A stretch of DNA of 64,000 nucleotides from Pyrobaculum sp. (GTDB lineage: Archaea > Thermoproteota > Thermoprotei > Thermoproteales > Thermoproteaceae), in NCBI GenBank assembly GCA_041287325.1, contig JBEULK010000076.1, forward strand, positions 2,852-66,851, given 5' to 3'. The notes under the pieces were generated by a model. That model was not told the origin of the DNA and did not search any database. It saw nothing but the letters and a program-made list of their open reading frames with translations. Below are positions 1 to 64,000 of the stretch, one piece after another. Position 1 is the first letter of the stretch. The number at the start of each line of letters is the position of its first letter. The position numbers and the translations under genes are program-made.

Positions 1-830
1 AGAGGTATGAGTTCGTCCCCCAAGAGCAGGTGGAGAAGTGGGCTAGGTATAGGCGTGAGGAGGTCGTTGATAGCATTAGACGGCTCCACTACTTGGGATT
101 GCTTAGGAGGAACCGCGCGGCGTATTTAGGCTGGAAAATAACTGTCTGGGGTTACGACGTCTTGGCCATACATACGCTTAGGGCGCAGAGAAAAGTAATA
201 AGGCTGTCGCCGACGCCTATTGGAGTCGGCAAGGAGTCTGTGGTATATGCAGGCGAGACGTCTTCCGGCGTTAAAGTCGCTGTGAAGTTTCACAGAGGCG
301 GAGTCTCTGCATTTCGATATGAAGAAGCCTTTAGACGTATAGTCAGGAAGTTTGAACATCTTCAAGAGGTGTACGAGACACGCCTAGCCGCCCTTGCGGA
401 GTTCTTTGCGCTGAAGAAAATTTTTGACGAGGGCGGTAACGTGCCTGAGCCTATTGCATACAACAGACACGTCGTGGTGATGGCGTATATCGACGGCGTC
501 GAGTTGTATAAATTCCAAGGAGATGTGAGGCCAATAGCCAGAGACGTGGTTAACACGATAAAGACGGCGCTTAGGCTTGGCATAATCCACGGCGACTTGT
601 CGCCTTACAACATCATAGCAGGCGTACGCGGCTACGTGATCGACTGGCCTCAGTGGATGCCAGTTGGCTACAACAACTGGGAGAAGCGTCTTAAAAGGGA
701 CATAGACAACATGGCGAGGTATTTTGAAAAGAAGGGGGTCGAGTTAGATTGGGAGGAGCTAGTTGGCGAGGCACGGCGCCGAGAAATAGGACGAGTGTTT
801 GTAGACGAGTTAAAAAAACAATTAACATAA
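1..830 (+). CDS. rio2: RIO-type serine protein kinase (Rio2-like), 5' end outside the window
   Basis: The frame of ORF 30..830 stays open back to nt 3 (..YEFVPQEQVEKW..). A winged-helix part (GYDVLAIHTL) is followed by the RIO kinase core (IGVGKESVVY, VAVKFHR, IIHGDLSPYNI, IDWPQ). Confidence 0.75.
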   Translation, partial: RYEFVPQEQVEKWARYRREEVVDSIRRLHYLGLLRRNRAAYLGWKITVWGYDVLAIHTLRAQRKVIRLSPTPIGVGKESVVYAGETSSGVKVAVKFHRGGVSAFRYEEAFRRIVRKFEHLQEVYETRLAALAEFFALKKIFDEGGNVPEPIAYNRHVVVMAYIDGVELYKFQGDVRPIARDVVNTIKTALRLGIIHGDLSPYNIIAGVRGYVIDWPQWMPVGYNNWEKRLKRDIDNMARYFEKKGVELDWEELVGEARRREIGRVFVDELKKQLT

Positions 831-848
831 TAAAGTCCATAATAATAC

Positions 849-2603
849 GTGGCTATTCTTGGCCTCGACGTGGCGCCGGGGGGCTTTGCCTATGCCGTAT
901 TAGAAAACAACGTGGTCGTGGAGAGGGGGGTCGCAGAGGTGCGCGACGTTTTACGTCTCTTTAAAAAGTATAAGTGTTCAGTTCTTGCAGTTGACAACGT
1001 AGGAGAGCTGTTTCAATACGGCAGGCTTGTAGTAAAGGCGTTGGGGAAGCTCCCGTACGTAGTCGACGTCGTGGAGGTGACCCGCGGGGGGGACGGCTAT
1101 AGATCTGTTGAGGAGTTAGTGAGAGAGCATTTTGGAGTAAATAAGGGCCGTCTAGACCCTCTGGAGACCGCCTCTTATTTGGCCATGCTGGCGTGGAGGG
1201 GCGTAGGCGCCTCGGTTAAGCTTTATGAAGAAGAGACAGTGGTGTTGGTACACCGCCGGATATCCACTACGCCAGGGGGCATGAGTAGAAATAGGTATAT
1301 GCGCAACATATCGCTTAGAATCAAGGACATGGCTTCGAAGATTGAAAACAAGCTTAAAGAGGCGAGGCTTGACTACGACTTGTTTATCAAAGAAGAGTCA
1401 GGGGAGATAACCTCCGCCAAGTTTGTGGTATATGCAAGCAGAGAGGTGGTGAGGCGATACGTGAAGCCGCTTAGAAGCATAGACGTGGCTGTGTCTATAT
1501 ACTCCACTCCCGCAAAGGCGAGAGGCGCCCCGGCGCATTCTAAGTTTTTAATTGTCGGAGTGGACCCAGGCGTCGTGACTGGGCTGGCGATTATCACCCT
1601 TGATGGCGAGGTCTTAGACACCGTGGCTAGGCGGAGTTTTTCAAGAGGAGACTTGGTTAGATACGTGAGCCAGTGGGGCGTGCCCATACTAGTGGCAACA
1701 GACGTGAGCGAGCCGCCGGAGTATGTAAAAAAACTAGCGGCTATGAGCGGGGCGGCGTTGTACGTGCCAGAGCGGGACCTCACAACAGAAGACAAGACTC
1801 AGCTTGTGGAGAGGGCTGGCTGGGCCGCCAAGTCGACGCACGAGAGAGACGCCTTGGCGGCTGCCTACAAGGCGTATCTGGAGTACAAGCCCAAATTCGA
1901 AAAAATCGAGAAAGAATTCGGCGGGATTTTAAAGCCCGACCAGCTGGAGTACGCCAAGTCGCTTGTTGTACGCGGCTACTCCATAGCACACGCTGTCTCC
2001 GAGGCGCTGAAGAAGAAAGAGTCGAGGGAGACGAAAGTGGTGTACATCACCGTGGAGAAGCCCTGTGCGCCCGTAAACGAGGAGGTGAAGTCGAGAATAA
2101 AGGCCTTGGAGTACGAAAACACGCAACTGCAAAAAGAACTAGAAGAGGTTAAGAGAGAGTACTTGAGGTTGCAGAGACTTGTGGAAGACGAAAGGTGGAA
2201 AGACTTGAAATACAGAGAGCTTCAAAGTAGAGTAGAGACGCTGGCGAGGCTAGTGGCTGAGAAGGAGGAGGAAATTGCAAGGCTTAAGAAACTAGTACTA
2301 GACATATTGACAAACTACGGCTCTAAGTATAAGTTGCTACATGTTTCAGAGGCCTTGGAGTGTAAAGGAGACGAGCCCGCGGGCACTATTTGTAAAAACG
2401 TGGAAACTATAGACGAGGCCGTTGCCAAGAAGACGTTGGGAGTGCCTCTAAAACTAGTCTCTGTGTTATCCATAGACGACTTCTACATAATAGACGTGGA
2501 CAAGGTACAGAGTCTAGTGAGGGAGATAAAAAATAGGCTAGACGCAACGAAGGGGGTTGACTTAAAGAAGATTTTACAACAGTACAGAAGAGGCTTAGTA
2601 TAA
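849..2603 (+). CDS. DUF460/COG2433-like archaeal protein (RNase-H-fold domains plus C-terminal coiled coil)
   Basis: 584 aa. Two RuvC/YqgF-like segments (ILGLDVAPGG.., IVGVDPGVVTGLAI, ERDALAAA) are followed by a long heptad-rich region (LQKELEEVKREYLRLQRL..). The family name is from memory. Confidence 0.55.
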   Translation: MAILGLDVAPGGFAYAVLENNVVVERGVAEVRDVLRLFKKYKCSVLAVDNVGELFQYGRLVVKALGKLPYVVDVVEVTRGGDGYRSVEELVREHFGVNKGRLDPLETASYLAMLAWRGVGASVKLYEEETVVLVHRRISTTPGGMSRNRYMRNISLRIKDMASKIENKLKEARLDYDLFIKEESGEITSAKFVVYASREVVRRYVKPLRSIDVAVSIYSTPAKARGAPAHSKFLIVGVDPGVVTGLAIITLDGEVLDTVARRSFSRGDLVRYVSQWGVPILVATDVSEPPEYVKKLAAMSGAALYVPERDLTTEDKTQLVERAGWAAKSTHERDALAAAYKAYLEYKPKFEKIEKEFGGILKPDQLEYAKSLVVRGYSIAHAVSEALKKKESRETKVVYITVEKPCAPVNEEVKSRIKALEYENTQLQKELEEVKREYLRLQRLVEDERWKDLKYRELQSRVETLARLVAEKEEEIARLKKLVLDILTNYGSKYKLLHVSEALECKGDEPAGTICKNVETIDEAVAKKTLGVPLKLVSVLSIDDFYIIDVDKVQSLVREIKNRLDATKGVDLKKILQQYRRGLV

Positions 2604-3803
2604 ACTCGCCTCGCCTCTTAAGATCAGCTCCGTTACCTGCGTAATCTTGTCCAACTCCTCCCTAGCTATGCCCTCCGCCTCGTTTCTCACCTCGCCGCCA
2701 ATTTGCTTGTTGCTGATTATTTCTATGTTAAGAATTTTCGGCTCGTTGATCGGCTTGCCGATCTGTGAGACGATCTCCACATAGACTTCCACTATGTCTC
2801 TCACCTCTTTGTATATTCTATCGGCTATTTTCTGAGCCACAACGTTGTAGATCTTACCGACGTGGCTAACTGGGTTTTTGCCAGCGGCTGCCTCAAGTGA
2901 CATGGACCTCATAGGAGTAATCAATCCGTTTGCCCTATTGCCTCTGCCCGTCATGCCGTCGTCGCCGTGCTCTGCAGAGGTGCCAGTCACGGTTAGGTAG
3001 AAGATGCCGTGCTCTGGCTTGTCGGCCGCGTTTATCACAACCTCTACGTTGTGCTCAGGCGCCACCTTGGCCGCCAAGTCTTCTACAGCTCTTTTCACCT
3101 CTTCTTTTACAGACAGGTAGTGAGACTTGTCTTTTACCAGTCTACTAATCATCGCGCTGGCTACTGTAAGCTTAACGTCCTTGCCTACCCTAACTCCCAT
3201 TACCTTTACGTCCTCGCCTACCTCAGGAAACTTCGACTTAAAATCCCTAGAGTTTAGCAACCTCTCAGTCTTATACACCAGCTCTTCTAAAGGAGTTAAC
3301 GGGGCGTAGCCCACGCCCACCGACGTGTCGTTTGCCAAGGGGACTGTCTTTACTCCAAGGTCGTATATTCCCACGAGATCTGCAGAGCCTTGCCCTATTC
3401 TGTAGTCTATAACTGTGTGGACGTCTGGGTCAAGGAAGCGAAAATGCTCTCGTAGCCAATCTCGCGCGGCTTTAACCACTATTGGACCTATGGGCACTCT
3501 CACCACGCCGTCTTTAGTCCTAACTTCGTACGTGGCCCTCCCTGAAACGAGAATATAAATAGGTTGAAGTAGCTCCCCCCCGCCGAACCTCGGCGCAGCT
3601 TGTCCGCCTACTACCAAAGTCTTGTCCACGTTGTGGTGGAGAATTACGCCAAAAGTGTCGAGGTAGTACTTAGACAAGTACCGGCTGACCCATTCAGAAA
3701 TCCCGTCGGCTACGTAATCCGGGTGGCCCTGGCCTTTTCGTTCTACTATCTCGACAAGCCTCTTCGCCGTGGGGGTCTTATCTACTTTTTCTACTACTAT
3801 CAT
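2595..3803 (-). CDS. metK: archaeal S-adenosylmethionine synthetase
   Basis: 402 aa. Matches the archaeal MAT family along the full length ([28 protein letters not shown]). Confidence 0.93.
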
Positions 3804-4060
3804 GAAGTGACTTCAAAAGCAGATACATAAATAACTTGTGAGCCTCTTACCACAATCCTTCCGTATCGCGTTACAGGCTCGCCTGACTTGTCTAACTCCG
3901 CAGCGTCGTCAAGCACCAAGTTCATACAGCCGTCATACGCAGTCAAAACCCCCTTAATGGCCACCCCGCCCTTCAACCTAGCCACCACTTCTTTATTCAA
4001 CATTTTAGTCAACACCTTAATTGGCGATGGTAGCTTTGTTTGTTGAGGCGCTTTAGGCAT
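3800..4060 (-). CDS. Sm-like (LSm) RNA-binding protein
   Basis: 86 aa with Sm1/Sm2 motifs (VVARLKGGVAIKGVLTAYDGCMNLVLDDA ... IVVRGSQVIYV). Its stop overlaps the metK start (ATGA). Confidence 0.85.
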   Translation of the reverse strand: MPKAPQQTKLPSPIKVLTKMLNKEVVARLKGGVAIKGVLTAYDGCMNLVLDDAAELDKSGEPVTRYGRIVVRGSQVIYVSAFEVTS

Positions 4061-4090
4061 GGAAGACCTCGTACCCTCTACTATATAAAA

Positions 4091-4291
4091 TTAACCCCGT
4101 TTTTCGTAAACTAAGACGTCGTCAACCCACTCGACGTGGGCGAGGAGAGTTCTTCTACAACAATAACGAGTAACGCCGAGGCTGTCTAAAACCTCTCCCG
4201 GGTGCTCACCAGAAAGAACCCTCCTCTTAAAGGTCGCGTATAAATGTGCCAAAGGTTTCCCGCAAGTAAAACACCTAATTGGAATAATCAT
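4091..4291 (-). CDS. rpoN: DNA-directed RNA polymerase subunit N (Rpb10)
   Basis: 66 aa. [14 protein letters not shown]...YCCRR zinc-bundle signature. Confidence 0.9.
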
Positions 4292-4722
4292 CTATACGCC
4301 TTCTGCCTCTTACTCCTCGCGTGTTTTATACCGGGCTTCTTTGGTTCAGTCCTGCGGGGATCTCCCTTTAGCATGTACGGGTCGTATTTCTCAAACAATT
4401 CCCGTATCTCTTGGCTCTGGAAATACGCAACAAGCCCCCTTGCAATGGCAATTCTCACCGCCGCCGCCTGCCCCATATACCCCCCGCCTTCTACGTTTAC
4501 GTCAATATCGACTTTCTTTGCCAACTCCCCAGCCAACAAGAGAGGCTCATACATCTTCATCTTGGCCATTTCTATAGGCCACAGCTCTAAGGGATAGCCG
4601 TTAATCCTCACCCTGCCGACGCCGGGCCTTAACACGGCCCTCGCCACCGCCGTCTTCTTCTTACCTATTGCTATCACCACCCTCGGCGCCTCTTGTAGAA
4701 CGCTTGTGCCTCGCATCTCCAT
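4288..4722 (-). CDS. rps9: 30S ribosomal protein S9 (uS9)
   Basis: 144 aa. [26 protein letters not shown], basic C-terminus ..[12 protein letters not shown] overlap with rpoN. Confidence 0.9.
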
Positions 4723-4724
4723 GG

Positions 4725-5282
4725 CTATCTACTAGCGGCCTGTTTTATTCTTTTACTCCACAACTCCTGTGCCAATTTCCACTGCCGCCAAGCCGCCTCG
4801 TCCACTTGCCGCCACACTTCTTCTAACGTCACAGCCTTAAGCAACGGCCTAAGCCTCAGCTTCGCCTGCGGCACCTCGTAGACAACCAGCCTCTTTCTTT
4901 CCAAGAACACCACTGGCACAGACATGTAAACCCTCAACCTCTTTAACGCGCTTCTACCAGCCTCCTGCTTCTTCGGAAGCATGCCTCTCACAATTCTCTT
5001 GAAAATTCTATCAGGCCTCCTAGGCACCTTAGGCCCCGCCTTCTTTGGATTGTAATGAGTCCTCCACTCGCTTATCTTCCTCTTTACCCACTCTACCACC
5101 ATCTTCCTGTCGCCAGTAATCACAGTCTTGTCCACATTTACCACAACTACGCGCAACCCGGGCCTTGCCATCAGGATCTTGGCAATGTAGGAGGCGAGCC
5201 TCCCAGCTACGTGACCTTCTGCGTCAATTACAACCTCACCCTTCTCTGGGAGGTTAGATAAGTCTAGGCTTTTCTTGATCAT
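4725..5282 (-). CDS. rpl13: 50S ribosomal protein L13 (uL13)
   Basis: 185 aa. VIDAEGHVAGRLASYIAK..VVVVNVDKTVITG. Conserved position between L18e and S9. Confidence 0.9.
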   Translation of the reverse strand: MIKKSLDLSNLPEKGEVVIDAEGHVAGRLASYIAKILMARPGLRVVVVNVDKTVITGDRKMVVEWVKRKISEWRTHYNPKKAGPKVPRRPDRIFKRIVRGMLPKKQEAGRSALKRLRVYMSVPVVFLERKRLVVYEVPQAKLRLRPLLKAVTLEEVWRQVDEAAWRQWKLAQELWSKRIKQAASR

Positions 5283-5647
5283 ATCACTACCTTCACCCCG
5301 CTTCCTTTTGGATATCTTCTTACCAGCTCTGGAATAGTCAACACCTCGCCGCCTGCCTCTAACACCTTGGCCACGGCCTTAGGAGAGGCGTTGACTGCGG
5401 CCACGACAACCTTCTTCTTCAACTCACCGCCTCCAAGTAGCTTGCCGGGCACAATAGCCACGTCACCGTCGTTTAAAACTCTATTCAACTTGCCCACGTT
5501 AACTACCACCCGGCTCCTTCTCGGCCTTTCTACTAGCTCGGCGACGGCCTTCCAAATATTAGCAGAATTAGCGCCTGCCGCCTTTCTCAGAAATCTAGTT
5601 AACATCCTAAGCTGTCTATTAGTGGGCCCAGTGGGGTTAGGAGGCAT
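5279..5647 (-). CDS. rpl18e: 50S ribosomal protein L18e (eL18)
   Basis: 122 aa. Typical L18e layout (..RPRRSRVVVNVGKLN.., GKLLGGGEL). Sits in the rpoD-L18e-L13-S9-rpoN operon context. Confidence 0.85.
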   Translation of the reverse strand: MPPNPTGPTNRQLRMLTRFLRKAAGANSANIWKAVAELVERPRRSRVVVNVGKLNRVLNDGDVAIVPGKLLGGGELKKKVVVAAVNASPKAVAKVLEAGGEVLTIPELVRRYPKGSGVKVVI

Positions 5648-5672
5648 ACCGCCACTCCGAGATGTATAATAT

Positions 5673-6461
5673 TTAAACTTTTGCTTCTCTCAAAGCCTCT
5701 GCCTTTCTCTGCAACGTCTCCGTAAAATCGGCGAACTTCTTCTTTAGTATTCTAAAGGCCTCTCTTAGAGCAGTATCAACATCGTAATTGCCAAAGGATT
5801 CAACCCAGAATACGAACTTGTTCTTCTCCCACGACACATCGACACCATCGCCGCACAAGTCTTTACACGTCCACGCCTTGTTGAAAGTACATTCCAGCGG
5901 GTCCTCAAGATTTTTGCACACCTCCTTACAAGCCTCTCTACAAGACCCGTCTTTAACCACCACCTTCGGGTAGTAGTAATAACTAGCCGTTGCGGCCTGC
6001 CACTTCGCGTGATCTCTTGCCCGTCCTAGTTTTGCATACGCCTCCAACACGACGCCCTGCCCTTTTACTAACTTCACAATAGGCATGTCTTTATACACAG
6101 GTGCGACGTCGGGTCTGTCAGAGACTAAGTCGCCTGAGTACACCACTACATCGCTGTCGGCGGTTACTTGAAGCATAAGGCGCACTGTACACTCAGAAGG
6201 GTCTGCAAGCCCAGACTCACAGTCCTCAATAGGGGGGAGGTCTTTGAGTGGGGTGATAAGCGGCACAAGACCAAGTCTTTGTGAAAGCATCTCGTCGTAC
6301 ATAACCGACATGTTGCTGACAACTACGACGTAGTCAATCGCCATTACGGGAAGTTCTGAAATCACAACACGCCTGAGAGAGTTGATAAGAGAAGGGGGCA
6401 CGTCTTCTATAACAGCTTTTAGAAAAAGCGCACTCTTTTCGACGACCGACGCCTTAGGCAT
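5673..6461 (-). CDS. rpoD: DNA-directed RNA polymerase subunit D (Rpb3-like) with Cys-rich insert
   Basis: 262 aa. SLINSLRRVVISELPVMAID, plus a cysteine-rich domain-3 insert (CREACKEVC..C..C..C) typical of crenarchaeal RpoD. Confidence 0.9.
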   Translation of the reverse strand: MPKASVVEKSALFLKAVIEDVPPSLINSLRRVVISELPVMAIDYVVVVSNMSVMYDEMLSQRLGLVPLITPLKDLPPIEDCESGLADPSECTVRLMLQVTADSDVVVYSGDLVSDRPDVAPVYKDMPIVKLVKGQGVVLEAYAKLGRARDHAKWQAATASYYYYPKVVVKDGSCREACKEVCKNLEDPLECTFNKAWTCKDLCGDGVDVSWEKNKFVFWVESFGNYDVDTALREAFRILKKKFADFTETLQRKAEALREAKV

Positions 6462-6917
6462 TTACCTCGTGGGCTTCTGTTTTTTACCACGCCAGATGGC
6501 CCATAGAGAAACTCCATTTACCTTAACTACCTTAAAACGCACGCCGGGGATATCGCCAAGAGATTTGCCTTCGGGCCCGCCGATGCGCTCGATAATTACT
6601 TCGTCGTGTTCATTGATGTAGTTCAGCCCGCCGTCGTACGGGACGAAGGCTGTCACAACTTTCCCGTTCTTCACAAGCTGTACTCTTACACACTTCCGCA
6701 CGGCCGCGTTGGGCTTCCGCGCCTCCACGCCGACTTTCTCTAACACTATGCCCCTAGCCATGGGAGCCCCCTCTAGGGGGTCGTACTTCTCTACAAGTCC
6801 TAGCATCTTACGCTTATAAGTCACGTCGTTCCACCTAAACTTCTGCCTCTTCTTCTTGAGCTTACCACCTGCAAACAGCCCATACGGAGATTTTTTTCCA
6901 GGCACAGCCTCCCCCAA
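6462..6917 (-). CDS. rps12: 30S ribosomal protein S12 (uS12)
   Basis: 151 aa. [28 protein letters not shown]. Apparent TTG start. Its stop abuts the rpoD start with no gap. Confidence 0.93.
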
Positions 6918-6936
6918 TCAGACGGTTAATAAATTT

Positions 6937-7371
6937 TCATGCTAGTACAATCTTCTCAATATCGTAATAACGCTTGGCTAGTAACCGAGCCCTCGCTATA
7001 TTCCTCCCGTTCTTGCCAATGGCAACACCCTTATCCTCCGGCGCCACTGTCGTGATAGCCACCTTAGACCCTGAAGGCGCCTTTGTGATTTTGACGACAA
7101 TCACCTTGGCGGGGTATAGGCTGTTTTTAATTAACTCCTCTGGCGTGTCGCCTGCCTCTACAATTTCCACATCTTTTCCAACAATTTGTCTTAACATCTT
7201 GACGTTTGAGCCGCCCTTGCCCACGGCAATGGCGGCTTGGCTTCTTTGCACTATAAAAATTATACGTGAATAGTCGTTGTCTATCACCACGTCAACCGGC
7301 GTTACTCCAGTAATGCTTTCAAAAAGAGTGGCGTACCTAATCTCTTCCTCTGTGAGCCGTATATCAGGCAT
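6937..7371 (-). CDS. nusA: archaeal NusA-like KH-domain transcription factor
   Basis: 144 aa with two KH GxxG motifs ([17 protein letters not shown]). Sits in the conserved slot between L30e and S12. Confidence 0.85.
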
Positions 7372-7669
7372 GTTCTACTAATCTCAAAATCTCGCTTTGT
7401 CCAGGGTCTACCACTGCCAACGCCATTATTTTATGTGGGCGCTTAGCGGCAGTTCCCAACTCTATGCTTGAGCCAGGGAATATAAAAATGGGGATGTTGG
7501 CAAGCTTGGCGTAGTACTCAATGTCGTCTCTAGCCCACTTGGGGGCGTTTGCTGCTAGTACGACAAGCTTGGGGGTCCCGGCTAAAATTGCCTTTTTTGT
7601 TTCTTCAAAGCCTATTACAACTTTTCCTGTGTTTATGGCTACTTGCAACTCTCTGCTTATATCCACCAC
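7364..7669 (-). CDS. rpl30e: 50S ribosomal protein L30e (eL30)
   Basis: 101 aa. L7Ae/L30e-fold signature ([27 protein letters not shown]). Lies downstream of rpoA2. Confidence 0.85.
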
Positions 7670-7708
7670 GCTGCGCAGTGGAATAAAACCTTTAAAAAAT
7701 TTACGCGA

Positions 7709-8857
7709 CTAGAATTGCATCAAGAGTTTTACAATCCCAGTCCCCACCGGGACGTACTTTCCCGCGATAATAGTCTCAACCACGCCTTTGAACTGCTCTT
7801 CTTCCCCCCTAACTGCAGCTTCTATAAGAGTATTAACAGTGACTTCAAACGCCGCCCTAGCAAGAGGCGACTCCTTAGCGCCGACTACTCCGTGGCGTCC
7901 TACGGGTCTCAGTTTGCCAGACCAAGTCATGGCGTCTGCGACTAAGTACATGTGTCTAATATCAACATCAAGGCCTTGTTCGTCAAGCACGCGTTTAATC
8001 TCTTGAGCCACCAGCGTCCTGGCGGCCTCTATGCCGAGTACTTCTTCTACTTCGTGTAGATCATTGCTGTAAGTCCTTGTCGCGTCTACCTCTGCCAATT
8101 GCAACACCGCCTCTAAGTTCGTCCCCTCTGTGACGACATACCACTCTCCCCCCTTTGAGTCGTATTGAAGAACTACTTTCCTCACCCCCTTTATGCCAGA
8201 GATTTTAATCTGCAAAATCTTGTCACGGACCTTTTTAATTTTTAAAATATCAGGCGTCGTGAGGTTAATAGTTATGGTGTAGCCTTTCATAGACATCGAC
8301 ATGTCCTTTCCCTTTGTCTTGTTTACTATCTTCTCCACGTCTTTAGCAGAGAGGCCTCTGTATTTCAACTGCTCTTGATCTAAGATTATTGTAATAGAGC
8401 CAGTGACGTAGTCCACATCTACCTCCTTAGTTAACATTTCCAGAGTCACTTGTTGTATCTTTTTTGCCACTTGCTCCGCCGCCTCTCTACTCTTATTATA
8501 AGGAGGCTTCAAGTATATAAACATCAAAGGAGTAGAGGGCCGCCTTCTCGCATCTACCACCTCGATAAGTCTTGGCAGACCCTTAGCCATGGAGAACTCC
8601 CTCAGACCGGCGTAGTGGAACGAACGCAGGATCATCTGTGTACCAGGCTCTCCGATGGACTGAGCCGTTACTATGCCTATCGCCTCGCCTGGGTCTATAA
8701 TAGACGTGATATACAGTTTTAACACTCTGTGAATAAGGCGTAGCGCCTTTTCGTCGTCTAGCTCCTTAACGGCGTTTTCAAGTTCATTATAAAGCGGCTT
8801 AGGCAAGACGCGTTCTACTCTTGCCAAGAGGTCTTGTTTAGAAATCATCTTATCCAT
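7709..8857 (-). CDS. rpoA2: DNA-directed RNA polymerase subunit A''
   Basis: 382 aa. GEAIGIVTAQSIGEPGTQM (trigger-loop region) and a C-terminal ..GKYVPVGTG. Confidence 0.95.
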   Translation of the reverse strand: MDKMISKQDLLARVERVLPKPLYNELENAVKELDDEKALRLIHRVLKLYITSIIDPGEAIGIVTAQSIGEPGTQMILRSFHYAGLREFSMAKGLPRLIEVVDARRRPSTPLMFIYLKPPYNKSREAAEQVAKKIQQVTLEMLTKEVDVDYVTGSITIILDQEQLKYRGLSAKDVEKIVNKTKGKDMSMSMKGYTITINLTTPDILKIKKVRDKILQIKISGIKGVRKVVLQYDSKGGEWYVVTEGTNLEAVLQLAEVDATRTYSNDLHEVEEVLGIEAARTLVAQEIKRVLDEQGLDVDIRHMYLVADAMTWSGKLRPVGRHGVVGAKESPLARAAFEVTVNTLIEAAVRGEEEQFKGVVETIIAGKYVPVGTGIVKLLMQF

Positions 8858-11499
8858 AACTTCAGCGACTTTATATCTACAACCTTTCCATGGTCCGACC
8901 TGCTCACGTCTACGCCGTCTTCACCATAGAGTAATTGTAGGAGAGTTGCGCCGCCGAACCTTACCGTGCCGTCGTAGGCTACGTAGATGTCTTGTAATGC
9001 GTTTATCAACCGCCTCTGCATGTAGCCAGACTGCGCCGTACGGACAGCGGTGTCTATAAGCCCGTCGCGGCCAGCGGCAGCGTGGAAGAAGTATTCTACA
9101 GGCATTAAGCCGCATCTAAAACACCTCCTCACGAAACCTCCTACGTAAGGCCCGATATCGCCCACAGGGAAGTGAGGAAGCGTCCGTGTCCTAAACCCGC
9201 GTCTTATACGCTCTCCACGAATAGTCTGTTGCCCTAACGTGGCCACCATTTGGACAATGTTTACAATACTCCCCCGAGCGCCGGTCTTCGCCATCAAGTA
9301 ACCCTCTGCATCCTTTTTTACATATTTTTCAACTACAATTGCGGCGTCTTCACGGACTTTGGAGAGAATTTCTGTAATTTTGTTTTCAAATGTCTCCTCC
9401 ACTGTAAACCCAGGCATAGCCTCTAGTCTCCCACTTCTAAACTCTTCTATTAACTCCTCGACCTTTTTCAAGCTGTTCTCAATTAAACTGTCAAGCTCTT
9501 TATAAGCCTCGTCGGGTATGTAAATAGAGTCCATGCCAAAGGAGAACCCGCGTATGTCTAAAAACCTAAGGAAGACTCTAAGCGAGGAGTCAAGCCACCT
9601 CCTAGCCACTTCAGGCGGATAGTCGCGGGCAATTCTATGCCACAGCGAGTCTACCTGCTCTGCGCCGATGGACTTCTTGTCTACGACGCCTTTTACTAAT
9701 TCTCCGTTTATTACAATAATCCACTCGTCGCCAAAACATCTATATGCTTCTTGGCACTTGCTCTTAAACGCGGTGGGTTGCACCCAGTTTAAATCCTTGG
9801 GCAGGAAGTGGGAAATTATTTGCTTGCCAGTCCACAACTCTACTGGGTGGAGTATCGCGGGCTCAGGCGGGTCTTCCGCAGATTTACCAGCCCCCAGAAG
9901 GTAGGCCACCTCTTTCTTATTTAAAAATGTCGATTTATGCGATAGGAGATGGCCTCCAATGATGTAGTCTTGCCTCGCGCCGATAATTGCGCCGCCATAG
10001 CGCGGCGTGATAATATGCTTTTCCACTAACATAAGGGTCCTTGCCTCGGCCCTGGCCTCCTCGGTCTGAGGCACGTGTAGGTTCATCTCGTCTCCGTCAA
10101 AATCGGCGTTGTAAGGAGGACAGACAGCTAAGTGAAGCCTGAAAGTCCTCCCAGGCAATATTTTTACAAGATGTCCCATCATAGACACGCGGTGGAGGCT
10201 AGGCTGTCGGTTGAACAATACGATATCTCCGTCTATTAAATGCCTCTCTACAATCCACCCGGGCGCAATTCTCTCCGCCAAGGCTCTGCGGTCTTTTACG
10301 TATCTCAAATCTATCCTCCTTCCCTCCGGCGTGACTACGTAGTTAGCGCCAGGCCAAGCCTCGGGTCCTCTAATTACGTATTCGCGCATGACGTCGATGT
10401 TCCAAGAGGTCACTCTCTCAGGTACTGTTAATATCTTGGCGATGTCCACCGGGACGCCTACCTCGTTGATACTAATGTGGGGGTCTGGGCTTACGACGGT
10501 TCTGGCGGAGAAGTTGACACGTTTGCCAGAGAGGGAGCCCCTAAACCTCCCCTCCTTCCCCTTAAGCCTCTGTGCAATGCCTTTTAAAGGCCTGCCGCCT
10601 CTGTGCTTCGCCACGGGGATTCCGGGGAGCTCATTGTCGAAATAAGTAGCCACGTGGTACTGCAACAAGTCCCACAAGTTGTCAACCACGTTCGTAGGCG
10701 CTCCGGTTTCTATGGCAATTTTAAGCTTCTCATTCATTCTACTTATGTCAACCAGCTTATGCGTCAAGTCGTCCTCAGACCTTATGCCAGTCTCAAGTTG
10801 AATAGAAGGCCTTACGTGAGGCGGCGGCACGGGTAACACCTTTAAAATAGTCCACTCAGGTCTTGCCACTGTGGGGTTAATGCCTAGAAGTTCTAAATCC
10901 TCTCCAGGCACCTTGGCAAGTCGGTCGCGGAGGGTTTCCGGGTCTAGCTTCACCAAGGCACCGCTTTCAGTCTCCTCGTAGAAGTAGTAAGGCCTTTCAA
11001 ACCTCACTTTGTTCTTCTTATAGCCGCAGTGTGGACAAGTAGTTCTCTCAGAAGCCTTCTTCCTAATTTTTTCATGCAGGTTCTGGGCAAGTAGTCTCCA
11101 CCTCTTCCTAAGCCTCGCCAATCTCTCCTTATATCTCTCAATCTCCTCGTCTCTCAACATAATCCTGCCACAGTTAGGACATGTAGCCCTAAGTATGTCG
11201 TATATAATACGCGCGTACCCCACGTGGATTACTGGCTTTACTAACTCAATGTGGCCAAAGTGCCCGGGACAGACATCGTGCGTCTGTCCGCATGTCTCGC
11301 ACCGCGCCCCAGGCTCAGAGACGCCTAGCCTCCTATCTGCAATGCCGCCTCTTACCGGGAGGCCTCCCTCGTCGTACACCTCCGACGTGGTTACCTCCAT
11401 TACGGAGTATTTACGAATCATGTCCGGGCTGAGAATGCCGAACTTGATAGACTTGATAGCTTTTCGGGGGATAGTATCAACCTCCTCCCTTAACGACAC
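8845..11499 (-). CDS. rpoA1: DNA-directed RNA polymerase subunit A'
   Basis: 884 aa. Zinc motifs CETCGQ..CPGHFGH, catalytic NADFDGDEMN, RQPSLHRVSMM. Confidence 0.97.
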   Translation of the reverse strand: MSLREEVDTIPRKAIKSIKFGILSPDMIRKYSVMEVTTSEVYDEGGLPVRGGIADRRLGVSEPGARCETCGQTHDVCPGHFGHIELVKPVIHVGYARIIYDILRATCPNCGRIMLRDEEIERYKERLARLRKRWRLLAQNLHEKIRKKASERTTCPHCGYKKNKVRFERPYYFYEETESGALVKLDPETLRDRLAKVPGEDLELLGINPTVARPEWTILKVLPVPPPHVRPSIQLETGIRSEDDLTHKLVDISRMNEKLKIAIETGAPTNVVDNLWDLLQYHVATYFDNELPGIPVAKHRGGRPLKGIAQRLKGKEGRFRGSLSGKRVNFSARTVVSPDPHISINEVGVPVDIAKILTVPERVTSWNIDVMREYVIRGPEAWPGANYVVTPEGRRIDLRYVKDRRALAERIAPGWIVERHLIDGDIVLFNRQPSLHRVSMMGHLVKILPGRTFRLHLAVCPPYNADFDGDEMNLHVPQTEEARAEARTLMLVEKHIITPRYGGAIIGARQDYIIGGHLLSHKSTFLNKKEVAYLLGAGKSAEDPPEPAILHPVELWTGKQIISHFLPKDLNWVQPTAFKSKCQEAYRCFGDEWIIVINGELVKGVVDKKSIGAEQVDSLWHRIARDYPPEVARRWLDSSLRVFLRFLDIRGFSFGMDSIYIPDEAYKELDSLIENSLKKVEELIEEFRSGRLEAMPGFTVEETFENKITEILSKVREDAAIVVEKYVKKDAEGYLMAKTGARGSIVNIVQMVATLGQQTIRGERIRRGFRTRTLPHFPVGDIGPYVGGFVRRCFRCGLMPVEYFFHAAAGRDGLIDTAVRTAQSGYMQRRLINALQDIYVAYDGTVRFGGATLLQLLYGEDGVDVSRSDHGKVVDIKSLKLWIR

Positions 11500-11537
11500 G
11501 GCGTAGAGTAACAGAATAATATTTAAATCTTCCTACG

Positions 11538-14500
11538 TTACTCTAATGCCTCTGTTAGTTCCAACTTGGGGTATATTCCCAACGCTATTAACTCTTGGAG
11601 CAGTAGCTTAAAAGCGTAGGGCACCACCACCTTTGCGAACTGCCCAGCGTCGCCGTGTATTGGACACTTAGGTTTATTAGTCTTAGCGTCTAAATACGCA
11701 GGCAAGCCGCACAGCTCGCAGACGTACATTACGTACTTGTCGCTAGACTCCACCAGCCTCTCGTACAACAGCGCAGAGGCGCCGTGGGCAATTAACACGT
11801 CGCGCTCCATCTCGCCTAGACGCAAGCCGCCTTCTCTAGAGCGCCCCTCAGTGGGCTGTCTTGTTAATATCTGCACAGGCCCCCTCGCCCTTGCGTGGAT
11901 TTTGTCGGCTACCATGTGATGAAGCTTCTGATAGTAGACAATCCCTATGAAGACGTCAGCAGTGAGCTTCTCCCCCGTTATCCCGCTGTACATAACCTCC
12001 TTCCCATCCCACTTAAATCCTAACTTGAGCAAGAGTTGCCTCAAATCGCCCTCCTTAACGCCCTCAAACGGAGTGGCGTCAACAAGATGTCCTGTCATGG
12101 CTCCAACCTTCCCAGCTATGCTCTCTAAGAGTTGTGCCACTGTCATGCGCGACGGTAACGCGTGTGGATTGACAATAATATCTGGCACAATTCCATCTTC
12201 TGTAAACGGCATATCCTCTTGTCTTAATAACATACCTAATACTCCCTTCTGGCCGTGACGCGACGCAAACTTGTCGCCAAGCTCAGGTGTTCTAAGCTCT
12301 CTCAGCCTCACTTTAACTAACTTATTGCCCTCCGGCGACTCTGTGACAATAACCCGGTCCACAATGCCCTTTTCACCACGGCGCACGGCGACGGAGGCAT
12401 CTCTCCTCTCTTTTAAAATCCTCTCAGCCTCAAGAGTTGTATAAAACCTAGGAGGCGCGGTTTTGCCTATGATCACTTCGTTACTGCTTACATAAACCTC
12501 TGGGGGTGCAATTCCATCTTCGTCCAGGTGGCTGTAGGCCTCTGGCCCTCTATAGCCCTTTACAGAGCTGTCTGGAATTTCAATCCTATCCTCCTCGCCG
12601 CCGGGGTACTTCTGCTCCTCGGTCTCATACGTCCGGTAGAAAACCGAGCGGAACATCCCCCTCTCCACAGAAGCCTTGTTTAAAATAACGGAATCTTCCA
12701 TATTATAGCCAGTGTATGTAAGCAACGCCACCACGGCGTTTTGGCCGGCGGGGCGTTTAGAATACCCCACAAGCTCAAGCCCCCGTGTCGTGACTATCGG
12801 CCTTTCGGGGTAGTATAACATATGGCCGCGGGAGTCTAACTTATACAAGAAGTTAGACTGAGGCAGTCCTAGAGACTGCTTCGCCATGGCCGCCTCGTAT
12901 TGATTACGAGGAGACTGGTTGTGCTCTAAGTACGGAATAATCAAGGCGATAGCGCCCAGTATAGAAGATGGTATAATTTCAACATGGGTGTAGTCGTTTA
13001 AGTCTTCCTGCGGGTTAGTGGCGATTCTTGCGTTCTCCTCCTCATCGGCGTCAAGGTACTCCACAACGCCCATTTTAACTAAATCGTCCCAAGTCAATTC
13101 ACCTCTCTTTACTTTCTCCACAACATCCTTTGTTAATCGCAACTTCCCATCTTCTACTATGAGGAGAGGCCTCCTAATCCTGCCGCCGTCGCAGTTAACC
13201 AAAACCGCGCCGTCTAAATACGCTATGTTAATCTCATCGCTAATCTTGCCCTGGCGCCTAAGCCTCCTTACAGTGTTTACTAACTCCCCAGCGTTTTGAT
13301 GAACGCCTATTAACCGGCCGTTTAAATACACCTCAGCCCCCCTCACGCCCTCCTCGCGGGCTTTAAGCACCGACTCAACGCCTAGGTTGTATAACAACTG
13401 TTCCACCTCGTGTTCGTCGACGCCTGTGGTGATTTCTGCAAGAAGGGCGAGATTCTTCACAAGACCGACGTTCTGACCCTCCGGCGTCTCCACTGCGCAG
13501 AGCCTGCCCCACTGCGTGGGGTGGAGGTCACGAGCCTCGAAATGAGGCTGAGTCCTAGACAGCGACGACACCACCCTCCTCAGGTAACTAAGAGTCGAAA
13601 GATAGTTAGTCCTGTCCAAAATCTGCGAGACGCCGGTCTTCCCGCCAACCCAGTTGCCAGTAGCCAACGCCTGCCTAACTCTTTCAGTAATAATGTCAGG
13701 CCTCACTATGGTCTGGATGTGTGGAATCCGCCCCCGTGCGTAGTACTTCTCCAACTGGCTCTTAAGCTCTTGTAAAAACTGTTTAAACACAGTCCTGAAA
13801 AGCTGGGTCATCAAGTCGCCCACTAGCCTAACCCTCTTGTTCCCCGCGTGGTCTTTGTCGTCCGGCTTCCTACGGCCTAGCTGAAGCTCTACCAAGCCCT
13901 TTACAATCTGCCCCAACATCAACGCCTTCTTAATCCTAATTTCTTGCTGCTTCTTTTCATCTGGCACAGTTGTGCCGAGGTGTGGGAGGAAGTACCTGTC
14001 TAGTAGTTGCAAAGCCCTCTCAATTCTAATCGGCCTTGGTTGCCCCACCGCCACCTTGCCGCCTATGTAGTCTAACGCATCATCCCGAGTAATAGCAATT
14101 TGGTTAGCGGCGATGAGAGATGGTAACAACTCCTTCTGTATGTCGGGGTCGTCGGAAACCGCCTTAACCACATCCTCGTCAGTCTCCAGTCCTAACGCTT
14201 TCATGTATATGGGGAACGGTATCTTTACAGGCATGGCGGACAGAGTGGCATATATCACTCCGTCTTTGTTAAGTTCTACGGTAAGAGTACTCCTATACCC
14301 AATCCCAGTGGAGATAGTCTTCGCAAGATACTTCACAGAGGGCTTGTCGCCTTTGTCGTAAATAGGCCTATCTGCCACTAGGTCCTCCTGGGAGATGATG
14401 ACCCGTTCACTGCCGTTTATTATAAAATACCCGCCGAAGTCTTGCGGGTCTTCAAACTTCTTGGCATACTCCCCAAGTCTCAACCTCGTTAAGTTACACC

Positions 14501-14924
14501 TCTTCGACTTTACCATTATGGGGAGCTCACCGATGTAAAAAGTCTCCGTCGCGTAAGGCTCGTCGTCTACGTACAATGTAGCGGTGAGGTACAAAGGCGC
14601 GGCGTAAGTGGCGTTTCTAAGCCGCACCTCCATTGGGTATATCAAAGACTCAGAGCCGTCGCTCTCCTTAATCCTCGGCCAGCCCACCTCAATTTTATCA
14701 AGCACAATCTTCAGCCCCTTGATCTCTGTCTCAACTACTTTAAAATCCTCTACAATCTTAGGCAATCTCTTATCAAGAAAATCATTAAAAGACTTTATTT
14801 GATGATTTGCCAGCCCCTTGTCCTTGATAAAACGCTCAACCAAAGCCCACCTATCGTCTCTAGAGGGGAACCCCCCCTCGTCCCTGGCAGAGAGCACTGG
14901 CAGTGGAAGCAAGTCAACCATCAA
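11538..14924 (-). CDS. rpoB: DNA-directed RNA polymerase subunit B (unsplit)
   Basis: 1128 aa. GDKFASRHGQKGV, GEMERDVLIAHGA, and a C-terminal zinc ribbon CELCG..KCPIHG. Confidence 0.97.
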   Translation of the reverse strand: MMVDLLPLPVLSARDEGGFPSRDDRWALVERFIKDKGLANHQIKSFNDFLDKRLPKIVEDFKVVETEIKGLKIVLDKIEVGWPRIKESDGSESLIYPMEVRLRNATYAAPLYLTATLYVDDEPYATETFYIGELPIMVKSKRCNLTRLRLGEYAKKFEDPQDFGGYFIINGSERVIISQEDLVADRPIYDKGDKPSVKYLAKTISTGIGYRSTLTVELNKDGVIYATLSAMPVKIPFPIYMKALGLETDEDVVKAVSDDPDIQKELLPSLIAANQIAITRDDALDYIGGKVAVGQPRPIRIERALQLLDRYFLPHLGTTVPDEKKQQEIRIKKALMLGQIVKGLVELQLGRRKPDDKDHAGNKRVRLVGDLMTQLFRTVFKQFLQELKSQLEKYYARGRIPHIQTIVRPDIITERVRQALATGNWVGGKTGVSQILDRTNYLSTLSYLRRVVSSLSRTQPHFEARDLHPTQWGRLCAVETPEGQNVGLVKNLALLAEITTGVDEHEVEQLLYNLGVESVLKAREEGVRGAEVYLNGRLIGVHQNAGELVNTVRRLRRQGKISDEINIAYLDGAVLVNCDGGRIRRPLLIVEDGKLRLTKDVVEKVKRGELTWDDLVKMGVVEYLDADEEENARIATNPQEDLNDYTHVEIIPSSILGAIALIIPYLEHNQSPRNQYEAAMAKQSLGLPQSNFLYKLDSRGHMLYYPERPIVTTRGLELVGYSKRPAGQNAVVALLTYTGYNMEDSVILNKASVERGMFRSVFYRTYETEEQKYPGGEEDRIEIPDSSVKGYRGPEAYSHLDEDGIAPPEVYVSSNEVIIGKTAPPRFYTTLEAERILKERRDASVAVRRGEKGIVDRVIVTESPEGNKLVKVRLRELRTPELGDKFASRHGQKGVLGMLLRQEDMPFTEDGIVPDIIVNPHALPSRMTVAQLLESIAGKVGAMTGHLVDATPFEGVKEGDLRQLLLKLGFKWDGKEVMYSGITGEKLTADVFIGIVYYQKLHHMVADKIHARARGPVQILTRQPTEGRSREGGLRLGEMERDVLIAHGASALLYERLVESSDKYVMYVCELCGLPAYLDAKTNKPKCPIHGDAGQFAKVVVPYAFKLLLQELIALGIYPKLELTEALE

Positions 14925-14954
14925 GCCATTAGACTATACACTTTAAAAAGTTGA

Positions 14955-15182
14955 CTACCCCGGCACTACTAAGCGGTAGACAACGCTCTCCCCCGCAGTC
15001 GGCGACTCGCGCACAATCTTCAAAACATCGCCTGGCTTAGCCCCGGCTTTAACAGCAAGGGGATCGCTTGCCCTAATCCAAGGAATCTGCCAAGGCCTAA
15101 GCCTAAGTTGCCTAAGCAAGAGCTTTGCATCCTCTTTCGGAATAACAGAGACCTCCTTTACCCCCAGAGATACGCGAGACAC
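14955..15182 (-). CDS. rpoH: DNA-directed RNA polymerase subunit H (Rpb5 C-domain)
   Basis: 75 aa with a GTG start. ..LPWIRASDPLAVKAGAKPGDVLKIVRESPTAGESVVYRLVV is the Rpb5 signature. Lies upstream of rpoB. Confidence 0.85.
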   Translation of the reverse strand: MSRVSLGVKEVSVIPKEDAKLLLRQLRLRPWQIPWIRASDPLAVKAGAKPGDVLKIVRESPTAGESVVYRLVVPG

Positions 15183-15210
15183 GTCGCCTTTCTAGAATTT
15201 ATTTAAAAAC

Positions 15211-16992
15211 TTACTTCTTTCCAGCCATCAACGTCCTTATTTCGTTTACCATTTTTTCAATAAACTTCGTAATTTCCTCTTTCGCCACGTCATTAGTCGC
15301 CTCCATCCTCAGCCTAGGCAGACGCTTGACAGTTTCTAACTCTCTAAGAGCCGACGCAGAGACGCCAGCCTCCACAGCCTTAAGCCCCTCTTCGTAGTAG
15401 GTGTAGATAGCCTTCATGAGGAGGTACTGCTTAATAGGCGCCGAAGGCGTGTCGATGGAGTTGTAGGCGTCTTGTTTTAAGAAGCCTTCTCTAATCATAA
15501 AAGCGACGTTAAGCACATGTTTCTCATACTCGCTCAGAGCCTCGGTACCCAGAATCCTCACAATTTCTTGCAACTCCGCCTCTTTTACCAACAGCGACTG
15601 CAACACATCTCTAATACGCCGCCAGTCAGGCGCCACATTTTTAGACCACCACACCTCCACGGTGTCTACATAACGCGAAAAGGCCACAAGCCAGTCTATG
15701 GCAGGGTAATGGCGAGAATATGCCAGCCTAGGCGACAGCGGCCAAAAGGCCCCTATGAAGCGCAAAGTGTTCGAGGTGACGGGCTCTGTGAAGTCGCCAC
15801 CCGGAGGGCTTACGGAGGCGGCGATTGTCAAAGACCCAACCCTTTCCTTACTGCCGAGTAACACTACGCGGCCTGCCCTCTCGTAAAACTCGGCAAGACG
15901 CGTGGGGAGGTACGCGGGGTATCCCTCCTCCGATGGCATTTCGCCAATGCGCAGAGCCACCTCGCGCATAGCCTCGGCCCAACGCGAGGTAGAGTCGGCG
16001 AGCACCAACACGTCGTAGCCCTGGTCTCTGAAGTACTCACCCAGCGTTGTGCCCATGTATACGGATGCCTCTCTCGCGGCCACAGGCATGTTAGACGTGT
16101 TTACAATAATTGTGGTCCTCTCCAGCAGAGACCTACCAGTGGTTGGGTCCTTGAGCTTAAGCAGGCCCTGTAACGCATCTGCCGCCTCGTTGCCTCTCTC
16201 TCCGCAGAGGACTGGGATAATTATCCTACTTTGCGCATACATGGAAAGAGTCCTGATCATGACAGTCTTGCCGCTACCAAAAGGCCCAGGTACGGCGGCC
16301 GTGCCTCCCTTTGCCACTGGGAACATCGTGTCGACCGCGCGCACCCCCGTGACAAGCGGCTCCACAGGGGGTAGCTTCTCCCTAAAGGGCCTAGGCCGTC
16401 TCACAGGCCACTTATGCCACATCTTGACCTCAACCACGCCCCGCTTAGTCCTAACCCTCGCCACAACGTCGTCTACTTTATACTTTCCTTCGGCAATCCA
16501 CTCCACCTCGCCTGGCACGTTTTCTGGCAGAGGGGGGTAGGTAATGTAGTGAGTAATTAACTCCGTCTCCTTGACGGAGCCAAGCACATCTCCAGGATAG
16601 ACCTGCTCTCCTGGCTTTACCAGCGGGGCGAAGTCAAACCTGGCGTCAAGATCCAGCGGCGGCGCCTGGTCGTATCCAATCCCCCTGGCAATAAACGGGC
16701 TTTTAGAAATTTCTTCAATATTTTTCAAAGGCCTCTGCACTCCGTCATAAATCTTCCCTAAGATAGTGGGGCCTAGCCATGCGCTAAGCGGCTCGCCGGT
16801 CCTTACCACAGGCTCGCCCGGCTTCAGACCGGTGGTATCCTCATATACTTGTATAAACGCCTTATCACCTTGAACTCTCACCACTTCGCCGAACAACTTA
16901 ATCTCGCCTACAAAAACCAGCTCGTAAAGCCTAGCTCCGGGCAGATCTGCCTTCACTACAGGGCCTGAGATATACTCAATTTTTCCACTCAT
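15211..16992 (-). CDS. atpA: A/V-type ATP synthase catalytic subunit A
   Basis: 593 aa. Walker [10 protein letters not shown], plus the non-homologous region typical of A subunits. Confidence 0.95.
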
Positions 16993-17555
16993 ACCGTCTC
17001 CCTGTACAATAGATGTTTTAACTCTTCTATCTTATTTGCAATAATGCTTTCTAAAGAGTAGTCGACGACCACAGAGCCATCTTTAGTAGACACCACCACC
17101 CCGCCTCTGATGTCTCTTTCAGAGACTATGCCCATCAAGCCCAGAGTCCTTGCAATAGACTCCACAACCCCTCTGTCCTTAGGCGAGGCATATATAACCA
17201 TCTCTTTTGATTGTATGTAGTTTACCGCGTTCTCTATAAGAGATCTCAGGAATTTTATATACCTCTCCTGTCCCCTCAGCCTATCTACTTCTTCGAAGAC
17301 GGCCTCAATCAAGTCTTTGAGAAGATTTTCATAAGTCTCTGCAAGAGCTCTCCTAGACTCAACTACCGCATCGTATAACATTTTTTCTCTTTCAAGTACT
17401 ACATCGCTTTCAACCTTTGTAATCTGTTCAGAATATTTATTAAGCACTACGTCAGCTTCTTTCCTAATCTTTGTCTCTACTTCTACAACTAAGTTCTTTT
17501 CCAACTCTTCTAACTCACGAATTTTTTTAAGAATTAACTCTTCGAAGAGAGACAT
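16989..17555 (-). CDS. atpE: A/V-type ATP synthase subunit E
   Basis: 188 aa. Long N-terminal helix plus a globular C-terminus ([21 protein letters not shown]). ATGA overlap with atpA. Confidence 0.75.
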
Positions 17556-17586
17556 AGACGTCTCATCATAAGGGTTTTTAAATATC

Positions 17587-17877
17587 CTACCCGCCGAGTA
17601 CCTGTCTTACAATTTGTAGGTAATTAACCTCTCGTTCCATGCCTTCTTCAACGCTGGGGATCTCCACTAACAACTTACGGGGGTTAGCCATGCGCAGAGC
17701 GTCGAGGTCTTTTCTAATAGCCTTGGCAATTTTTGAGGATATGAAAAAGACGTTGAAATTATCAAAATTCTTTTGTATAAACTCCAGCGCCTCTTCTGGA
17801 TTGTCAACGTATCTTCCCTCGAAGCCTAAAAGCTTGAATAAACTAACTGTATACCTATCTCCCAAGACGATGTACAT
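17587..17877 (-). CDS. atpF: A/V-type ATP synthase subunit F
   Basis: 96 aa. [21 protein letters not shown].. matches the subunit-F pattern. Lies upstream of atpE. Confidence 0.72.
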
Positions 17878-17905
17878 AACAGAAAAATTGGTCTAGTATA
17901 TAAAA

Positions 17906-18403
17906 TCACCAAGGCTCTTTCTTAAGGCCCAGTAAATATGCCACATAGTTCGTCCCCCTGTGGATAATCGGAGTAACCACCACAGCGGACAACACAACAT
18001 CGAGGGGCAACTCGCGGTAGAGGCTGAGCATGAGAAACGCCACGAGCAGGAAGTCCAGCTGGTCTAGCGGAAACGCCGGGTGACCCCTCGGCATGCACAG
18101 CCGCCTTTTTACAAACGCCCCGATGAGGTCTCCTAATACGGCAGACGCCGACAAGACAAAGGCGTCTAGCAGAGTGAGGTAGTGGTATAACAAGTTGGGA
18201 AGGTATCCCAATAAGGTCCCCGCCGCAATGCCAATGGCGGCGCCCTCGAACGTCTTCCCATCGCCGAATAGCCTACGTCCGTCGACAAAACTTCTGCCAA
18301 AGTCGATGGGGTGCCTCCGCCTAAGCCTGCCAGCCAATACCGCAGAGCCGTTGGCCACATACGGGGGCCAGATTAAGAGGAATAAGGCCTCTAAAAAACT
18401 CAT
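17906..18403 (-). CDS. carS: CDP-archaeol synthase (DUF46/CarS family)
   Basis: 165 aa polytopic protein. WPPYVANGSAVL...PIDFG....DGRRLFGDGKTFEG..G matches the CarS signature as I remember it. Confidence 0.75.
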   Translation of the reverse strand: MSFLEALFLLIWPPYVANGSAVLAGRLRRRHPIDFGRSFVDGRRLFGDGKTFEGAAIGIAAGTLLGYLPNLLYHYLTLLDAFVLSASAVLGDLIGAFVKRRLCMPRGHPAFPLDQLDFLLVAFLMLSLYRELPLDVVLSAVVVTPIIHRGTNYVAYLLGLKKEPW

Positions 18404-18747
18404 TCGTGTGTTTTCATTATGTGTACAACAAGCGACTTAATAGAGATAAAGCTTCGTCCACATATGCCACATATATAAGAACGGTCTTGTCTTTTAACAA
18501 AGTGTCTCCTCACGTGGTGTCTATACTCACGGCTCTTCACTTTTGAGTTACAGATGGGGCACACGACGTCCACCCCGCTCTTTTTGCCATGTTCGATGTA
18601 GTGCCGCACCACCTCGCGCCAGCTCACCTGTTTTTTGCAAATTGTACACGTCACCGTCACCACAGGAAGTGCGTATCCCCTGTCTGTACAAGATAGGCAC
18701 AGCTCGGCGGCCATGGCAGTCTGAACAAACTTATTTATAAAACTCAA
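18400..18747 (-). CDS. protein with three C2H2-type zinc fingers
   Basis: 115 aa. CTIC-x11-H-x3-H, CPIC-x10-HH-x3-H, CGIC-x12-H-x4-H. Its stop overlaps the carS start (ATGA). Confidence 0.6.
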   Translation of the reverse strand: MSFINKFVQTAMAAELCLSCTDRGYALPVVTVTCTICKKQVSWREVVRHYIEHGKKSGVDVVCPICNSKVKSREYRHHVRRHFVKRQDRSYICGICGRSFISIKSLVVHIMKTHE

Positions 18748-18755
18748 TCACGCCC

Positions 18756-19202
18756 ATGCGTAGAGGAGTCTCGCTGGTAGATTGGAAAAAAGGCCTAGTA
18801 GCCTATGTCGAAGCCGATGAGAAGGCGCTGGAGGAGTTTAAAAAAATCTTAGAACTATGTGGCAACAAGATAGAGCCCCGCAACGTGCCCTGCTTGTCGT
18901 CGCTCGCCTCTAAACTTGAAGTCAACTCTACAATATACGTCACAGACCTATACGGCATAGCCAACAGCCTGGCTTTTTCTAAAAAAATTCCTAGGGTTTC
19001 CCTGTTAGCTGAGGCGTGGACATACTTAGGAGAGCTTATTTGCGCCAAAGGAGAGGTGGAATGCGACGAAGAAGTAGGCCTCAGATGCTGTGTAAAATGC
19101 GACTTGGCGTGTCTACTTGCTAAAGTGCTCGGAATAGCAGGCCTAGGTACGAAAATAGACGTAAGAGAACAGGTAAAAAAGAGACTAGCTGGCGAAGGTT
19201 AA
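18756..19202 (+). CDS. hypothetical protein
   Basis: 148-aa ORF that fills the gap between flanking genes. I recognise no motif. Confidence 0.4.
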   Translation: MRRGVSLVDWKKGLVAYVEADEKALEEFKKILELCGNKIEPRNVPCLSSLASKLEVNSTIYVTDLYGIANSLAFSKKIPRVSLLAEAWTYLGELICAKGEVECDEEVGLRCCVKCDLACLLAKVLGIAGLGTKIDVREQVKKRLAGEG

Positions 19203-20810
19203 CACTTCCTTCCGCGCAGAAGACCTGGCTTGTCTTAACATCTCTTTGTACTTATCCACGTCTTCCTCTATCTTGTCAAGCCGCTTCTCTACGTACGAGA
19301 TGAAGTAGCTGATTAGAGGCTTAAGAGGCACGTAGTGGGCCCCCTTTAGGTAGTACTTGTTTACAATATCTTTAGCCCAGTAGATGGAGTGCCTCGCCAC
19401 CGTTTTTAACAAGTCGACGTGTTCTGGGTAGAGGTTCAGCTTGTCTATCCAACCCGCTTTGTCAGAGCGCACGTGGCTCATGGGCACGTAAAAGAGCGGC
19501 ACTATTAGGCTCCTATAAGGCCGTAGCCTCTCAATAAGTTCTATTGTTTCCACTACGTCGTCTGGCTGTTCGTCTGGTAGCCCAACTATGATAGTAATAG
19601 CTGGGATGAGCTTGACTTCGTGCATAATAGCCGCGGCTTCAACTACTATTTCGTGCCACTGTTCAATTTTGTAAGGAGCGGCCTTTCCGGGCATTATCCT
19701 CCTCGCCAGTCTTATAGAACCGGTCTCAAGCCCGATCTGCGCCCCCCACCAGTCCTGGTGCTCGTCGAGGATGATCTCTGAGAGTTTTGTAAACAACTTC
19801 CCCATCTTCTTTTCGCCGTGATATACAGCCACAAGAGTGGTGTGACTCCACCCCACTTTTCTATAATAACGCTTAGCCAGCTTGTGTAAGGCAATAAGCT
19901 TGTCTGGGTTTGGCTCCGTTGTGTGAGACCCGTAGAGAGGCACCTCGTCTGAGTGTAAAATGCCGTCCACGACGCCGGCTTTTGCATTGACTTTCAACTC
20001 TTCTTCAATCTTCTCAAGGGGGTACCACCTCATAGGTCTCAGAGTCACGGGGCAGAAGGCGCAACCCCTGGGACACCCCCTGCCGATTTCTACAAGGCCG
20101 TTTACACTGGGGAACTTAATCGTAGAGATCTCCTCCACCGCCGGCGCCTCTGACACCCCAACGTAGACATACCTAGGAAGCGGCTTTCCCTCAATGGCGT
20201 TTTTAACCAGGTCCACTACTAGCCTCTCCCCCTCTCCGTCGAAAATTACGTCAATTCCCCACTTCTCCACAAGCTCTGGGAAGTAGAGCCACTGCCACGC
20301 CGCCGGTCCTCCTACGATTACTTTAAGCCCGTTTTCAGCCTTTGCTTTTACAATATGCGGCGCTAGTCTTTCCATAAATCTCCTAAAGAACATGGCGTTC
20401 ATGGGCTCTTTGCCGACGATAACCCCCCACGTACTGCTGGGCGGGTTGAGCCCAAAATAGTCGTGATGGCTTAGCATCAACACCTTTGCCTTTGGTAAAT
20501 ACTTGTGGACGTGGTCGGGGTCTATCACAGCGGCGTTTATTCCTGCGTCGATTAGCTTAGCCTCCATCTTCCTCATGCCGTAGGGCGCCTCTAACGGCCT
20601 CCCCCACTTATCTACCTTAATCTTTGGCGCAAATAAGAAGGAATGGAATTTCTCAGAAAGCCCGAAGGGCAGTTCTACAAAAACAGGGCCTGTGGTTCCA
20701 AAGCCAAGAAACTCCTTCCTGTGGTAGTTAGACATCATAGACCTGTCCGCGGTCAAAATTACGTCAAATGGCATAATACCACACGGCTTTCCATTTTTAT
20801 AGTTTTTCAC
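19185..20810 (-). CDS. B12-binding-domain radical SAM enzyme
   Basis: 541 aa. N-terminal Rossmann-like cobalamin-domain layout (KVLMLSHHDY.., KVIVGGPAA) followed by the radical-SAM cluster motif GRGCPRGCAFCPV (CxxxCxxC). Confidence 0.8.
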   Translation of the reverse strand: MKNYKNGKPCGIMPFDVILTADRSMMSNYHRKEFLGFGTTGPVFVELPFGLSEKFHSFLFAPKIKVDKWGRPLEAPYGMRKMEAKLIDAGINAAVIDPDHVHKYLPKAKVLMLSHHDYFGLNPPSSTWGVIVGKEPMNAMFFRRFMERLAPHIVKAKAENGLKVIVGGPAAWQWLYFPELVEKWGIDVIFDGEGERLVVDLVKNAIEGKPLPRYVYVGVSEAPAVEEISTIKFPSVNGLVEIGRGCPRGCAFCPVTLRPMRWYPLEKIEEELKVNAKAGVVDGILHSDEVPLYGSHTTEPNPDKLIALHKLAKRYYRKVGWSHTTLVAVYHGEKKMGKLFTKLSEIILDEHQDWWGAQIGLETGSIRLARRIMPGKAAPYKIEQWHEIVVEAAAIMHEVKLIPAITIIVGLPDEQPDDVVETIELIERLRPYRSLIVPLFYVPMSHVRSDKAGWIDKLNLYPEHVDLLKTVARHSIYWAKDIVNKYYLKGAHYVPLKPLISYFISYVEKRLDKIEEDVDKYKEMLRQARSSARKEVLTFAS

Positions 20811-20821
20811 TAAAAAGTCCG

Positions 20822-21409
20822 ATGGACGTAGTGGAATCGAAAGAAGTAGATAAGGAGTCCAAGAGAATGCTTCTTGAGTTGTTATATTCTATGGGCCCTC
20901 CGCCCATCGACGTAGTAATAATAGGCGCCGAGTCGACTAAGTTAGAGACAGACGACGTGTATGTGCTACACGTGTCTCTGCCTATCGATCCCTATAGAGT
21001 TCTGAGAGAAGTAGCCGTGGCACACGCGTTGACAGATCCTCAGCTGTTAGAAACGTGGTCGGCTCCCCCCGAGCTTAAACTCGACGAGTTGGCATACGAG
21101 CTCTCAGTTGCCATGTTGATGCGAATAGCCGACTTCCTCGTGGCAAGGGTGCAGCCAGCTCTCGTGGCGGAGAAAAACAGCCCCGAGGTCGTGGAAGGAG
21201 AAACTCTAGCATATACAGTTGTCCGCACCTTAGCCGTAGACGTATCCATAAGCCTGGCCCTCGCAGGCCACATGGGCCTAGCGCTTCAGATACTTAACAA
21301 ATACTCGACGCACCCGGCGTACGACGTGTATAGGAGGTTTTGGGAATTCGCCCTCTCTAACTTCAAGTTTTTGTCTTTGTACAACTGGCTTCTCTTTTCG
21401 CTAGTCTAG
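20822..21409 (+). CDS. hypothetical protein
   Basis: 195-aa ORF starting 11 nt from the divergent radical-SAM gene. No recognisable motif. Confidence 0.4.
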
Positions 21410-22402
21410 TAAGCCCTCTTCTGTAATCCTAAACGACACCTCGCCCTCGGGGTGGTACGGAGAGTCGAATATCTTCGCTATCCTGACGTTTTCCTTAGAC
21501 TTCCTAAGCCACAGCCTATAGGTAGCGCCGTGTGCAAGTATGTTGCCGCCAGCTGGCCTAAGCGGGTTGCCGAAGAAGACGTCGGGCTGGGCCATCACCT
21601 GGTTTGTTATAACCACAGCCACGTCGTACGCATCCGCAAGCCTCAACAAGTCGGCAACGTGTTTATTCAGCTTCTGCTGTCTCTCGGCCAAGTTCTCCCG
21701 TCCGGGAAACTCCGAGCGGAAGTGAGCTATTACCGAGTCTACTACGAAGAGGGCGACGTTGTGTTGTTTAATTATCGACTTGGCCTGTTCGACTAGTATC
21801 ATCTGATGATCTGAGCTGTACGCCCTGGCGTAGAATATGTTGTGAAGAGCTTGGTCTGGGTCGAGCCCCCTCGCCTTTGCAATCTGCATAATCCGCTCAG
21901 GCCTAAAGGTGTTCTCGGTGTCTATGTAAATAGCCTTGGCGCCGAGCCCTCCCCTGTCCTCCGGCAGTTGCACCATTACCGCAAGCTGATGGCACAGTTG
22001 TGTCTTTCCTGAGCCGAACTCGCCGACGATCTCAGTGACAGCCCGCGTCTCGATGCCTCCTCCTAACAGCTCGTCTAAGGCTCTGACGCCCGTGGATATG
22101 CGCCTTATCTTCTTCCTCTTTTCATATACCTCTAGAGCAGAGATAAAGGAGTGTAGGCCTAGCATCCTTCTAGCAGCGTCTATGATTTGTTGTGCCCTCT
22201 CCTCATTCCCAATGATCTCCGCCAGCTCTTTCACAGAGGCGTAGGCCACGTCTCTCACGGTGTAATACCCCTTTTCTTTCAACTTTGCCCCGGTGACTCT
22301 GCCCACGCCCTCCAGCTCCTCTACGTCTAGCTCTGGGCTGACCTCTACGGTGGCCTGGACCTGCGCCGCCTCGGCCTCGGCTTTCTTCTTCTTCGATGAC
22401 AC
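21401..22402 (-). CDS. radA: DNA repair and recombination protein RadA
   Basis: 333 aa with a GTG start. HhH N-domain, Walker [10 protein letters not shown], Walker B LFVVDS. Confidence 0.97.
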
Positions 22403-22420
22403 GTTTAAATAGGGGCTGGG

Positions 22421-22432
22421 GTATATATTTTT
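22421..22432 (-). promoter_or_regulatory. TATA-like box for radA (leaderless geometry)
   Basis: The minus strand reads AAAAATATATAC, centred about 25 nt upstream of the GTG at 22402. Confidence 0.4.
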
Positions 22433-22482
22433 AATGACGAAAACTTACCAAGCAGAGGCGTGACGATTGGGTCAGGGGCCGA

Positions 22483-22493
22483 GATATTTTAAC
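22483..22493 (+). promoter_or_regulatory. TATA-like box for the Trm5-family gene
   Basis: GATATTTTAAC, centred about 22 nt upstream of the GTG at 22510. Confidence 0.35.
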
Positions 22494-22509
22494 AGAAGTC
22501 TTCTACGAC

Positions 22510-23337
22510 GTGGCGTTGAAGAGAATTATACGCGACCAAGTGCCCCTCCACCTAGTGGACAAGATACCGACTTCCTTCGACATAATCGGCTCTCGAGGCG
22601 GGGCCGTGGCGATATTAGAAATCCCCCCCGAGTTGGAGGATTATAAATACGCCATAGCCAAGGCGGTGGTTCAGTTAAATAAACACGTAAAGGCGGTGTT
22701 GAGAAAGAAGGGGGGACGTGCGGGGGAGTTTAGATTATACCAATTCGAGGTCTTGATAGAGGGGCCCACCGAGGTGATACACAGAGAACATGGATATAGT
22801 ATAAAGGTAGACCCCACCAAGGTCTACTTCTCTCCGCGTGACCAGACAGACAGACTTGAGATCGCCGGGCAGGTAAAAGAAGGCGAGAGGGTGCTGTACT
22901 TGTTCGCCGGGGTCGGCCCCTACGCCGTGGCTATTGCAAAACTTGCAAAGCCGAGGCTTGTAGTAGCCGTTGAGCTAAACCCCTGGGGGTTTAAGTACAT
23001 GGTGGAGAACTTCAAAATAAATAAAATACGCAACGCAGTCGCGGTGCACGGAGACGTGGCAGAGGTGGCGCCCTTGTTTAAACAAAAGTTTGACCGCGTC
23101 TTACTAACCCTCCCCCTAGGCGCGTATAAGTACTTTCCCACTGCGTTAGAGTGCCTCGAAGAGGGGTACGTACACTTTTACCACCTCGGCAGAGAAGACG
23201 CGCCGTTTAAAGAAGCTGAGGAAGTAGTGTCGTCGTCTTGTCCAAACTGCCAAATAGTTGGAAGGAGAATTGTGAGAGACTACGCCCCTGGGGTGTATAA
23301 AGTACGCCTCGACATCTACAAGCCTAGAAAAACCTAG
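22510..23337 (+). CDS. trm5: Trm5/Taw22-family (Met-10+ like) tRNA methyltransferase
   Basis: 275 aa. FDIIG..AILEIP, FSPRDQTDR, SAM-binding LFAGVGPYA. The overall layout matches Trm5b-type enzymes. Confidence 0.8.
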   Translation: MALKRIIRDQVPLHLVDKIPTSFDIIGSRGGAVAILEIPPELEDYKYAIAKAVVQLNKHVKAVLRKKGGRAGEFRLYQFEVLIEGPTEVIHREHGYSIKVDPTKVYFSPRDQTDRLEIAGQVKEGERVLYLFAGVGPYAVAIAKLAKPRLVVAVELNPWGFKYMVENFKINKIRNAVAVHGDVAEVAPLFKQKFDRVLLTLPLGAYKYFPTALECLEEGYVHFYHLGREDAPFKEAEEVVSSSCPNCQIVGRRIVRDYAPGVYKVRLDIYKPRKT

Positions 23338-23791
23338 GCGTCCCGCCTTCTTCGCCTCCGCGCCTTCTTGTCGGCGGCTGTGGCTTCTGCTGCACGTACA
23401 ACATTAAGATCGAGGGGACTTTTCCCTCGCGTGCAAATTTTGATAACAAGTCTCTGTACTCCGAGGTGTGTTCAATATCTACTTGTATAAACTTAACCGC
23501 CACTTCTCTAAGCATGCTCTCCAGCCGTCTTAGCATCTCCTCAGGCATCACTGAAGTAACCACGGGGTTACTGAGCCAGGACTCAAAGTCTTTCAATACG
23601 CGGGCTATATAGCTCAGCATGGCTTGCGCCGAGTACAACAGGGCAAGTCTGTCGGCAATTTTCATAGCCTCTCCGTGGGCCTCCAGCTCTTTTACTTGCC
23701 TCTCTTGTTCCTTTACCCATTGTTCTAGACGTTCCATCATCGACTCAAGATACTCTAGCACAGCCTCGGAGGTGGGAGTTTCATGAACCAT
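23324..23791 (-). CDS. hypothetical all-helical protein
   Basis: 155 aa with helical heptad-like sequence. Last gene of the UDG/295-aa/DUF2070 string. Confidence 0.45.
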   Translation of the reverse strand: MVHETPTSEAVLEYLESMMERLEQWVKEQERQVKELEAHGEAMKIADRLALLYSAQAMLSYIARVLKDFESWLSNPVVTSVMPEEMLRRLESMLREVAVKFIQVDIEHTSEYRDLLSKFAREGKVPSILMLYVQQKPQPPTRRRGGEEGGTPRFF

Positions 23792-23820
23792 AGGCCTAAC
23801 TCCTTATCTGTATATAAGCC

Positions 23821-25428
23821 TTATGCCAAAAGCGCAGTTAGCACGAGGGGGAGGAGAAATATTACAGAAGCAACTAAAAGCCCTACTTTTTTATACATCT
23901 TAACTGCGTGTTGAATCTTTCTAAAGCCCTCTGTCCCTAATACCTCCGCCTCTACTTCAACCCTTAGATAAGACACGTGGTGAGCTCCCAACTTCTGTTC
24001 GGCGTCTCTGACGGCGGCGTCTACAAGGCTTAACACAGCCCCGTGGCCAAGCCTCTCCCCTACGATCCTGTAGCCTCTGCCAAGGCCGACCCCCGTGGCT
24101 CTGTGAGTATCGGTAGTCGCCACCTCCACCACTGCATAGCCTCTCTTCGTATACTCCCCTACAATTGCGTTGTACAATCCTCCGTGTAAGTTATTGCCGT
24201 CAAACACAACGAGAAGGCTTTTCACGCCGTCACATACAGACACTATGGCAGAAACCCCCCCAGGACCGATTTCAAGCCCTAGCGGGTCTAGGAGTGACGC
24301 ATCCGCCTTGCCCACGCCCACTTCGAAGTTTTTACACGGGGCTGATTCGTGTAGTTTTTTTAAAACTTCGGCGAGGCTTGCAACGTCTTCGTCGTGCCAC
24401 CTCACCTCGCCGTCGAACTTATTCTGAGCATCTACCAGTAAGAAGAGTCCTGGGTCCACCCTATTTGCAACCCATAGAGGTATGTCGTCTGAGGCGGAGG
24501 CCACTCTGCTCACTACTGCAAGATAAGGCTGCGTCCCAAGACTAAGCCCAGTGGCCTTGACGTCGCCTACTACGACTTGGCGCGGCATAATGCCTCTGGG
24601 AGGTTCTCCGTTTTTACTATACGCCAAGGCCTGTTTAACGGCGTCGAGGATTCTGTTAAGAGTCTGCTTAGTAACTGGGTCTCTCTCGTGGCTCCCAACT
24701 CCGTGGAGAAACACCAAGCGGTAACCAAGTCTCTCCACTTCTCTTGTCAAGACGTCTACTAACATGCCGCCTCCGATGTGTCGGAAAGGCCCCGGGTGGA
24801 AATCAGACACCACCACTACCCAGTTGCCTATACGGTAGAGATGAAGCGGCACTTTCTCCACCTTGGCCAGTTGTCTAAAGGCGTCTTCAATAACGTCGTC
24901 TTCTGAAAAAGCCGCGTAGAGAAAACTAGAAAACATACACACCGCATCTAAGCCGTCGGCCATTTTTCTTATAAGAGGCCTAAGGCCGTAAACCACTGCG
25001 GCGTATAAAATAGAAGCTATCGACAGGGGCGCTAGCCCCACTGAGTAGTAAAAAACAGACACTGCGGCGAAGGGGAGTACTAACAGAGGGCTTTTACACT
25101 TAAGCGACTGTACCACCACAGCCACTGTAGTAGCTCCTACTAAGGCAAATGAGAGAGGCGGCTTGCCGAGTAAAAAGTCGAAAAACGCCACAAGCAGAGA
25201 TGACACAACTGCCACATAGTAAGACCTCCTGGGGTTTACCACAGTTTGATCCACGGCTAACATCAGCGTAAACATCACAGCGCCAAACGCCGCATACCAC
25301 AGAGGAGCCTGGGGGTAGCGCCAGGCGTTTAACAAGGCGAAGACGACCAGGGCTAGGGTGGCGGCGGCGTTGATCTTCTTCGCAGACTTGCCGAACAACA
25401 AGGCGTAAGTTTTTTCAAACGTCCTCAT
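23821..25428 (-). CDS. polytopic membrane protein with C-terminal soluble domain (DUF2070-like)
   Basis: 535 aa. About 6 N-terminal TM segments, then VVVSDFHPGPFRHIGGG.., and a final TM helix. The family name is from memory. Confidence 0.5.
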   Translation of the reverse strand: MRTFEKTYALLFGKSAKKINAAATLALVVFALLNAWRYPQAPLWYAAFGAVMFTLMLAVDQTVVNPRRSYYVAVVSSLLVAFFDFLLGKPPLSFALVGATTVAVVVQSLKCKSPLLVLPFAAVSVFYYSVGLAPLSIASILYAAVVYGLRPLIRKMADGLDAVCMFSSFLYAAFSEDDVIEDAFRQLAKVEKVPLHLYRIGNWVVVVSDFHPGPFRHIGGGMLVDVLTREVERLGYRLVFLHGVGSHERDPVTKQTLNRILDAVKQALAYSKNGEPPRGIMPRQVVVGDVKATGLSLGTQPYLAVVSRVASASDDIPLWVANRVDPGLFLLVDAQNKFDGEVRWHDEDVASLAEVLKKLHESAPCKNFEVGVGKADASLLDPLGLEIGPGGVSAIVSVCDGVKSLLVVFDGNNLHGGLYNAIVGEYTKRGYAVVEVATTDTHRATGVGLGRGYRIVGERLGHGAVLSLVDAAVRDAEQKLGAHHVSYLRVEVEAEVLGTEGFRKIQHAVKMYKKVGLLVASVIFLLPLVLTALLA

Positions 25429-26312
25429 AAAGACTCTATATACTGCCTAATAATACGAGAGTATTTCTGTGCAGAGACGCTCATATACAGATACCTATTA
25501 GCTCTAGGAAGTTTGTAAATATACATCTCTTCTTCCATCACATTAACAGTGGCATAGCCCACCTCCGAGATGTCCCACCTATTTTTAATCCTATTCCCCA
25601 CATCCTTATGAAAACCGTGATCTACGTAGGGGTGTAGAATAACCACTCTGTCAAGTCCGTATAACAAAAAACTCTTGGCTATGGAGAAGCCGAGGTGATA
25701 AGTCTTAGACACATCAACATATCCAAAACCTGTGAGAGTATTATCTTCAGCTTTTGCCAATATGTCGATCTTGTCAGTGTATTTATTGGCCAGCTGAGGG
25801 ACATAGGGCACCCCCTTTATAACCCTAGCTATCCGTCTGCCGAACAATACAGAGGCCTTTTCGATAAACCTGGCTACTGCGTCCACCACATCGACCTCGC
25901 CCCCCATCCCCCGCATGCTGACGATATAATGCTTTTTTACTTCGTACTCCTCTTCAGAGACCTCGGGAAGCGGGAGGTTCTCCAAAATGTCGTCAGATAA
26001 TAACGTGTGTGGCAAGTAATACGCACTGTCCCACCTCTCCACAATACCGAGATTTGCCAAGGCCTCTAAGTGGCGACACAAGCCCTCTTCCCACAGACAG
26101 TCCAGCACAACACTTCCAGATAAATACATGTATACCGGGTTTTTCGTATTGACCCAGTTCAGCCTTATTTTTTGCAACAAGACCATCTGTTCAATTGTTA
26201 AATCTGCAACAGTTCTTCTAATTTTTTGAATTCCGTATATATTTGAGCAGTACTCAAATTCTCTTAAGTGGTCCTCTGCAGTGCAACCGCGCCTTATACA
26301 GCGAAAATCCAC
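25425..26312 (-). CDS. hypothetical protein (possible wHTH N-domain)
   Basis: 295 aa. ATGA overlap with the downstream DUF2070-like gene, and 14 nt downstream of udg. Confidence 0.5.
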   Translation of the reverse strand: MDFRCIRRGCTAEDHLREFEYCSNIYGIQKIRRTVADLTIEQMVLLQKIRLNWVNTKNPVYMYLSGSVVLDCLWEEGLCRHLEALANLGIVERWDSAYYLPHTLLSDDILENLPLPEVSEEEYEVKKHYIVSMRGMGGEVDVVDAVARFIEKASVLFGRRIARVIKGVPYVPQLANKYTDKIDILAKAEDNTLTGFGYVDVSKTYHLGFSIAKSFLLYGLDRVVILHPYVDHGFHKDVGNRIKNRWDISEVGYATVNVMEEEMYIYKLPRANRYLYMSVSAQKYSRIIRQYIESL

Positions 26313-26326
26313 AAATCCAAAAATAC

Positions 26327-26914
26327 CTATATAAAGTATTGCTCAAGGCCTCCTCTAAAGAAGACGGAGAGGTCTCTTGAAAACACGTCGCCGAGCTTTG
26401 GATTACGCAAAACAGCAGCGGGGTGATAGGTAACACATATCTCAACTTCTACGCCCGCCAGCCTCCCGCCGTAACACCTCCCCCTCAGCTCCCTCATGCT
26501 CTCAGCTCTCTTACCGATGAGCTTGAGCAATGTCTCGGCGCTGACTAGGCCAAGGGCCACGATCCGCCTAGGTCTCAGGAGCGTGATTTGGTTTATTAAG
26601 TAGGGGAGACATGCCTCCACTTCTTCGCTTGTAGGAGGTCTGTTATTAGGAGGCCTGCACTTAACTACATTCGTGATATAAACGTCAGCCCGCGCCACGC
26701 CTATTTTAGCTAAAGTCTTAGTTAAAAGCCGCCCCGCCGCGCCGACGAAGGGCCGCCCCTGCTCGTCCTCTTCTTTACCTGGAGCCTCTCCAACTATCAT
26801 CACTCCCAGCTTGCCCGTCCCCTCGCCGGGTACTGCTTTTTTCCTTGTCTTGTGTAAAGGACATTTAGTACAATTCCTCACAGCTTCTTCCAGCTGAGCA
26901 ATGTCGGTATACAT
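26327..26914 (-). CDS. udg: family-4 uracil-DNA glycosylase (Fe-S, Pa-UDGa type)
   Basis: 195 aa. CTKCPLHKTRKKAVPGEG, MIVGEAPG, GRPFVGAAG, NVVKCRPPNNR, and a HPAAVLR motif. Confidence 0.9.
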   Translation of the reverse strand: MYTDIAQLEEAVRNCTKCPLHKTRKKAVPGEGTGKLGVMIVGEAPGKEEDEQGRPFVGAAGRLLTKTLAKIGVARADVYITNVVKCRPPNNRPPTSEEVEACLPYLINQITLLRPRRIVALGLVSAETLLKLIGKRAESMRELRGRCYGGRLAGVEVEICVTYHPAAVLRNPKLGDVFSRDLSVFFRGGLEQYFI

Positions 26915-26959
26915 AGCTATCTTAACTCATGACCTTTTAATACACCCACAGCGATTTAT

Positions 26960-27631
26960 GTGTTTTGGAGATTGTTCTCAGCTGTGGCAAAGCAAGACAA
27001 GAAGGATGTAAAGTTGCCCACAGTAAAGGGCAAGCCGGTCTACATAGGGGGGGTGTTGTTAATAGGAGTTGCTGAGAAGGGGGAATTCGACGTAAGAAGA
27101 AAAAAACTGCTCTCTATCGAGATAAAAGATACCAACGGCCAGAGCTACTACTTAGATACCTCAAGCATCAAGGTGAAGATCACCAAGGAGTACGTTGACT
27201 TAGACGTCTCGGCGCTTCCAAGATTTTTCGAGATAAAGGTACGAGAAGTTAGTAAAATGATAGAAGACTTGAAAAAGACAAGGTCAGAGCTAGACAAGTC
27301 TTACCATAGGTTGGAAGAGGCCTTGGTGAAAGGCGTCATTGGGATGGACGTATACAACGAGCAGGTTAAGAAATTGCAAGAGAGGGAAAAGAGGCTGAGA
27401 GCCGCGTGTATAGATATGGAAAAGAGCATAGCGTCGGTGGGGCAGTCTCTGCAACAGCTAAAGGCGGAGCTGGAAAAGAAGAGAGAACGTCTCGAGGCTA
27501 AGAGGCTGTTGGACAAATTAGAAGAGGGAGAAGCTGAGGAGTTGGCTAAAATTCTCAACACACTAGGGAGCATAAACGCCCTTTCGCACCTAGTCACAAG
27601 CAGTGTAATACAACTACGCCTTATTTGTTAG
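26960..27631 (+). CDS. beta-rich N-domain (PRC-barrel-like) plus long coiled coil, a CdvA-like architecture
   Basis: 223 aa. VKGKPVYIGGVLLIGVAEKGEFDV..LSIEIKD...IKVKITKEYVDLDV, followed by about 120 aa of heptad repeats (..GVIGMDVYNEQVKKLQEREKRL..). Confidence 0.5.
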   Translation: MFWRLFSAVAKQDKKDVKLPTVKGKPVYIGGVLLIGVAEKGEFDVRRKKLLSIEIKDTNGQSYYLDTSSIKVKITKEYVDLDVSALPRFFEIKVREVSKMIEDLKKTRSELDKSYHRLEEALVKGVIGMDVYNEQVKKLQEREKRLRAACIDMEKSIASVGQSLQQLKAELEKKRERLEAKRLLDKLEEGEAEELAKILNTLGSINALSHLVTSSVIQLRLIC

Positions 27632-27819
27632 TCAATTACGTCGGCCCCCGCACTGGGGCACAGCTCCTCGTCTAAACAGCCAAGAACTAAGTGCTCTCGG
27701 TTGGCCTTACACCGCCTGCAGTATAGGTATAGCCTCCCGCCGAAGAGCCCCAAGTTAAAACCAGCTTCGAACTCCCTCTCCTCGCCGCAGACAGTGCACT
27801 TCAGAAGCCACCTAGTCAT
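27628..27819 (-). CDS. small zinc-ribbon protein (LysW-like layout, atypical tail)
   Basis: 63 aa. CTVC..(21)..CRRC, then an acidic tail ..DEELCPSAGADVID. Its ATG overlaps the stop of the upstream ATP-grasp gene (ATGA at 27816-27819). Confidence 0.55.
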   Translation of the reverse strand: MTRWLLKCTVCGEEREFEAGFNLGLFGGRLYLYCRRCKANREHLVLGCLDEELCPSAGADVID

Positions 27820-28694
27820 CTTCTCGCCACTTTTTCTATATAATCCGCTAATGCGACGGCGGGGTTTACGCCAGTAGCTTGTTTAAAGCCTCTCCAATCT
27901 GGGCTGGCGTTTACTTCAAACACGACGTATCCCTCCTTGCCCTCGCCTATGTCAACGCCAGAGTATACAAGCCCCAGCACCTCAGTTGCCTTTACGGCAA
28001 CTTCCTCCAGATCTGGACTGAGCTTGCAAGGGACTCCCACGGCGCCTTGTGCTATGTTGGTCTTCCAGCTGGTAGAGACGCGGTACATACAGCCGATGGG
28101 TCTTCCATCTACTACAATTATCCTAATGTCTCGATTAGGCTTCTCGACGTACTTCTGTATATACAGGGGGTTACGCGTGAGGAGAAGCGTCCTCATCACC
28201 TGGAACGCCACCTCGGCGTCTTCAAACAACATGGCGCCGAAGCCCCTGCTCCCCTGGATAGGCTTTAAGACCACTTTTCCAAGCTCCTTAGCTGCCGCAT
28301 ATCCAGCGTACAAGTCCTCGGTGACTACGGTAGGCGGCACGGGGATCCCCGCCTTCCCCAGGAGGTAAATGCTCTCAAGCTTATTTCTACATGTGAGCAA
28401 AGACTCCACGGGGTTTATGGCCGCCACGCCGCTTTTTTCGAGTATTTTAAGCGTAGAGACGCGTCTCATCAAAGTGTTTGCATCTACCACATACCCCAAG
28501 CCTCTTACTACTACCACCGACGCGTCGAGGGGCCCTCTTCTTGTCTCTACAGCGGCGTTGCCGTTTGAAATTCTTACAGAGAGACGCTGGACTGGGATGT
28601 ACCTGACTCTAAGTCCCCTCTTCTTAACTTCAAAGTATATATCGCGGGTAGGCTCGTCAGGAGTTTGAGATTCTGCAACGATAACTACGCTCAT
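27816..28694 (-). CDS. RimK/LysX-family ATP-grasp ligase
   Basis: 292 aa. VLKPIQGSRGFG, DIRIIVVDG, WKTNIAQGA, GVDIGE...VFEVNASP. Confidence 0.85.
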   Translation of the reverse strand: MSVVIVAESQTPDEPTRDIYFEVKKRGLRVRYIPVQRLSVRISNGNAAVETRRGPLDASVVVVRGLGYVVDANTLMRRVSTLKILEKSGVAAINPVESLLTCRNKLESIYLLGKAGIPVPPTVVTEDLYAGYAAAKELGKVVLKPIQGSRGFGAMLFEDAEVAFQVMRTLLLTRNPLYIQKYVEKPNRDIRIIVVDGRPIGCMYRVSTSWKTNIAQGAVGVPCKLSPDLEEVAVKATEVLGLVYSGVDIGEGKEGYVVFEVNASPDWRGFKQATGVNPAVALADYIEKVARR

Positions 28695-28737
28695 AGGACT
28701 GAGTTGTGAAGGGGGTTTATAGATTTATTAATTACAA

Positions 28738-29322
28738 GTGGTGAGAGACGTGGGTAATTTATATGTCGCAAGCGGCGTGGCTATGTGTAAGTCTTGCGGC
28801 TTCGCCGCCCCTGCTCTGGACATGTGTAAAATTACTGAGACTTGCGTGGTGTGCGCCAGGGCGAAGCTTGGTGAGAAGTGTAACCTCTGTCCTGACAGGG
28901 AGAAATGTGACTTAGCAGTGGAGGGCATTATGTTTATAAAACGCCTAGAGCCCATCCTCGACGTCTATATAGACTTGGGCAAACATGTCGCAAGGCTTTT
29001 AGAGAAGTACGACAGGGTAGAACTCGGGGTTGTGTTTTTAAAAAACTTGATGGGCCTTGTAAAGCTTTTAGAAAAAGAGAGGGCAGAAAAGGCGTTTCCT
29101 CTGTGGGTTTCCACAGTATTAAGGGGAGATGTTGTGCCGAGGCTAATAAAGACGCCGTATGTAGTCAAGATAGACGTGGGGCGCCCCTTGGTCGCCTTCT
29201 GTGCTAAGTTTAAATGTACAGGGCTGGAGGCGCCGCTTAATAACTTGCTTAACGCGTTGCTAAGTCTATCGCTTATTGAAGGCGTGAAGGACCCCTCTCG
29301 CTACTTCCGCCTAGGCGTGTAG
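28738..29322 (+). CDS. hypothetical Cys-rich protein
   Basis: 194 aa. The N-terminus carries CKSCG..C....CVVC......CNLC....C (9 Cys in about 45 aa). No family recognised. Confidence 0.45.
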   Translation: MVRDVGNLYVASGVAMCKSCGFAAPALDMCKITETCVVCARAKLGEKCNLCPDREKCDLAVEGIMFIKRLEPILDVYIDLGKHVARLLEKYDRVELGVVFLKNLMGLVKLLEKERAEKAFPLWVSTVLRGDVVPRLIKTPYVVKIDVGRPLVAFCAKFKCTGLEAPLNNLLNALLSLSLIEGVKDPSRYFRLGV

Positions 29323-29798
29323 TAGTTCACCACCGCTTTTAAGAGTAGCGTAGAGTAAGCCGCTAAGCCCAGTGCTATGATTATCAACACGAGGTATAAA
29401 TAGAAAAATTCATTTATTATGTGAGAAGCAGGCGGGAAGAGGGCGGAGGCAGAGAACACGATGGCTAATGCTGTGACCACAATGCTTGAGCGTATTAACT
29501 TTGTACTCGACGTAAACTCGCCCCTCGCCGTGGTGGCTCTAGATAAGAATACAAGTAAGGCCCCCGTAGCGAGGAGAATAAATGATAGAAGTACTAAAAG
29601 GCTTTGGACAAACACCGACGTGCCGTAGCCGCTGGCATACGCCGCGTTTAAGCTTAGGTAAACTGGGAGGTTGGTCGAGGCGTAGACGGCGCCGCCAACC
29701 AAGACTGCCACTAGGTAGAAGACGGTGGCGAAGAGGCCGTACAGGGAGTACCTCTGTTTTAACTCCTCCGACTTTTTATACAAAGCAGCCCTACTCAT
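29301..29798 (-). CDS. hypothetical 4-TM membrane protein
   Basis: 165 aa with four clear hydrophobic segments. Confidence 0.5.
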   Translation of the reverse strand: MSRAALYKKSEELKQRYSLYGLFATVFYLVAVLVGGAVYASTNLPVYLSLNAAYASGYGTSVFVQSLLVLLSFILLATGALLVFLSRATTARGEFTSSTKLIRSSIVVTALAIVFSASALFPPASHIINEFFYLYLVLIIIALGLAAYSTLLLKAVVNYYTPRRK

Positions 29799-29965
29799 AG
29801 CTGTACGTACTCTCTAATTTTTATGTTACATGTCTTACACACCATAGTCCTTTCAAGAGTCCGCCTTCCGCTTAGCTGGTCAATTCGAAGAAACTGGTTA
29901 ACTACCTCCATGTCTCTGCCACAAGAGGGGCATTTAACTAGCCACGTCAAGTATTCCGAATCCAC
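29795..29965 (-). CDS. unlisted micro-ORF: 56-aa zinc-ribbon protein
   Basis: Hand translation (below the 60-aa track cutoff): GTG..VDSEYLTWLVKCPSCGRDMEVVNQFLRIDQLSGRRTLERTMVCKTCNIKIREYVQL*. An in-frame TAA lies 2 codons upstream of the GTG. Its TGA overlaps the ATG of the 4-TM gene (ATGA). Confidence 0.4.
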   Translation of the reverse strand: MDSEYLTWLVKCPSCGRDMEVVNQFLRIDQLSGRRTLERTMVCKTCNIKIREYVQL

Positions 29966-29977
29966 GACATGTTAAAC

Positions 29978-29990
29978 GTATTTATTTAAG
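29978..29990. promoter_or_regulatory. shared AT-rich TATA region between divergent starts at 29965 (-) and 30006 (+)
   Basis: GTATTTATTTAAG lies about 19 nt from one start codon and about 22 nt from the other. Confidence 0.3.
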
Positions 29991-30005
29991 AAGATTTGCG
30001 CCTCT

Positions 30006-30425
30006 GTGGACAAGCTCTCTCTCAGCGAGGTTGTGTCTAGGGTAAAAAATGGCGAGAACATTGAGGTAATCGGTTACGAAGAAGACTTAGTACTAGTAGA
30101 CAAAGTCAAGGGAGTTGTAAAGGGAGACTTCTCACAAGAAGAGCTAAGCGAGCTTAAGAAAAGAAAGCCCAGAGGCAAGCCGACCCCCAAGCAGTTAGTG
30201 CTCGCCGCAGAGGTGGCGAAGAGGCTGGGCGAGGCTAGGCGGCAGTTTAAGATAATATTCGGACCTAAGGAGGTCACCATAAGGAGCGGGGGAGGGTTTA
30301 TTAGGATCGTAGAAGGCGAGGTCAAGCTCGCTGGGTATAAAAGCCTAGAAGAAGACCCGCTCCCCATTATAATAGACGTCTTAAAGGCCTACGGCGAGGT
30401 CAAGTTGTTAAAGCCGTTGAAGTAG
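30006..30425 (+). CDS. hypothetical protein
   Basis: 139 aa with a GTG start and lysine-rich centre. No family recognised. Confidence 0.45.
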   Translation: MDKLSLSEVVSRVKNGENIEVIGYEEDLVLVDKVKGVVKGDFSQEELSELKKRKPRGKPTPKQLVLAAEVAKRLGEARRQFKIIFGPKEVTIRSGGGFIRIVEGEVKLAGYKSLEEDPLPIIIDVLKAYGEVKLLKPLK

Positions 30426-30747
30426 GCTTTTTCAAAATTACTACGTTGAGTCTCCCCCTCTTTTGAATCTCCACATAGCCCCCATCGCTTAGGCGTCTCA
30501 AGGCCTTGTGAACGGTGCTCTTGGGGAGGCCAAGTTCCTTAATTATCTCGCTTTGATATACAACGCCCTGCCGCTCTGCGAGAAGTTTTAAAATTGCTTT
30601 GTCTATGTCTGGCAGATCTTCGTTTGCAGACTCTACCTCTGTGTTGACCTGGGTGTCGTTAATAAGTCTCTTTAACTTTCGGCGTCCGGTGTAGGCGGCG
30701 AATAGCACCGCCGCCACTTGGATTATTAACAAGACGATGCCTAGCAT
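30400..30747 (-). CDS. membrane-anchored winged-helix (MarR/ArsR-like) regulator
   Basis: 115 aa. N-terminal TM helix (GIVLLIIQVAAVLFAAY), then an HTH (SEIIKELGLPKSTVHKALRRLSDGGYVE). Confidence 0.6.
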   Translation of the reverse strand: MLGIVLLIIQVAAVLFAAYTGRRKLKRLINDTQVNTEVESANEDLPDIDKAILKLLAERQGVVYQSEIIKELGLPKSTVHKALRRLSDGGYVEIQKRGRLNVVILKKPTSTALTT

Positions 30748-31160
30748 GTTAGCTCCTCCTCAAGTCTCAACGCCTCAAGTATCGTGGCTACCCTGCCTTC
30801 TGCCTCAACTAAATATTTAGATGTCCGTACTTGAAAGCCGCGCTGAGCTAAGAGGTCGGCTGCGCATTTTTCGGTAGTGACTACATTCATTTTTCTTGCA
30901 ATTTTGTCGTATTCCATAGTGATAAACCCCGAGACTCCCAGCCTTTTGCTCTTTCTAATTCTCACCACGTCGCGTTGTCCCTCCACAAGCCAACCCATGT
31001 GAAGAAGCGACTCCTTGACGTCGAGAAGAAGGGCTGAGACGTCCATTTCGCAGAGAGACTTCAAAGTAGCTACCAGTTCTGACAACGCTGGCGAGACCCT
31101 AAGGCCCCCCTCCTCCAGCACTACTCTATCTGCCACCTCTCTTACAGAGAGAAACGCCAT
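30741..31160 (-). CDS. hypothetical protein (start trimmed to the internal ATG)
   Basis: The track ORF runs to 31295, but that leaves 5 nt to the divergent gene. The ATG at 31160 (MAFLSVREV..) has TTTAAA about 25 nt upstream. Confidence 0.45.
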   Translation of the reverse strand: MAFLSVREVADRVVLEEGGLRVSPALSELVATLKSLCEMDVSALLLDVKESLLHMGWLVEGQRDVVRIRKSKRLGVSGFITMEYDKIARKMNVVTTEKCAADLLAQRGFQVRTSKYLVEAEGRVATILEALRLEEELTC

Positions 31161-31271
31161 TGTGACCTCAAGCTCGGGACCTTTAAACAACACCTCATCT
31201 CCAAAAACCTCTACTTCACACACAAAAGGCGCATTGCCACTAAATATAAAGATTACCAGGCAACATAAGCG

Positions 31272-31281
31272 CTTTTTATAC
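31272..31281 (+). promoter_or_regulatory. TATA-like box for the ASCH-domain gene
   Basis: CTTTTTATAC, centred about 24 nt upstream of the GTG at 31301. Confidence 0.35.
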
Positions 31282-31300
31282 CCAGATATAACCACACTAC

Positions 31301-31666
31301 GTGAGGCAGGTGGACCTAGGCCCCTATCTGCGGTTCAAAGAAAAGTACCTAGAAAACGTCTTGTCTGGGAAGAAGAGAGTCACTGTTAGATACGGCGTTG
31401 TTAGGCCCAAGTTCACCCTAGTGTACATTGTGTGTTGTGACAAGATATACGGAGAGGCCTTCATTACTCGTGTTTACTACACTAAAGTGGAGAAATTGGG
31501 GGAAGAAGTGGTAGAAGCCGAAGGTTTTGAGTCCAGGGAGGTGCTTATCAACGAGCTTAGGGAGATCTACGGCTCTGTTAAAGAAGACGACACCGTATCC
31601 GTTATCTTTTTTACACTTGTAAGAAAATACGAAAAACCAGTGCCTCTTTCAGTCATGAGGAGTTGA
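31301..31666 (+). CDS. ASCH (PUA-like) domain protein
   Basis: 121 aa. LRFKEKYLENVLSGKKRVTVRYG ... EAEGFESREVLINELREIYG is typical of ASCH proteins. Confidence 0.65.
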   Translation: MRQVDLGPYLRFKEKYLENVLSGKKRVTVRYGVVRPKFTLVYIVCCDKIYGEAFITRVYYTKVEKLGEEVVEAEGFESREVLINELREIYGSVKEDDTVSVIFFTLVRKYEKPVPLSVMRS

Positions 31667-31696
31667 GGCTATTTATATACGGGGCTCATCTAGTCC

Positions 31697-32728
31697 ATGG
31701 GCTTGAGAAAATTGGTGGAGAGATTCGCTGGCAGATACGACTACTTAATTTTGACAAAACCCCCGAACTTGGCCTACTCAGTCGGCATGCCAGACGCCTT
31801 AGGTTTAGTGGTAGACTTGTCCACGGGGCACTCCATATTGTACGTATCTCGACTTGATTTTACACGAGCAAAGGCTGTGGCAAAGGTAGACAAAGTTGTG
31901 GCCTTGGCCTCTGCCGAGATACCGCCGCGTAGAGCAGGCGAAGAGCTTGTAATTGCGCCCAGCTTTTTAGAAGCAATAAAACCTCTACAAGAAAAGAAAG
32001 TAGCCTCTGATAGCAAAGACATAGGGGCCGACGTCTCTGCAGAGTTGCTTGAAGTACGGTCTGTAAAAGACGAGGAGGAGCTACAAGTAATAAAAGAGGC
32101 TTTGAAAATTACAGAAGGAGTCTACACTAGACTAAGCGAAATGAGACTAGTAGGACTCAGAGAGCGCGACGTGGCCGCCCTTGTATACAAGTGGTTTTTA
32201 GAAGACGGGGCTGATGGCGTCGCCTTCGACCCCATCGTGGCCTCCGGCCCCAACGGAGCCTTTCCCCACTACCGATACGGAGAGAGGAAGATTAAACATG
32301 GCGACTTAGTGGTAGTGGACATAGGCGCTAAGAAGGGCGTCTATTGTTCTGACATGACCAGAACGCTGGGTGCTACCACCGGAGTCCTAAAAGACGCCAT
32401 GTACGCAGTTTACGAGGCATTAAAAGCCGCAGAGAAAGCAGTTAGAGAAGGCGTCTCCGCCGCTGAGGTGGATAAGACGGCCCGAGACGTAATTACGGAG
32501 TACGGCTTTGCCCCCTATTTCATTCACTCCACCGGACACGGCGTCGGCGTGGAGGTACACGAGCCGCCTAGGCTCTACGTCACGTCTAGAGAAACGTTGC
32601 GGAGAGGCAACGTGGTGACTATAGAGCCCGGGGTCTACATAGAGGGGGTAGGCGGCGTGAGGATAGAAGACATGGTGTACGTAGACGGGGGCGCGGTGGT
32701 GCTGAACAAGACGCCCCGCATCTTCTAG
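31697..32728 (+). CDS. pepQ: M24-family Xaa-Pro dipeptidase/aminopeptidase
   Basis: 343 aa. Pita-bread metal ligands (DIGAKKGVYCSDMTRT, HSTGHGVGVEVHE, EPGVY..GGVRIED). Confidence 0.85.
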   Translation: MGLRKLVERFAGRYDYLILTKPPNLAYSVGMPDALGLVVDLSTGHSILYVSRLDFTRAKAVAKVDKVVALASAEIPPRRAGEELVIAPSFLEAIKPLQEKKVASDSKDIGADVSAELLEVRSVKDEEELQVIKEALKITEGVYTRLSEMRLVGLRERDVAALVYKWFLEDGADGVAFDPIVASGPNGAFPHYRYGERKIKHGDLVVVDIGAKKGVYCSDMTRTLGATTGVLKDAMYAVYEALKAAEKAVREGVSAAEVDKTARDVITEYGFAPYFIHSTGHGVGVEVHEPPRLYVTSRETLRRGNVVTIEPGVYIEGVGGVRIEDMVYVDGGAVVLNKTPRIF

Positions 32729-33543
32729 CGCCTTTTAGCAAAGACTCCCAAGCCCTCCTTCACATCCTCTACTACAAACCCAGTTTTCCTAAGCTTCTCC
32801 ACCACTCTCCTCGCCGGGTTCAGCCCTCTGTACTTCGTCCCGGTCTGACTCACATAGTGAAATAAGCCGCCGCCCCTCTTTAAAATTCTAAAAAACTCTC
32901 TATACAAATATTCAGAGTACAGCCTCTGAGTAGCATGGCTAATACGCGGCGGGTCGTGTATCACGTAGTTAAAGGCGCCGTCTCTTACGGCGCGTATTAA
33001 ATCCACGCAGTCTCCCATCACTATATCTACGACGGGAGACCACAGACCTCGGCTGTAGGGGTTGTAGGTAGCTAGGGCCAGCACGTTGAGGTCTGCCTCA
33101 ACAGTTAGGACGTAGCGCGCCCCCCTCCTCAAAGCCTCGACTGCGGTATAGCCGAGCCCGGTACAACACTCAAAGACCCGTCCCCACACTCCCGCTACTT
33201 TCCTCGCCGCGAGGCTCAGAGGGTTTTCTAACACGCTGTGCATAGTAATTCCATCTATCATCAAAGTGGGGGCCCAACCCCTCTTAAACACACACAGTTT
33301 GTAAAAATGCCTATCTGCTATAGACAACTCACGCCACCTACCTCTCACAAGCGCATACACCTCGCAGTCCCCAGCCTCTGGCAATTCATCTAGGGCAATT
33401 TCGTAGTCGGCCCCCCCGTAGTTAAACTTGGCGTACCGCCCGGCGTACGTCACTTTAGACTTCGAAATTTCTAAGTCAAAAGATACAAACTCCCTCTTCT
33501 CTACTAAGTCTTCTACCTGCCACCTAGACAGAACTGGCACCAC
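32725..33543 (-). CDS. class I SAM-dependent methyltransferase (archaeal COG2521-like)
   Basis: 272 aa. SAM motif ECCTGLGYTAVEAL and motif IV-like IHDPPR. Confidence 0.6.
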   Translation of the reverse strand: MVPVLSRWQVEDLVEKREFVSFDLEISKSKVTYAGRYAKFNYGGADYEIALDELPEAGDCEVYALVRGRWRELSIADRHFYKLCVFKRGWAPTLMIDGITMHSVLENPLSLAARKVAGVWGRVFECCTGLGYTAVEALRRGARYVLTVEADLNVLALATYNPYSRGLWSPVVDIVMGDCVDLIRAVRDGAFNYVIHDPPRISHATQRLYSEYLYREFFRILKRGGGLFHYVSQTGTKYRGLNPARRVVEKLRKTGFVVEDVKEGLGVFAKRR

Positions 33544-33638
33544 TGTAGACTCCGCGTCCTGTTTTTCAAAATTTTCGGCCTACCCCTATGTCTTTTTCAT
33601 AACTCCTGAAAATAAATAGGGAGACGCATCAGATATCC

Positions 33639-33935
33639 ATGTACGTACAATACCAGCGCTACTCTCCGGTGGGGGAATACCTCCGCCTCGTGATTATGAA
33701 GAGGTTGTCTCAGGGCCCGGCGCCAGTCGAGGAAATAGACCGACTGGCGAAGAAGGCAGTAGAGGAGCTGGGGGAGAGGTACGACTGGAGAGTCTGGCCG
33801 CAACTCCTCAAGAGGGAGGTGGTTATAAAAAACGGAACCGCCGAGCTGACGAGGGAGGGCAAGTGGATATACGAACAGACCTGGGAAGAGGTGGCGGCGT
33901 ATGTAAGCAAAAAACTAGGCGTACCCCTGCCGTAG
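33639..33935 (+). CDS. hypothetical small protein
   Basis: 98-aa ORF. The true start may be the internal MKRLSQG. No family recognised. Confidence 0.35.
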   Translation: MYVQYQRYSPVGEYLRLVIMKRLSQGPAPVEEIDRLAKKAVEELGERYDWRVWPQLLKREVVIKNGTAELTREGKWIYEQTWEEVAAYVSKKLGVPLP

Positions 33936-35399
33936 TTTCCTAACGGCTAAGTCTAGAAGAGGCTCGAGTACCGCTTTTATATATTTCAAGGCCTCTTCTC
34001 CGCAACGTTCAAGCGCCCCTCTTCTGACGTGTATAAACACGTGAGGCGCCCTCTTCCACGCCTCGTTCACGGCGGCCACCAGCGGCGAGATTTCAGAAAT
34101 TGAAATACGCCCGTTAGCCGTAGATATGTACAAATCCTCGGCACGTGGGTCAAAGCTGACGTAAGACACTACGACGTCGTCGGGAGTCAGTCTACACCTC
34201 TCCCCAAGCTCTACGTTAAGCCGCTCCACAAGGCTACTCTTCAAGCGGCTGACCAGGGCCCAGTGAGGTGGTCCCAAGCGGTCTATAGCCTCGTTTAGCC
34301 TGGCCGGCTCTTTGAAAATTTCTAAGAAGTCCTTCTCCCTCTTCCACAAGGCGACGTAGTCGAGCCTCTTGCGAGAGAGGAGGTCTCTAAACCTCTGGTC
34401 TCTGACAAAGACAGAAGTGAAGTAGTCGTCGGTAGCCTTCCACACTACCTCACCGTCCACTTCGCCTGTGATGAATTTAGCCAAGTCGCAGAGGTATTGA
34501 CAAATTGTCTCGTCTCCCTGGCCTTGTAAACACTTCTCTATGTTGTCAGCTATTATTTCTCTGGCAACTTCGGTAAATAACACGGTCTTGTGGTGTAGGT
34601 AGACGTGTCTGTACAAGTTGTACCTAGTGATTAAGTAGCCCTCTAAGTTTACCCTCGCCTTCTCGTTAAATTGAAACTTTCCGCCAACGACTTCAAGATT
34701 TTCTATAATTCGTTCAAGATCTATGTGAGTAAAACTGGTCCCCACGGCGGCGCCTGTGAAGTACATATCTCTCATAATATAGTCGAGCCTATCTGCATCA
34801 AAGTCGCCTGAGAGGATGTTACCTAACGTCTTGTACTCCCCGCCTCTATCAAATAACAACGCCTTAATTACACCAACGTCGTATCCTAGCTTAGAAAGCT
34901 TGGCCTCCAGCTTTTCTATTAATAGACGCGTTGTAACTTCGTGGGGCTTCGCCACATCAAACATAGAAATATCGACGTCGACGCAACCCCTTTTTGTTGC
35001 CATATGTAACAAATCCACCGCCAGGGACTCAAAGGAATGGGAAAACGGCAAGTGTCCTAAGTCGTGGAGCAAGGCGGTTACTCTGAGGTGTTTTAACAAA
35101 TATTCATCTACGCGGCCCCGTTCTTGTTGCATGACCCGCTCTCCGAGCAATGTGGCTATGTGCATGACGCCGAGGCTGTGGTCAAACCTAGTATGAGTCG
35201 CCGTGGGGTAGACCAAGTAGACAAACCCCAACTGTTTCACATACCTAAGTCTCTGTATTACCGGCTCCCCGTCTATGAGCTCCACCTCCTCTTCGGTGAG
35301 CTTAACAAAGCCATGGACGGGGTCTCTGATAGCTTTTTTAAACTGCACATGAAGAGGGGATTGTGTGTTTATAAGAGTGGCAGAGGTATATAAGGCCAC
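33915..35399 (-). CDS. HD-domain phosphohydrolase (COG1078, dNTP triphosphohydrolase-like)
   Basis: 494 aa. RFDHSLGV, LLHDLGHLPFSH, DADRLDY. Confidence 0.8.
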   Translation of the reverse strand: MALYTSATLINTQSPLHVQFKKAIRDPVHGFVKLTEEEVELIDGEPVIQRLRYVKQLGFVYLVYPTATHTRFDHSLGVMHIATLLGERVMQQERGRVDEYLLKHLRVTALLHDLGHLPFSHSFESLAVDLLHMATKRGCVDVDISMFDVAKPHEVTTRLLIEKLEAKLSKLGYDVGVIKALLFDRGGEYKTLGNILSGDFDADRLDYIMRDMYFTGAAVGTSFTHIDLERIIENLEVVGGKFQFNEKARVNLEGYLITRYNLYRHVYLHHKTVLFTEVAREIIADNIEKCLQGQGDETICQYLCDLAKFITGEVDGEVVWKATDDYFTSVFVRDQRFRDLLSRKRLDYVALWKREKDFLEIFKEPARLNEAIDRLGPPHWALVSRLKSSLVERLNVELGERCRLTPDDVVVSYVSFDPRAEDLYISTANGRISISEISPLVAAVNEAWKRAPHVFIHVRRGALERCGEEALKYIKAVLEPLLDLAVRKLRQGYA

Positions 35400-35414
35400 A
35401 GGTGGGGGAAGCCC

Positions 35415-36488
35415 ATGCGGTTAGCTGTAGTAGGCGCTGGGCCCGCCGGCTTATCCTTTGCATCTAAGATTCAAGACGTCGACGTGTTTGAAGAACACGA
35501 AGCCGTGGGCCTCCCTAGGCACTGCACCGGCCTCGTAAGCGCAAAGTCAGCCGAGGCTGTGGGCATTCCGAAAAGCGTAGTGGTAAACAAGTACGAGGAT
35601 TTAGTAGTCACAGACCTAAGGAATAAGATCTACTTTCGCGTCAAAGAAGGCATATACCTCCTCGACAGGCCTGGGCTTGAGCAAAAACTAGCGGAACGTG
35701 TGCCCAAGATTTACTACGGGAAGAAAGTGGTGGCGGTGGAGAGGGGTTATGTGTATACCTTAGACGGCAAAAGACACGGCCCCTACGACTACGTAGTCTT
35801 GGCAGAGGGCTCGGCTAGAAGACTGTCAAGTAGGTACGGCCACGTGGTGAGGCTCCCGGGCCTACAGGTGGATGTAAAAACCGCCGCCCCGCCGCCTGGC
35901 ATCACTGTGATTTACAACCAGCAGATTTCTAAGGCGTACTTCGCCTGGACTGTGGAAATCGATAGGGGACTGTACAGAGTAGGTCTTGCAGATAGTTGTT
36001 GCGTCGTAGAGAAGCTTAGAAAATTACTAAAAGCAGTGAGGGGCAGCCCCGTGGGAAGACCATTCGGCGGCGGCGTCTTGGCAGGTCCTCCCTTAAAGAG
36101 GCTAGTCCACGGCAGAGTTGTGGCCTTGGGAGACGCCGCCGGGTTGGTAAAGCCTCTAAGCGGCGGCGGGATCGTGCTGTCGACCCTCAGCGGCGCCGTG
36201 GCCGCAGACGCCTTGTTGAAAGGAGACCCGTACATATACGAACGCCGCACTTATCTGTTGCGCTTAAAGCTAAGAGCCGCTTTCCACGCCTTTGTTGTGC
36301 TCTACGGCATGAGGCTTGTAGACAAGCTACTCGAAGTCCTAGACGGAGGGGAGTACACGGCCGTGGACTACGACGATCACTTAAAGACGCTGGTAACAGC
36401 AGCTTTGACAGACCCCAGGGCGCCCAGGGCTCTGGGAACCCTTCTCCAGTACTTACCGCGTTATAGATATGTTACGCATCTCCTCTAA
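35415..36488 (+). CDS. FAD-dependent oxidoreductase, geranylgeranyl-reductase family
   Basis: 357 aa. The dinucleotide fold starts at residue 3 ([11 protein letters not shown]). GDAAG motif in the C-terminal half. Confidence 0.7.
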
Positions 36489-37571
36489 CAAGCGGCGGCC
36501 AGGGCCTTGGAAGTACTTGTAGATGGGCTCTAACAAGGAATTTAGGGTCTCCGCCGCGGCTGTTTTTAAATCTGCCGGGTGGATCCTTCCCTCTTTGTAC
36601 AACGTCTCTAGCTCCTCGTAGCGCCACACCTCCAGGTCTCCTCCGTACTGGGCGGGTCTCTTTATAACAAAAGGAGTCTTCCTCTCTTCGCGGAATGCGG
36701 AAATACGTATCAGCTCTAACACTGGGTTGTACTCTACGTCGCGGGGCGGGCAGTAGGCCTTGGAAATCTTCTGCCTAACCTCCTCCGGGCTGTCGTGGAC
36801 AAATATGGCGCTCTGAGGAATGCTCTTCGACATCTTCAACTCGCTGAGCTCCTCCTTACTGCTGGGCTTCGTGGAGATGTTTAATGCGGGTAGTAGCCTG
36901 TGGTGTAACGCCACTGGCTTTACCCTCTTGCCGTTTACAGTAAGTGGATAGAACCTAATCTTGTCTGCCACTTGTCTTGCCAAGATGTGGGCCCTCCTTT
37001 GGTCAATTCCGCCGTGTGGAATATGCGCCTCCAGCGCAAATACATCGGCGACTTGTAACGGCGGGTATACCAAATAGGCAAGGGGGATAGACTCTCCCAT
37101 CTTCCTCCCCAGAATCGTCAAACTGTGTCTCACCTGGGACAAAGTCACATGTCTTGTAATATCCATCAACAAGAGCCAATACTCGTCGTTGTGGTGGTAG
37201 AGCTCTGAGCCTAGCACAAAGCGTGTGGCGTCTGGGTCTCCGCCGAGCGTCTCAATAATCTTCTTAAAAGTCTCCACGTAGTAAGTCACCGCAACCCTCC
37301 TAATTGTGTCTAAGTCCCCTCCGAGCTTGCCGTTAAGCCAGGAGTGGATGTCTGCGAGGAAGACGGTGGTCCTAACGCCGGCTTTTTGGAGGTCAACCAC
37401 CTTCGACATGCTCACAATGCCGGTACCTATGTGAATAAAGCCGCTTATCTCAAACCCAATGTAGTGGTTCAGTTTATACCCCCCTTGGAAGAGCTCCCTC
37501 AGCTCTTCGACTGTGAGAACCTCCTCGGCGGGGTACTTAAGCACAAGCGACAACTTAGTCTCTACATCCAT
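36453..37571 (-). CDS. tyrS: tyrosyl-tRNA synthetase
   Basis: Collinear with archaeal TyrRS ([54 protein letters not shown]). Start set at MDVETKL (ATG 37571) rather than the track start at 37619. Confidence 0.9.
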
Positions 37572-37600
37572 GCTTCTAAAAATAGTAGTAAATTTAAACG
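37572..37600. promoter_or_regulatory. 29-bp bidirectional promoter with two opposed TATA boxes
   Basis: CTAAAAATAG (37576-37585) lies about 20 nt upstream of the ATG at 37601 (+). AAATTTAAAC (37590-37599, read on the minus strand) lies about 23 nt upstream of the ATG at 37571 (-). Confidence 0.4.
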
Positions 37601-38056
37601 ATGTCATGCATCGAGGCAACGCTAAGAGGCGAGGTGCCGTACGACGTCTTTACAGCCAGGGGTCATCAGAACATAACTGCGCTCAACACCAAGACGTTAG
37701 AAATCACAAAAGACTCCTACGTGACGAAGAGAGGCGACTGTATCGTGGCCTGTTGCTCTGAAAAAGCGGCGGGAGAGTTGAGAAATGAGGTAAGAGAGGC
37801 AATGAAGAAAAGAGGGGAGGTGGTGGTGATAATAGACGCTGGAATGTTTTTTGACTACGTCTTGGCGTACACGCCAGGCGTTATGCCGACATCAAAGTGG
37901 CGGATAGTGGTGAGAAAAAGCGCGTATGTAGACGACTCCACCGTGGCGATATTAAGCAGAAAAGCCGCCGCAGATTTAGACAGGAGACTCGTAAGAGAGC
38001 TTAAAAATGGCATCCCCGTGAGGATAGTGGTGGGCGTCTGCCCCATACGTATTTAA
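37601..38056 (+). CDS. DUF371-like protein
   Basis: 151 aa. [32 protein letters not shown] matches the DUF371 signature as I remember it. Confidence 0.6.
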
Positions 38057-38076
38057 AACTAAGAGGCGTAGATACC

Positions 38077-38757
38077 GTGTCGGCGTGGGATGAGGTAAGG
38101 CGGCTTTTAGCCAGGAAGCTCTTCCACGTCCTTTTCGCGGCTTTAATGGCAGTGCCCTTTGTCTACAACGTGCCTTTCGAGTACTATGTAACCTCACTTG
38201 TTATAATAAGCGGCTTGGTGTACTCCATACAAGTCAGGCAACCCGCCACGTGGAGAGAACTGCGTCAAAACTTTTTCAAAACTTTCGAAGAAATTTTCGA
38301 AAGACTAGAACAACTACTCCCCTTAGACAAGCCCGAGCTTAGGTCGCAGTACTTCAAGACATTGCGTCAACTAGAGGAGCTGATAGAATCTGCCGAGAGA
38401 GATTACGAGAAGAGACACGGCTACCTAGGCATTTTAATGGGAGCCGTGGGGTTTCTCGCGGCATACGTAATGTTTGGGAAGGGACCTCTTCTTGCGTCAA
38501 TCATCAGCATGGCGGTGTACGACGCAGTTAGCGCCATAGCAGGCACGGTGGTGAAAAGCCGTAGAGCGGGTAAAATCTCAGTAAGCGGCACTTTGCTGGG
38601 CTTCTTTGCAAACATACTTGCCTTAATAGCCGTCGGCTTCAGCCCCCCCTCGGCCCTGTTGATAACAGCACTTGTAGTACTCGCCGACGCGTTCAGCCCA
38701 GAGGATAACCTAACAATCCCAATAGCGGCCGCCGCGGGGGCCTACTTCCTCCCGTAA
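38077..38757 (+). CDS. membrane protein, possibly polyprenol/dolichol-kinase-like
   Basis: 226 aa. An N-terminal RKLFHV motif followed by TM helices, with a helical soluble insert. The assignment is weak. Confidence 0.35.
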   Translation: MSAWDEVRRLLARKLFHVLFAALMAVPFVYNVPFEYYVTSLVIISGLVYSIQVRQPATWRELRQNFFKTFEEIFERLEQLLPLDKPELRSQYFKTLRQLEELIESAERDYEKRHGYLGILMGAVGFLAAYVMFGKGPLLASIISMAVYDAVSAIAGTVVKSRRAGKISVSGTLLGFFANILALIAVGFSPPSALLITALVVLADAFSPEDNLTIPIAAAAGAYFLP

Positions 38758-39080
38758 AAAATCCCCTCAACTCTTACCCCCAGCCTCTTAGCCGCAGAAG
38801 CCAGACGCCCGTCGTCAGTCACGAGAACACACCCAGTTTCCAGCGCCAAAGCCAACACAGAGGCGTCTGCCGCGGAGAGACCCTTAAATTTTTGCAAGAC
38901 CTCTCTAACTCTTGTCCCCTCCACCTCAACCACCCTGACCCCCAGGACCTCTACAGCGGCCTGGGCCCTCGGATCTCTTAACTCCTCCACCACTTCTTTA
39001 GTTGTGTATAAAACGCCTGTAAAAATCCTTAAGTCTCTGCCGTGGAGAAAAGCGGACGTGTCTAAGACGTGGCAACTCAT
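38742..39080 (-). CDS. PIN-domain nuclease-like protein
   Basis: 112 aa. Acidic PIN residues (VLDTSAF, ..EVVEEL.., LVTDD). Its ATG overlaps the NAD kinase stop (ATGA). Confidence 0.7.
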   Translation of the reverse strand: MSCHVLDTSAFLHGRDLRIFTGVLYTTKEVVEELRDPRAQAAVEVLGVRVVEVEGTRVREVLQKFKGLSAADASVLALALETGCVLVTDDGRLASAAKRLGVRVEGIFYGRK

Positions 39081-39808
39081 AGACTCCTAAGCCTTTCCAT
39101 TACTCTAGATAGGAAGTTAAACTCGCCGAAGACGGCTAACTTCAGCGTCTTGTCCCCCCGCCCAATCACAAACCTCCTCCCCTCCTCACCTCCGCGCCCA
39201 TCGCACAGCGCCACCGCGTCCTCGGCGGCTTCAACCTCCACGTATTTAGACGAGAGGACTAGGGGGCGTAGGAAAAGGGTGTAAGGGGCTATGAAAGACA
39301 CCACCACCGCGTCTAACCTGTAGTCTACAACAGGCCCGAACGTAGACGCCACGTAGCCAGAAGTCCCATGAGGCGTTGAGACTAAGACCCCGTCCGCCCT
39401 CCCCACCACTTGTCCCTCCGCAGTCGCCACTCTAAAACTCAGAAGCTTCCCCAGCTCCCTCCGAAAAATGGAGATCTCATTCACGGCAATGCAGTTGCCC
39501 AGACGCAGGGTAGACAACTCCACTACTTTATACTCGCCTCGGCTGACGCGGCTCACCGCCTCTTCTAATGGAATAGAGATATCTGCGCTACGGTAGAAAT
39601 TAACTCTGCCCATCCCCAAATGAACCACTACCGAGTCCAAGACACAGGGATATCTTCTCGCAGCCTCAAGCAGAGTCCCGTCTCCTCCAAGAATAAAAAC
39701 GTGGGTAAAACGTTGGCTACAACTCAACTCAACGGCGCCGTATTTTCTCATCGCGACCTCAGCCACGTGGCGTAGGTCGGGGCGGTAAAACACGGCGAAC
39801 ACGGACAT
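39077..39808 (-). CDS. nadK: NAD kinase
   Basis: 243 aa. GGDGTLL, NEI..R, STPHGTSGY. Confidence 0.85.
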   Translation of the reverse strand: MSVFAVFYRPDLRHVAEVAMRKYGAVELSCSQRFTHVFILGGDGTLLEAARRYPCVLDSVVVHLGMGRVNFYRSADISIPLEEAVSRVSRGEYKVVELSTLRLGNCIAVNEISIFRRELGKLLSFRVATAEGQVVGRADGVLVSTPHGTSGYVASTFGPVVDYRLDAVVVSFIAPYTLFLRPLVLSSKYVEVEAAEDAVALCDGRGGEEGRRFVIGRGDKTLKLAVFGEFNFLSRVMERLRSL

Positions 39809-40103
39809 AAACTAACCCCTTATTTAATTTATATGTAAAAGACGCAGAGAAGTTCCTTGAGGAGGGGTTTTTGAAGTACTCTACACCTGTAACATCGACG
39901 TATTAATAATCTCGAAGAACTACGTAGTAGAACTGCCTCGAAAATATGCAAGACGAGATGTGGAAAACTAGCCCAAGAGCTATGCGGCAGATGTCTATGT
40001 ATAGACGACGGGAGTAGGCAATATCTCATAAAATTCTACACACTTAAGACAGAGGTGGAAAAAATCGGGGAGTTGTTGAGACTAGCCGCTGAGAAAAAAG
40101 GCC

Positions 40104-41951
40104 TTACAATAAGTACTGGAACTCCTCTAAGCCAAGTCTTTTCAACGTCTCATAAGTAGGCTTGCCGTCTACCCAGCCTCTCAGTTTGTAGTACTCCTTA
40201 ATCCCCTCGTCGAACATCTTAGAGGCAGTGTGCCCAGTAGCCGGGCCGGTCTTGATAGGCTCTCTCATCTTCGGCGGCAACTCGTCCTTGAGCCATTTGC
40301 CCTCTTTTACGTGGAATAGCCTCTCTATGTTGAAAATACGCTCGCCAACCACTAGCAAGTCTTGGCCTGTAACGCCCCAGTCAAACGCCGCGTTGAACAA
40401 GTCCGCTAGGTGCTTTTCAAATATGCCGTCTTTGTCCAACGTGGCAAACTTACAGTAAGTCACCGAGTCTGTCAACGCCATTAAATGCTGGGCGTAGATT
40501 ACTAACCTCACCTGTTTCGAAATACACTCGGGGGTCTCGCATAGTGGGTCTACCTTCTCGGGGACTCCCAACACCTCCCAAGTGGGGCTGTAGGCCTCTA
40601 GGTGGTCGCCGCCGCGGTTTGCCGTGACGTACGAAATGGCGAAGCCCTTCAAAGCCCTGGGGTCGTAGGCCGGGAAGCCTTGGCCTCTAGAGCCTACAAA
40701 GGCGTCGGGGGCTCCGTATTTATTCGCAAGCCTCCAGTCGCCCTCAGCCAAGTCGTCTCCAACGTCGTCTCTGTAGGCAGTCTTGTAGACAAGATCAATA
40801 AGCGCGCCGGCGTCGCCCCAGTCGATGTCGTACTTGATCTTACCCCTCTTGACTAGTTCTAAGAATGTGCCTAGGGTGTTGCCCAGCGATATGGTGTCAA
40901 GGCCAAGCTCGTTGGCGAGCTTTTCCAACTTCAAAACGGCGTCTGGTTGCCCGAGCCCCAGATTGCCGCCTAGCGACCAGGTGGACTCGTACTCATACTT
41001 AATCTTCTCGCCGGCTACTTTATAGGGACCTGAGGTCACTACAGTCATCTGTGTGCATTGTATAGGACATAACATACATGCATGGACTTCCTTGACATAG
41101 TTTTGTTTGATATACTCTCCGCTTAGCTTATCAGCTTGTTCAAAGTACCCAGTTTCAAAGTTACGGGTGGGGTACCCGCCTATAGAGTTGATTATATTTG
41201 TGAGGAGGTTGGTGCCGTACTGGTGCAACGCCTTTGAGGTAGCTGCGTTCATCAACATTGTGGAGTACTCAGTGGCCACTTTCAAGAACCTCTGTTTATC
41301 CACAAGCTCTCTCATTGGGTAGTGGGTGCCCCACACCACAATGCCTTTCAGCTTCTTGGCGCCTGCCACTGCGCCGAGCCCGCCGCGTCCCGCGAAGCGC
41401 TCGTAGTCGCTGAAGCGTAGCCCGGCGATACGGACGAGGTTCTCGCCGGCGGGGCCGATCGTCATGACGCCAGCCTTTTTCTCATCTGGCTCAAAACCTG
41501 CGTCTTGTAACAACGCCCTCGTGGCGGCGCCGGTCCACTTGCCCCATATATGCTTCGCGGGCCTTATGGCAACCTCTCCGTCTTTAATTAGAATGTAGAC
41601 GGGGTCCTCTGCCTTTCCCTCAATTATTATGCCGTCGTAGCCCGTCCTCCTGAGCCAGTAGGCGAAGTTGCCACCTGCGTTGGAATGAGTGTAAGACCCT
41701 GTGAGAGGGCTTTTGCCCACTACGGTTATACGACTTGTGGTCAAGTTCGCAGTGCCCGACAGAGGACCTGCAAATATGTACAGCTTATTCGACGGCGACA
41801 GCGGGTCTATGCCGCGGGGCAACTCCTTCAGAGCCAGATAGGCGCCTAGCCCCCTGCCGCCTAAGAACTTCTTCACCACGTCTTCTTTGTAGACCTCCTC
41901 GCTGACTTTTTCTGTGGACAGATCTACTCTTAATATTTTGAACACCACCAT
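40104..41951 (-). CDS. aor: tungsten-type aldehyde:ferredoxin oxidoreductase
   Basis: 615 aa. N-terminal ILRVDLS....E....KKFLGGRGLG, Cys motifs CMLCPIQC, and an AOR-family C-terminal domain. Confidence 0.92.
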   Translation of the reverse strand: MVVFKILRVDLSTEKVSEEVYKEDVVKKFLGGRGLGAYLALKELPRGIDPLSPSNKLYIFAGPLSGTANLTTSRITVVGKSPLTGSYTHSNAGGNFAYWLRRTGYDGIIIEGKAEDPVYILIKDGEVAIRPAKHIWGKWTGAATRALLQDAGFEPDEKKAGVMTIGPAGENLVRIAGLRFSDYERFAGRGGLGAVAGAKKLKGIVVWGTHYPMRELVDKQRFLKVATEYSTMLMNAATSKALHQYGTNLLTNIINSIGGYPTRNFETGYFEQADKLSGEYIKQNYVKEVHACMLCPIQCTQMTVVTSGPYKVAGEKIKYEYESTWSLGGNLGLGQPDAVLKLEKLANELGLDTISLGNTLGTFLELVKRGKIKYDIDWGDAGALIDLVYKTAYRDDVGDDLAEGDWRLANKYGAPDAFVGSRGQGFPAYDPRALKGFAISYVTANRGGDHLEAYSPTWEVLGVPEKVDPLCETPECISKQVRLVIYAQHLMALTDSVTYCKFATLDKDGIFEKHLADLFNAAFDWGVTGQDLLVVGERIFNIERLFHVKEGKWLKDELPPKMREPIKTGPATGHTASKMFDEGIKEYYKLRGWVDGKPTYETLKRLGLEEFQYLL

Positions 41952-41970
41952 AGACGTGTAGAAGTCTTCT

Positions 41971-41980
41971 ATTTTTAACA
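41971..41980 (-). promoter_or_regulatory. TATA-like box for aor
   Basis: The minus strand reads TGTTAAAAAT, centred about 24 nt upstream of the ATG at 41951. Confidence 0.4.
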
Positions 41981-42124
41981 GTTAATAGTTTACGAAATTT
42001 AAATTTATAATCAAACTAACAAGTTGGGGGATCAATAGTTCTTATTCTTAATGATGAGTTTTTAATTATAGTTAATTTTAAATTTCTCAAAGATAACTTA
42101 GCACTTGTTACATAGTATTATGTG

Positions 42125-42137
42125 TAAATTTAAAAAG
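42125..42137 (+). promoter_or_regulatory. TATA-like box for the nuoJ-N unit
   Basis: TAAATTTAAAAAG, centred about 25 nt upstream of the ATG at 42156. Confidence 0.4.
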
Positions 42138-42155
42138 GCCCTCCTACAAACAGCC

Positions 42156-42557
42156 ATGGAACTATACCTCGTCTCGACCATCTCCCTGTTGGCCCTCCTC
42201 TTGTTCCTAGCCAAGGACAACATATACGCCTCTCTCTTGTTAGCCGCCGTCGGCGTAGCAGTTGCGCTGGGGGCCGCGGCGTATAAGGGCCCCATTGCGT
42301 TTATCCTCGTCTCGCTGGTCTACGTTGTGGCGTCGCTGACGCTTGTAATTGTGGCGGCCGCGTCTATCGGCGACGCGCCTAAGACTATTTCTGTGAGGAT
42401 CACGGCGCCGCTGGCCTTGTTGTTAATCCCAACAGTTTTCCTAAGCGTGCCTAAGGCAGGCGCCGCGCAGCCAGCTGGCTTGGACTACGTCCTCATCCCC
42501 TTGCTTGCAGTGTTTGTAATCTACGCGTTGAAAATAGCCATTGAGATGTCCATATGA
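42156..42557 (+). CDS. nuoJ: complex-I subunit J-like membrane protein
   Basis: 133 aa from the ATG at 42156 (the track start at 42105 is a TTG inside the AT-rich promoter). 4-5 TM segments. Position before the nuoK-like gene, with ATGA coupling. Confidence 0.55.
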   Translation: MELYLVSTISLLALLLFLAKDNIYASLLLAAVGVAVALGAAAYKGPIAFILVSLVYVVASLTLVIVAAASIGDAPKTISVRITAPLALLLIPTVFLSVPKAGAAQPAGLDYVLIPLLAVFVIYALKIAIEMSI

Positions 42558-42790
42558 CGGAGTTGTTGGTAATCGCGGCTCTTGCAACAATAGGCTTGGC
42601 CGTCATTGCAACCGCCGTCTCACTGGTAAGAGTAGTCATCGGGGCGGAGGTGTTGACGCTGTCTGCCATATACGCGGCGGCGGTTTACGGCGACTTAAAT
42701 ACGTTGGCGGTGGCCGCCGGAGTGGGGGTGGTGGAGACGCTGATGCTAGTCGCCACGTTGTTCAAGATGGCTAAGGAGGGCTATGTATGA
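42554..42790 (+). CDS. nuoK: complex-I subunit K-like membrane protein
   Basis: 78 aa with about three hydrophobic helices and a conserved acidic residue in a TM (..GAEVLTL.., VVETLML). Assigned mainly from context. Confidence 0.5.
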   Translation: MTELLVIAALATIGLAVIATAVSLVRVVIGAEVLTLSAIYAAAVYGDLNTLAVAAGVGVVETLMLVATLFKMAKEGYV

Positions 42791-44063
42791 GCTGTTTGTA
42801 CTGACAACAGTTCTTGCAGTTGTATTGGCGTTAGCCGCGGTGCGTCTAGGCGTGCTGGCTGGCTTGGCGTCGATTGCCGTGATGTTTGCCTACCTGGCGT
42901 TGGGCGGTAGGCACGTCTTGTTGGAGAAGGTGCCGTATATAGGAGACGTGGCGGTGTCGGCAACTCCCGATAAGTTACCCTTTATGGCAGTTTCCCTAGT
43001 CCTGGGGCTTTTAGCCACAGCCTACGCCCCCCGGTACCTGAGCCACGTCCGCGCGGAGAAGTGGTACTACGCGGTGAACTCGTTCTACGTGTTGTCCTTT
43101 GTCTGGCTAATCATGTTTGAAAACTTGGTGTTCGTCTTCCTCGCCCTTGAGCTGAGTATCATCACCAGCTTCCTCCTCATATGGTACTTCGGCTACGGGA
43201 ATAGGAGAGTGGTGGCCCTCTTGTACTTTATATGGGCCCAGGTGGGCTCTATCCTGTTCCTAGTGGGGACAGCCTTGGGCCAGTCTTTCGACGCGGCTAC
43301 GTTTAAAGCCTACGGTACGGCGGCCCTCTTACTACTAGTCGGGATGTTAATCAAGATGGGAACTCTGGGCGTGCACTTCTGGCTTCCCTACGCCCACGCC
43401 GAGGCGCCCACTCCTCTCTCCGCCCTTCTGAGCCCTGTACATGTGGGGCTTATGTCGTACTGGATATGGAGGCTGAAGGCTGGGACGGACTGGCCGCTGG
43501 AGGCGCTGTACCTCTACGGCCTCTTGACGGCGATTTACGGCTCCCTCCTCGTGTTTAGGGAGGTGGATATAAAGAGGGCCCTCGCTGATTCCACCATCGC
43601 CAACATGGGGCTTTTAGTTGCCGCTGCCTCTATTAAGGGCGGGTTCGGGTACTGGGCCACCGCCTTGTTATTTACTTCGCATGCCTTCGCGAAGGCGGCG
43701 GGCTTCATGCTCTCTGGTATATACATCGTACAGCTACACACAAGAGAGATAGATCAATTGGCGTGGGACCGCAAGATGCTTGCCCTTGGGCTCCTCGCTT
43801 TCGTGGCCTTGTCGGGGGTGTTTGGGCTGGGGCTTGTGGCTAAGATATACGTAGCCCTAGGCGTGCCTCACAGTGTCTCAGCAGTTGTCTTGCTGGTTGT
43901 TGCCTTGTTCTCCACGGCGTTGTACAACTTTTATCTTTTCAATAGGATGTACAGGGCGGGCGCAGGTGAGGTAAAGGCGCCTGTAGACATGTACTATACC
44001 TCGCTCATGGCCGCCGCCATGCCTTACGTATTGCTCGCGGCGTTGCCATGGCTACTCCACTAG
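42783..44063 (+). CDS. nuoM: complex-I antiporter-like subunit M
   Basis: 426 aa. WLPYAHAEAPTPLSALLS (NuoM/ND4 signature). Confidence 0.78.
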   Translation: MYELFVLTTVLAVVLALAAVRLGVLAGLASIAVMFAYLALGGRHVLLEKVPYIGDVAVSATPDKLPFMAVSLVLGLLATAYAPRYLSHVRAEKWYYAVNSFYVLSFVWLIMFENLVFVFLALELSIITSFLLIWYFGYGNRRVVALLYFIWAQVGSILFLVGTALGQSFDAATFKAYGTAALLLLVGMLIKMGTLGVHFWLPYAHAEAPTPLSALLSPVHVGLMSYWIWRLKAGTDWPLEALYLYGLLTAIYGSLLVFREVDIKRALADSTIANMGLLVAAASIKGGFGYWATALLFTSHAFAKAAGFMLSGIYIVQLHTREIDQLAWDRKMLALGLLAFVALSGVFGLGLVAKIYVALGVPHSVSAVVLLVVALFSTALYNFYLFNRMYRAGAGEVKAPVDMYYTSLMAAAMPYVLLAALPWLLH

Positions 44064-45682
44064 AATACATACTAGCCGTAGCCTTCTTAACGCCTCTGGC
44101 GGACCTGGCAACTAGGAGAGGCGTCGCGGCGCTGGCGATAAGCGCCTACGTCCTGTACGTAGCCGCCCTTGGAGACGCCTCGCCGCTTACCAATTTTGTA
44201 AAATTCGACGAGTTAACCAGGGGCTTGTTCATATTCATAAGCGGGGTATACTTCGCCGTGTCTGTCTATTCCTACTTCTACATGAGAGATGCGGAGAGAA
44301 GGGGGTGGTTCTGGGCTTGGATGAACCTCTTCTACGCTTCCATGCTCATTTTCGTCGCGGCGGACCACTACGTTTTGCTAATCCTAGGCTGGGGAGGCCT
44401 AGACGTAGCCAGCTGGAGCCTGATCTTGACGTACAGAGACGACGACGAGATGGGACGCGTAGGACCCGGCGATCGGAAGTGGGGCCTCCTCTGGCTCTGG
44501 ACGCCCAGCTCCTCGGCCCTGCGGGCTATTTTGACCGTGGAGGTAGGCTCAGCCTCTCTGCTGGCCGGCATGGGCCTTGCCTCTGCGGCCTACAACACGC
44601 CGTACATCTCTCAGTGGGGTCAGCTGGGGGAGCTCTCCACAATGTTAGTACTACTCGCCGCCTTTGTGAAATCTGCCCAGTTGCCCTTCACAGACTGGCT
44701 CATGACCGCCATGTCCGCCCCCACGCCGGTAAGTGCCCTTCTACACTCCTCTACAATGGTCAAGGCGGGGCCTATACTGTTGTTAAAACTCCACGGAGTG
44801 CTGAGCCCAGCGGCCGCGCCCGTGGCATTTGCAGTAGGCGTCGCCACGGCGCTTTACGGCGGACTCGTGGCGCTGGGGCAGAGAGAGCCTAAGGTCCTCC
44901 TAGCCGCCTCGACAACCTCTTACCTGGGGCTAATCACCGCCTACGCCTTGAAGAACCCGGAGGAGGCCCTGTGGCTTATCTACGCACACGGCGTTGCCAA
45001 GGCCGCCTTGTTCATGGCAGTGGGGCACGCCATACACGAGACCCACAGCAGAGCCCCCGAGGAGTATCCACTCTCCTCAAAGATAACCATGGGACTAGCT
45101 CTCCTAACCCTTGTAGGGCTCACGCCTCTTGGCGCCCTGGCCAAGGCCCATGCAGAGCTCTGGACCTTAGCCTTCAGTGCCCTTACGGCCGGGTATTTGG
45201 GGAGGCTGATCCTGAGGACCGCCACGGAGACGACCATAGGCGCAATGGCGGCGCCGTACACAGCCTTGGCGGCCTCCAGCTTGGCCTTCCCGCAGTTGCC
45301 TAACCCCATATGGGCCGTGGCGCTTCTAGGCATGGCTCTTGCGTATGTGCCTCCTCCGGAGGCGTTGACAAGGCGGCTCTGGCTACCCTGGCTATTTGAC
45401 GTGTTGGCCCCCCGCGTCTTTAACTATGTAAAGAGCTTTGCGGCCAGGGCAGACGAGCTACTAGATAAGGTGTTGTTTAGAACACAAGAGCTTTGGCACA
45501 TGGCAGTTGCCGCGGTCACTGTGGCAGACCACGCAGTGGACATCGCGCTCCACGACGGCTTTACAGAGGCCGTGAGGAGGGCGTCACGAGCCGTGTCGGC
45601 TAGGAACTTCGACTACTACATATACGTAGGAGGCGTGGGGGTAGGCGTCTTGCTACTGTTGGTGTTGATATGGATCTACTAG
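44048..45682 (+). CDS. nuoL: complex-I antiporter-like subunit L
   Basis: 544 aa. KSAQLPFTDWLMTAMSAPTPVSALLHSSTMVKAG (NuoL/ND5 signature). Confidence 0.85.
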   Translation: MATPLEYILAVAFLTPLADLATRRGVAALAISAYVLYVAALGDASPLTNFVKFDELTRGLFIFISGVYFAVSVYSYFYMRDAERRGWFWAWMNLFYASMLIFVAADHYVLLILGWGGLDVASWSLILTYRDDDEMGRVGPGDRKWGLLWLWTPSSSALRAILTVEVGSASLLAGMGLASAAYNTPYISQWGQLGELSTMLVLLAAFVKSAQLPFTDWLMTAMSAPTPVSALLHSSTMVKAGPILLLKLHGVLSPAAAPVAFAVGVATALYGGLVALGQREPKVLLAASTTSYLGLITAYALKNPEEALWLIYAHGVAKAALFMAVGHAIHETHSRAPEEYPLSSKITMGLALLTLVGLTPLGALAKAHAELWTLAFSALTAGYLGRLILRTATETTIGAMAAPYTALAASSLAFPQLPNPIWAVALLGMALAYVPPPEALTRRLWLPWLFDVLAPRVFNYVKSFAARADELLDKVLFRTQELWHMAVAAVTVADHAVDIALHDGFTEAVRRASRAVSARNFDYYIYVGGVGVGVLLLLVLIWIY

Positions 45683-46761
45683 TGGCGCTCCTCGTCGCCG
45701 GCTACGCGGCGCTTCGCGTCGTGGTCAGGTTTGTATACGTAGACTTGGTGTACATATCTGCGTTGGCCTACCTTGCCTATTCGCTAGGGCGGCTTGACTT
45801 GGCGGCTTTCTCCTCAGTATACATCCTCGCCACGGTCATGGTGGCCAAGGGCAAGTTTACAGGTCAGGCAGGAATGGCGTCTGCGCTGTCTTACACCGGG
45901 GCCATCTTAATCTCATCAGGGCTTCCTCATCTACAAGCGCTGGGCTTCGCCATGGCCACCATGGCCCCCGCCTTGTTGCTAGTCACTGAGGCAGACAGGG
46001 GGTCGCTGGAGGGGCTCTTCCGCTACCTGGTCATATCCACCGTCGTCACCAACTTCTTAATAATCGGACTGTCAACCAGGGGCGGGACTTTCGGCGAGTT
46101 TTTCATACTCATGGCAGTGATCGCAGAGATGGGGGCCGCGCCCCTCTACGTGTGGGTTGTAGACGTCTACGGCAGGTCTAGCCCCGCCGGCCTCGCGGCC
46201 CTGGCCAGCCTCCCCAAGCTAGCCGCCGGCTTTGTCTTAATGTACGTAGCCCCCGAGCTCCCGCCCGCGGCTTTCTACGCAGTAGGCGCCGTGTCCATGT
46301 TGCTAGGCAACCTAGGCGCCCTTACCAGCGGAGATTTGAGAAGAGTGTTGGCGTACTCCACGGTGGCGCACGCTGGCTTTGCCCTCTTTGCCTACCCCCT
46401 GTCGCCAGCCGTCTCAGTGTTGCTCATCTTAGCAGACGCCGTGGGGAAGATGGCTTTGTTTAGCCACCTCTCGGCGGGGTCTGCCAGGTGGCCAGCCGTG
46501 GTTATGGCTATGAACCAGATAGGGATTCCTCCTGCCCTTGGCTTTTGGCCAAAGTTGTTAATTATAGTTCTAACTGCACAGCACCTAGGCCCAGTTGCCG
46601 CCGCCTATTTGCTGGGAAACGTCGTGCTCTCCGTGCCGTATTACTTTAGAGTAGCCCGCGATCTGCCCGAGGGGGCGCTCCGGTTTCCGGCGGCGGTTGC
46701 TGTATTTACAACAGTGGCTGGCGCGGCGGCTCCTCTGTGGCTGGCCGCGGTTCTTTCTTAA
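45670..46761 (+). CDS. nuoN: complex-I antiporter-like subunit N
   Basis: 363 aa. APLYVWVVDVYGRSSPAGLAALASLPKLA (NuoN/ND2-like). Short for the family. Confidence 0.72.
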   Translation: MDLLVALLVAGYAALRVVVRFVYVDLVYISALAYLAYSLGRLDLAAFSSVYILATVMVAKGKFTGQAGMASALSYTGAILISSGLPHLQALGFAMATMAPALLLVTEADRGSLEGLFRYLVISTVVTNFLIIGLSTRGGTFGEFFILMAVIAEMGAAPLYVWVVDVYGRSSPAGLAALASLPKLAAGFVLMYVAPELPPAAFYAVGAVSMLLGNLGALTSGDLRRVLAYSTVAHAGFALFAYPLSPAVSVLLILADAVGKMALFSHLSAGSARWPAVVMAMNQIGIPPALGFWPKLLIIVLTAQHLGPVAAAYLLGNVVLSVPYYFRVARDLPEGALRFPAAVAVFTTVAGAAAPLWLAAVLS

Positions 46762-46831
46762 TCTATCATTATATTAAGTTAAAGTTTTTCCAAACCTCTA
46801 TTTACATGAACATTTCTAGTCCATAGAGAAA

Positions 46832-46842
46832 CTTAAATATTA
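46832..46842 (+). promoter_or_regulatory. TATA-like box for the por operon
   Basis: CTTAAATATTA, centred about 22 nt upstream of the ATG at 46859, inside the 91-nt spacer after nuoN. Confidence 0.45.
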
Positions 46843-46858
46843 CATTCCACGTGTGTAC

Positions 46859-47797
46859 ATGCGAGTGGAGACGGTTTGGATTGGCAGAGGGGGGCAGGGA
46901 ATCGTCACGGCTACTTACATAATCGCTGATGCCACTATTTTCGACGGTTTTTACGCTATTGCAAACCCCGAGTTCGGGGCGGAGAGGAGAGGCGCCCCGG
47001 TCAAGGCGTTTTTAACAATTAGTAAAAACCCAATCGAGGACCAGGAACCTGTTAAGACGCCCGACGTGGTGGTGGTTTTTGACGACAAGTTAATTAATAG
47101 CATGAGGTTTGTCATAGATGCAGTAAAGCCAGGTGGGTACGTTATTATAAACACAGGTAAGCCCGTCGAGGAGGCGGTAAATCTCGTGGGCCGCGACGAT
47201 GTGAACATCGTGGTGGTGGACGCCATATCCATTGCGCGGAAGCACGTAAAACTAGACGTGCCGAATGGCCCCTTGTCAGGTGCTTTTTCTAAGGTGATGG
47301 GCTTCCCCCGGCTGGAGTCTATAAAACAGGCTCTTGAAAACCAGCTTGGCAAAGCAGTAGAAGAAAACTACGCGGCGGTGAAAGAGGCGTACGAAGTGGC
47401 CAAGGTGGTGCCTGCGAGGAGGGTAGACGCCGCCGCGAAGCCAAAGGGCATTATATCAACCACCTCCGCCTTCTTGACGGGGCCTTACGAGGTTGTGGGC
47501 TGGCACGAGGTGAATAAGGCCGGTGCAGTTTACCCAGGAACAAGTCTCCTCTACACCACGGGAGGGTGGCGTATTGAAAAGCCTGTGATCGAACACTCGA
47601 AGTGTATTATGTGTAGGAAGTGCTGGCTTTACTGCCCAGACGACGCCGTAATTGAGGCGTGGAAAGAGGTAGAGGGGCCTAGGGGCAGGAGGCTGAGGAT
47701 GAAGTTCATCGACTTTGACTACGCCTACTGCAAGGGGTGTGGAATCTGTGCAGAAGTGTGCCCAACGGGGGCAATACAAATGGTGAGAGAAATATGA
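46859..47797 (+). CDS. porG: 2-oxoacid:ferredoxin oxidoreductase gamma-delta fusion subunit
   Basis: Gamma part (IGRGGQGIVTA..FGAERRGAP), and a C-terminal delta part with two 4Fe-4S motifs (CIMCRKCWLYCP, CKGCGICAEVCP). Confidence 0.85.
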   Translation: MRVETVWIGRGGQGIVTATYIIADATIFDGFYAIANPEFGAERRGAPVKAFLTISKNPIEDQEPVKTPDVVVVFDDKLINSMRFVIDAVKPGGYVIINTGKPVEEAVNLVGRDDVNIVVVDAISIARKHVKLDVPNGPLSGAFSKVMGFPRLESIKQALENQLGKAVEENYAAVKEAYEVAKVVPARRVDAAAKPKGIISTTSAFLTGPYEVVGWHEVNKAGAVYPGTSLLYTTGGWRIEKPVIEHSKCIMCRKCWLYCPDDAVIEAWKEVEGPRGRRLRMKFIDFDYAYCKGCGICAEVCPTGAIQMVREI

Positions 47798-49002
47798 CGG
47801 CGCAGGTCCTAGCCCCAAAAGAGCGCAAAATTGCACAACGACGCATAGCGCTCACCGGAAATCATGCAGTGGCGCTGGCCGTCAAGATGTGTAGGCCAGA
47901 GGTTGTGGCGGCATACCCAATCACGCCGCAGACTCAAGTAGTGGAGAAACTAGCCGAATATGTCAACAACGGCGAGCTTGCCGCCGAGTACATCACGGCA
48001 GAGAGCGAACATTCGGCGATATCGGCAGTCATAGGGGCCTCCGCGGCAGGCGCCCGTGTTTTCACCGAGACGGCATCGCAAGGGCTCTTCCATATGTACG
48101 AAAACCTGCCCATAGCTGTCGGCTTGAGGCTACCTATAGTCATGGGCGTGGCTGCGAGGACTATGTCGGCGCCTATAAACGTCTGGGGCGAGTACAGCGA
48201 TGTGATGGCTATGAGAGAGCTGGGTTGGATAATCTACATCGCCCAGACAGCCCAGGAGGCCTTCGACACGATAATTCAAGCATATCGAGTGGCGGAGGAC
48301 TCTAGAGTCCACTTGCCCGTATTAGTAGCGTACGACGGCTTCTGGACAAGCCACGTCTTACAGCCGCTTGACGTGCCCGAAGACGAAGAAGACGTCATAA
48401 GGTTTGCCCCAATTACGAGGAATTGGGTTAAGCTAGACGTGGACAACCCAGCTCAGCTGGGGGCGGTGGGCACGCCGGAGTGGTACTGGGAGATTAGGTG
48501 GCAGGCAGTAGAGGCGCTTAGAAGCTCTGTCAAAGTAATTGAAGAAGTTGACGCGGAGTTTGGCAAGTGGTTTGGCCGTAGCTACGGCTTGGCGACGCCG
48601 TACAGGCTCGAAGACGCCGAGTTGGCAATTGTGACATACGGCTCGATCTTCGGCATGGTGAAGAAGGTGGTAGACAAGTTGAGGTCTGAGGGCGTTAGGG
48701 CCGGGGCGCTGAGGCTTAGGGTGATAAGGCCTTGGCCAGGCGACCTCTTGAGAGAACTGCTCGGCCACGTGGACAAGGTTGCTGTAATCGATAGGGCTAT
48801 TAATCACGGCGGTCCGCTGTACGGCCCCATGGCTGTTGAAATAGCGGCTACCTTGGCGAGGCCGGTATACAACGTGTTGGCTACCATTGGGATGAGAGCC
48901 ATCGACTCAGATATGATATACGAAGCCGCTGTTAAGATATACAAAGGCCTGTGGGCTCCCAACCAGCCGTACACGGTGGGCTTGAGGGGAGGCTATGAGT
49001 GA
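47794..49002 (+). CDS. porA: 2-oxoacid:ferredoxin oxidoreductase alpha subunit
   Basis: Start taken at MTAQVL (ATG 47794, ATGA overlap with the gamma-delta stop). LTGNHAVA.., AAYPITPQT, ESEHSA. Confidence 0.9.
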   Translation: MTAQVLAPKERKIAQRRIALTGNHAVALAVKMCRPEVVAAYPITPQTQVVEKLAEYVNNGELAAEYITAESEHSAISAVIGASAAGARVFTETASQGLFHMYENLPIAVGLRLPIVMGVAARTMSAPINVWGEYSDVMAMRELGWIIYIAQTAQEAFDTIIQAYRVAEDSRVHLPVLVAYDGFWTSHVLQPLDVPEDEEDVIRFAPITRNWVKLDVDNPAQLGAVGTPEWYWEIRWQAVEALRSSVKVIEEVDAEFGKWFGRSYGLATPYRLEDAELAIVTYGSIFGMVKKVVDKLRSEGVRAGALRLRVIRPWPGDLLRELLGHVDKVAVIDRAINHGGPLYGPMAVEIAATLARPVYNVLATIGMRAIDSDMIYEAAVKIYKGLWAPNQPYTVGLRGGYE

Positions 49003-50065
49003 GGTCAAGGGCAGGTTTAGGGAAAGGATATACATACGGCGTAGTCAGTTGTTGTTGCCGGGCATGAAGGCGGCAGAGGAGTACCCGGGTCTCTACGAGT
49101 ATGCAAATTTCGAGCTTCCACAAGAGGAGTTGTTCTTGCCGGGCCACGGGCTGTGCGCTAGCTGTACCATAGGAGTAATCGCGAGGCATATGTTGAAAGC
49201 GCTGGGCCCCGACACTATTGTAGTAACCGCCACTGGCTGTGCCGAGGTCTCCACTGTGGTGTACCCCCGTACAAACTGGGCTGTGCCGTGGATTCACGTA
49301 GCCTTTGGCAACGGCGGCGCGGTGGCCTCGGGCATAGAGGCTGCGATCAAGGCGCTGAAGAGGAGGGGAGTCGTAGACCCTAATAGGAAGATAAACGTGG
49401 TGGTGTTTGCAGGCGACGGCGGCACTGCGGACATCGGGTTCCAGGCCTTAAGCGGCATGTTTGAGAGGGGGCACAAGGTGATGTACGTCATGTACGACAA
49501 TGAGGGGTACATGAACACGGGCATACAACGAAGCGGCACCACGCCTCTCGGCGCCTCGGCCACGACGTCTCCAGCGGGTAAGAAGGTGCCTGGCAACATC
49601 ACCCACAAGAAGCCCATGGCGGCAATAGCGGCGGCTCACGGCATTCCCTACGTGGCCACTGCCAATCCCGCTTACGTCCACGACATGGTTTATAAGTTTA
49701 AAAAAGCGGCCGAGGTGGACGGCCCGGCGTTTATACATGTCCTCCAGTCTTGCACGCCGGGGTGGCGTTTTGAGCCGAAGTACGCCATTAGAGTGTTGGA
49801 ACTAGCCACTGAGACTGGGTACTGGGTTAACTACGAGATTGACCACGGAGAGTTTAGAGTAACTCTGCCAGTGCCTAGTAGAAAGCCGGTGAAGTGTTTC
49901 TTGCAACTACAGGGCAGGTTTAAGCACTTAAAACAAGAAGAGATAGACACAATTCAAGCCATTATTGACAGAGACGTTGAGGAGATAAACAGAGTTGTGG
50001 GCAGGGAGATTATCGGCCCCGTGGATCCCAACCTGCCTTGCATGACTCCCAGAGGTGCCCGATGA
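48995..50065 (+). CDS. porB: 2-oxoacid:ferredoxin oxidoreductase beta (TPP) subunit
   Basis: 356 aa. GHGLCASC, TGC, GDGGTADIG..., YDNEGYMNTG. 8-nt overlap with porA (ATGAGTGA). Confidence 0.9.
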   Translation: MSEVKGRFRERIYIRRSQLLLPGMKAAEEYPGLYEYANFELPQEELFLPGHGLCASCTIGVIARHMLKALGPDTIVVTATGCAEVSTVVYPRTNWAVPWIHVAFGNGGAVASGIEAAIKALKRRGVVDPNRKINVVVFAGDGGTADIGFQALSGMFERGHKVMYVMYDNEGYMNTGIQRSGTTPLGASATTSPAGKKVPGNITHKKPMAAIAAAHGIPYVATANPAYVHDMVYKFKKAAEVDGPAFIHVLQSCTPGWRFEPKYAIRVLELATETGYWVNYEIDHGEFRVTLPVPSRKPVKCFLQLQGRFKHLKQEEIDTIQAIIDRDVEEINRVVGREIIGPVDPNLPCMTPRGAR

Positions 50066-50460
50066 TTGCCCACTTAAAACTATTCGCGGTGGCTTTTAAA
50101 AACCTTTTCGAAAGACCGTGGACAGTCCGGTGGCCAGAGGAGAGGCGAGACTACGGCGATGGGGTACGCGGCTTTATTGTCAACGACCGGTCGAGGTGCA
50201 TATCTTGCCAGCTCTGCGAGGCGGTTTGTCCAGCAAAGGCGATAAAGTTCCACATAGAGGAGGACGGGAAGCGCTACCCGGGGATAGACTGGGGGAGGTG
50301 TATACTCTGCGGCTACTGCGTAGACGCCTGCCCCACGGGGTCTCTACGCCACACTGGACATTTGGAAATCACATGGAGCGACTTATCCACGTACAAAAAG
50401 CCGAGGGAGATGGAGCCCCAAGTGGTGAACGCCGAGGCTGGCGGCAAATCGCTGGTGTGA
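50062..50460 (+). CDS. nuoI: complex-I subunit I (2x4Fe-4S)
   Basis: Start at MIAHLKLF (ATG 50062-50064), overlapping the porB TGA (50063-50065). CISCQLCEAVCP and CILCGYCVDACP. Confidence 0.85.
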   Translation: MIAHLKLFAVAFKNLFERPWTVRWPEERRDYGDGVRGFIVNDRSRCISCQLCEAVCPAKAIKFHIEEDGKRYPGIDWGRCILCGYCVDACPTGSLRHTGHLEITWSDLSTYKKPREMEPQVVNAEAGGKSLV

Positions 50461-50466
50461 GGGGGT

Positions 50467-51438
50467 ATGGCTCTACCGCTTCGCCTAGACATAGCCGCCG
50501 CGCTGGTTTTTCCAGGCATAGCCGGCGTACTGGGCTTCTTGGTGGTGGCCATATGGGCTGAGAGGAAGCTGGTGGCTAGGGTGCAGTGGAGGTATGGCCC
50601 TCTATACGTGTCTAAGGCCCTGGGGGGCTTTCTACAGCCGCTCGCAGACTTGGTTAAGCTTGTTTTTTCAGAGCTGGTTCTGCCGAGACATACCAACCGA
50701 CTCCTGTTTGCCTTAACGCCTGTGCTCCTCTTTGTGGCTGAGGCGTTGCCGGTGGCCTTCATAGCAGCGGCGCCGGGGCTAGTCATATATCACAATTCCT
50801 ACGGCATAGTCATAGCCGCCGTGGTTTGGATGTTCTCGGCTGTGGCCCTTGTGGGCATGGCGTGGACGGAGGCCGACAAGTTCACCTACGTGGGGGCTGT
50901 GAGGGAGATTTTACTAACCGCGGCTTATGAGGTGCCTCTCCTCCTCTCTGTCTTGGCTATGGTGATTCTCTACCAGACAGCCGACCCGTTCAAGGTGGTG
51001 GAGAGCCAGCGTCTGTGGGGCATTGTGCTCAACCCACTGGCCTTCCTCGCTTTCTACATCTCCTTGATGATGTCCACTACGAGACTTCCCTTTGAGATAC
51101 CTGAGGCGGAGTCTGAGGTGGTCCTCGGCCCCTACACTGAGTACGGCTCTACCTTGTTTATCTTCTCCTTCGGCGGAGTTTACGTGAAGGTATACGCAGG
51201 GTCGTTGCTAGGAGCTGTGTTGTTCTTAGGCGGCTGGGCCCCGTTTGACGACGTCTTCCTCGGCGCAGTGGCCACGGCAGTGAAGACGGCGTTGTTTGCC
51301 ATGCCGCTGTTATTAGTCAGAGCTGTCTACCCCAGGTATAGAATAGACCAGGCGCTTAGACTCGGCTGGACAAAGCTCCTGGGCCTATCTGCCGGCGCGG
51401 TCGCCTTGTCGGCGCTGTGGGCATGGTCGCCTTGGTGA
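50467..51438 (+). CDS. nuoH: complex-I subunit H
   Basis: 323 aa. AERKLVARVQWRYGP...GGFLQPLADLVKL. GAGGGGG lies just upstream of the ATG (SD-like). Confidence 0.9.
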   Translation: MALPLRLDIAAALVFPGIAGVLGFLVVAIWAERKLVARVQWRYGPLYVSKALGGFLQPLADLVKLVFSELVLPRHTNRLLFALTPVLLFVAEALPVAFIAAAPGLVIYHNSYGIVIAAVVWMFSAVALVGMAWTEADKFTYVGAVREILLTAAYEVPLLLSVLAMVILYQTADPFKVVESQRLWGIVLNPLAFLAFYISLMMSTTRLPFEIPEAESEVVLGPYTEYGSTLFIFSFGGVYVKVYAGSLLGAVLFLGGWAPFDDVFLGAVATAVKTALFAMPLLLVRAVYPRYRIDQALRLGWTKLLGLSAGAVALSALWAWSPW

Positions 51439-51767
51439 TATTTATCGGCCTGCTCGCCGCGGCCTTGGTTCTTTTAGTAGCGGTGGGATATTTACTAGCG
51501 CCGCGGAGGAGTAGCGAGGTGAAGGAGAGGCGTTTTGAGGCTGGCAACCCCCCCTACGGCGAGGCGAAGAGGAGGCTAGTGATGCAGTACATCGGCTACA
51601 TCTACTTAGCGACGGCGATTGAAGCATTGGTAGGAATTATGATCATAGCCGCCTTGTTAGGCGTAGATGTGAAACTGCTTGCCGCCGTGGGGGGCGCCCT
51701 CGGCGCCGTCTTAGTCTTCGTCGCCAGGTATATAAAAGACGTGGCTGATGTAAAGAAGTGGAAATAG
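51423..51767 (+). CDS. nuoA: complex-I subunit A-like
   Basis: About 114 aa, three TM segments, FEAGNPPYGEA loop (compare YECG in NuoA). Overlaps the nuoH end. Confidence 0.62.
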   Translation: MVALVIFIGLLAAALVLLVAVGYLLAPRRSSEVKERRFEAGNPPYGEAKRRLVMQYIGYIYLATAIEALVGIMIIAALLGVDVKLLAAVGGALGAVLVFVARYIKDVADVKKWK

Positions 51768-51857
51768 ACAGCTGTCGAATTAGACCTACAAACAGGATGG
51801 ATTTTTAATTATATAAAATAGAAAAAAGAGTTTTAAGAGGATGATATTTATCGACTT

Positions 51858-52295
51858 ATGAAGGTTTATATGAAAAAAGCCGTGGATAAGTTGGCTAAGT
51901 GGGGCACAAAGTGGTCTCTGTGGCCTCCTCATCTTGTCACTGCTTGTTGCGGCGTTGAGTTCGCCCACGTCTTTGGCTCTGTCTACGACGCAGAGAGGTT
52001 CGGCATGTTGCCCATGGGATCTCTTAGACAAAGCAACGTTTTAGTCATCGAAGGGACAATTACAATGAAGATGGCGAAATATGTAAAATATGTATATGAG
52101 CAGATGCCCAACCCCAAGTACGTAATAGCCATGGGGGCTTGTGCCATCAAAGGTGGGGTCTTCTACGGCAGTTATCACATGGTGCCTGCCTCTAAGGTAG
52201 TCCCAGTTGATAGATACGTCTCGGGGTGTCCCCCGGCTCCCGAGGCGCTGTTGAAGTCAGTCAAAGAGTTGCAAGAGAAGATATATGCTCAGTGA
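51858..52295 (+). CDS. nuoB: complex-I subunit B (N2 cluster subunit)
   Basis: 145 aa. CCGVEF, GACAIKGG, SGCPPAPEAL. The start could instead be the ATG at 51870. Confidence 0.9.
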   Translation: MKVYMKKAVDKLAKWGTKWSLWPPHLVTACCGVEFAHVFGSVYDAERFGMLPMGSLRQSNVLVIEGTITMKMAKYVKYVYEQMPNPKYVIAMGACAIKGGVFYGSYHMVPASKVVPVDRYVSGCPPAPEALLKSVKELQEKIYAQ

Positions 52296-53505
52296 GTGGC
52301 CATTTACGGCGAGGTTTGGAGACACGTTTTTTGTAGAGAAAGAAGAAGAGTTGTTGAGGGGGAGGAGGGGCATGGTGCTGGTGGTAGGTCCGCAACACCC
52401 CGGCTCGGGCCACATGAGGTTGTTTGTGGTTCTGGAAGGCGACGTGATTGAAGACGTGTACCCAGACCCGGGCTTTGTCCACAGGGGGGTAGAAAAGCTG
52501 GCGGAGAACAGGCCCTACTGGACGCTGGTGCCTCTCGTGGAGAAGGCATCTATAATGGACAGCATGAACATCACCTACCCTGTAGTACTGGCGCTGGAAG
52601 AGGCGCTGGGCCTTGTCCCACCTCCGCGGGCGCAGTACCTGCGCCTAATAGTGGCAGAGCTGTCTAGGATTAGGACTCACCTATATGACATGGCCTTGCT
52701 GGGCATATTCCTCGGCCACTCCACGGCGTTTATGTGGGGGTTCGCCTTACAAGACTTATTTACAGAAGTTTTTGCAAAGATCACGGGGGCCCGCACCACG
52801 ATCTCATATCCAATACCGGGAGGCGTGAGAAGAGACTTTAAGCCAGAACACGTCGACACGGTCAAGCGGCTCTTAGACAAGGTGGAGGCGAAGCTGAGGG
52901 ACTTCAAGACCTTGTTCCTCGATAACCCGGTCACGAAGGCGAGGCTGGAGGGGGTGGGCGTCTTAGACGCAAAAACTGTGACTGAGCTGGGCGTGGTAGG
53001 GCCGTTTGCAAGAGCCTCAGGGGTAGACTACGACGTGAGGAAAGTACATCCGTACGACGCGTATGCAGAGCTGGGCTACGAGCCGGTGGTGGAGAAGGCA
53101 GGCGACGCGTGGGCCCGCGCCGCCGTGAGGTGGGGCGAGGTGCAAGCCTCTATTCAGCTGGTTAGGCAGGCTCTAAAAGAGTTGCCCGACGGCGACGTAA
53201 TAGACAAGGCCCTTCTGTTTAAAAACCCGGAGCACTGGAGGGGAGGCGCCTCGGGCGTTCTGGGCGTCTTTACTTACCTGTATCCAGAGCCCGGCGAGTA
53301 TTCAGGCATGGCGGAGGCTGGGCGCGGGCTTACGTATGTGCAAATCTTCGCCACGGGGGGCCAGAGGCTGTACCGCATGAGATTCGTCACTCCAAGTTGG
53401 CGTAACTTAAGGGCAATGATAGAGGCCATGAAGGGGCAGAGGCTGGCCGACATGCCGGCGGTGTACATGTCCTTTGGATACTTCCCGCCTGAGGCAGACC
53501 GATGA
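52285..53505 (+). CDS. nuoD: complex-I subunit D (49-kDa)
   Basis: 406 aa. GPQHPGSGHMRL, HRGVEKL. The hydrogenase NiFe cysteines are absent, so it is Nuo-type. No NuoC domain at the N-terminus. Confidence 0.9.
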   Translation: MLSEWPFTARFGDTFFVEKEEELLRGRRGMVLVVGPQHPGSGHMRLFVVLEGDVIEDVYPDPGFVHRGVEKLAENRPYWTLVPLVEKASIMDSMNITYPVVLALEEALGLVPPPRAQYLRLIVAELSRIRTHLYDMALLGIFLGHSTAFMWGFALQDLFTEVFAKITGARTTISYPIPGGVRRDFKPEHVDTVKRLLDKVEAKLRDFKTLFLDNPVTKARLEGVGVLDAKTVTELGVVGPFARASGVDYDVRKVHPYDAYAELGYEPVVEKAGDAWARAAVRWGEVQASIQLVRQALKELPDGDVIDKALLFKNPEHWRGGASGVLGVFTYLYPEPGEYSGMAEAGRGLTYVQIFATGGQRLYRMRFVTPSWRNLRAMIEAMKGQRLADMPAVYMSFGYFPPEADR

Positions 53506-53777
53506 TGCGCCTAAAATTAATAGACATAGAAAGCGGCCGCGAAGTAGAGGTAGAAGTGGAGAAGGAAGCCCACCCGACAAAGCTAATAGATAAGCTAAGG
53601 GAGTTAGGCGTGTTGAGCCCCCGCGAGATGGCGCTCTTAGGCACCTCGCCAGACGGCAGACGTATATACTACGTCCCCGCCGCCACTGTAGAACAGCTAG
53701 CCGCCTACCTAAGCCTGACAAAACAACTTCTATACTACAAGAAGTATCCCATTCACGGGCAACAGCATAAAAGTTAA
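53502..53777 (+). CDS. hypothetical 91-aa protein translationally coupled to nuoD
   Basis: Its ATG (53502-53504) overlaps the nuoD TGA (53503-53505). No family recognised. Confidence 0.45.
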   Translation: MMRLKLIDIESGREVEVEVEKEAHPTKLIDKLRELGVLSPREMALLGTSPDGRRIYYVPAATVEQLAAYLSLTKQLLYYKKYPIHGQQHKS

Positions 53778-53799
53778 TTTTTTTAAGGAAAGAGGCGGC

Positions 53800-54153
53800 A
53801 TGCCCTTATTGTTGAGGGCTAAGGCCCACGGATTAAGAGTAACAGGTAAGAATCTACACTACGAGGGCTCTTTAACACTAGGAAGGGACGTTATATCTGT
53901 AGTGGGCTTCCTTCCTTACGAGAAGGTAGAGGTGTACAACGTGACTAACGGTGCAAGATTTTCTACATACGTCATTGAAGGGCCCGATGGCGCGGTTGAG
54001 CTAAACGGTGCGGCGGCAAGGCTAGGGGAAGTAGGCGACATCTTAATTGTGGCGTCTTACGAATGTGTTAAAGACATACGCGACTACGTCGTGACCGTGG
54101 CAATTTTTGAAAATAACAGAGTGAAGGCTGTATACAAGAGACCAGTGCGTTGA
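53800..54153 (+). CDS. panD: pyruvoyl-dependent aspartate 1-decarboxylase
   Basis: 117 aa, collinear with bacterial PanD: LHYEGS self-cleavage site (Gly23-Ser24 at 53866-53871), NVTNGARFSTY, NGAAARLGEVGDILIVAS. Confidence 0.88.
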   Translation: MPLLLRAKAHGLRVTGKNLHYEGSLTLGRDVISVVGFLPYEKVEVYNVTNGARFSTYVIEGPDGAVELNGAAARLGEVGDILIVASYECVKDIRDYVVTVAIFENNRVKAVYKRPVR

Positions 54154-54439
54154 CATAACCACTAGGTGCAACAAGCAAGTACGATAACCGCCACTTGCCC
54201 TTCTTCGGCCCCCTGACTGTTTAAACATTAGCTGAGCCTGGCATGCCCTCAAAACGCTTTATACTTTCAGAGATTTTCGTAACCACTCCTTTGTGTCCTC
54301 TGCCCCCGAGGTCTACGCGCCGCGGTGCAACTTGTGTGTATTGATGGGCTGTTGGCGTTTAAGTGAAGTTGAGGGAGCCGCGTAAGACTTGGGATACTTC
54401 TGCGACAAGTCTAGGCGATTAGAACAGTTTTTAAACATC

Positions 54440-56140
54440 TTAGAAGTCGGGAGCGTATGGCTCCGGCGTGGTGGCCGCTCCTTTGTCTGCTTGAGAGACA
54501 AGGGCGGCGTATTTGGCCAGAAGGCCGCCTCTGTACTTCGGCTTAGGCGGCTCCCACCTCCTTCTTCTCTGTTCTAACTCCTCCTGGGGAACTTCAATTT
54601 TCAACAGCCCAGCCTCTCCGTCTATTACAATTTTGTCTCCGTTTTCTACAAGCGCTATGGGGCCTCCCACGGCTGCTTCGGGGGCGACGTGGCCTACCAT
54701 TATGCCCCTCGTCGCTCCGGAAAACCTGCCGTCTGTTATCAACGCCACTACTTCGCCAAGACCTGCGCCGACTATGGCGGCGGTTACTTTTAGCATCTCG
54801 GGCATGCCGGGGGCGCCCCTCGGCCCCTCGTACCTAATCACAACTACGTGTCCCGGCCTTACCTCGCCCGAGACCACCGCCTTGAAGGCCTCCGCCTCCC
54901 CGTCGAAGACGAGGGCCCTCCCCTCGAACTTCAACACGTCGGCTGCCCCTATCTTCATGACGGCGCCGCTAGGCGCCAAGTTGCCCCACAGTATGCGTAT
55001 GCCGCTGTAGGGCTTGTACGGTCTCTCCACGTCGTAAAGCACGCCAGCCTCAGACACAGCAGGCGGTTGCCAGCGCTCGAGGAGCTTTCCCATCGGCTCC
55101 CCCTCTACTGTGAGGGCCTCCGGCCTTATGAGGCCGGCCTTGTACAGCTTTTTCAAAAGCCGGGGGACTCCGCCTACTCTGTCTAGGTCTTGCATGGCGT
55201 AAGGACCTGCCGGCCTCAGCGCGGCTATCACTGGCACTTTTCTGCTAATCTCGTCGAAGTCTTTCAACGTGAATTTTACGCCGGCTTCGTGGGCGATGGC
55301 TAGTAGGTGGAGTATCGCGTTTGTCGAGCCAGCCGTGGCGAACAACACAACCGCGGCGTTGTAGAGGGCGTCATATGTGACCACGTCCCTCGGCCTTATG
55401 CCCAGCTCCGCGGCTTTCAAGACCGCCTTCCCTGACTCCGCGGCGTATTTCCTCCTCCTGGCAGACGTGGCGGGAGGCGAGGCGGAGCCGAGGAGGGAGA
55501 GGCCCAGCGCCTCGCCTATGAGTGCCATGGTGTTGGCGGTGAACATGCCCTGGCACGTCCCGTAGGTGGGGAAGGACAGCTCCTCTATGCGCCTAAGCTC
55601 CTCCAGCGTGATCTTCCCAGCGTGGTAGGCGCCCACGGCCTCAAATACGTCCTCGACGGTGAGCTCTCTCTCGCCCAGCCACCCCGCCTCGGCTGATCCT
55701 CCGTAGAGATACACCGCGGGGATGTTTAGCCTAACCATCGCCATCATTAACCCAGGCTGCGTCTTGTCGCAACCTCCTATCCCCACCCACGCGTCTACGC
55801 CGTGGGCGTTGATCTGCGCCTCTACGCTGTCTGCGATGAGGTCTCTGCTTATTAAAGAATACCGCATGCCAGGAGTCCCCATGTTAATTCCGTCGTTCAC
55901 CACGATGGTAGGCGCGGCCAAGGCCACTCCCCCCGCCTCCTTCACGCCCTCTTTCACGTACTTCACGAGGTCTAGGGTATGGAAGTTGCAGGGGCCCAGC
56001 TCAGACCAAGAGGCCACCACGCCGACAAGCGGCTTGCCGAAGTCCTCCTCAGTGAACCCAACTGCGCGCAGATAAGACCTGTGAGGGGCGTTGTCGACGC
56101 CGTCATACCACAGGGAGGACCTTATCTTTACCTTAACCAT
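54440..56140 (-). CDS. ilvD: dihydroxy-acid dehydratase
   Basis: 566 aa. IlvD/Edd signatures ([18 protein letters not shown]). Confidence 0.95.
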
Positions 56141-56531
56141 AATACGCCACTTTAACTAATTTAAATACCTGTCCTCCGCCAGACAAACCCGTCAACACGG
56201 CGCCCGGAGAGTAGTCGCATGCGTCGACCCCGTTGTCTAGCGAGCGTTGTAAAACCGTGCCGCCGTTAAGCGAGGTATATGCGCCTAGGCTTCCGTCGAG
56301 TTAGCGCCTTGGGGTGTCGCCGTAAAAGAGCTTAACAGCTAGTAGAGGGCGTGGCAACTGCCGCCTCGTTGACATGAGCTCGTGAGGCGACCGTAGAGGC
56401 CTACAATTGCTAGGACGTCGCCTAGAAGTTGTTAGACGCTGGCGGCGTGGTTGCTTTAGAGTTTTAAGAGGCGGTCTGCCGAGCGTTGTGTTTATTTAAG
56501 GAAACATTTTTCTAGGTAATTTGTTTCCTAT

Positions 56532-57746
56532 GTGGAACATGTCTTTAGAGAGCTGTTAGAGGAGTGGCTAAGCGGCGAGAAGCCGAGGGTTGTGGAGAGG
56601 GAGATATCTGCAGTTTTAGAGCCTGGACTAGCCTTTGCAGTCGTGGGGCCGCGGAGGGCGGGGAAGACGTACTTCTTGTACCAACTAGCCTCAAGCCGCG
56701 GCGGGTTTTATTTTAATTTTGAAGACGTCCGACTGGCTGGGCTAAAGCCGCGGCACTTCTCATCTTTTTTAAAAGTACTTTCTGAATACGGCGCGGGCAG
56801 AGGCGCGTTGCTCCTCTTAGACGAGGTACAGAACATCCCGGCGTGGGGGCGCTGGGTCAGGTCGCTCCTCGACAGAGGTTTCCAAGTGGCGTTGGCCGGG
56901 TCAAGCGCCAGGCTGAGGGCAGGAGAGGTGTCCACAGAGCTGAGGGGGAGGTACATATCACGTCTGTTACTGCCCTTCTCATTTAGAGAATTTCTAAAGG
57001 CCAGGGGCATCTCGGCGGCGGAGGCGCGGCACCCAGAGGCCAGGGGGAGGCTTCTGTCTACGCTGAGGGAGTATCTAGAACTCGGCGGCTACCCCGAGGC
57101 AGTTTTAAAGCCGGAGCTAGGCCCCACGTTGCTTAAGATGTACAGAGACACTGTCGTGTACAGAGACGTGGTGGAGAGACACAGAGTGAGAGACCCCCGG
57201 GCACTTGAGGTCTTCCTACACCTCGTGGAGTCGTCGTTTGCAAGACCCTTCTCAATATCGTCGGCATACAGAGCCATGAGGGGGGCCGGCTTTGAAAAAA
57301 GTAAAAAGACTCTTGCGGCTTACCTCCACTACTTAGAAGAGGCGTATTACGTAGTAGCCGTGCCTAAGCTCGGCCCCGGGAAGACGCCGCTGACGCAACC
57401 CAGGAAGATATACCCAATCGACCCAGGATACGTCAAGGACTTCAGCAAAAAGATGGAGGCGGCAGTCGCCCTAGAGCTAATACGCAGGGAAAAGAGCCCC
57501 ATGTATTATAGAGAAAAGAGAGAAGTCGACTTCTGCATACCTGACGACAGGACTTTTATACAAGTGACCTACGCCTCTGCGTGGGACGAGGTAGAGAAAA
57601 GAGAAATAGAGGCGCTGGCCGAGGCGACTACAAAGTACGGAGGCAAGGCGCAGTTAATAACATGGGACTTAGAGGGGACGCTTGTCAAGGGAGGCACGGC
57701 CGTAGAGGCAGTTCCTCTCTGGCGGTGGCTAGTTGAAAAACGGTAA
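56532..57746 (+). CDS. AAA-superfamily ATPase (COG1373/DUF4143-like)
   Basis: 404 aa with a GTG start. Walker A GPRRAGKT, Walker B LLLLDEVQ, and a C-terminal DUF4143-like region. Confidence 0.72.
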   Translation: MEHVFRELLEEWLSGEKPRVVEREISAVLEPGLAFAVVGPRRAGKTYFLYQLASSRGGFYFNFEDVRLAGLKPRHFSSFLKVLSEYGAGRGALLLLDEVQNIPAWGRWVRSLLDRGFQVALAGSSARLRAGEVSTELRGRYISRLLLPFSFREFLKARGISAAEARHPEARGRLLSTLREYLELGGYPEAVLKPELGPTLLKMYRDTVVYRDVVERHRVRDPRALEVFLHLVESSFARPFSISSAYRAMRGAGFEKSKKTLAAYLHYLEEAYYVVAVPKLGPGKTPLTQPRKIYPIDPGYVKDFSKKMEAAVALELIRREKSPMYYREKREVDFCIPDDRTFIQVTYASAWDEVEKREIEALAEATTKYGGKAQLITWDLEGTLVKGGTAVEAVPLWRWLVEKR

Positions 57747-58149
57747 GACGAGGGCTACGACGAGGCGGGCAGAGCCGCAGTTAAGTTAACCAGAGTTACC
57801 AGCCCAAGGGCCGAGCAAGTCGTTCTCTAAGACAAGCCTCACAAAAATAGAGAGGGCATGAGAAAAATAGCCAATTCGGCGTCTCCCACAAATCTTGTTA
57901 AAGAGGAGATGGCGGATTTTGTAAAAATTGCCGCGGGTTGCTGGCGTTTTAGTAGGAACACGTCAAGTTTCTAATAATAGCCGCCGGGGTGGGCTACGTA
58001 CTGTACCTGTTACTCCTGTCCTACGCGCCGATACTCTGGGCCGTCTTGACGGCGGCCGCAGTGGCTGTGAGCCACGGCAACGTCTTCGCAGTGCGGCGCC
58101 TATCCAAAGGCTCGGGGCTGAGAATCGGAGAGATCGCGACCCCCTCACA

Positions 58150-58440
58150 CGCTTGAAGGAAAGGGCGCCGATGCCTCAATCATAGCCAACGTCCCCCAGC
58201 CGGGCTCGGCTCTCCAGCCCGAGTCCGGACCGCGCCTCTGCGCAACTCCTAGGGCCTCCCACGCCAGCCGCCCGCACGGTCGAGCCCCGCCCTCGCGCCA
58301 CAGCCGAGCGGAGGCGGTCCGCGGTCGGCATACGTGAGGAGTCCGCCCACATCGACATCTCGGCTCGATGTACACGACAGCTCTCCCTACCGCCGGCCCT
58401 TTCTCCCCGGCTTTCCGCATTGCGGCGTTGACGCTGTTTA
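58150..58440. other. GC-rich stretch without a credible ORF, several perfect hairpins
   Basis: Only low-complexity Arg/Gly/Ala-rich frames on the minus strand. Hairpins include CCGGGCTCGG-N9-CCGAGTCCGG (58199-58227, + strand). Confidence 0.3.
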
Positions 58441-59079
58441 ATACGTGCCGGTAGAGGCTCCGCGCCGCGTGCGGGCGTTATCCACAAGCCTTAGAGTCGT
58501 CATGGGAAAAAACATAGAGGCTATCAAGAGGGCAGTGAAGGGAATTGCCAGGATCAGCCTCCTCTTGAGCTCTCTGACCTCCTCATCGACTACCCTCCTG
58601 TCTATATCTACGTCTACCTTCCCCCTCTCGACCCCGCGGACCTTATAGCAAGCCTCCTCGACGGCCTTGGCGACCTCCTCAGCGGTGACCTCTAGAGGGT
58701 TGTACTCGACGTAGAGCACTCCAGCAGCCGGATTGACCGAGGCGCTGAACACCCCCCAGATCCTCGCCGCTCTCTCTACAGCTGCAGTCTCCTCCGGTCG
58801 AAAGCCCGCCAGCGCTATATGGGCGGACTCCCTATATATGTCATAGCCGGCGCGTCTCACCGCTCTGAGTAGCTCGCTGTAGTCCAAGGTGGAGGGGTCC
58901 ACAACTACCCGCGCCTAGTTGCTAGCCAGCGACGTCTCGGCCCACTTGACTCCTCTGGCCGAGAGGACAGCCTTCTGCACGGTCAACGAGCAAGTGGCGC
59001 AGTGCATGCCCAATATCTTAAGGACGACCTCCCGCCCCTCTACCTTTACGCCTATCTTAACCCCGCCGAACTCCTCCAT
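58438..59079 (-). pseudogene. copA: copper P-type ATPase (CopA) N-terminal remnant: in-frame TAG, truncated after TM1
   Basis: Hand translation from the ATG at 59079: MEEFGGVKIGVKVEGREVVLKILGMHCATCSLTVQKAVLSARGVKWAETSLASN*ARVVVDPSTLDY.. The stop (TAG, 58915-58917) is in frame with ORF 58438..58902, which holds a second HMA-like domain and a first TM helix, then diverges and stops. The remaining roughly 600 aa of a CopA are absent. Confidence 0.7.
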
Positions 59080-59093
59080 GAAACGGCCCTCAG

Positions 59094-59260
59094 CTAACGG
59101 TGCGGCATCCCCTGAGGCCCGTGGGTCAAATAGAACTCGGGCCTCCTCTCGAACTCCTCCTTACATACAGCCGAACAGAGTACACCTTACCCCTATATAA
59201 TCTTTTGTACTTGGCCGTGGCGGGATCTACTTGCATCCCACACACCGGATCTATCTCCAT
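59094..59260 (-). pseudogene. YHS/TRASH-type metal-binding protein (CopM-like) with a 1-nt frameshift
   Basis: The ATG at 59260 gives MEIDPVCGMQVDPATAKYKRLYRGKVY, after which the frame breaks. The +1 frame continues CSAVCKEEFERRPEFYLTHGPQGMPHR*. Restoring one T at about 59177-59180 (TAC TCT to TAC TTC TGT) gives the canonical ..GKVYFCS..C..F...P..Y. Confidence 0.7.
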
Positions 59261-59278
59261 GAGCCTCTCTATATTATT

Positions 59279-59290
59279 CTTATATAAAAA
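59279..59290 (-). promoter_or_regulatory. TATA-like box for the YHS/copA remnant unit
   Basis: The minus strand reads TTTTTATATAAG, centred about 25 nt upstream of the ATG at 59260. Confidence 0.4.
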
Positions 59291-59314
59291 GCCTTGTCCT
59301 CTGCATCCACCTAT

Positions 59315-59584
59315 TCAACCCCGACAGGTCAAAACGAGGCTGGCCCTTGTGGTAAAAAAGTCTGTTTTCGGTTGAAAAAGACGCCTATAGAGCCACACAA
59401 CCGCCATCACGGCCAGGAAAAGCGCGAATGCGACAAGGCCAAATAGTGCCCAAAGGAAGCCCCCTCCCCACCAAGGCCCCCACCACCATATACACGGGCA
59501 CATTTGGGCGTGCGCTAAAACAGGTAGCAACGCCAATGCGTCCCGATCCTCCACCTCTTCATGGGGCATTGCTCGTCGCTCCAT
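59315..59584 (-). CDS. possible small Trp/Gly-rich single-pass membrane protein with CPC motif
   Basis: 89-aa ORF: ..MCPCIWWWGPWWGGGFLWALFGLVAFALFLAVMAVVWLYRR.. It lies in GC-rich DNA, where chance ORFs are common. Confidence 0.3.
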   Translation of the reverse strand: MERRAMPHEEVEDRDALALLPVLAHAQMCPCIWWWGPWWGGGFLWALFGLVAFALFLAVMAVVWLYRRLFQPKTDFFTTRASLVLTCRG

Positions 59585-59639
59585 TATAAACCTCTGCTGA
59601 AACTCAAAACGATATGCGGTTTCTTGTTGGAGAAACCCT

Positions 59640-60260
59640 CTAGAGGCCGACTCTCCTGTCTCTCATCTGGGGCCTGCCGAAGTCGAACCTCTCCTCCCTC
59701 CAGGGGTCTGCATTTAGCGAATAGCCTAAGGCCTCCCAATATCCCGGCGTCGGCTGTTCCAACACCTCAAGGGCGCCGAAGTACTTCACGCTCTTCCACG
59801 CATAGCGGGTAGGCACCACCAGCCTCGCAGGCGCGCCGTGTTTCTTGGGCAGAGGCGCCCCGTTCACGGCCCACGCGACGACGCTGCCCTCCTCCAACAG
59901 CGCCTCCAGCGGAAGCGACGCGCTGTAGCCGTCTATGCCCCACGCCAAGGCGTAGGGCCCGTAGGGCCTCGCCTCTTCTAGAAGGACTCTAGCCTGGACC
60001 CCCCTCCACACCACCCTCTCGACCGACCAGCCAGTCACGCAGTGGAAAGGCGCCACGACGTCTACACATGGGTATTTCCTCTGTAGGTCAGAGAGCGGCA
60101 CTTCGAGGGGTCTCTCCACCATGCCCACTATCCTGATGATGTGCCTCTCCGGCGGAACGTCCGGCGGCTCGAAGACGTCGTACACGACGAAGCGGTGCGC
60201 CTTGACTTGGTTGGGAGGCCAAGTCCTCTCGATTCTGACTTCAGAACAGTCCATATACAA
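59640..60260 (-). CDS. molybdopterin-binding oxidoreductase domain protein (sulfite-oxidase/YedY-like)
   Basis: 206 aa. FHCVTGWS, NGAPLPKKHGAPARLVVP..YAWKSVKY. Confidence 0.75.
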   Translation of the reverse strand: MYMDCSEVRIERTWPPNQVKAHRFVVYDVFEPPDVPPERHIIRIVGMVERPLEVPLSDLQRKYPCVDVVAPFHCVTGWSVERVVWRGVQARVLLEEARPYGPYALAWGIDGYSASLPLEALLEEGSVVAWAVNGAPLPKKHGAPARLVVPTRYAWKSVKYFGALEVLEQPTPGYWEALGYSLNADPWREERFDFGRPQMRDRRVGL

Positions 60261-60469
60261 GCCTCGAGGTGTACATTTAAAGATAGTGGCGGGCGAGGGG
60301 GACTACGCTAGAGGGGCCCTCCGCCCATGTAGGTGGCGCTCAACGGAGGTGGCGTCGACGCGATTATGGGGAGGTCGTCAGACCGGCCCGACTGTTGGAT
60401 GGCGAAAAGGCGACCGACTCCCAACATCTGCCTCAATGTTTTTATAACTGGTGGCACTACCAGTTACTG

Positions 60470-60900
60470 GTGGTACTGCCAGCCTACTTCAAACTGGAGC
60501 CTAAGGAGAGGCTGGAGGAACTCTATGACTTCGAGGAGGAGTTGCTGAGGCTTAAGTCCGGCTACGAGACCGCGCGCGTCGTCGCCGTGCTGGGGCTCAG
60601 GAGGACGGGAAAGTCGAGCCTGGTGAGGACGTTTCTCAACGCGTATCAAATACCCCACATCTACGTGGACCTCCGCAGGGCGGTCGCAGAACAAGGCAGG
60701 GCCACCAAAAGGGGCGTGTGGAGGGAGCTCGGGCGCGCCCTATCTGCCTTTTTGGAAGGGAGCAGGGGCCTCGGGAGGAGGCTCATGCGCCGCCTCGCTA
60801 AAATCAAGGGCGTATCTCTATCTGTGGAGCCTTTGTCCGTGTCGTTGGAGTGGAGTAGAGAGGCGCCCGCTCTGACCGACCCGCTCATGGAGAGAGCGCC
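60470..60900 (+). pseudogene. Arch_ATPase-family (PF01637-like) ATPase, N-terminal fragment only
   Basis: ..DFEEELLRLKSG....VVAVLGLRRTGKSSLVRTFL...IPHIYVDLR.. Recognisable for about 140 aa, then degenerates. The convergent oxidoreductase gene ends at 60989 where the rest should be. Confidence 0.5.
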
Positions 60901-60988
60901 GAATTCCTCTCGGCGGCCGGAGGCCTATGGAGCTCCAGGCCGGCGGATAGGCGCCCGGGCTTTTAGAGACCTGGGGGGAACGCCGCGC

Positions 60989-61969
60989 CTAGGCCTGGCG
61001 CGTCTGCCGGCCACCCCCCGTCAGGGACTTCCAGACCGAGTCCTTCCACAAGTCGTATAGGCCTTTGAGGTGGGCAAGGGGGGTCCCTGTGGTCATCTTA
61101 TAGATGAACCATCTGAGAAACTTGTCTTTGTCCCCCTCGAGGGTCCACGTGCCCATCTCCACCTCGAATGCGCCTGTCTTTAGTTCTTGTGCGAGCGCTT
61201 TTGCTAGCGTCGATGCTTGCCACAAGGCGCCCCAGCCGATAGGCGGGAGGCCCAGCTTGACTAGAGAAGAATCGCCGATGAGGTAGACCCGCTCGTACTG
61301 AGTCTCAAAAGTAGCCGGATCCACCTCAAGACTCACGGCAAGAGGATGGGGCCGCAAGACCGGGACCGATATGGACAGGTCGCCTTTGCCCATGCGGGGG
61401 AGCTCCTCGGACACCTCAATTCCTATCTGTTCGGCCCATTTGCGCCAAGCCTCCAGCAGAGGCGCGTAGTCGTCGCTTATATAGACCAGATGGACCGATA
61501 CGTCCTTCTCGGGAAATCTAGTCTTTATGGAGTACGCCAGCTCTTGGAACCCTATTACGGGGTTGAAGTCGTTGGCTATAAACCTAACCCCGGCGGCCTT
61601 GACAACCTTGGAGTAGAGCTCCTGCGCGCCGCCTACGCTCCAATACTCGGCGCTACCGACCTTATAGCCGCCCGGCGCGAGCACCACGTAGTCGCCGCAT
61701 ATGGAGTGGACGGCCCCGGAGGAGATTCTGACGCATCTGCCCTCCACCACGACGGCCCTCCCACTGACGAACTGCGCCCTTTTGATCTCCTTAAAGGGGA
61801 AGACGAGGTCTTGAAACTCCACGAGGCCGGCGAAGGCCATGGGGATGCCTATAGGGAACTCGTGGAAGTCTTTGTAGTCTATAACGACGACCTCGGCGCT
61901 GGTGTGTTGGAGCAACCTGTACGTGAAGTAGAGCCCCGCCACGCCTCCCCCTACAACGACAATCCTCAC
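60989..61969 (-). CDS. FAD-dependent pyridine-nucleotide-disulfide oxidoreductase family protein (SQR/NDH-2-like, short)
   Basis: 326 aa. N-terminal MRIVVVGGGVAGL dinucleotide fold, GD motif (VYLIGDSS). Confidence 0.68.
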   Translation of the reverse strand: MRIVVVGGGVAGLYFTYRLLQHTSAEVVVIDYKDFHEFPIGIPMAFAGLVEFQDLVFPFKEIKRAQFVSGRAVVVEGRCVRISSGAVHSICGDYVVLAPGGYKVGSAEYWSVGGAQELYSKVVKAAGVRFIANDFNPVIGFQELAYSIKTRFPEKDVSVHLVYISDDYAPLLEAWRKWAEQIGIEVSEELPRMGKGDLSISVPVLRPHPLAVSLEVDPATFETQYERVYLIGDSSLVKLGLPPIGWGALWQASTLAKALAQELKTGAFEVEMGTWTLEGDKDKFLRWFIYKMTTGTPLAHLKGLYDLWKDSVWKSLTGGGRQTRQA

Positions 61970-62005
61970 GTATAAGTAAAAGGGAGGGATATTAATTACT
62001 TGTAG

Positions 62006-63314
62006 TTAGGACTTACCGTACAGCCTCCTTGCTGTTAATATCAATATGGACGAGAGGGCCACCGAGCCCGCTAGGAACAACAAGCCGGCGTAGCTGGAGC
62101 CTGTGGTCTGATTTATCCAGCCCACCATATAGGGCCCCAAATAGCCGCCGAGATTGCCCACGGAGTTCACAAGGCCCACCGCCCTCGCCTCGCCGGTCAA
62201 CATGCCCTGTTGGATGGGCCAGAAGGGCGGGTAGAAGCCGTACTGCCCCATGGCGGCTAGGATCAGCGCGAGGAAGGCCAGAAGCGGCGCGACGGGGGCG
62301 GAGTAGCCCACCGCGACGTAGCCTACAGCCGCGAAGATCAGAGGCAGGGCGGCATGGAGGAAGCGCTCGCTCCTCCTATCCGACGAGCGGCCCACCAGGA
62401 GCATTGCGGCGAGCGCGAAGGCGTAGAGGACTGCGTTGAGGACGCCGACGAGGACGGGGGTTCCCGCCTGTGAGCGCCTTGATCACAGTAGGCGACCATA
62501 CAGTTATGCCGTAGAGGCCTGTAGTGGCCGTGAAGTATATAGCCGCCAGCAACCACGGGCCGGGATGTGTGAGGCCGGCCTTCCAGTTTATCCGCTCTGG
62601 GGGATGCAACTCTCTCTCTGGCGAGCTCCGCCTCCAGCCACGTCTTCTCCTCCTGCGTGAGCCATCCGGCCTCTTTAGGCCAGTCGGGCATGGCGAAAAG
62701 CACCACGAGCCCCCAGAGGACTGACGGAATCCCCTCGACGATAAATACCCAGCGCCACCCCGCAAGGCCCAGCCAGTTCTGCGTCAACAGCCAGCCCGAC
62801 AGCGGCGACTGGATTACGTTGGCTACCGCGAGGGCGCTCATGAAGAGGCCCTCGCCCTCTCCTCCTGTAGGAACCAGTGGGTTAGATAAACGATTATGCC
62901 CGGGAAGAAGGAGGCCTCAGCGAGGCCCAAGGCGAATCTGGCTATATAGAGCTGGGTCTTGTCTTGCACCAGCCCGGTGAGGGCCGCCACGATGCCCCAA
63001 CTTATCAATATGCGCGCCGCTCACTTCCTGGCGCTCCACCTCTCGACTATATAGGTCCCCGGTATCTCCAATATGAAGTAGCCGATGAAGAAGATGCCGG
63101 CGGCGAGGCCCAGCTCAGCCTGCGTCAGGCCTAGGTCCTTCTGCATGGCGAGGCCCGCGACGCCTATATTGACCCTATCAATAAAGGCCAGTAGATATGC
63201 GATCAATATCACCGGCATTATGTATTTCCACTCTTTACTTAATACTAAATCTCTATCAACCATACATTTTTGAAAGCGCCTATTTATAAATATTATTTTT
63301 AACGACGGGCCCAA
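62006..63314 (-). pseudogene. MFS transporter (anion:cation symporter-like) with one in-frame TGA and at least three frameshifts
   Basis: Pieces read in order across three frames: ..FIDRVNIGVAGLAM..ERWSARK*AARILISWG..FFPGIIVYLTHWF..EERARA / MSALAVAN..PLSGWLL..GWRWVFIVEGIP / INWKAGL..YGITVWSPTVIKALTGG / PVLVGVLNAV..GRSSDRRSERF..VNSVGNLGGYLGPY. Confidence 0.78.
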
Positions 63315-63361
63315 AAGATAAAATTTGGGCCGGCCGGCTCCGACGTTCAGTAATCACCACG

Positions 63362-64000
63362 GTGCCGGGCCTTGAGGACTTCGTCGTCGAGGAGCTGGCC
63401 GAGCGCCTGCCCGTCGCGAAGGCCCGCGCGCAGTATCTGACGGGGCGGGTCGTGGCCGAGGTGGACGCAGAGCCCACGGCCCTCTTCGGCCTCAAGACCG
63501 TGGAGAGGTTCGGCATACTCCTCGGCGACGGCCAGGCCTCCTCCTTGAGGGAGGTGGCGGAGCTGGCCCGCACCGCGTTGCCCTCGGCCGAGAGGTTCGC
63601 CTAACACGACGGTTGGAGTGAGGTCCGAGAGGGTCGGCGGGCATCCCTTCACATCGCAGGACGTGGAGCGGGAGGTGGGCATGCCCTTCAAGGAGAGGGG
63701 ATACGTCATAAGCCTCGTGGAGCCCGACGTGGAGGTAGACGCGGACGTAGTGGGCAACTACGTCGCGGTCTGGATAACAGTGGCCAGGAGGAGCCTCAAG
63801 GACAGGCCCTGGAGGGCCTACGAGCACTACGCCGGCCTGAACCCCATAATCGCCCAGGCCATGGTGAGGCTCGCGAGGCCCAGGCCGGGCGAGGTCCTAT
63901 GCGACTTGACCTGCGGGGGAGGCACCATAGCGGCGGAGGCCGCCGAGGCCGCCCCCCAGGCCTGCTACATATGCGTCGACATAGAGCTGAGGCACGTGAG
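63362..64000 (+). pseudogene. THUMP-domain RNA (m2G-type) methyltransferase, frameshifted, 3' end outside the window
   Basis: The first frame (PGLEDFVVEEL..LKTVERF..) stops at 63602-63604. The +1 frame continues ..VRSERVGGHPFTSQDVEREVG....YEHYAGLNPIIAQAMVRLA..VLCDLTCGGGTIAAEAA to the window edge. Confidence 0.6.

Follow-up and report, generated by a model that had tools for sequence, protein, structure and literature searches.

A 2-oxoacid:ferredoxin oxidoreductase operon within an Fqo-type, complex-I-like gene cluster of Pyrobaculum

The stretch of DNA analysed here (64,000 nucleotides, hereafter the window), from the thermophilic archaeon Pyrobaculum, carries on its plus strand, in this order, nuoJ-K-M-L-N, a spacer, porGD-porA-porB, nuoI-H-A, a second spacer and nuoB-D (Table 1). 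The genes were called from the ORF listing and from Pfam and NCBIfam scans, and the junctions were read directly in the sequence; all of the genes and junctions given in the first-pass annotation were borne out. These include the chaining of nuoJ-K-M-L-N by overlaps, which are ATGA between nuoJ and nuoK and then 8, 16 and 13 nt. The spacer between nuoN and the por genes does contain the TATA-like box claimed for it, although it is 97 nt long (nuoN stop to ATG 46859) and not 91 nt.

Table 1. Genes and intergenic features of the cluster and its flank, in window positions.
Feature	Position	Strand	Basis or remark
Aldehyde:ferredoxin oxidoreductase (AOR)	40104..41951	-	Pfam AFOR_N E 3e-75, AFOR_C E 3e-121
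AT-rich divergent intergenic region	41952..42155		Sequence read
nuoJ/fqoJ-like membrane subunit	42156..42557	+	133 aa from ATG 42156; position and weak similarity
nuoK/fqoK-like subunit	42554..42790	+	78 aa; ATGA overlap with nuoJ
Antiporter-like subunit, nuoM position	42783..44063	+	Pfam Proton_antipo_M, E 4.5e-26
Antiporter-like subunit, nuoL position, 544 aa	44048..45682	+	Pfam Proton_antipo_M, E 3.9e-26
Antiporter-like subunit, nuoN position	45670..46761	+	Pfam Proton_antipo_M, E 1.1e-17
AT-rich spacer, nuoN to por, 97 nt	46762..46858	+	Sequence read
porGD, fused gamma and delta subunits, POR/VOR type	46859..47797	+	Pfam POR and Fer4
porA, alpha subunit	47794..49002	+	Pfam POR_N and PFOR_II; ATGA overlap with porGD
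porB, TPP-binding and [4Fe-4S] beta subunit	48995..50065	+	Pfam TPP_enzyme_C
Coupling junction	50053..50065	+	Shine-Dalgarno-like GAGGTG at 50053-58, then ATGA; sequence read
nuoI/fqoI, 132 aa, two [4Fe-4S] motifs	50062..50460	+	NCBIfam NuoI models, translation
nuoH/fqoH	50467..51438	+	Pfam NADHdh, E 3e-75
nuoA/fqoA	51417..51767	+	Pfam Oxidored_q4 E 3.6e-5; NCBIfam NuoA models; overlaps nuoH 3' end
AT-rich spacer, nuoA to nuoB, 90 nt	51768..51857	+	Sequence read; conserved TTTTTAATTATATAAAAT; second TATA-like element
nuoB/fqoB	51858..52295	+	Pfam Oxidored_q6; NCBIfam NF005012 182.8 bits (cut-off 116)
nuoD/fqoD, Fqo type	52285..53505	+	Pfam Complex1_49kDa; NCBIfam NF004739 372 bits (cut-off 360)
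orf91, lineage-specific 91-aa protein	53502..53777	+	Start overlaps nuoD stop by ATGA

NuoJ and NuoK have no Pfam match, and their identities come from gene position and weak similarity to the J and K subunits of Fqo-like clusters: phmmer gave E values of 1e-8 and 8e-8 for nuoJ against the gene preceding nuoK in loci L021 and L023, and 7e-7 for nuoK against the PF00420 gene of L023. Both genes are kept in relatives. The nuoA product matches its L023 counterpart with an E value of 3e-18. The M, L and N labels reflect gene order and size only, Pfam giving Proton_antipo_M for all three. NuoI is the predicted electron entry point, and those of its homologues with 60% identity or more form a clade confined to the Thermoproteaceae, after which identity drops to 35%; GAGGGGG lies between the nuoI stop (50460) and the nuoH start (50467). 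NuoB retains the four cysteines that bind cluster N2 (tandem CC, GACA and GCPP).

The membrane complex encoded here is, judged by its sequences, an Fqo-type, complex-I-like pump. Outside the Thermoproteaceae, the nearest relatives of NuoD are the FqoD proteins of Archaeoglobus, Ferroglobus and Geoglobus (46-51% identity), a family characterised biochemically, in Archaeoglobus, as an F420H2:quinone oxidoreductase. NuoD carries GPQHPGSGHMRL and EKASIMDSMN, the Archaeoglobales FqoD proteins share GPQHPGSGHMRL and ER.SIMD..N with it, and no [NiFe]-binding cysteine motifs were found in it. In the alignment, Tyr87, the quinone ligand of Thermus Nqo4, is conserved neither in the cluster NuoD nor in the Archaeoglobus Fqo clade. 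The first-pass annotation had also noted that NuoE, NuoF and NuoG are missing, and indeed no such domain was found in the 60 window ORFs scanned with Pfam, which take in almost every non-overlapping window ORF of at least 110 aa. NuoC is absent too from the cluster and, by Pfam analysis of the window ORFs, from the whole 64-kb window, so that the set is one of ten subunits and the earlier framing as an 11-subunit Nuo complex does not hold. The cluster contains no FqoF, and no ferredoxin gene lies in or beside it. A missing NuoC is unusual for complex-I-like enzymes; the complex may borrow one from the nuoB2-nuoC pair seen elsewhere, or may assemble otherwise than assumed.

Among PDB sequences NuoD scores best against MbsL from the Pyrococcus furiosus MBS (6u8y_L, 212 bits, 37% aligned identity), marginally ahead of Thermus Nqo4 (207 bits, 33% aligned identity). 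Together with the loss of the Tyr87 ligand and the fact that many of the hosts respire sulfur, this match would suit a complex that, like the Pyrococcus MBS, reduces polysulfide or sulfane sulfur and not quinone. We consider such an acceptor highly improbable: the membrane arm is of the complex-I/Fqo type (NuoA, NuoH, NuoJ, NuoK and three antiporter-like subunits), whereas MBS and MBH have an Mrp-type module, and NuoD is far closer to the Archaeoglobales FqoD proteins, with which it shares the site motifs, including the missing tyrosine.

The enzyme encoded between the two parts of the nuo set is a POR/VOR-type 2-oxoacid:ferredoxin oxidoreductase (POR). PorGD matches NCBIfam TIGR02175 (PorC_KorC, 164.8 bits) and TIGR02179 (PorD_KorD, 97.4 bits) as well as PDB entries 9bt4 (chains 9bt4_E and 9bt4_G) and 5c4i (5c4i_B), and its delta part has two CxxCxxCxxxCP motifs in translation. 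PorA scores 396 bits against PorA_Arch (cut-off 550) and matches 9bt4_B with an E value of 9e-81; its gene overlaps porB by ATGAGTGA. PorB scores 393.5 bits against the NCBIfam PorB model (cut-off 405). Since these subunit scores lie below the NCBIfam equivalog cut-offs, the substrate assignment is a candidate one, with pyruvate the most likely substrate. PDB entry 9bt4_C covers residues 47-328 of the 356 residues of PorB; compared with solved homologues, PorB has some 37 additional residues at its N-terminus and some 25 at its C-terminus. The nearest relatives of the POR are other crenarchaeal PORs, those of Ignisphaera and Acidilobaceae (61-66% identity in PorB). In the nearest stand-alone enzymes from Crenarchaeota, PorG and PorD are encoded separately and PorB is shorter, in contrast to the gamma-delta fusion and the PorB extensions of the cluster enzyme.

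The overlap of the porB stop (TGA, 50063-65) with the nuoI start (ATG, 50062-64) is present as described (ATGA, 50062-50065), and the gene order with por inside nuo recurs throughout the relatives: all 14 Pyrobaculum and Thermoproteus loci covering the junction have both the order and a porB/nuoI stop-start overlap, at PorB identities of 76-93%. The overlap takes the form ATGA in the Pyrobaculum-type loci and ATGTTGA or ATGCTAG in the Thermoproteus-type loci. Outside the Thermoproteaceae the arrangement was not seen. Around the junction the cluster has been less stable: in L003 nuoB-D-orf91 is inverted and relocated and an insertion of about 1 kb with antisense ORFs separates nuoI from nuoH, and in L005 and L016 nuoN is separated from por by an insertion of about 1.5 kb. 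The retention of the overlap in every locus while nearby junctions were rearranged or interrupted, together with the cluster-specific POR features, suggests selection on co-expression, and to judge from these sequences the overlap is more than chance. It is thus very unlikely that a housekeeping POR operon simply landed in a horizontally acquired fqo cluster in an ancestor of the Thermoproteaceae and was kept by inertia, the POR serving general metabolism and the complex being fed by any reduced ferredoxin or by another donor. In favour of such an origin, the relatives of the POR are crenarchaeal whereas the outside relatives of the Nuo subunits include Archaeoglobales, so that the two parts look to be of different history, and the nearest outside Fqo-like relatives have no por genes; an overlapping junction would nevertheless have had to survive neighbouring rearrangements in two genera, and the POR to gain its cluster-specific features.

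The intergenic regions suggest how the cluster may be transcribed. The divergent region upstream of nuoJ has the TATA-like AAATTTAAAAA, some 26 nt ahead of the nuoJ ATG. It also has the 10-mer TTTAATTATA (42061-42070), of which the window holds one other exact copy, at 51804. The nuoN-por spacer holds a conserved TCATTAT(T)ATAA-like motif right after nuoN, a run of five T and the TATA-like TTAAATAT at 46833-46840, about 23 nt upstream of the por ATG. In 11 of 11 aligned loci the por genes are preceded by an AT-rich spacer whose TATA-like element lies 20-30 nt ahead of the start codon; this spacer is likely to be the promoter of a por-nuoIHA unit, with an mRNA that is likely to be leaderless or to have a short leader. 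No AT-rich box was seen in the 80 nt upstream of nuoI. The nuoA-nuoB spacer is kept in the window and in L001-L006 and L017 and is likely to be a separate promoter for nuoB-D-orf91 in these Pyrobaculum-type genomes; in the Thermoproteus-type loci L007-L010 there is no such spacer, the genes abut and the por-nuoIHA chain continues into nuoB(D). Pyrobaculum would thus have three units, nuoJKMLN, porGD-porA-porB-nuoI-nuoH-nuoA and nuoB-nuoD-orf91, each with its own TATA-like element. The earlier proposal that por and nuoI form one expression unit fits the way in which the genes from por to nuoA overlap or abut without a break downstream of a TATA-like box, and the porB/nuoI overlap in 14 of 14 loci; this comparative evidence gives good support to co-expression of the POR with NuoI-H-A.

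The arrangement is real and conserved, and it is already described. Siebers et al. (2011; PLoS One 6:e24222, PMC3189178) reported that in Thermoproteus tenax an fqo/oor cluster (TTX_0203-0215) holds three oor genes 'in the middle', called the layout unprecedented and asked whether the oxidoreductase is a separate soluble enzyme or a substrate-oxidising module sending electrons from 2-oxoacids to the quinone pool. The same idea was thus published in 2011, and the first-pass statement that the arrangement was undescribed has to be withdrawn; its statement that a functional characterisation is lacking agrees with our literature search, which found no functional follow-up to the 2011 report and no transcript, protein or activity data for the cluster. 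Siebers et al. annotated the cluster's proteins as a ferredoxin:quinone oxidoreductase, and UniRef lists the NuoB of T. tenax under the name 'Ferredoxin:quinone oxidoreductase, complex I, subunit B'. Outside the cluster, the T. tenax genome encodes at least six ferredoxins (PMC3189178).

We put the probability at roughly 0.5 that the locus encodes a POR/VOR-type oxidoreductase and a ten-subunit, Fqo-type, proton-translocating ferredoxin:menaquinone oxidoreductase that are made together, with a soluble ferredoxin between them. On this reading porB and nuoI are translationally coupled within the middle unit, which ties synthesis of the enzyme that yields the electrons to that of the Fe-S subunit that takes them in. 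A 2-oxoacid would be oxidized at the TPP of PorA/PorB, reducing the [4Fe-4S] cluster of PorB, from which electrons would reach the two PorD-domain clusters and then, in what we deem the likeliest step, to soluble ferredoxin. Ferredoxin would reduce the two [4Fe-4S] clusters of NuoI, followed by N2 of NuoB and menaquinone at the NuoB/D/H site, and this flow would drive proton pumping through NuoH, NuoA, NuoJ, NuoK and the three antiporter-like subunits. A current model for Desulfitobacterium likewise runs from POR through ferredoxin to a complex I without an N-module (PMC11238625).

A more direct route is conceivable, if somewhat unlikely, in which the POR is bound through PorGD and the PorB extensions to NuoI/NuoD, replacing FqoF or NuoEFG. 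The cluster would then encode a proton-pumping pyruvate (2-oxoacid):menaquinone oxidoreductase with no need of soluble ferredoxin. Soluble dehydrogenases are docked on NuoI-like subunits in FdhF-HycB (Escherichia coli formate hydrogenlyase), CooS-CooF (Ech-type hydrogenase) and FpoF/FqoF, all of which serve as precedents. The porB/nuoI overlap in all 14 loci and the lack of any other input module or ferredoxin gene in the cluster are consistent with docking, and the gamma-delta fusion and PorB extensions, which the nearest stand-alone PORs of Crenarchaeota lack, could be a specialization for it and not for free ferredoxin. A substrate-oxidising module was also explicitly put forward by Siebers et al. 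as one of their alternatives (PMC3189178). Against docking, stop-start overlaps are frequent between genes that share just a pathway, and the Pyrobaculum NuoB and NuoD genes lie behind a separate promoter-like spacer. POR-type enzymes, moreover, normally occur as soluble dimers and work with free ferredoxin.

The small lineage-specific protein encoded by orf91, whose gene overlaps the nuoD stop, might act as the adaptor for docking at the NuoC-free surface, and it is possibly an accessory subunit. The gene is kept after nuoD in L001-L006, L017 and L010 and is missing from the Thermoproteus loci L007 and L008, so that its product cannot be an essential adaptor. The protein has no Pfam or NCBIfam match and only about seven credible matches among 1.8 billion representative proteins; its AlphaFold2 model (pLDDT 56) has no Foldseek match. 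A run of seven T lies downstream of the gene. The first-pass annotation covered these coordinates without mentioning orf91.

The pump could also run backwards, the proton motive force pushing electrons from menaquinol, reduced by an H2-oxidizing hydrogenase, to ferredoxin, with the POR acting as pyruvate synthase in the dicarboxylate/4-hydroxybutyrate cycle; we regard this as unlikely. Complex-I-type enzymes are reversible in principle, and P. neutrophilum, P. islandicum and T. tenax, facultative or obligate H2/S0 autotrophs, are among the named isolates with an orthologous cluster. No ortholog named P. aerophilum or P. arsenaticum, recently reported as obligate heterotrophs, appeared among the NuoD matches, which would fit a possible absence from these species. 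The cycle does require a ferredoxin-dependent pyruvate synthase (PMC12794621). Against reverse operation, the cluster also occurs in the organoheterotrophs T. uzoniensis, Pyrobaculum sp. WP30 and P. ferrireducens, and an AOR, a catabolic ferredoxin reducer, is its conserved divergent neighbour in three loci. Forward and reverse operation are not mutually exclusive.

The AOR gene diverges from nuoJ in the window, and the same divergent gene stands beside nuoJ in L002 and L004. Its product is a second ferredoxin-reducing enzyme near the cluster and is a candidate member of the system.

The ten fqo-like genes (J, K, M, L, N, I, H, A, B and D; fqo refers to the F420H2:quinone oxidoreductase type of complex-I-like enzyme) form a single plus-strand array at 42156–53505, as judged from the ORF list and the Pfam and NCBIfam scans. 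The three genes of a POR/VOR-type 2-oxoacid:ferredoxin oxidoreductase (POR) lie within this array. Together with a reading of the junctions, these data bear out the gene order and the overlaps that the first-pass annotation had claimed. The porGD and porA genes overlap by ATGA and porA and porB by ATGAGTGA; the stop codon of porB (TGA, 50063–50065) overlaps the start codon of nuoI (ATG, 50062–50064), again as ATGA, with GAGGTG four bases upstream, and nuoH is preceded by GAGGGGG. A 97-nt AT-rich spacer, counted to the ATG at 46859, lies ahead of por and another of 90 nt ahead of nuoB. The feature is genuine, its description was precise, and it has been conserved in evolution.

Coordinates of the cluster, its neighbours and the features compared with it; positions are those of the window unless a homologous locus (L) is named
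Feature	Position	Strand	Basis or remark
AOR gene	40104–41951	−	aldehyde:ferredoxin oxidoreductase
10-mer, first copy	42061–42070		before nuoJ
nuoJ	42156–42557	+	weak similarity and position only
nuoK	42554–42790	+	weak similarity and position only
Three Proton_antipo_M subunits (M, L and N positions)	42783–46761	+	Pfam
TCATTAT(T)ATAA-like motif	46762–46790		right after the nuoN stop
porGD, porA, porB	46859–50065	+	fused gamma-delta, alpha and beta of a POR/VOR-type enzyme; between nuoN and nuoI
nuoI	50062–50460	+	ORF list, Pfam/NCBIfam scans
nuoH	50467–51438	+	ORF list, Pfam/NCBIfam scans
nuoA	51417–51767	+	ORF list, Pfam/NCBIfam scans
10-mer, second copy	51804–51813		before nuoB
nuoB	51858–52295	+	ORF list, Pfam/NCBIfam scans
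nuoD	52285–53505	+	ORF list, Pfam/NCBIfam scans
orf91	53502–53777	+	91 residues
panD	53778–54153		aspartate decarboxylase; interval includes the gap after orf91
orf91 of Thermoproteus sp. AZ2	L010:14405–14662		after nuoD
nuoB-nuoD-orf91 block, Thermoproteus sp. KC_019	L003:1061–2941		inverted, upstream of nuoJ
Three antisense ORFs, Thermoproteus sp. KC_019	L003:11461–12435		between nuoI and nuoH
nuoN–porGD insert	L005:6367–7846, L016:5140–6723		WP30-like lineage
nuoB2-nuoC pair	L005:14938–16039, L006:15237–16335, L017:4451–5549	−	nuoB paralogue, then nuoC
NuoC-less Fqo-like clusters	L021:5137–12011, L023:8089–17064 (also L022, L024)		L023 adjoins an MtrA-domain gene

The first-pass annotation had set the cluster beside archaeal 11-subunit complexes, which generally lack NuoE, NuoF and NuoG, the NADH-oxidizing module. 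The absence of these three stands: none of their domains was found in the scanned ORFs of the window, which comprise almost every non-overlapping ORF of at least 110 residues and include 40 further ORFs. The subunit count does not apply here. The scanned window ORFs, those of the cluster included, contain no Complex1_30kDa domain, and a tblastn search of the 64 kb with a verified NuoC (from locus L005; PF00329, E 3e-30) gave no match; because NuoC is missing too, the set has ten subunits and not 11. An FrhB-type (FqoF/FpoF) domain, which would mark the F420H2-oxidizing subunit, was likewise absent from all scanned window ORFs, including those of the cluster. In the WP30-like Pyrobaculum lineage (L005, L006 and L017), a nuoB2-nuoC pair convergent to the cluster directly follows orf91, the small gene after nuoD; the window has no such pair. 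The nuoB paralogue encodes 188 residues with ∼61% identity to cluster NuoB, and the nuoC gene encodes 177 residues with a PF00329 domain. The pair may belong to a second Nuo set or, since it adjoins the cluster in these three loci, may supply NuoC in trans. The genome of T. tenax has a separate nuo set with NuoEF(G) elsewhere (Siebers et al., 2011; PMC3189178).

The subunit sequences point to a complex of the Fqo type, without NuoC. NuoB has the four cysteine ligands of cluster N2, including the tandem pair (TACCGVE, GACA and GCPP), and NuoI has two CxxCxxCxxxCP [4Fe-4S] motifs, CISCQLCEAVCP and CILCGYCVDACP, and a C-terminal tail that is not lysine-rich. NuoD scores above the NCBIfam NF004739 cut-off (372 versus 360 bits). 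Its β1–β2 loop is of the complex-I type (GPQHP..H), with the sequence GPQHPGSGHMRL identical to the motif of Archaeoglobales FqoD; in the alignment the two also share ER.SIMD..N, and no [NiFe]-binding cysteine motifs are present in NuoD. The closest NuoD proteins outside the Thermoproteaceae (46–51% identity) include the FqoD proteins of Archaeoglobus, Ferroglobus and Geoglobus as well as proteins of uncultured archaea. The membrane arm consists of NuoH, NuoA, NuoJ and NuoK (the last two recognized by weak similarity and position only) together with three Mrp-antiporter-like subunits. In a comparison with solved structures, NuoD matches MbsL best, a subunit of the sulfane-sulfur reductase MBS from Pyrococcus furiosus (6u8y_L), 5 bits above Thermus Nqo4. 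An MBS-type sulfur reductase was rejected as the main reading because MbsL leads by no more than 5 bits and the membrane arm resembles that of complex I; MBS and MBH have an Mrp-type membrane module (MbsA–H/MbhA–I), whereas the membrane genes of the window are of the complex-I type. The missing Tyr87, a quinone ligand in Thermus Nqo4, was also discarded as an argument against quinone reduction, as the whole Fqo clade, Archaeoglobus included, is without it. An acceptor other than quinone is unlikely in view of the Fqo affinity.

The Fqo of Archaeoglobus fulgidus and the Fpo of methanogens are among the closest relatives of the Q module outside the Thermoproteaceae (NuoD identity 46–48%); they have the NuoD motifs in common with the window and are, as here, without NuoEFG. 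The order of the membrane genes, J-K-M-L-N, is also the same as in the published fqo operon. Fqo and Fpo carry FqoF/FpoF and a NuoC homologue, however, both of which are missing in the window, where POR genes precede fqoI instead, and their F420-dependent function cannot apply to the window complex. Four loci from uncultured archaea (L021–L024) and T. uzoniensis are similarly NuoC-less, with NuoB followed by or fused to NuoD and with NuoD identities of 46–51%. L021–L024 differ from the window in that they have no por, have nuoH and nuoI divergent from the rest and encode a fused NuoB-NuoD of 551–556 residues; another locus, L025, has a classical B-C fusion plus D. This comparison suggests that complex-I-like enzymes without NuoC form a subtype that also occurs outside the Thermoproteaceae, and we know of no description of the NuoC-less clusters with fused NuoB-D in uncultured archaea.

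A PorB scan of species-representative genomes gave 20 loci, and all window proteins were mapped onto them by tblastn. Whether por always interrupts nuo had been raised in the first-pass annotation, together with the possibility that the arrangement is absent in close relatives and is a recent accidental insertion. In every Pyrobaculum and Thermoproteus locus examined, por lies inside nuo, and the order nuoJKMLN, porGD-A-B, nuoI-H-A, nuoB-D has a sole exception, Thermoproteus sp. KC_019 (L003), in which the por–nuoI junction is intact. The stop–start overlap of porB and nuoI is present in 14 of the 14 loci that cover this junction (the window, L001–L010, L017 and the metagenome contigs L027 and L028). 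It reads ATGA in the Pyrobaculum-type loci and ATGTTGA or ATGCTAG in the Thermoproteus-type loci, the proteins of which are 76–79% (PorB) and 65–66% (NuoD) identical to those of the window. Other junctions are less stable. In Thermoproteus sp. KC_019 the nuoB-nuoD-orf91 block is inverted and has moved upstream of nuoJ, and ∼1 kb with three antisense ORFs (73, 176 and 87 residues, none with a Pfam match) separates nuoI from nuoH, leaving the porB–nuoI overlap untouched. L005, which is the WP30 cluster, and L016 have an insert of ∼1.5 kb between nuoN and porGD that holds only unannotatable ORFs, with one weak DUF2283 match. As the order and the por–nuoI overlap are conserved while other junctions break, the arrangement is not a recent accidental insertion, and this pattern of conservation makes a chance adjacency of the por and fqo genes unlikely.

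Outside the Thermoproteaceae, no nuo genes were found within 10 kb of the nearest POR homologues, which come from Ignisphaera and the Acidilobaceae (both within 61–66% PorB identity), from two bacteria and from one Methanobacteriota archaeon. The next most similar NuoI genes (L029–L031; 41–46% identity) stand in an ordinary D-H-I arrangement without por. The NuoI profile used for the metagenome scan consisted of motifs so general that most matches were NuoI proteins of soil bacteria, L027–L031 being the only informative loci. NuoI forms a Thermoproteaceae-only clade at identities of at least 60%, followed by a gap down to 35%. Gene order and sequence comparison thus identify the arrangement as a conserved trait of the Thermoproteaceae, with the por–nuoI junction as its most stable part. 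Among named isolates, an orthologous NuoD occurs in P. islandicum, P. neutrophilum, P. ferrireducens, Pyrobaculum sp. 3827-6, T. uzoniensis and T. tenax. For P. aerophilum, P. arsenaticum, P. calidifontis and P. oguniense the searches, which cannot prove absence, gave no NuoD homologue so named, and the cluster may have been lost in this clade.

The first-pass annotation was not aware of any description of the arrangement, but the arrangement and the reading of it were both published in 2011. The fqo/oor cluster of T. tenax (TTX_0203–0215; oor being the name used there for the oxidoreductase genes) comprises ten fqo-like genes with three oor genes (A, B and a fused CD) in mid-cluster, and the same idea was put forward for it, namely that OOR either is soluble or acts as an input module from which the quinone pool is fed (Siebers et al., 2011, PLoS One 6:e24222; PMC3189178). 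The window has the same ten fqo and three oor genes and is the Pyrobaculum orthologue; FqoF and FqoC are missing in both. The T. tenax proteins are named ‘Ferredoxin:quinone oxidoreductase, complex I’ in UniRef. A literature search found no published transcripts, purification or activity for the Thermoproteaceae cluster, that of T. tenax included. The present analysis adds the family-wide conservation of the porB–nuoI junction, the restriction to the family and the NuoC-less Fqo type, and also the extensions and fusion of POR, orf91 and the promoter architecture.

Our statements on promoters are a reading of TATA-like boxes and their conservation. All 11 aligned loci have an AT-rich spacer at the por start with a TATA-like element 20–30 nt upstream of the ATG, a position that would fit a leaderless or short-leader por-nuoIHA transcript. 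The TCATTAT(T)ATAA-like motif behind nuoN, ∼70–90 nt upstream of the por start, is found in the window, L002–L010 and L016; it may act as a distal promoter or operator or form the context of a terminator. Within the 80 nt upstream of nuoI there is no visible AT-rich box. The spacer before nuoB, with TTTTTAATTATATAAAAT, is kept in the Pyrobaculum-type loci (the window, L001–L006 and L017), whereas in the Thermoproteus-type loci (L007–L010) this promoter-like element is missing and nuoA and nuoB abut; NuoB and NuoD are fused in some Thermoproteus-type lineages, for example T. uzoniensis. With the nuoA/nuoB spacer missing, the chain from porGD to nuoD in Thermoproteus would form one tightly packed unit. 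The 64 kb contain only two exact copies of the 10-mer TTTAATTATA, which lies inside TTTTTAATTATA; both copies are in promoter-like regions, and allowing up to one mismatch gives seven matches, a number reached in none of 100 shuffles. The 10-mer may serve as a regulatory site common to the two regions or as a strong BRE/TATA element, and its presence at both nuoJ and nuoB is a hint of shared regulation.

At its start, orf91 shares an ATGA with the stop codon of nuoD, and seven T in a row follow the gene. It is kept after nuoD in eight relatives, including Thermoproteus sp. AZ2, but is absent from this position in L007 and L008. Neither Pfam nor NCBIfam gave a family match, and a HMMER search of 1.8 billion representative proteins gave about seven credible matches. 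The AlphaFold2 model (from a three-sequence alignment) has a pLDDT of 56 and the order β-β-α-β-β-α-β, which is too uncertain to classify; Foldseek against the PDB returned nothing below an E value of 0.2. The protein could be an accessory subunit of the complex. A P. ferrireducens protein annotated as a single NuoD (P0183, AET33519, 498 residues) resembles a natural orf91-NuoD fusion and was rejected as Rosetta-stone evidence: its NuoD match ends at residue 375, ∼30 out-of-frame residues replace the conserved C-terminus and orf91 then follows, so that the entry most likely reflects a frameshift or sequencing error.

The oxidoreductase has a beta subunit that binds TPP and an alpha subunit made up of POR_N and domain II; it also has a gamma domain, and its delta domain carries two [4Fe-4S] clusters. 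Its best NCBIfam matches are PorA, PorB and PorC, all below the equivalog cut-offs (396 versus 550, 393.5 versus 405 and 135 versus 270, respectively), and pyruvate is the probable substrate. Of the enzymes with a solved structure, an archaeal four-subunit PFOR (9bt4) matches best, followed by the Moorella oxalate oxidoreductase, which has the same gamma-delta fusion. Compared with solved homologues and stand-alone crenarchaeal outgroups, cluster PorB has ∼37 extra N-terminal and ∼25 extra C-terminal residues. One fused gene encodes gamma and delta in the cluster, and two separate genes do so in the outgroups. A conserved cysteine in the C-terminal tail of PorB was dismissed as a functional sign, since in the Thermoproteus-type loci the nuoI ATG overlaps its TGT codon and so constrains it in part.

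We propose that the POR-type enzyme and the Fqo-type complex would be a co-expressed pair, in which the former would reduce ferredoxin-type clusters and the latter would take up electrons at NuoI and pass them through N2 to menaquinone with proton pumping. The most likely route for the hand-over from POR to the complex is a soluble ferredoxin, to which we give a probability of about 0.5. Ferredoxin- or flavodoxin-fed relatives include cyanobacterial NDH-1, the FpoF-less Fpo of Methanothrix, the Nuo of Campylobacter and Helicobacter (supplied by POR/OOR via flavodoxin) and the 11-subunit complex of Desulfitobacterium. The scheme proposed there is that a 2-oxoacid oxidoreductase reduces a low-potential carrier, from which electrons enter a NuoEFG-less complex on its NuoI side. 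To our knowledge, the oxidoreductase genes of these systems are not embedded in the nuo operon. The ferredoxin-fed relatives use docking subunits (NdhS/V/O or NuoX/Y) or NuoI extensions, none of which is recognizable in the window.

The main rival to soluble ferredoxin, direct docking of POR on the complex as its input module, is argued for by the invariant coupling to nuoI, by a cluster without any other input module or ferredoxin gene, by the cluster-specific features of POR and by orf91; we regard it as tentative and well short of an even chance. Formate hydrogenlyase and CODH–Ech offer a precedent of this kind, with a soluble dehydrogenase attached via ferredoxin-like domains to a NuoI-like subunit. 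These are proton-reducing group-4 [NiFe] hydrogenases, however, whereas the window NuoD is without [NiFe] cysteines and NuoB has the tandem-cysteine N2 site, and no HycB- or CooF-type polyferredoxin of those complexes is encoded in the window cluster. A more specific version, in which POR would be the built-in input module of a NuoC-less and FqoF-less Fqo-type complex, docked by the fused gamma-delta subunit and the PorB extensions and possibly by orf91, and the whole would be one proton-pumping pyruvate (2-oxoacid):menaquinone oxidoreductase that joins a step of central carbon metabolism to the respiratory chain without a soluble carrier, is slightly more doubtful again. Reverse operation, with the proton-motive force driving electrons from quinol to ferredoxin for pyruvate synthase in autotrophs, is a less likely alternative, and it is compatible with the forward direction.

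The physiological donor of complex-I-like enzymes without the NADH-oxidizing module is a long-standing question. For Desulfitobacterium a path from PFOR through ferredoxin to a complex-I-like 11-subunit enzyme has been proposed (PMC11238625), and a survey published in the same year as the T. tenax study came to the conclusion that a designated partner protein is lacking for 11-subunit complexes (PMC3144371). The Thermoproteaceae genome points to a donor, a POR linked by overlapping codons to the Fe–S entry subunit, and the cluster is an attractive handle on the donor question for complex I without the N-module. Should POR and the Fqo-type enzyme prove to form one complex, this would represent a respiratory enzyme of a new type, with oxidative decarboxylation coupled directly to proton pumping, and a living example of input-module exchange in complex I. 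If they are merely co-expressed and linked by free ferredoxin, they would be a clean system in which to demonstrate ferredoxin:quinone oxidoreductase activity in Crenarchaeota.

Downstream of the cluster, panD starts 22 nt past the orf91 stop, behind the seven-T run and a AGGAAAGAGG element; it is probably outside the cluster unit, because no match to panD follows orf91 in L001 or L002. On the other side, the AOR gene is divergent from nuoJ across a 204-nt AT-rich intergenic region, as it is in L002 and L004, which places a second ferredoxin-reducing enzyme next to the ferredoxin-consuming complex. Further away in the window, and unrelated to the cluster, the minus strand carries a housekeeping block at 4288–17555 with the ribosomal proteins S9, L13 and S12, a NusA-like KH protein, RNA polymerase A′, A″, B and D and the A and E subunits of the A-type ATP synthase.
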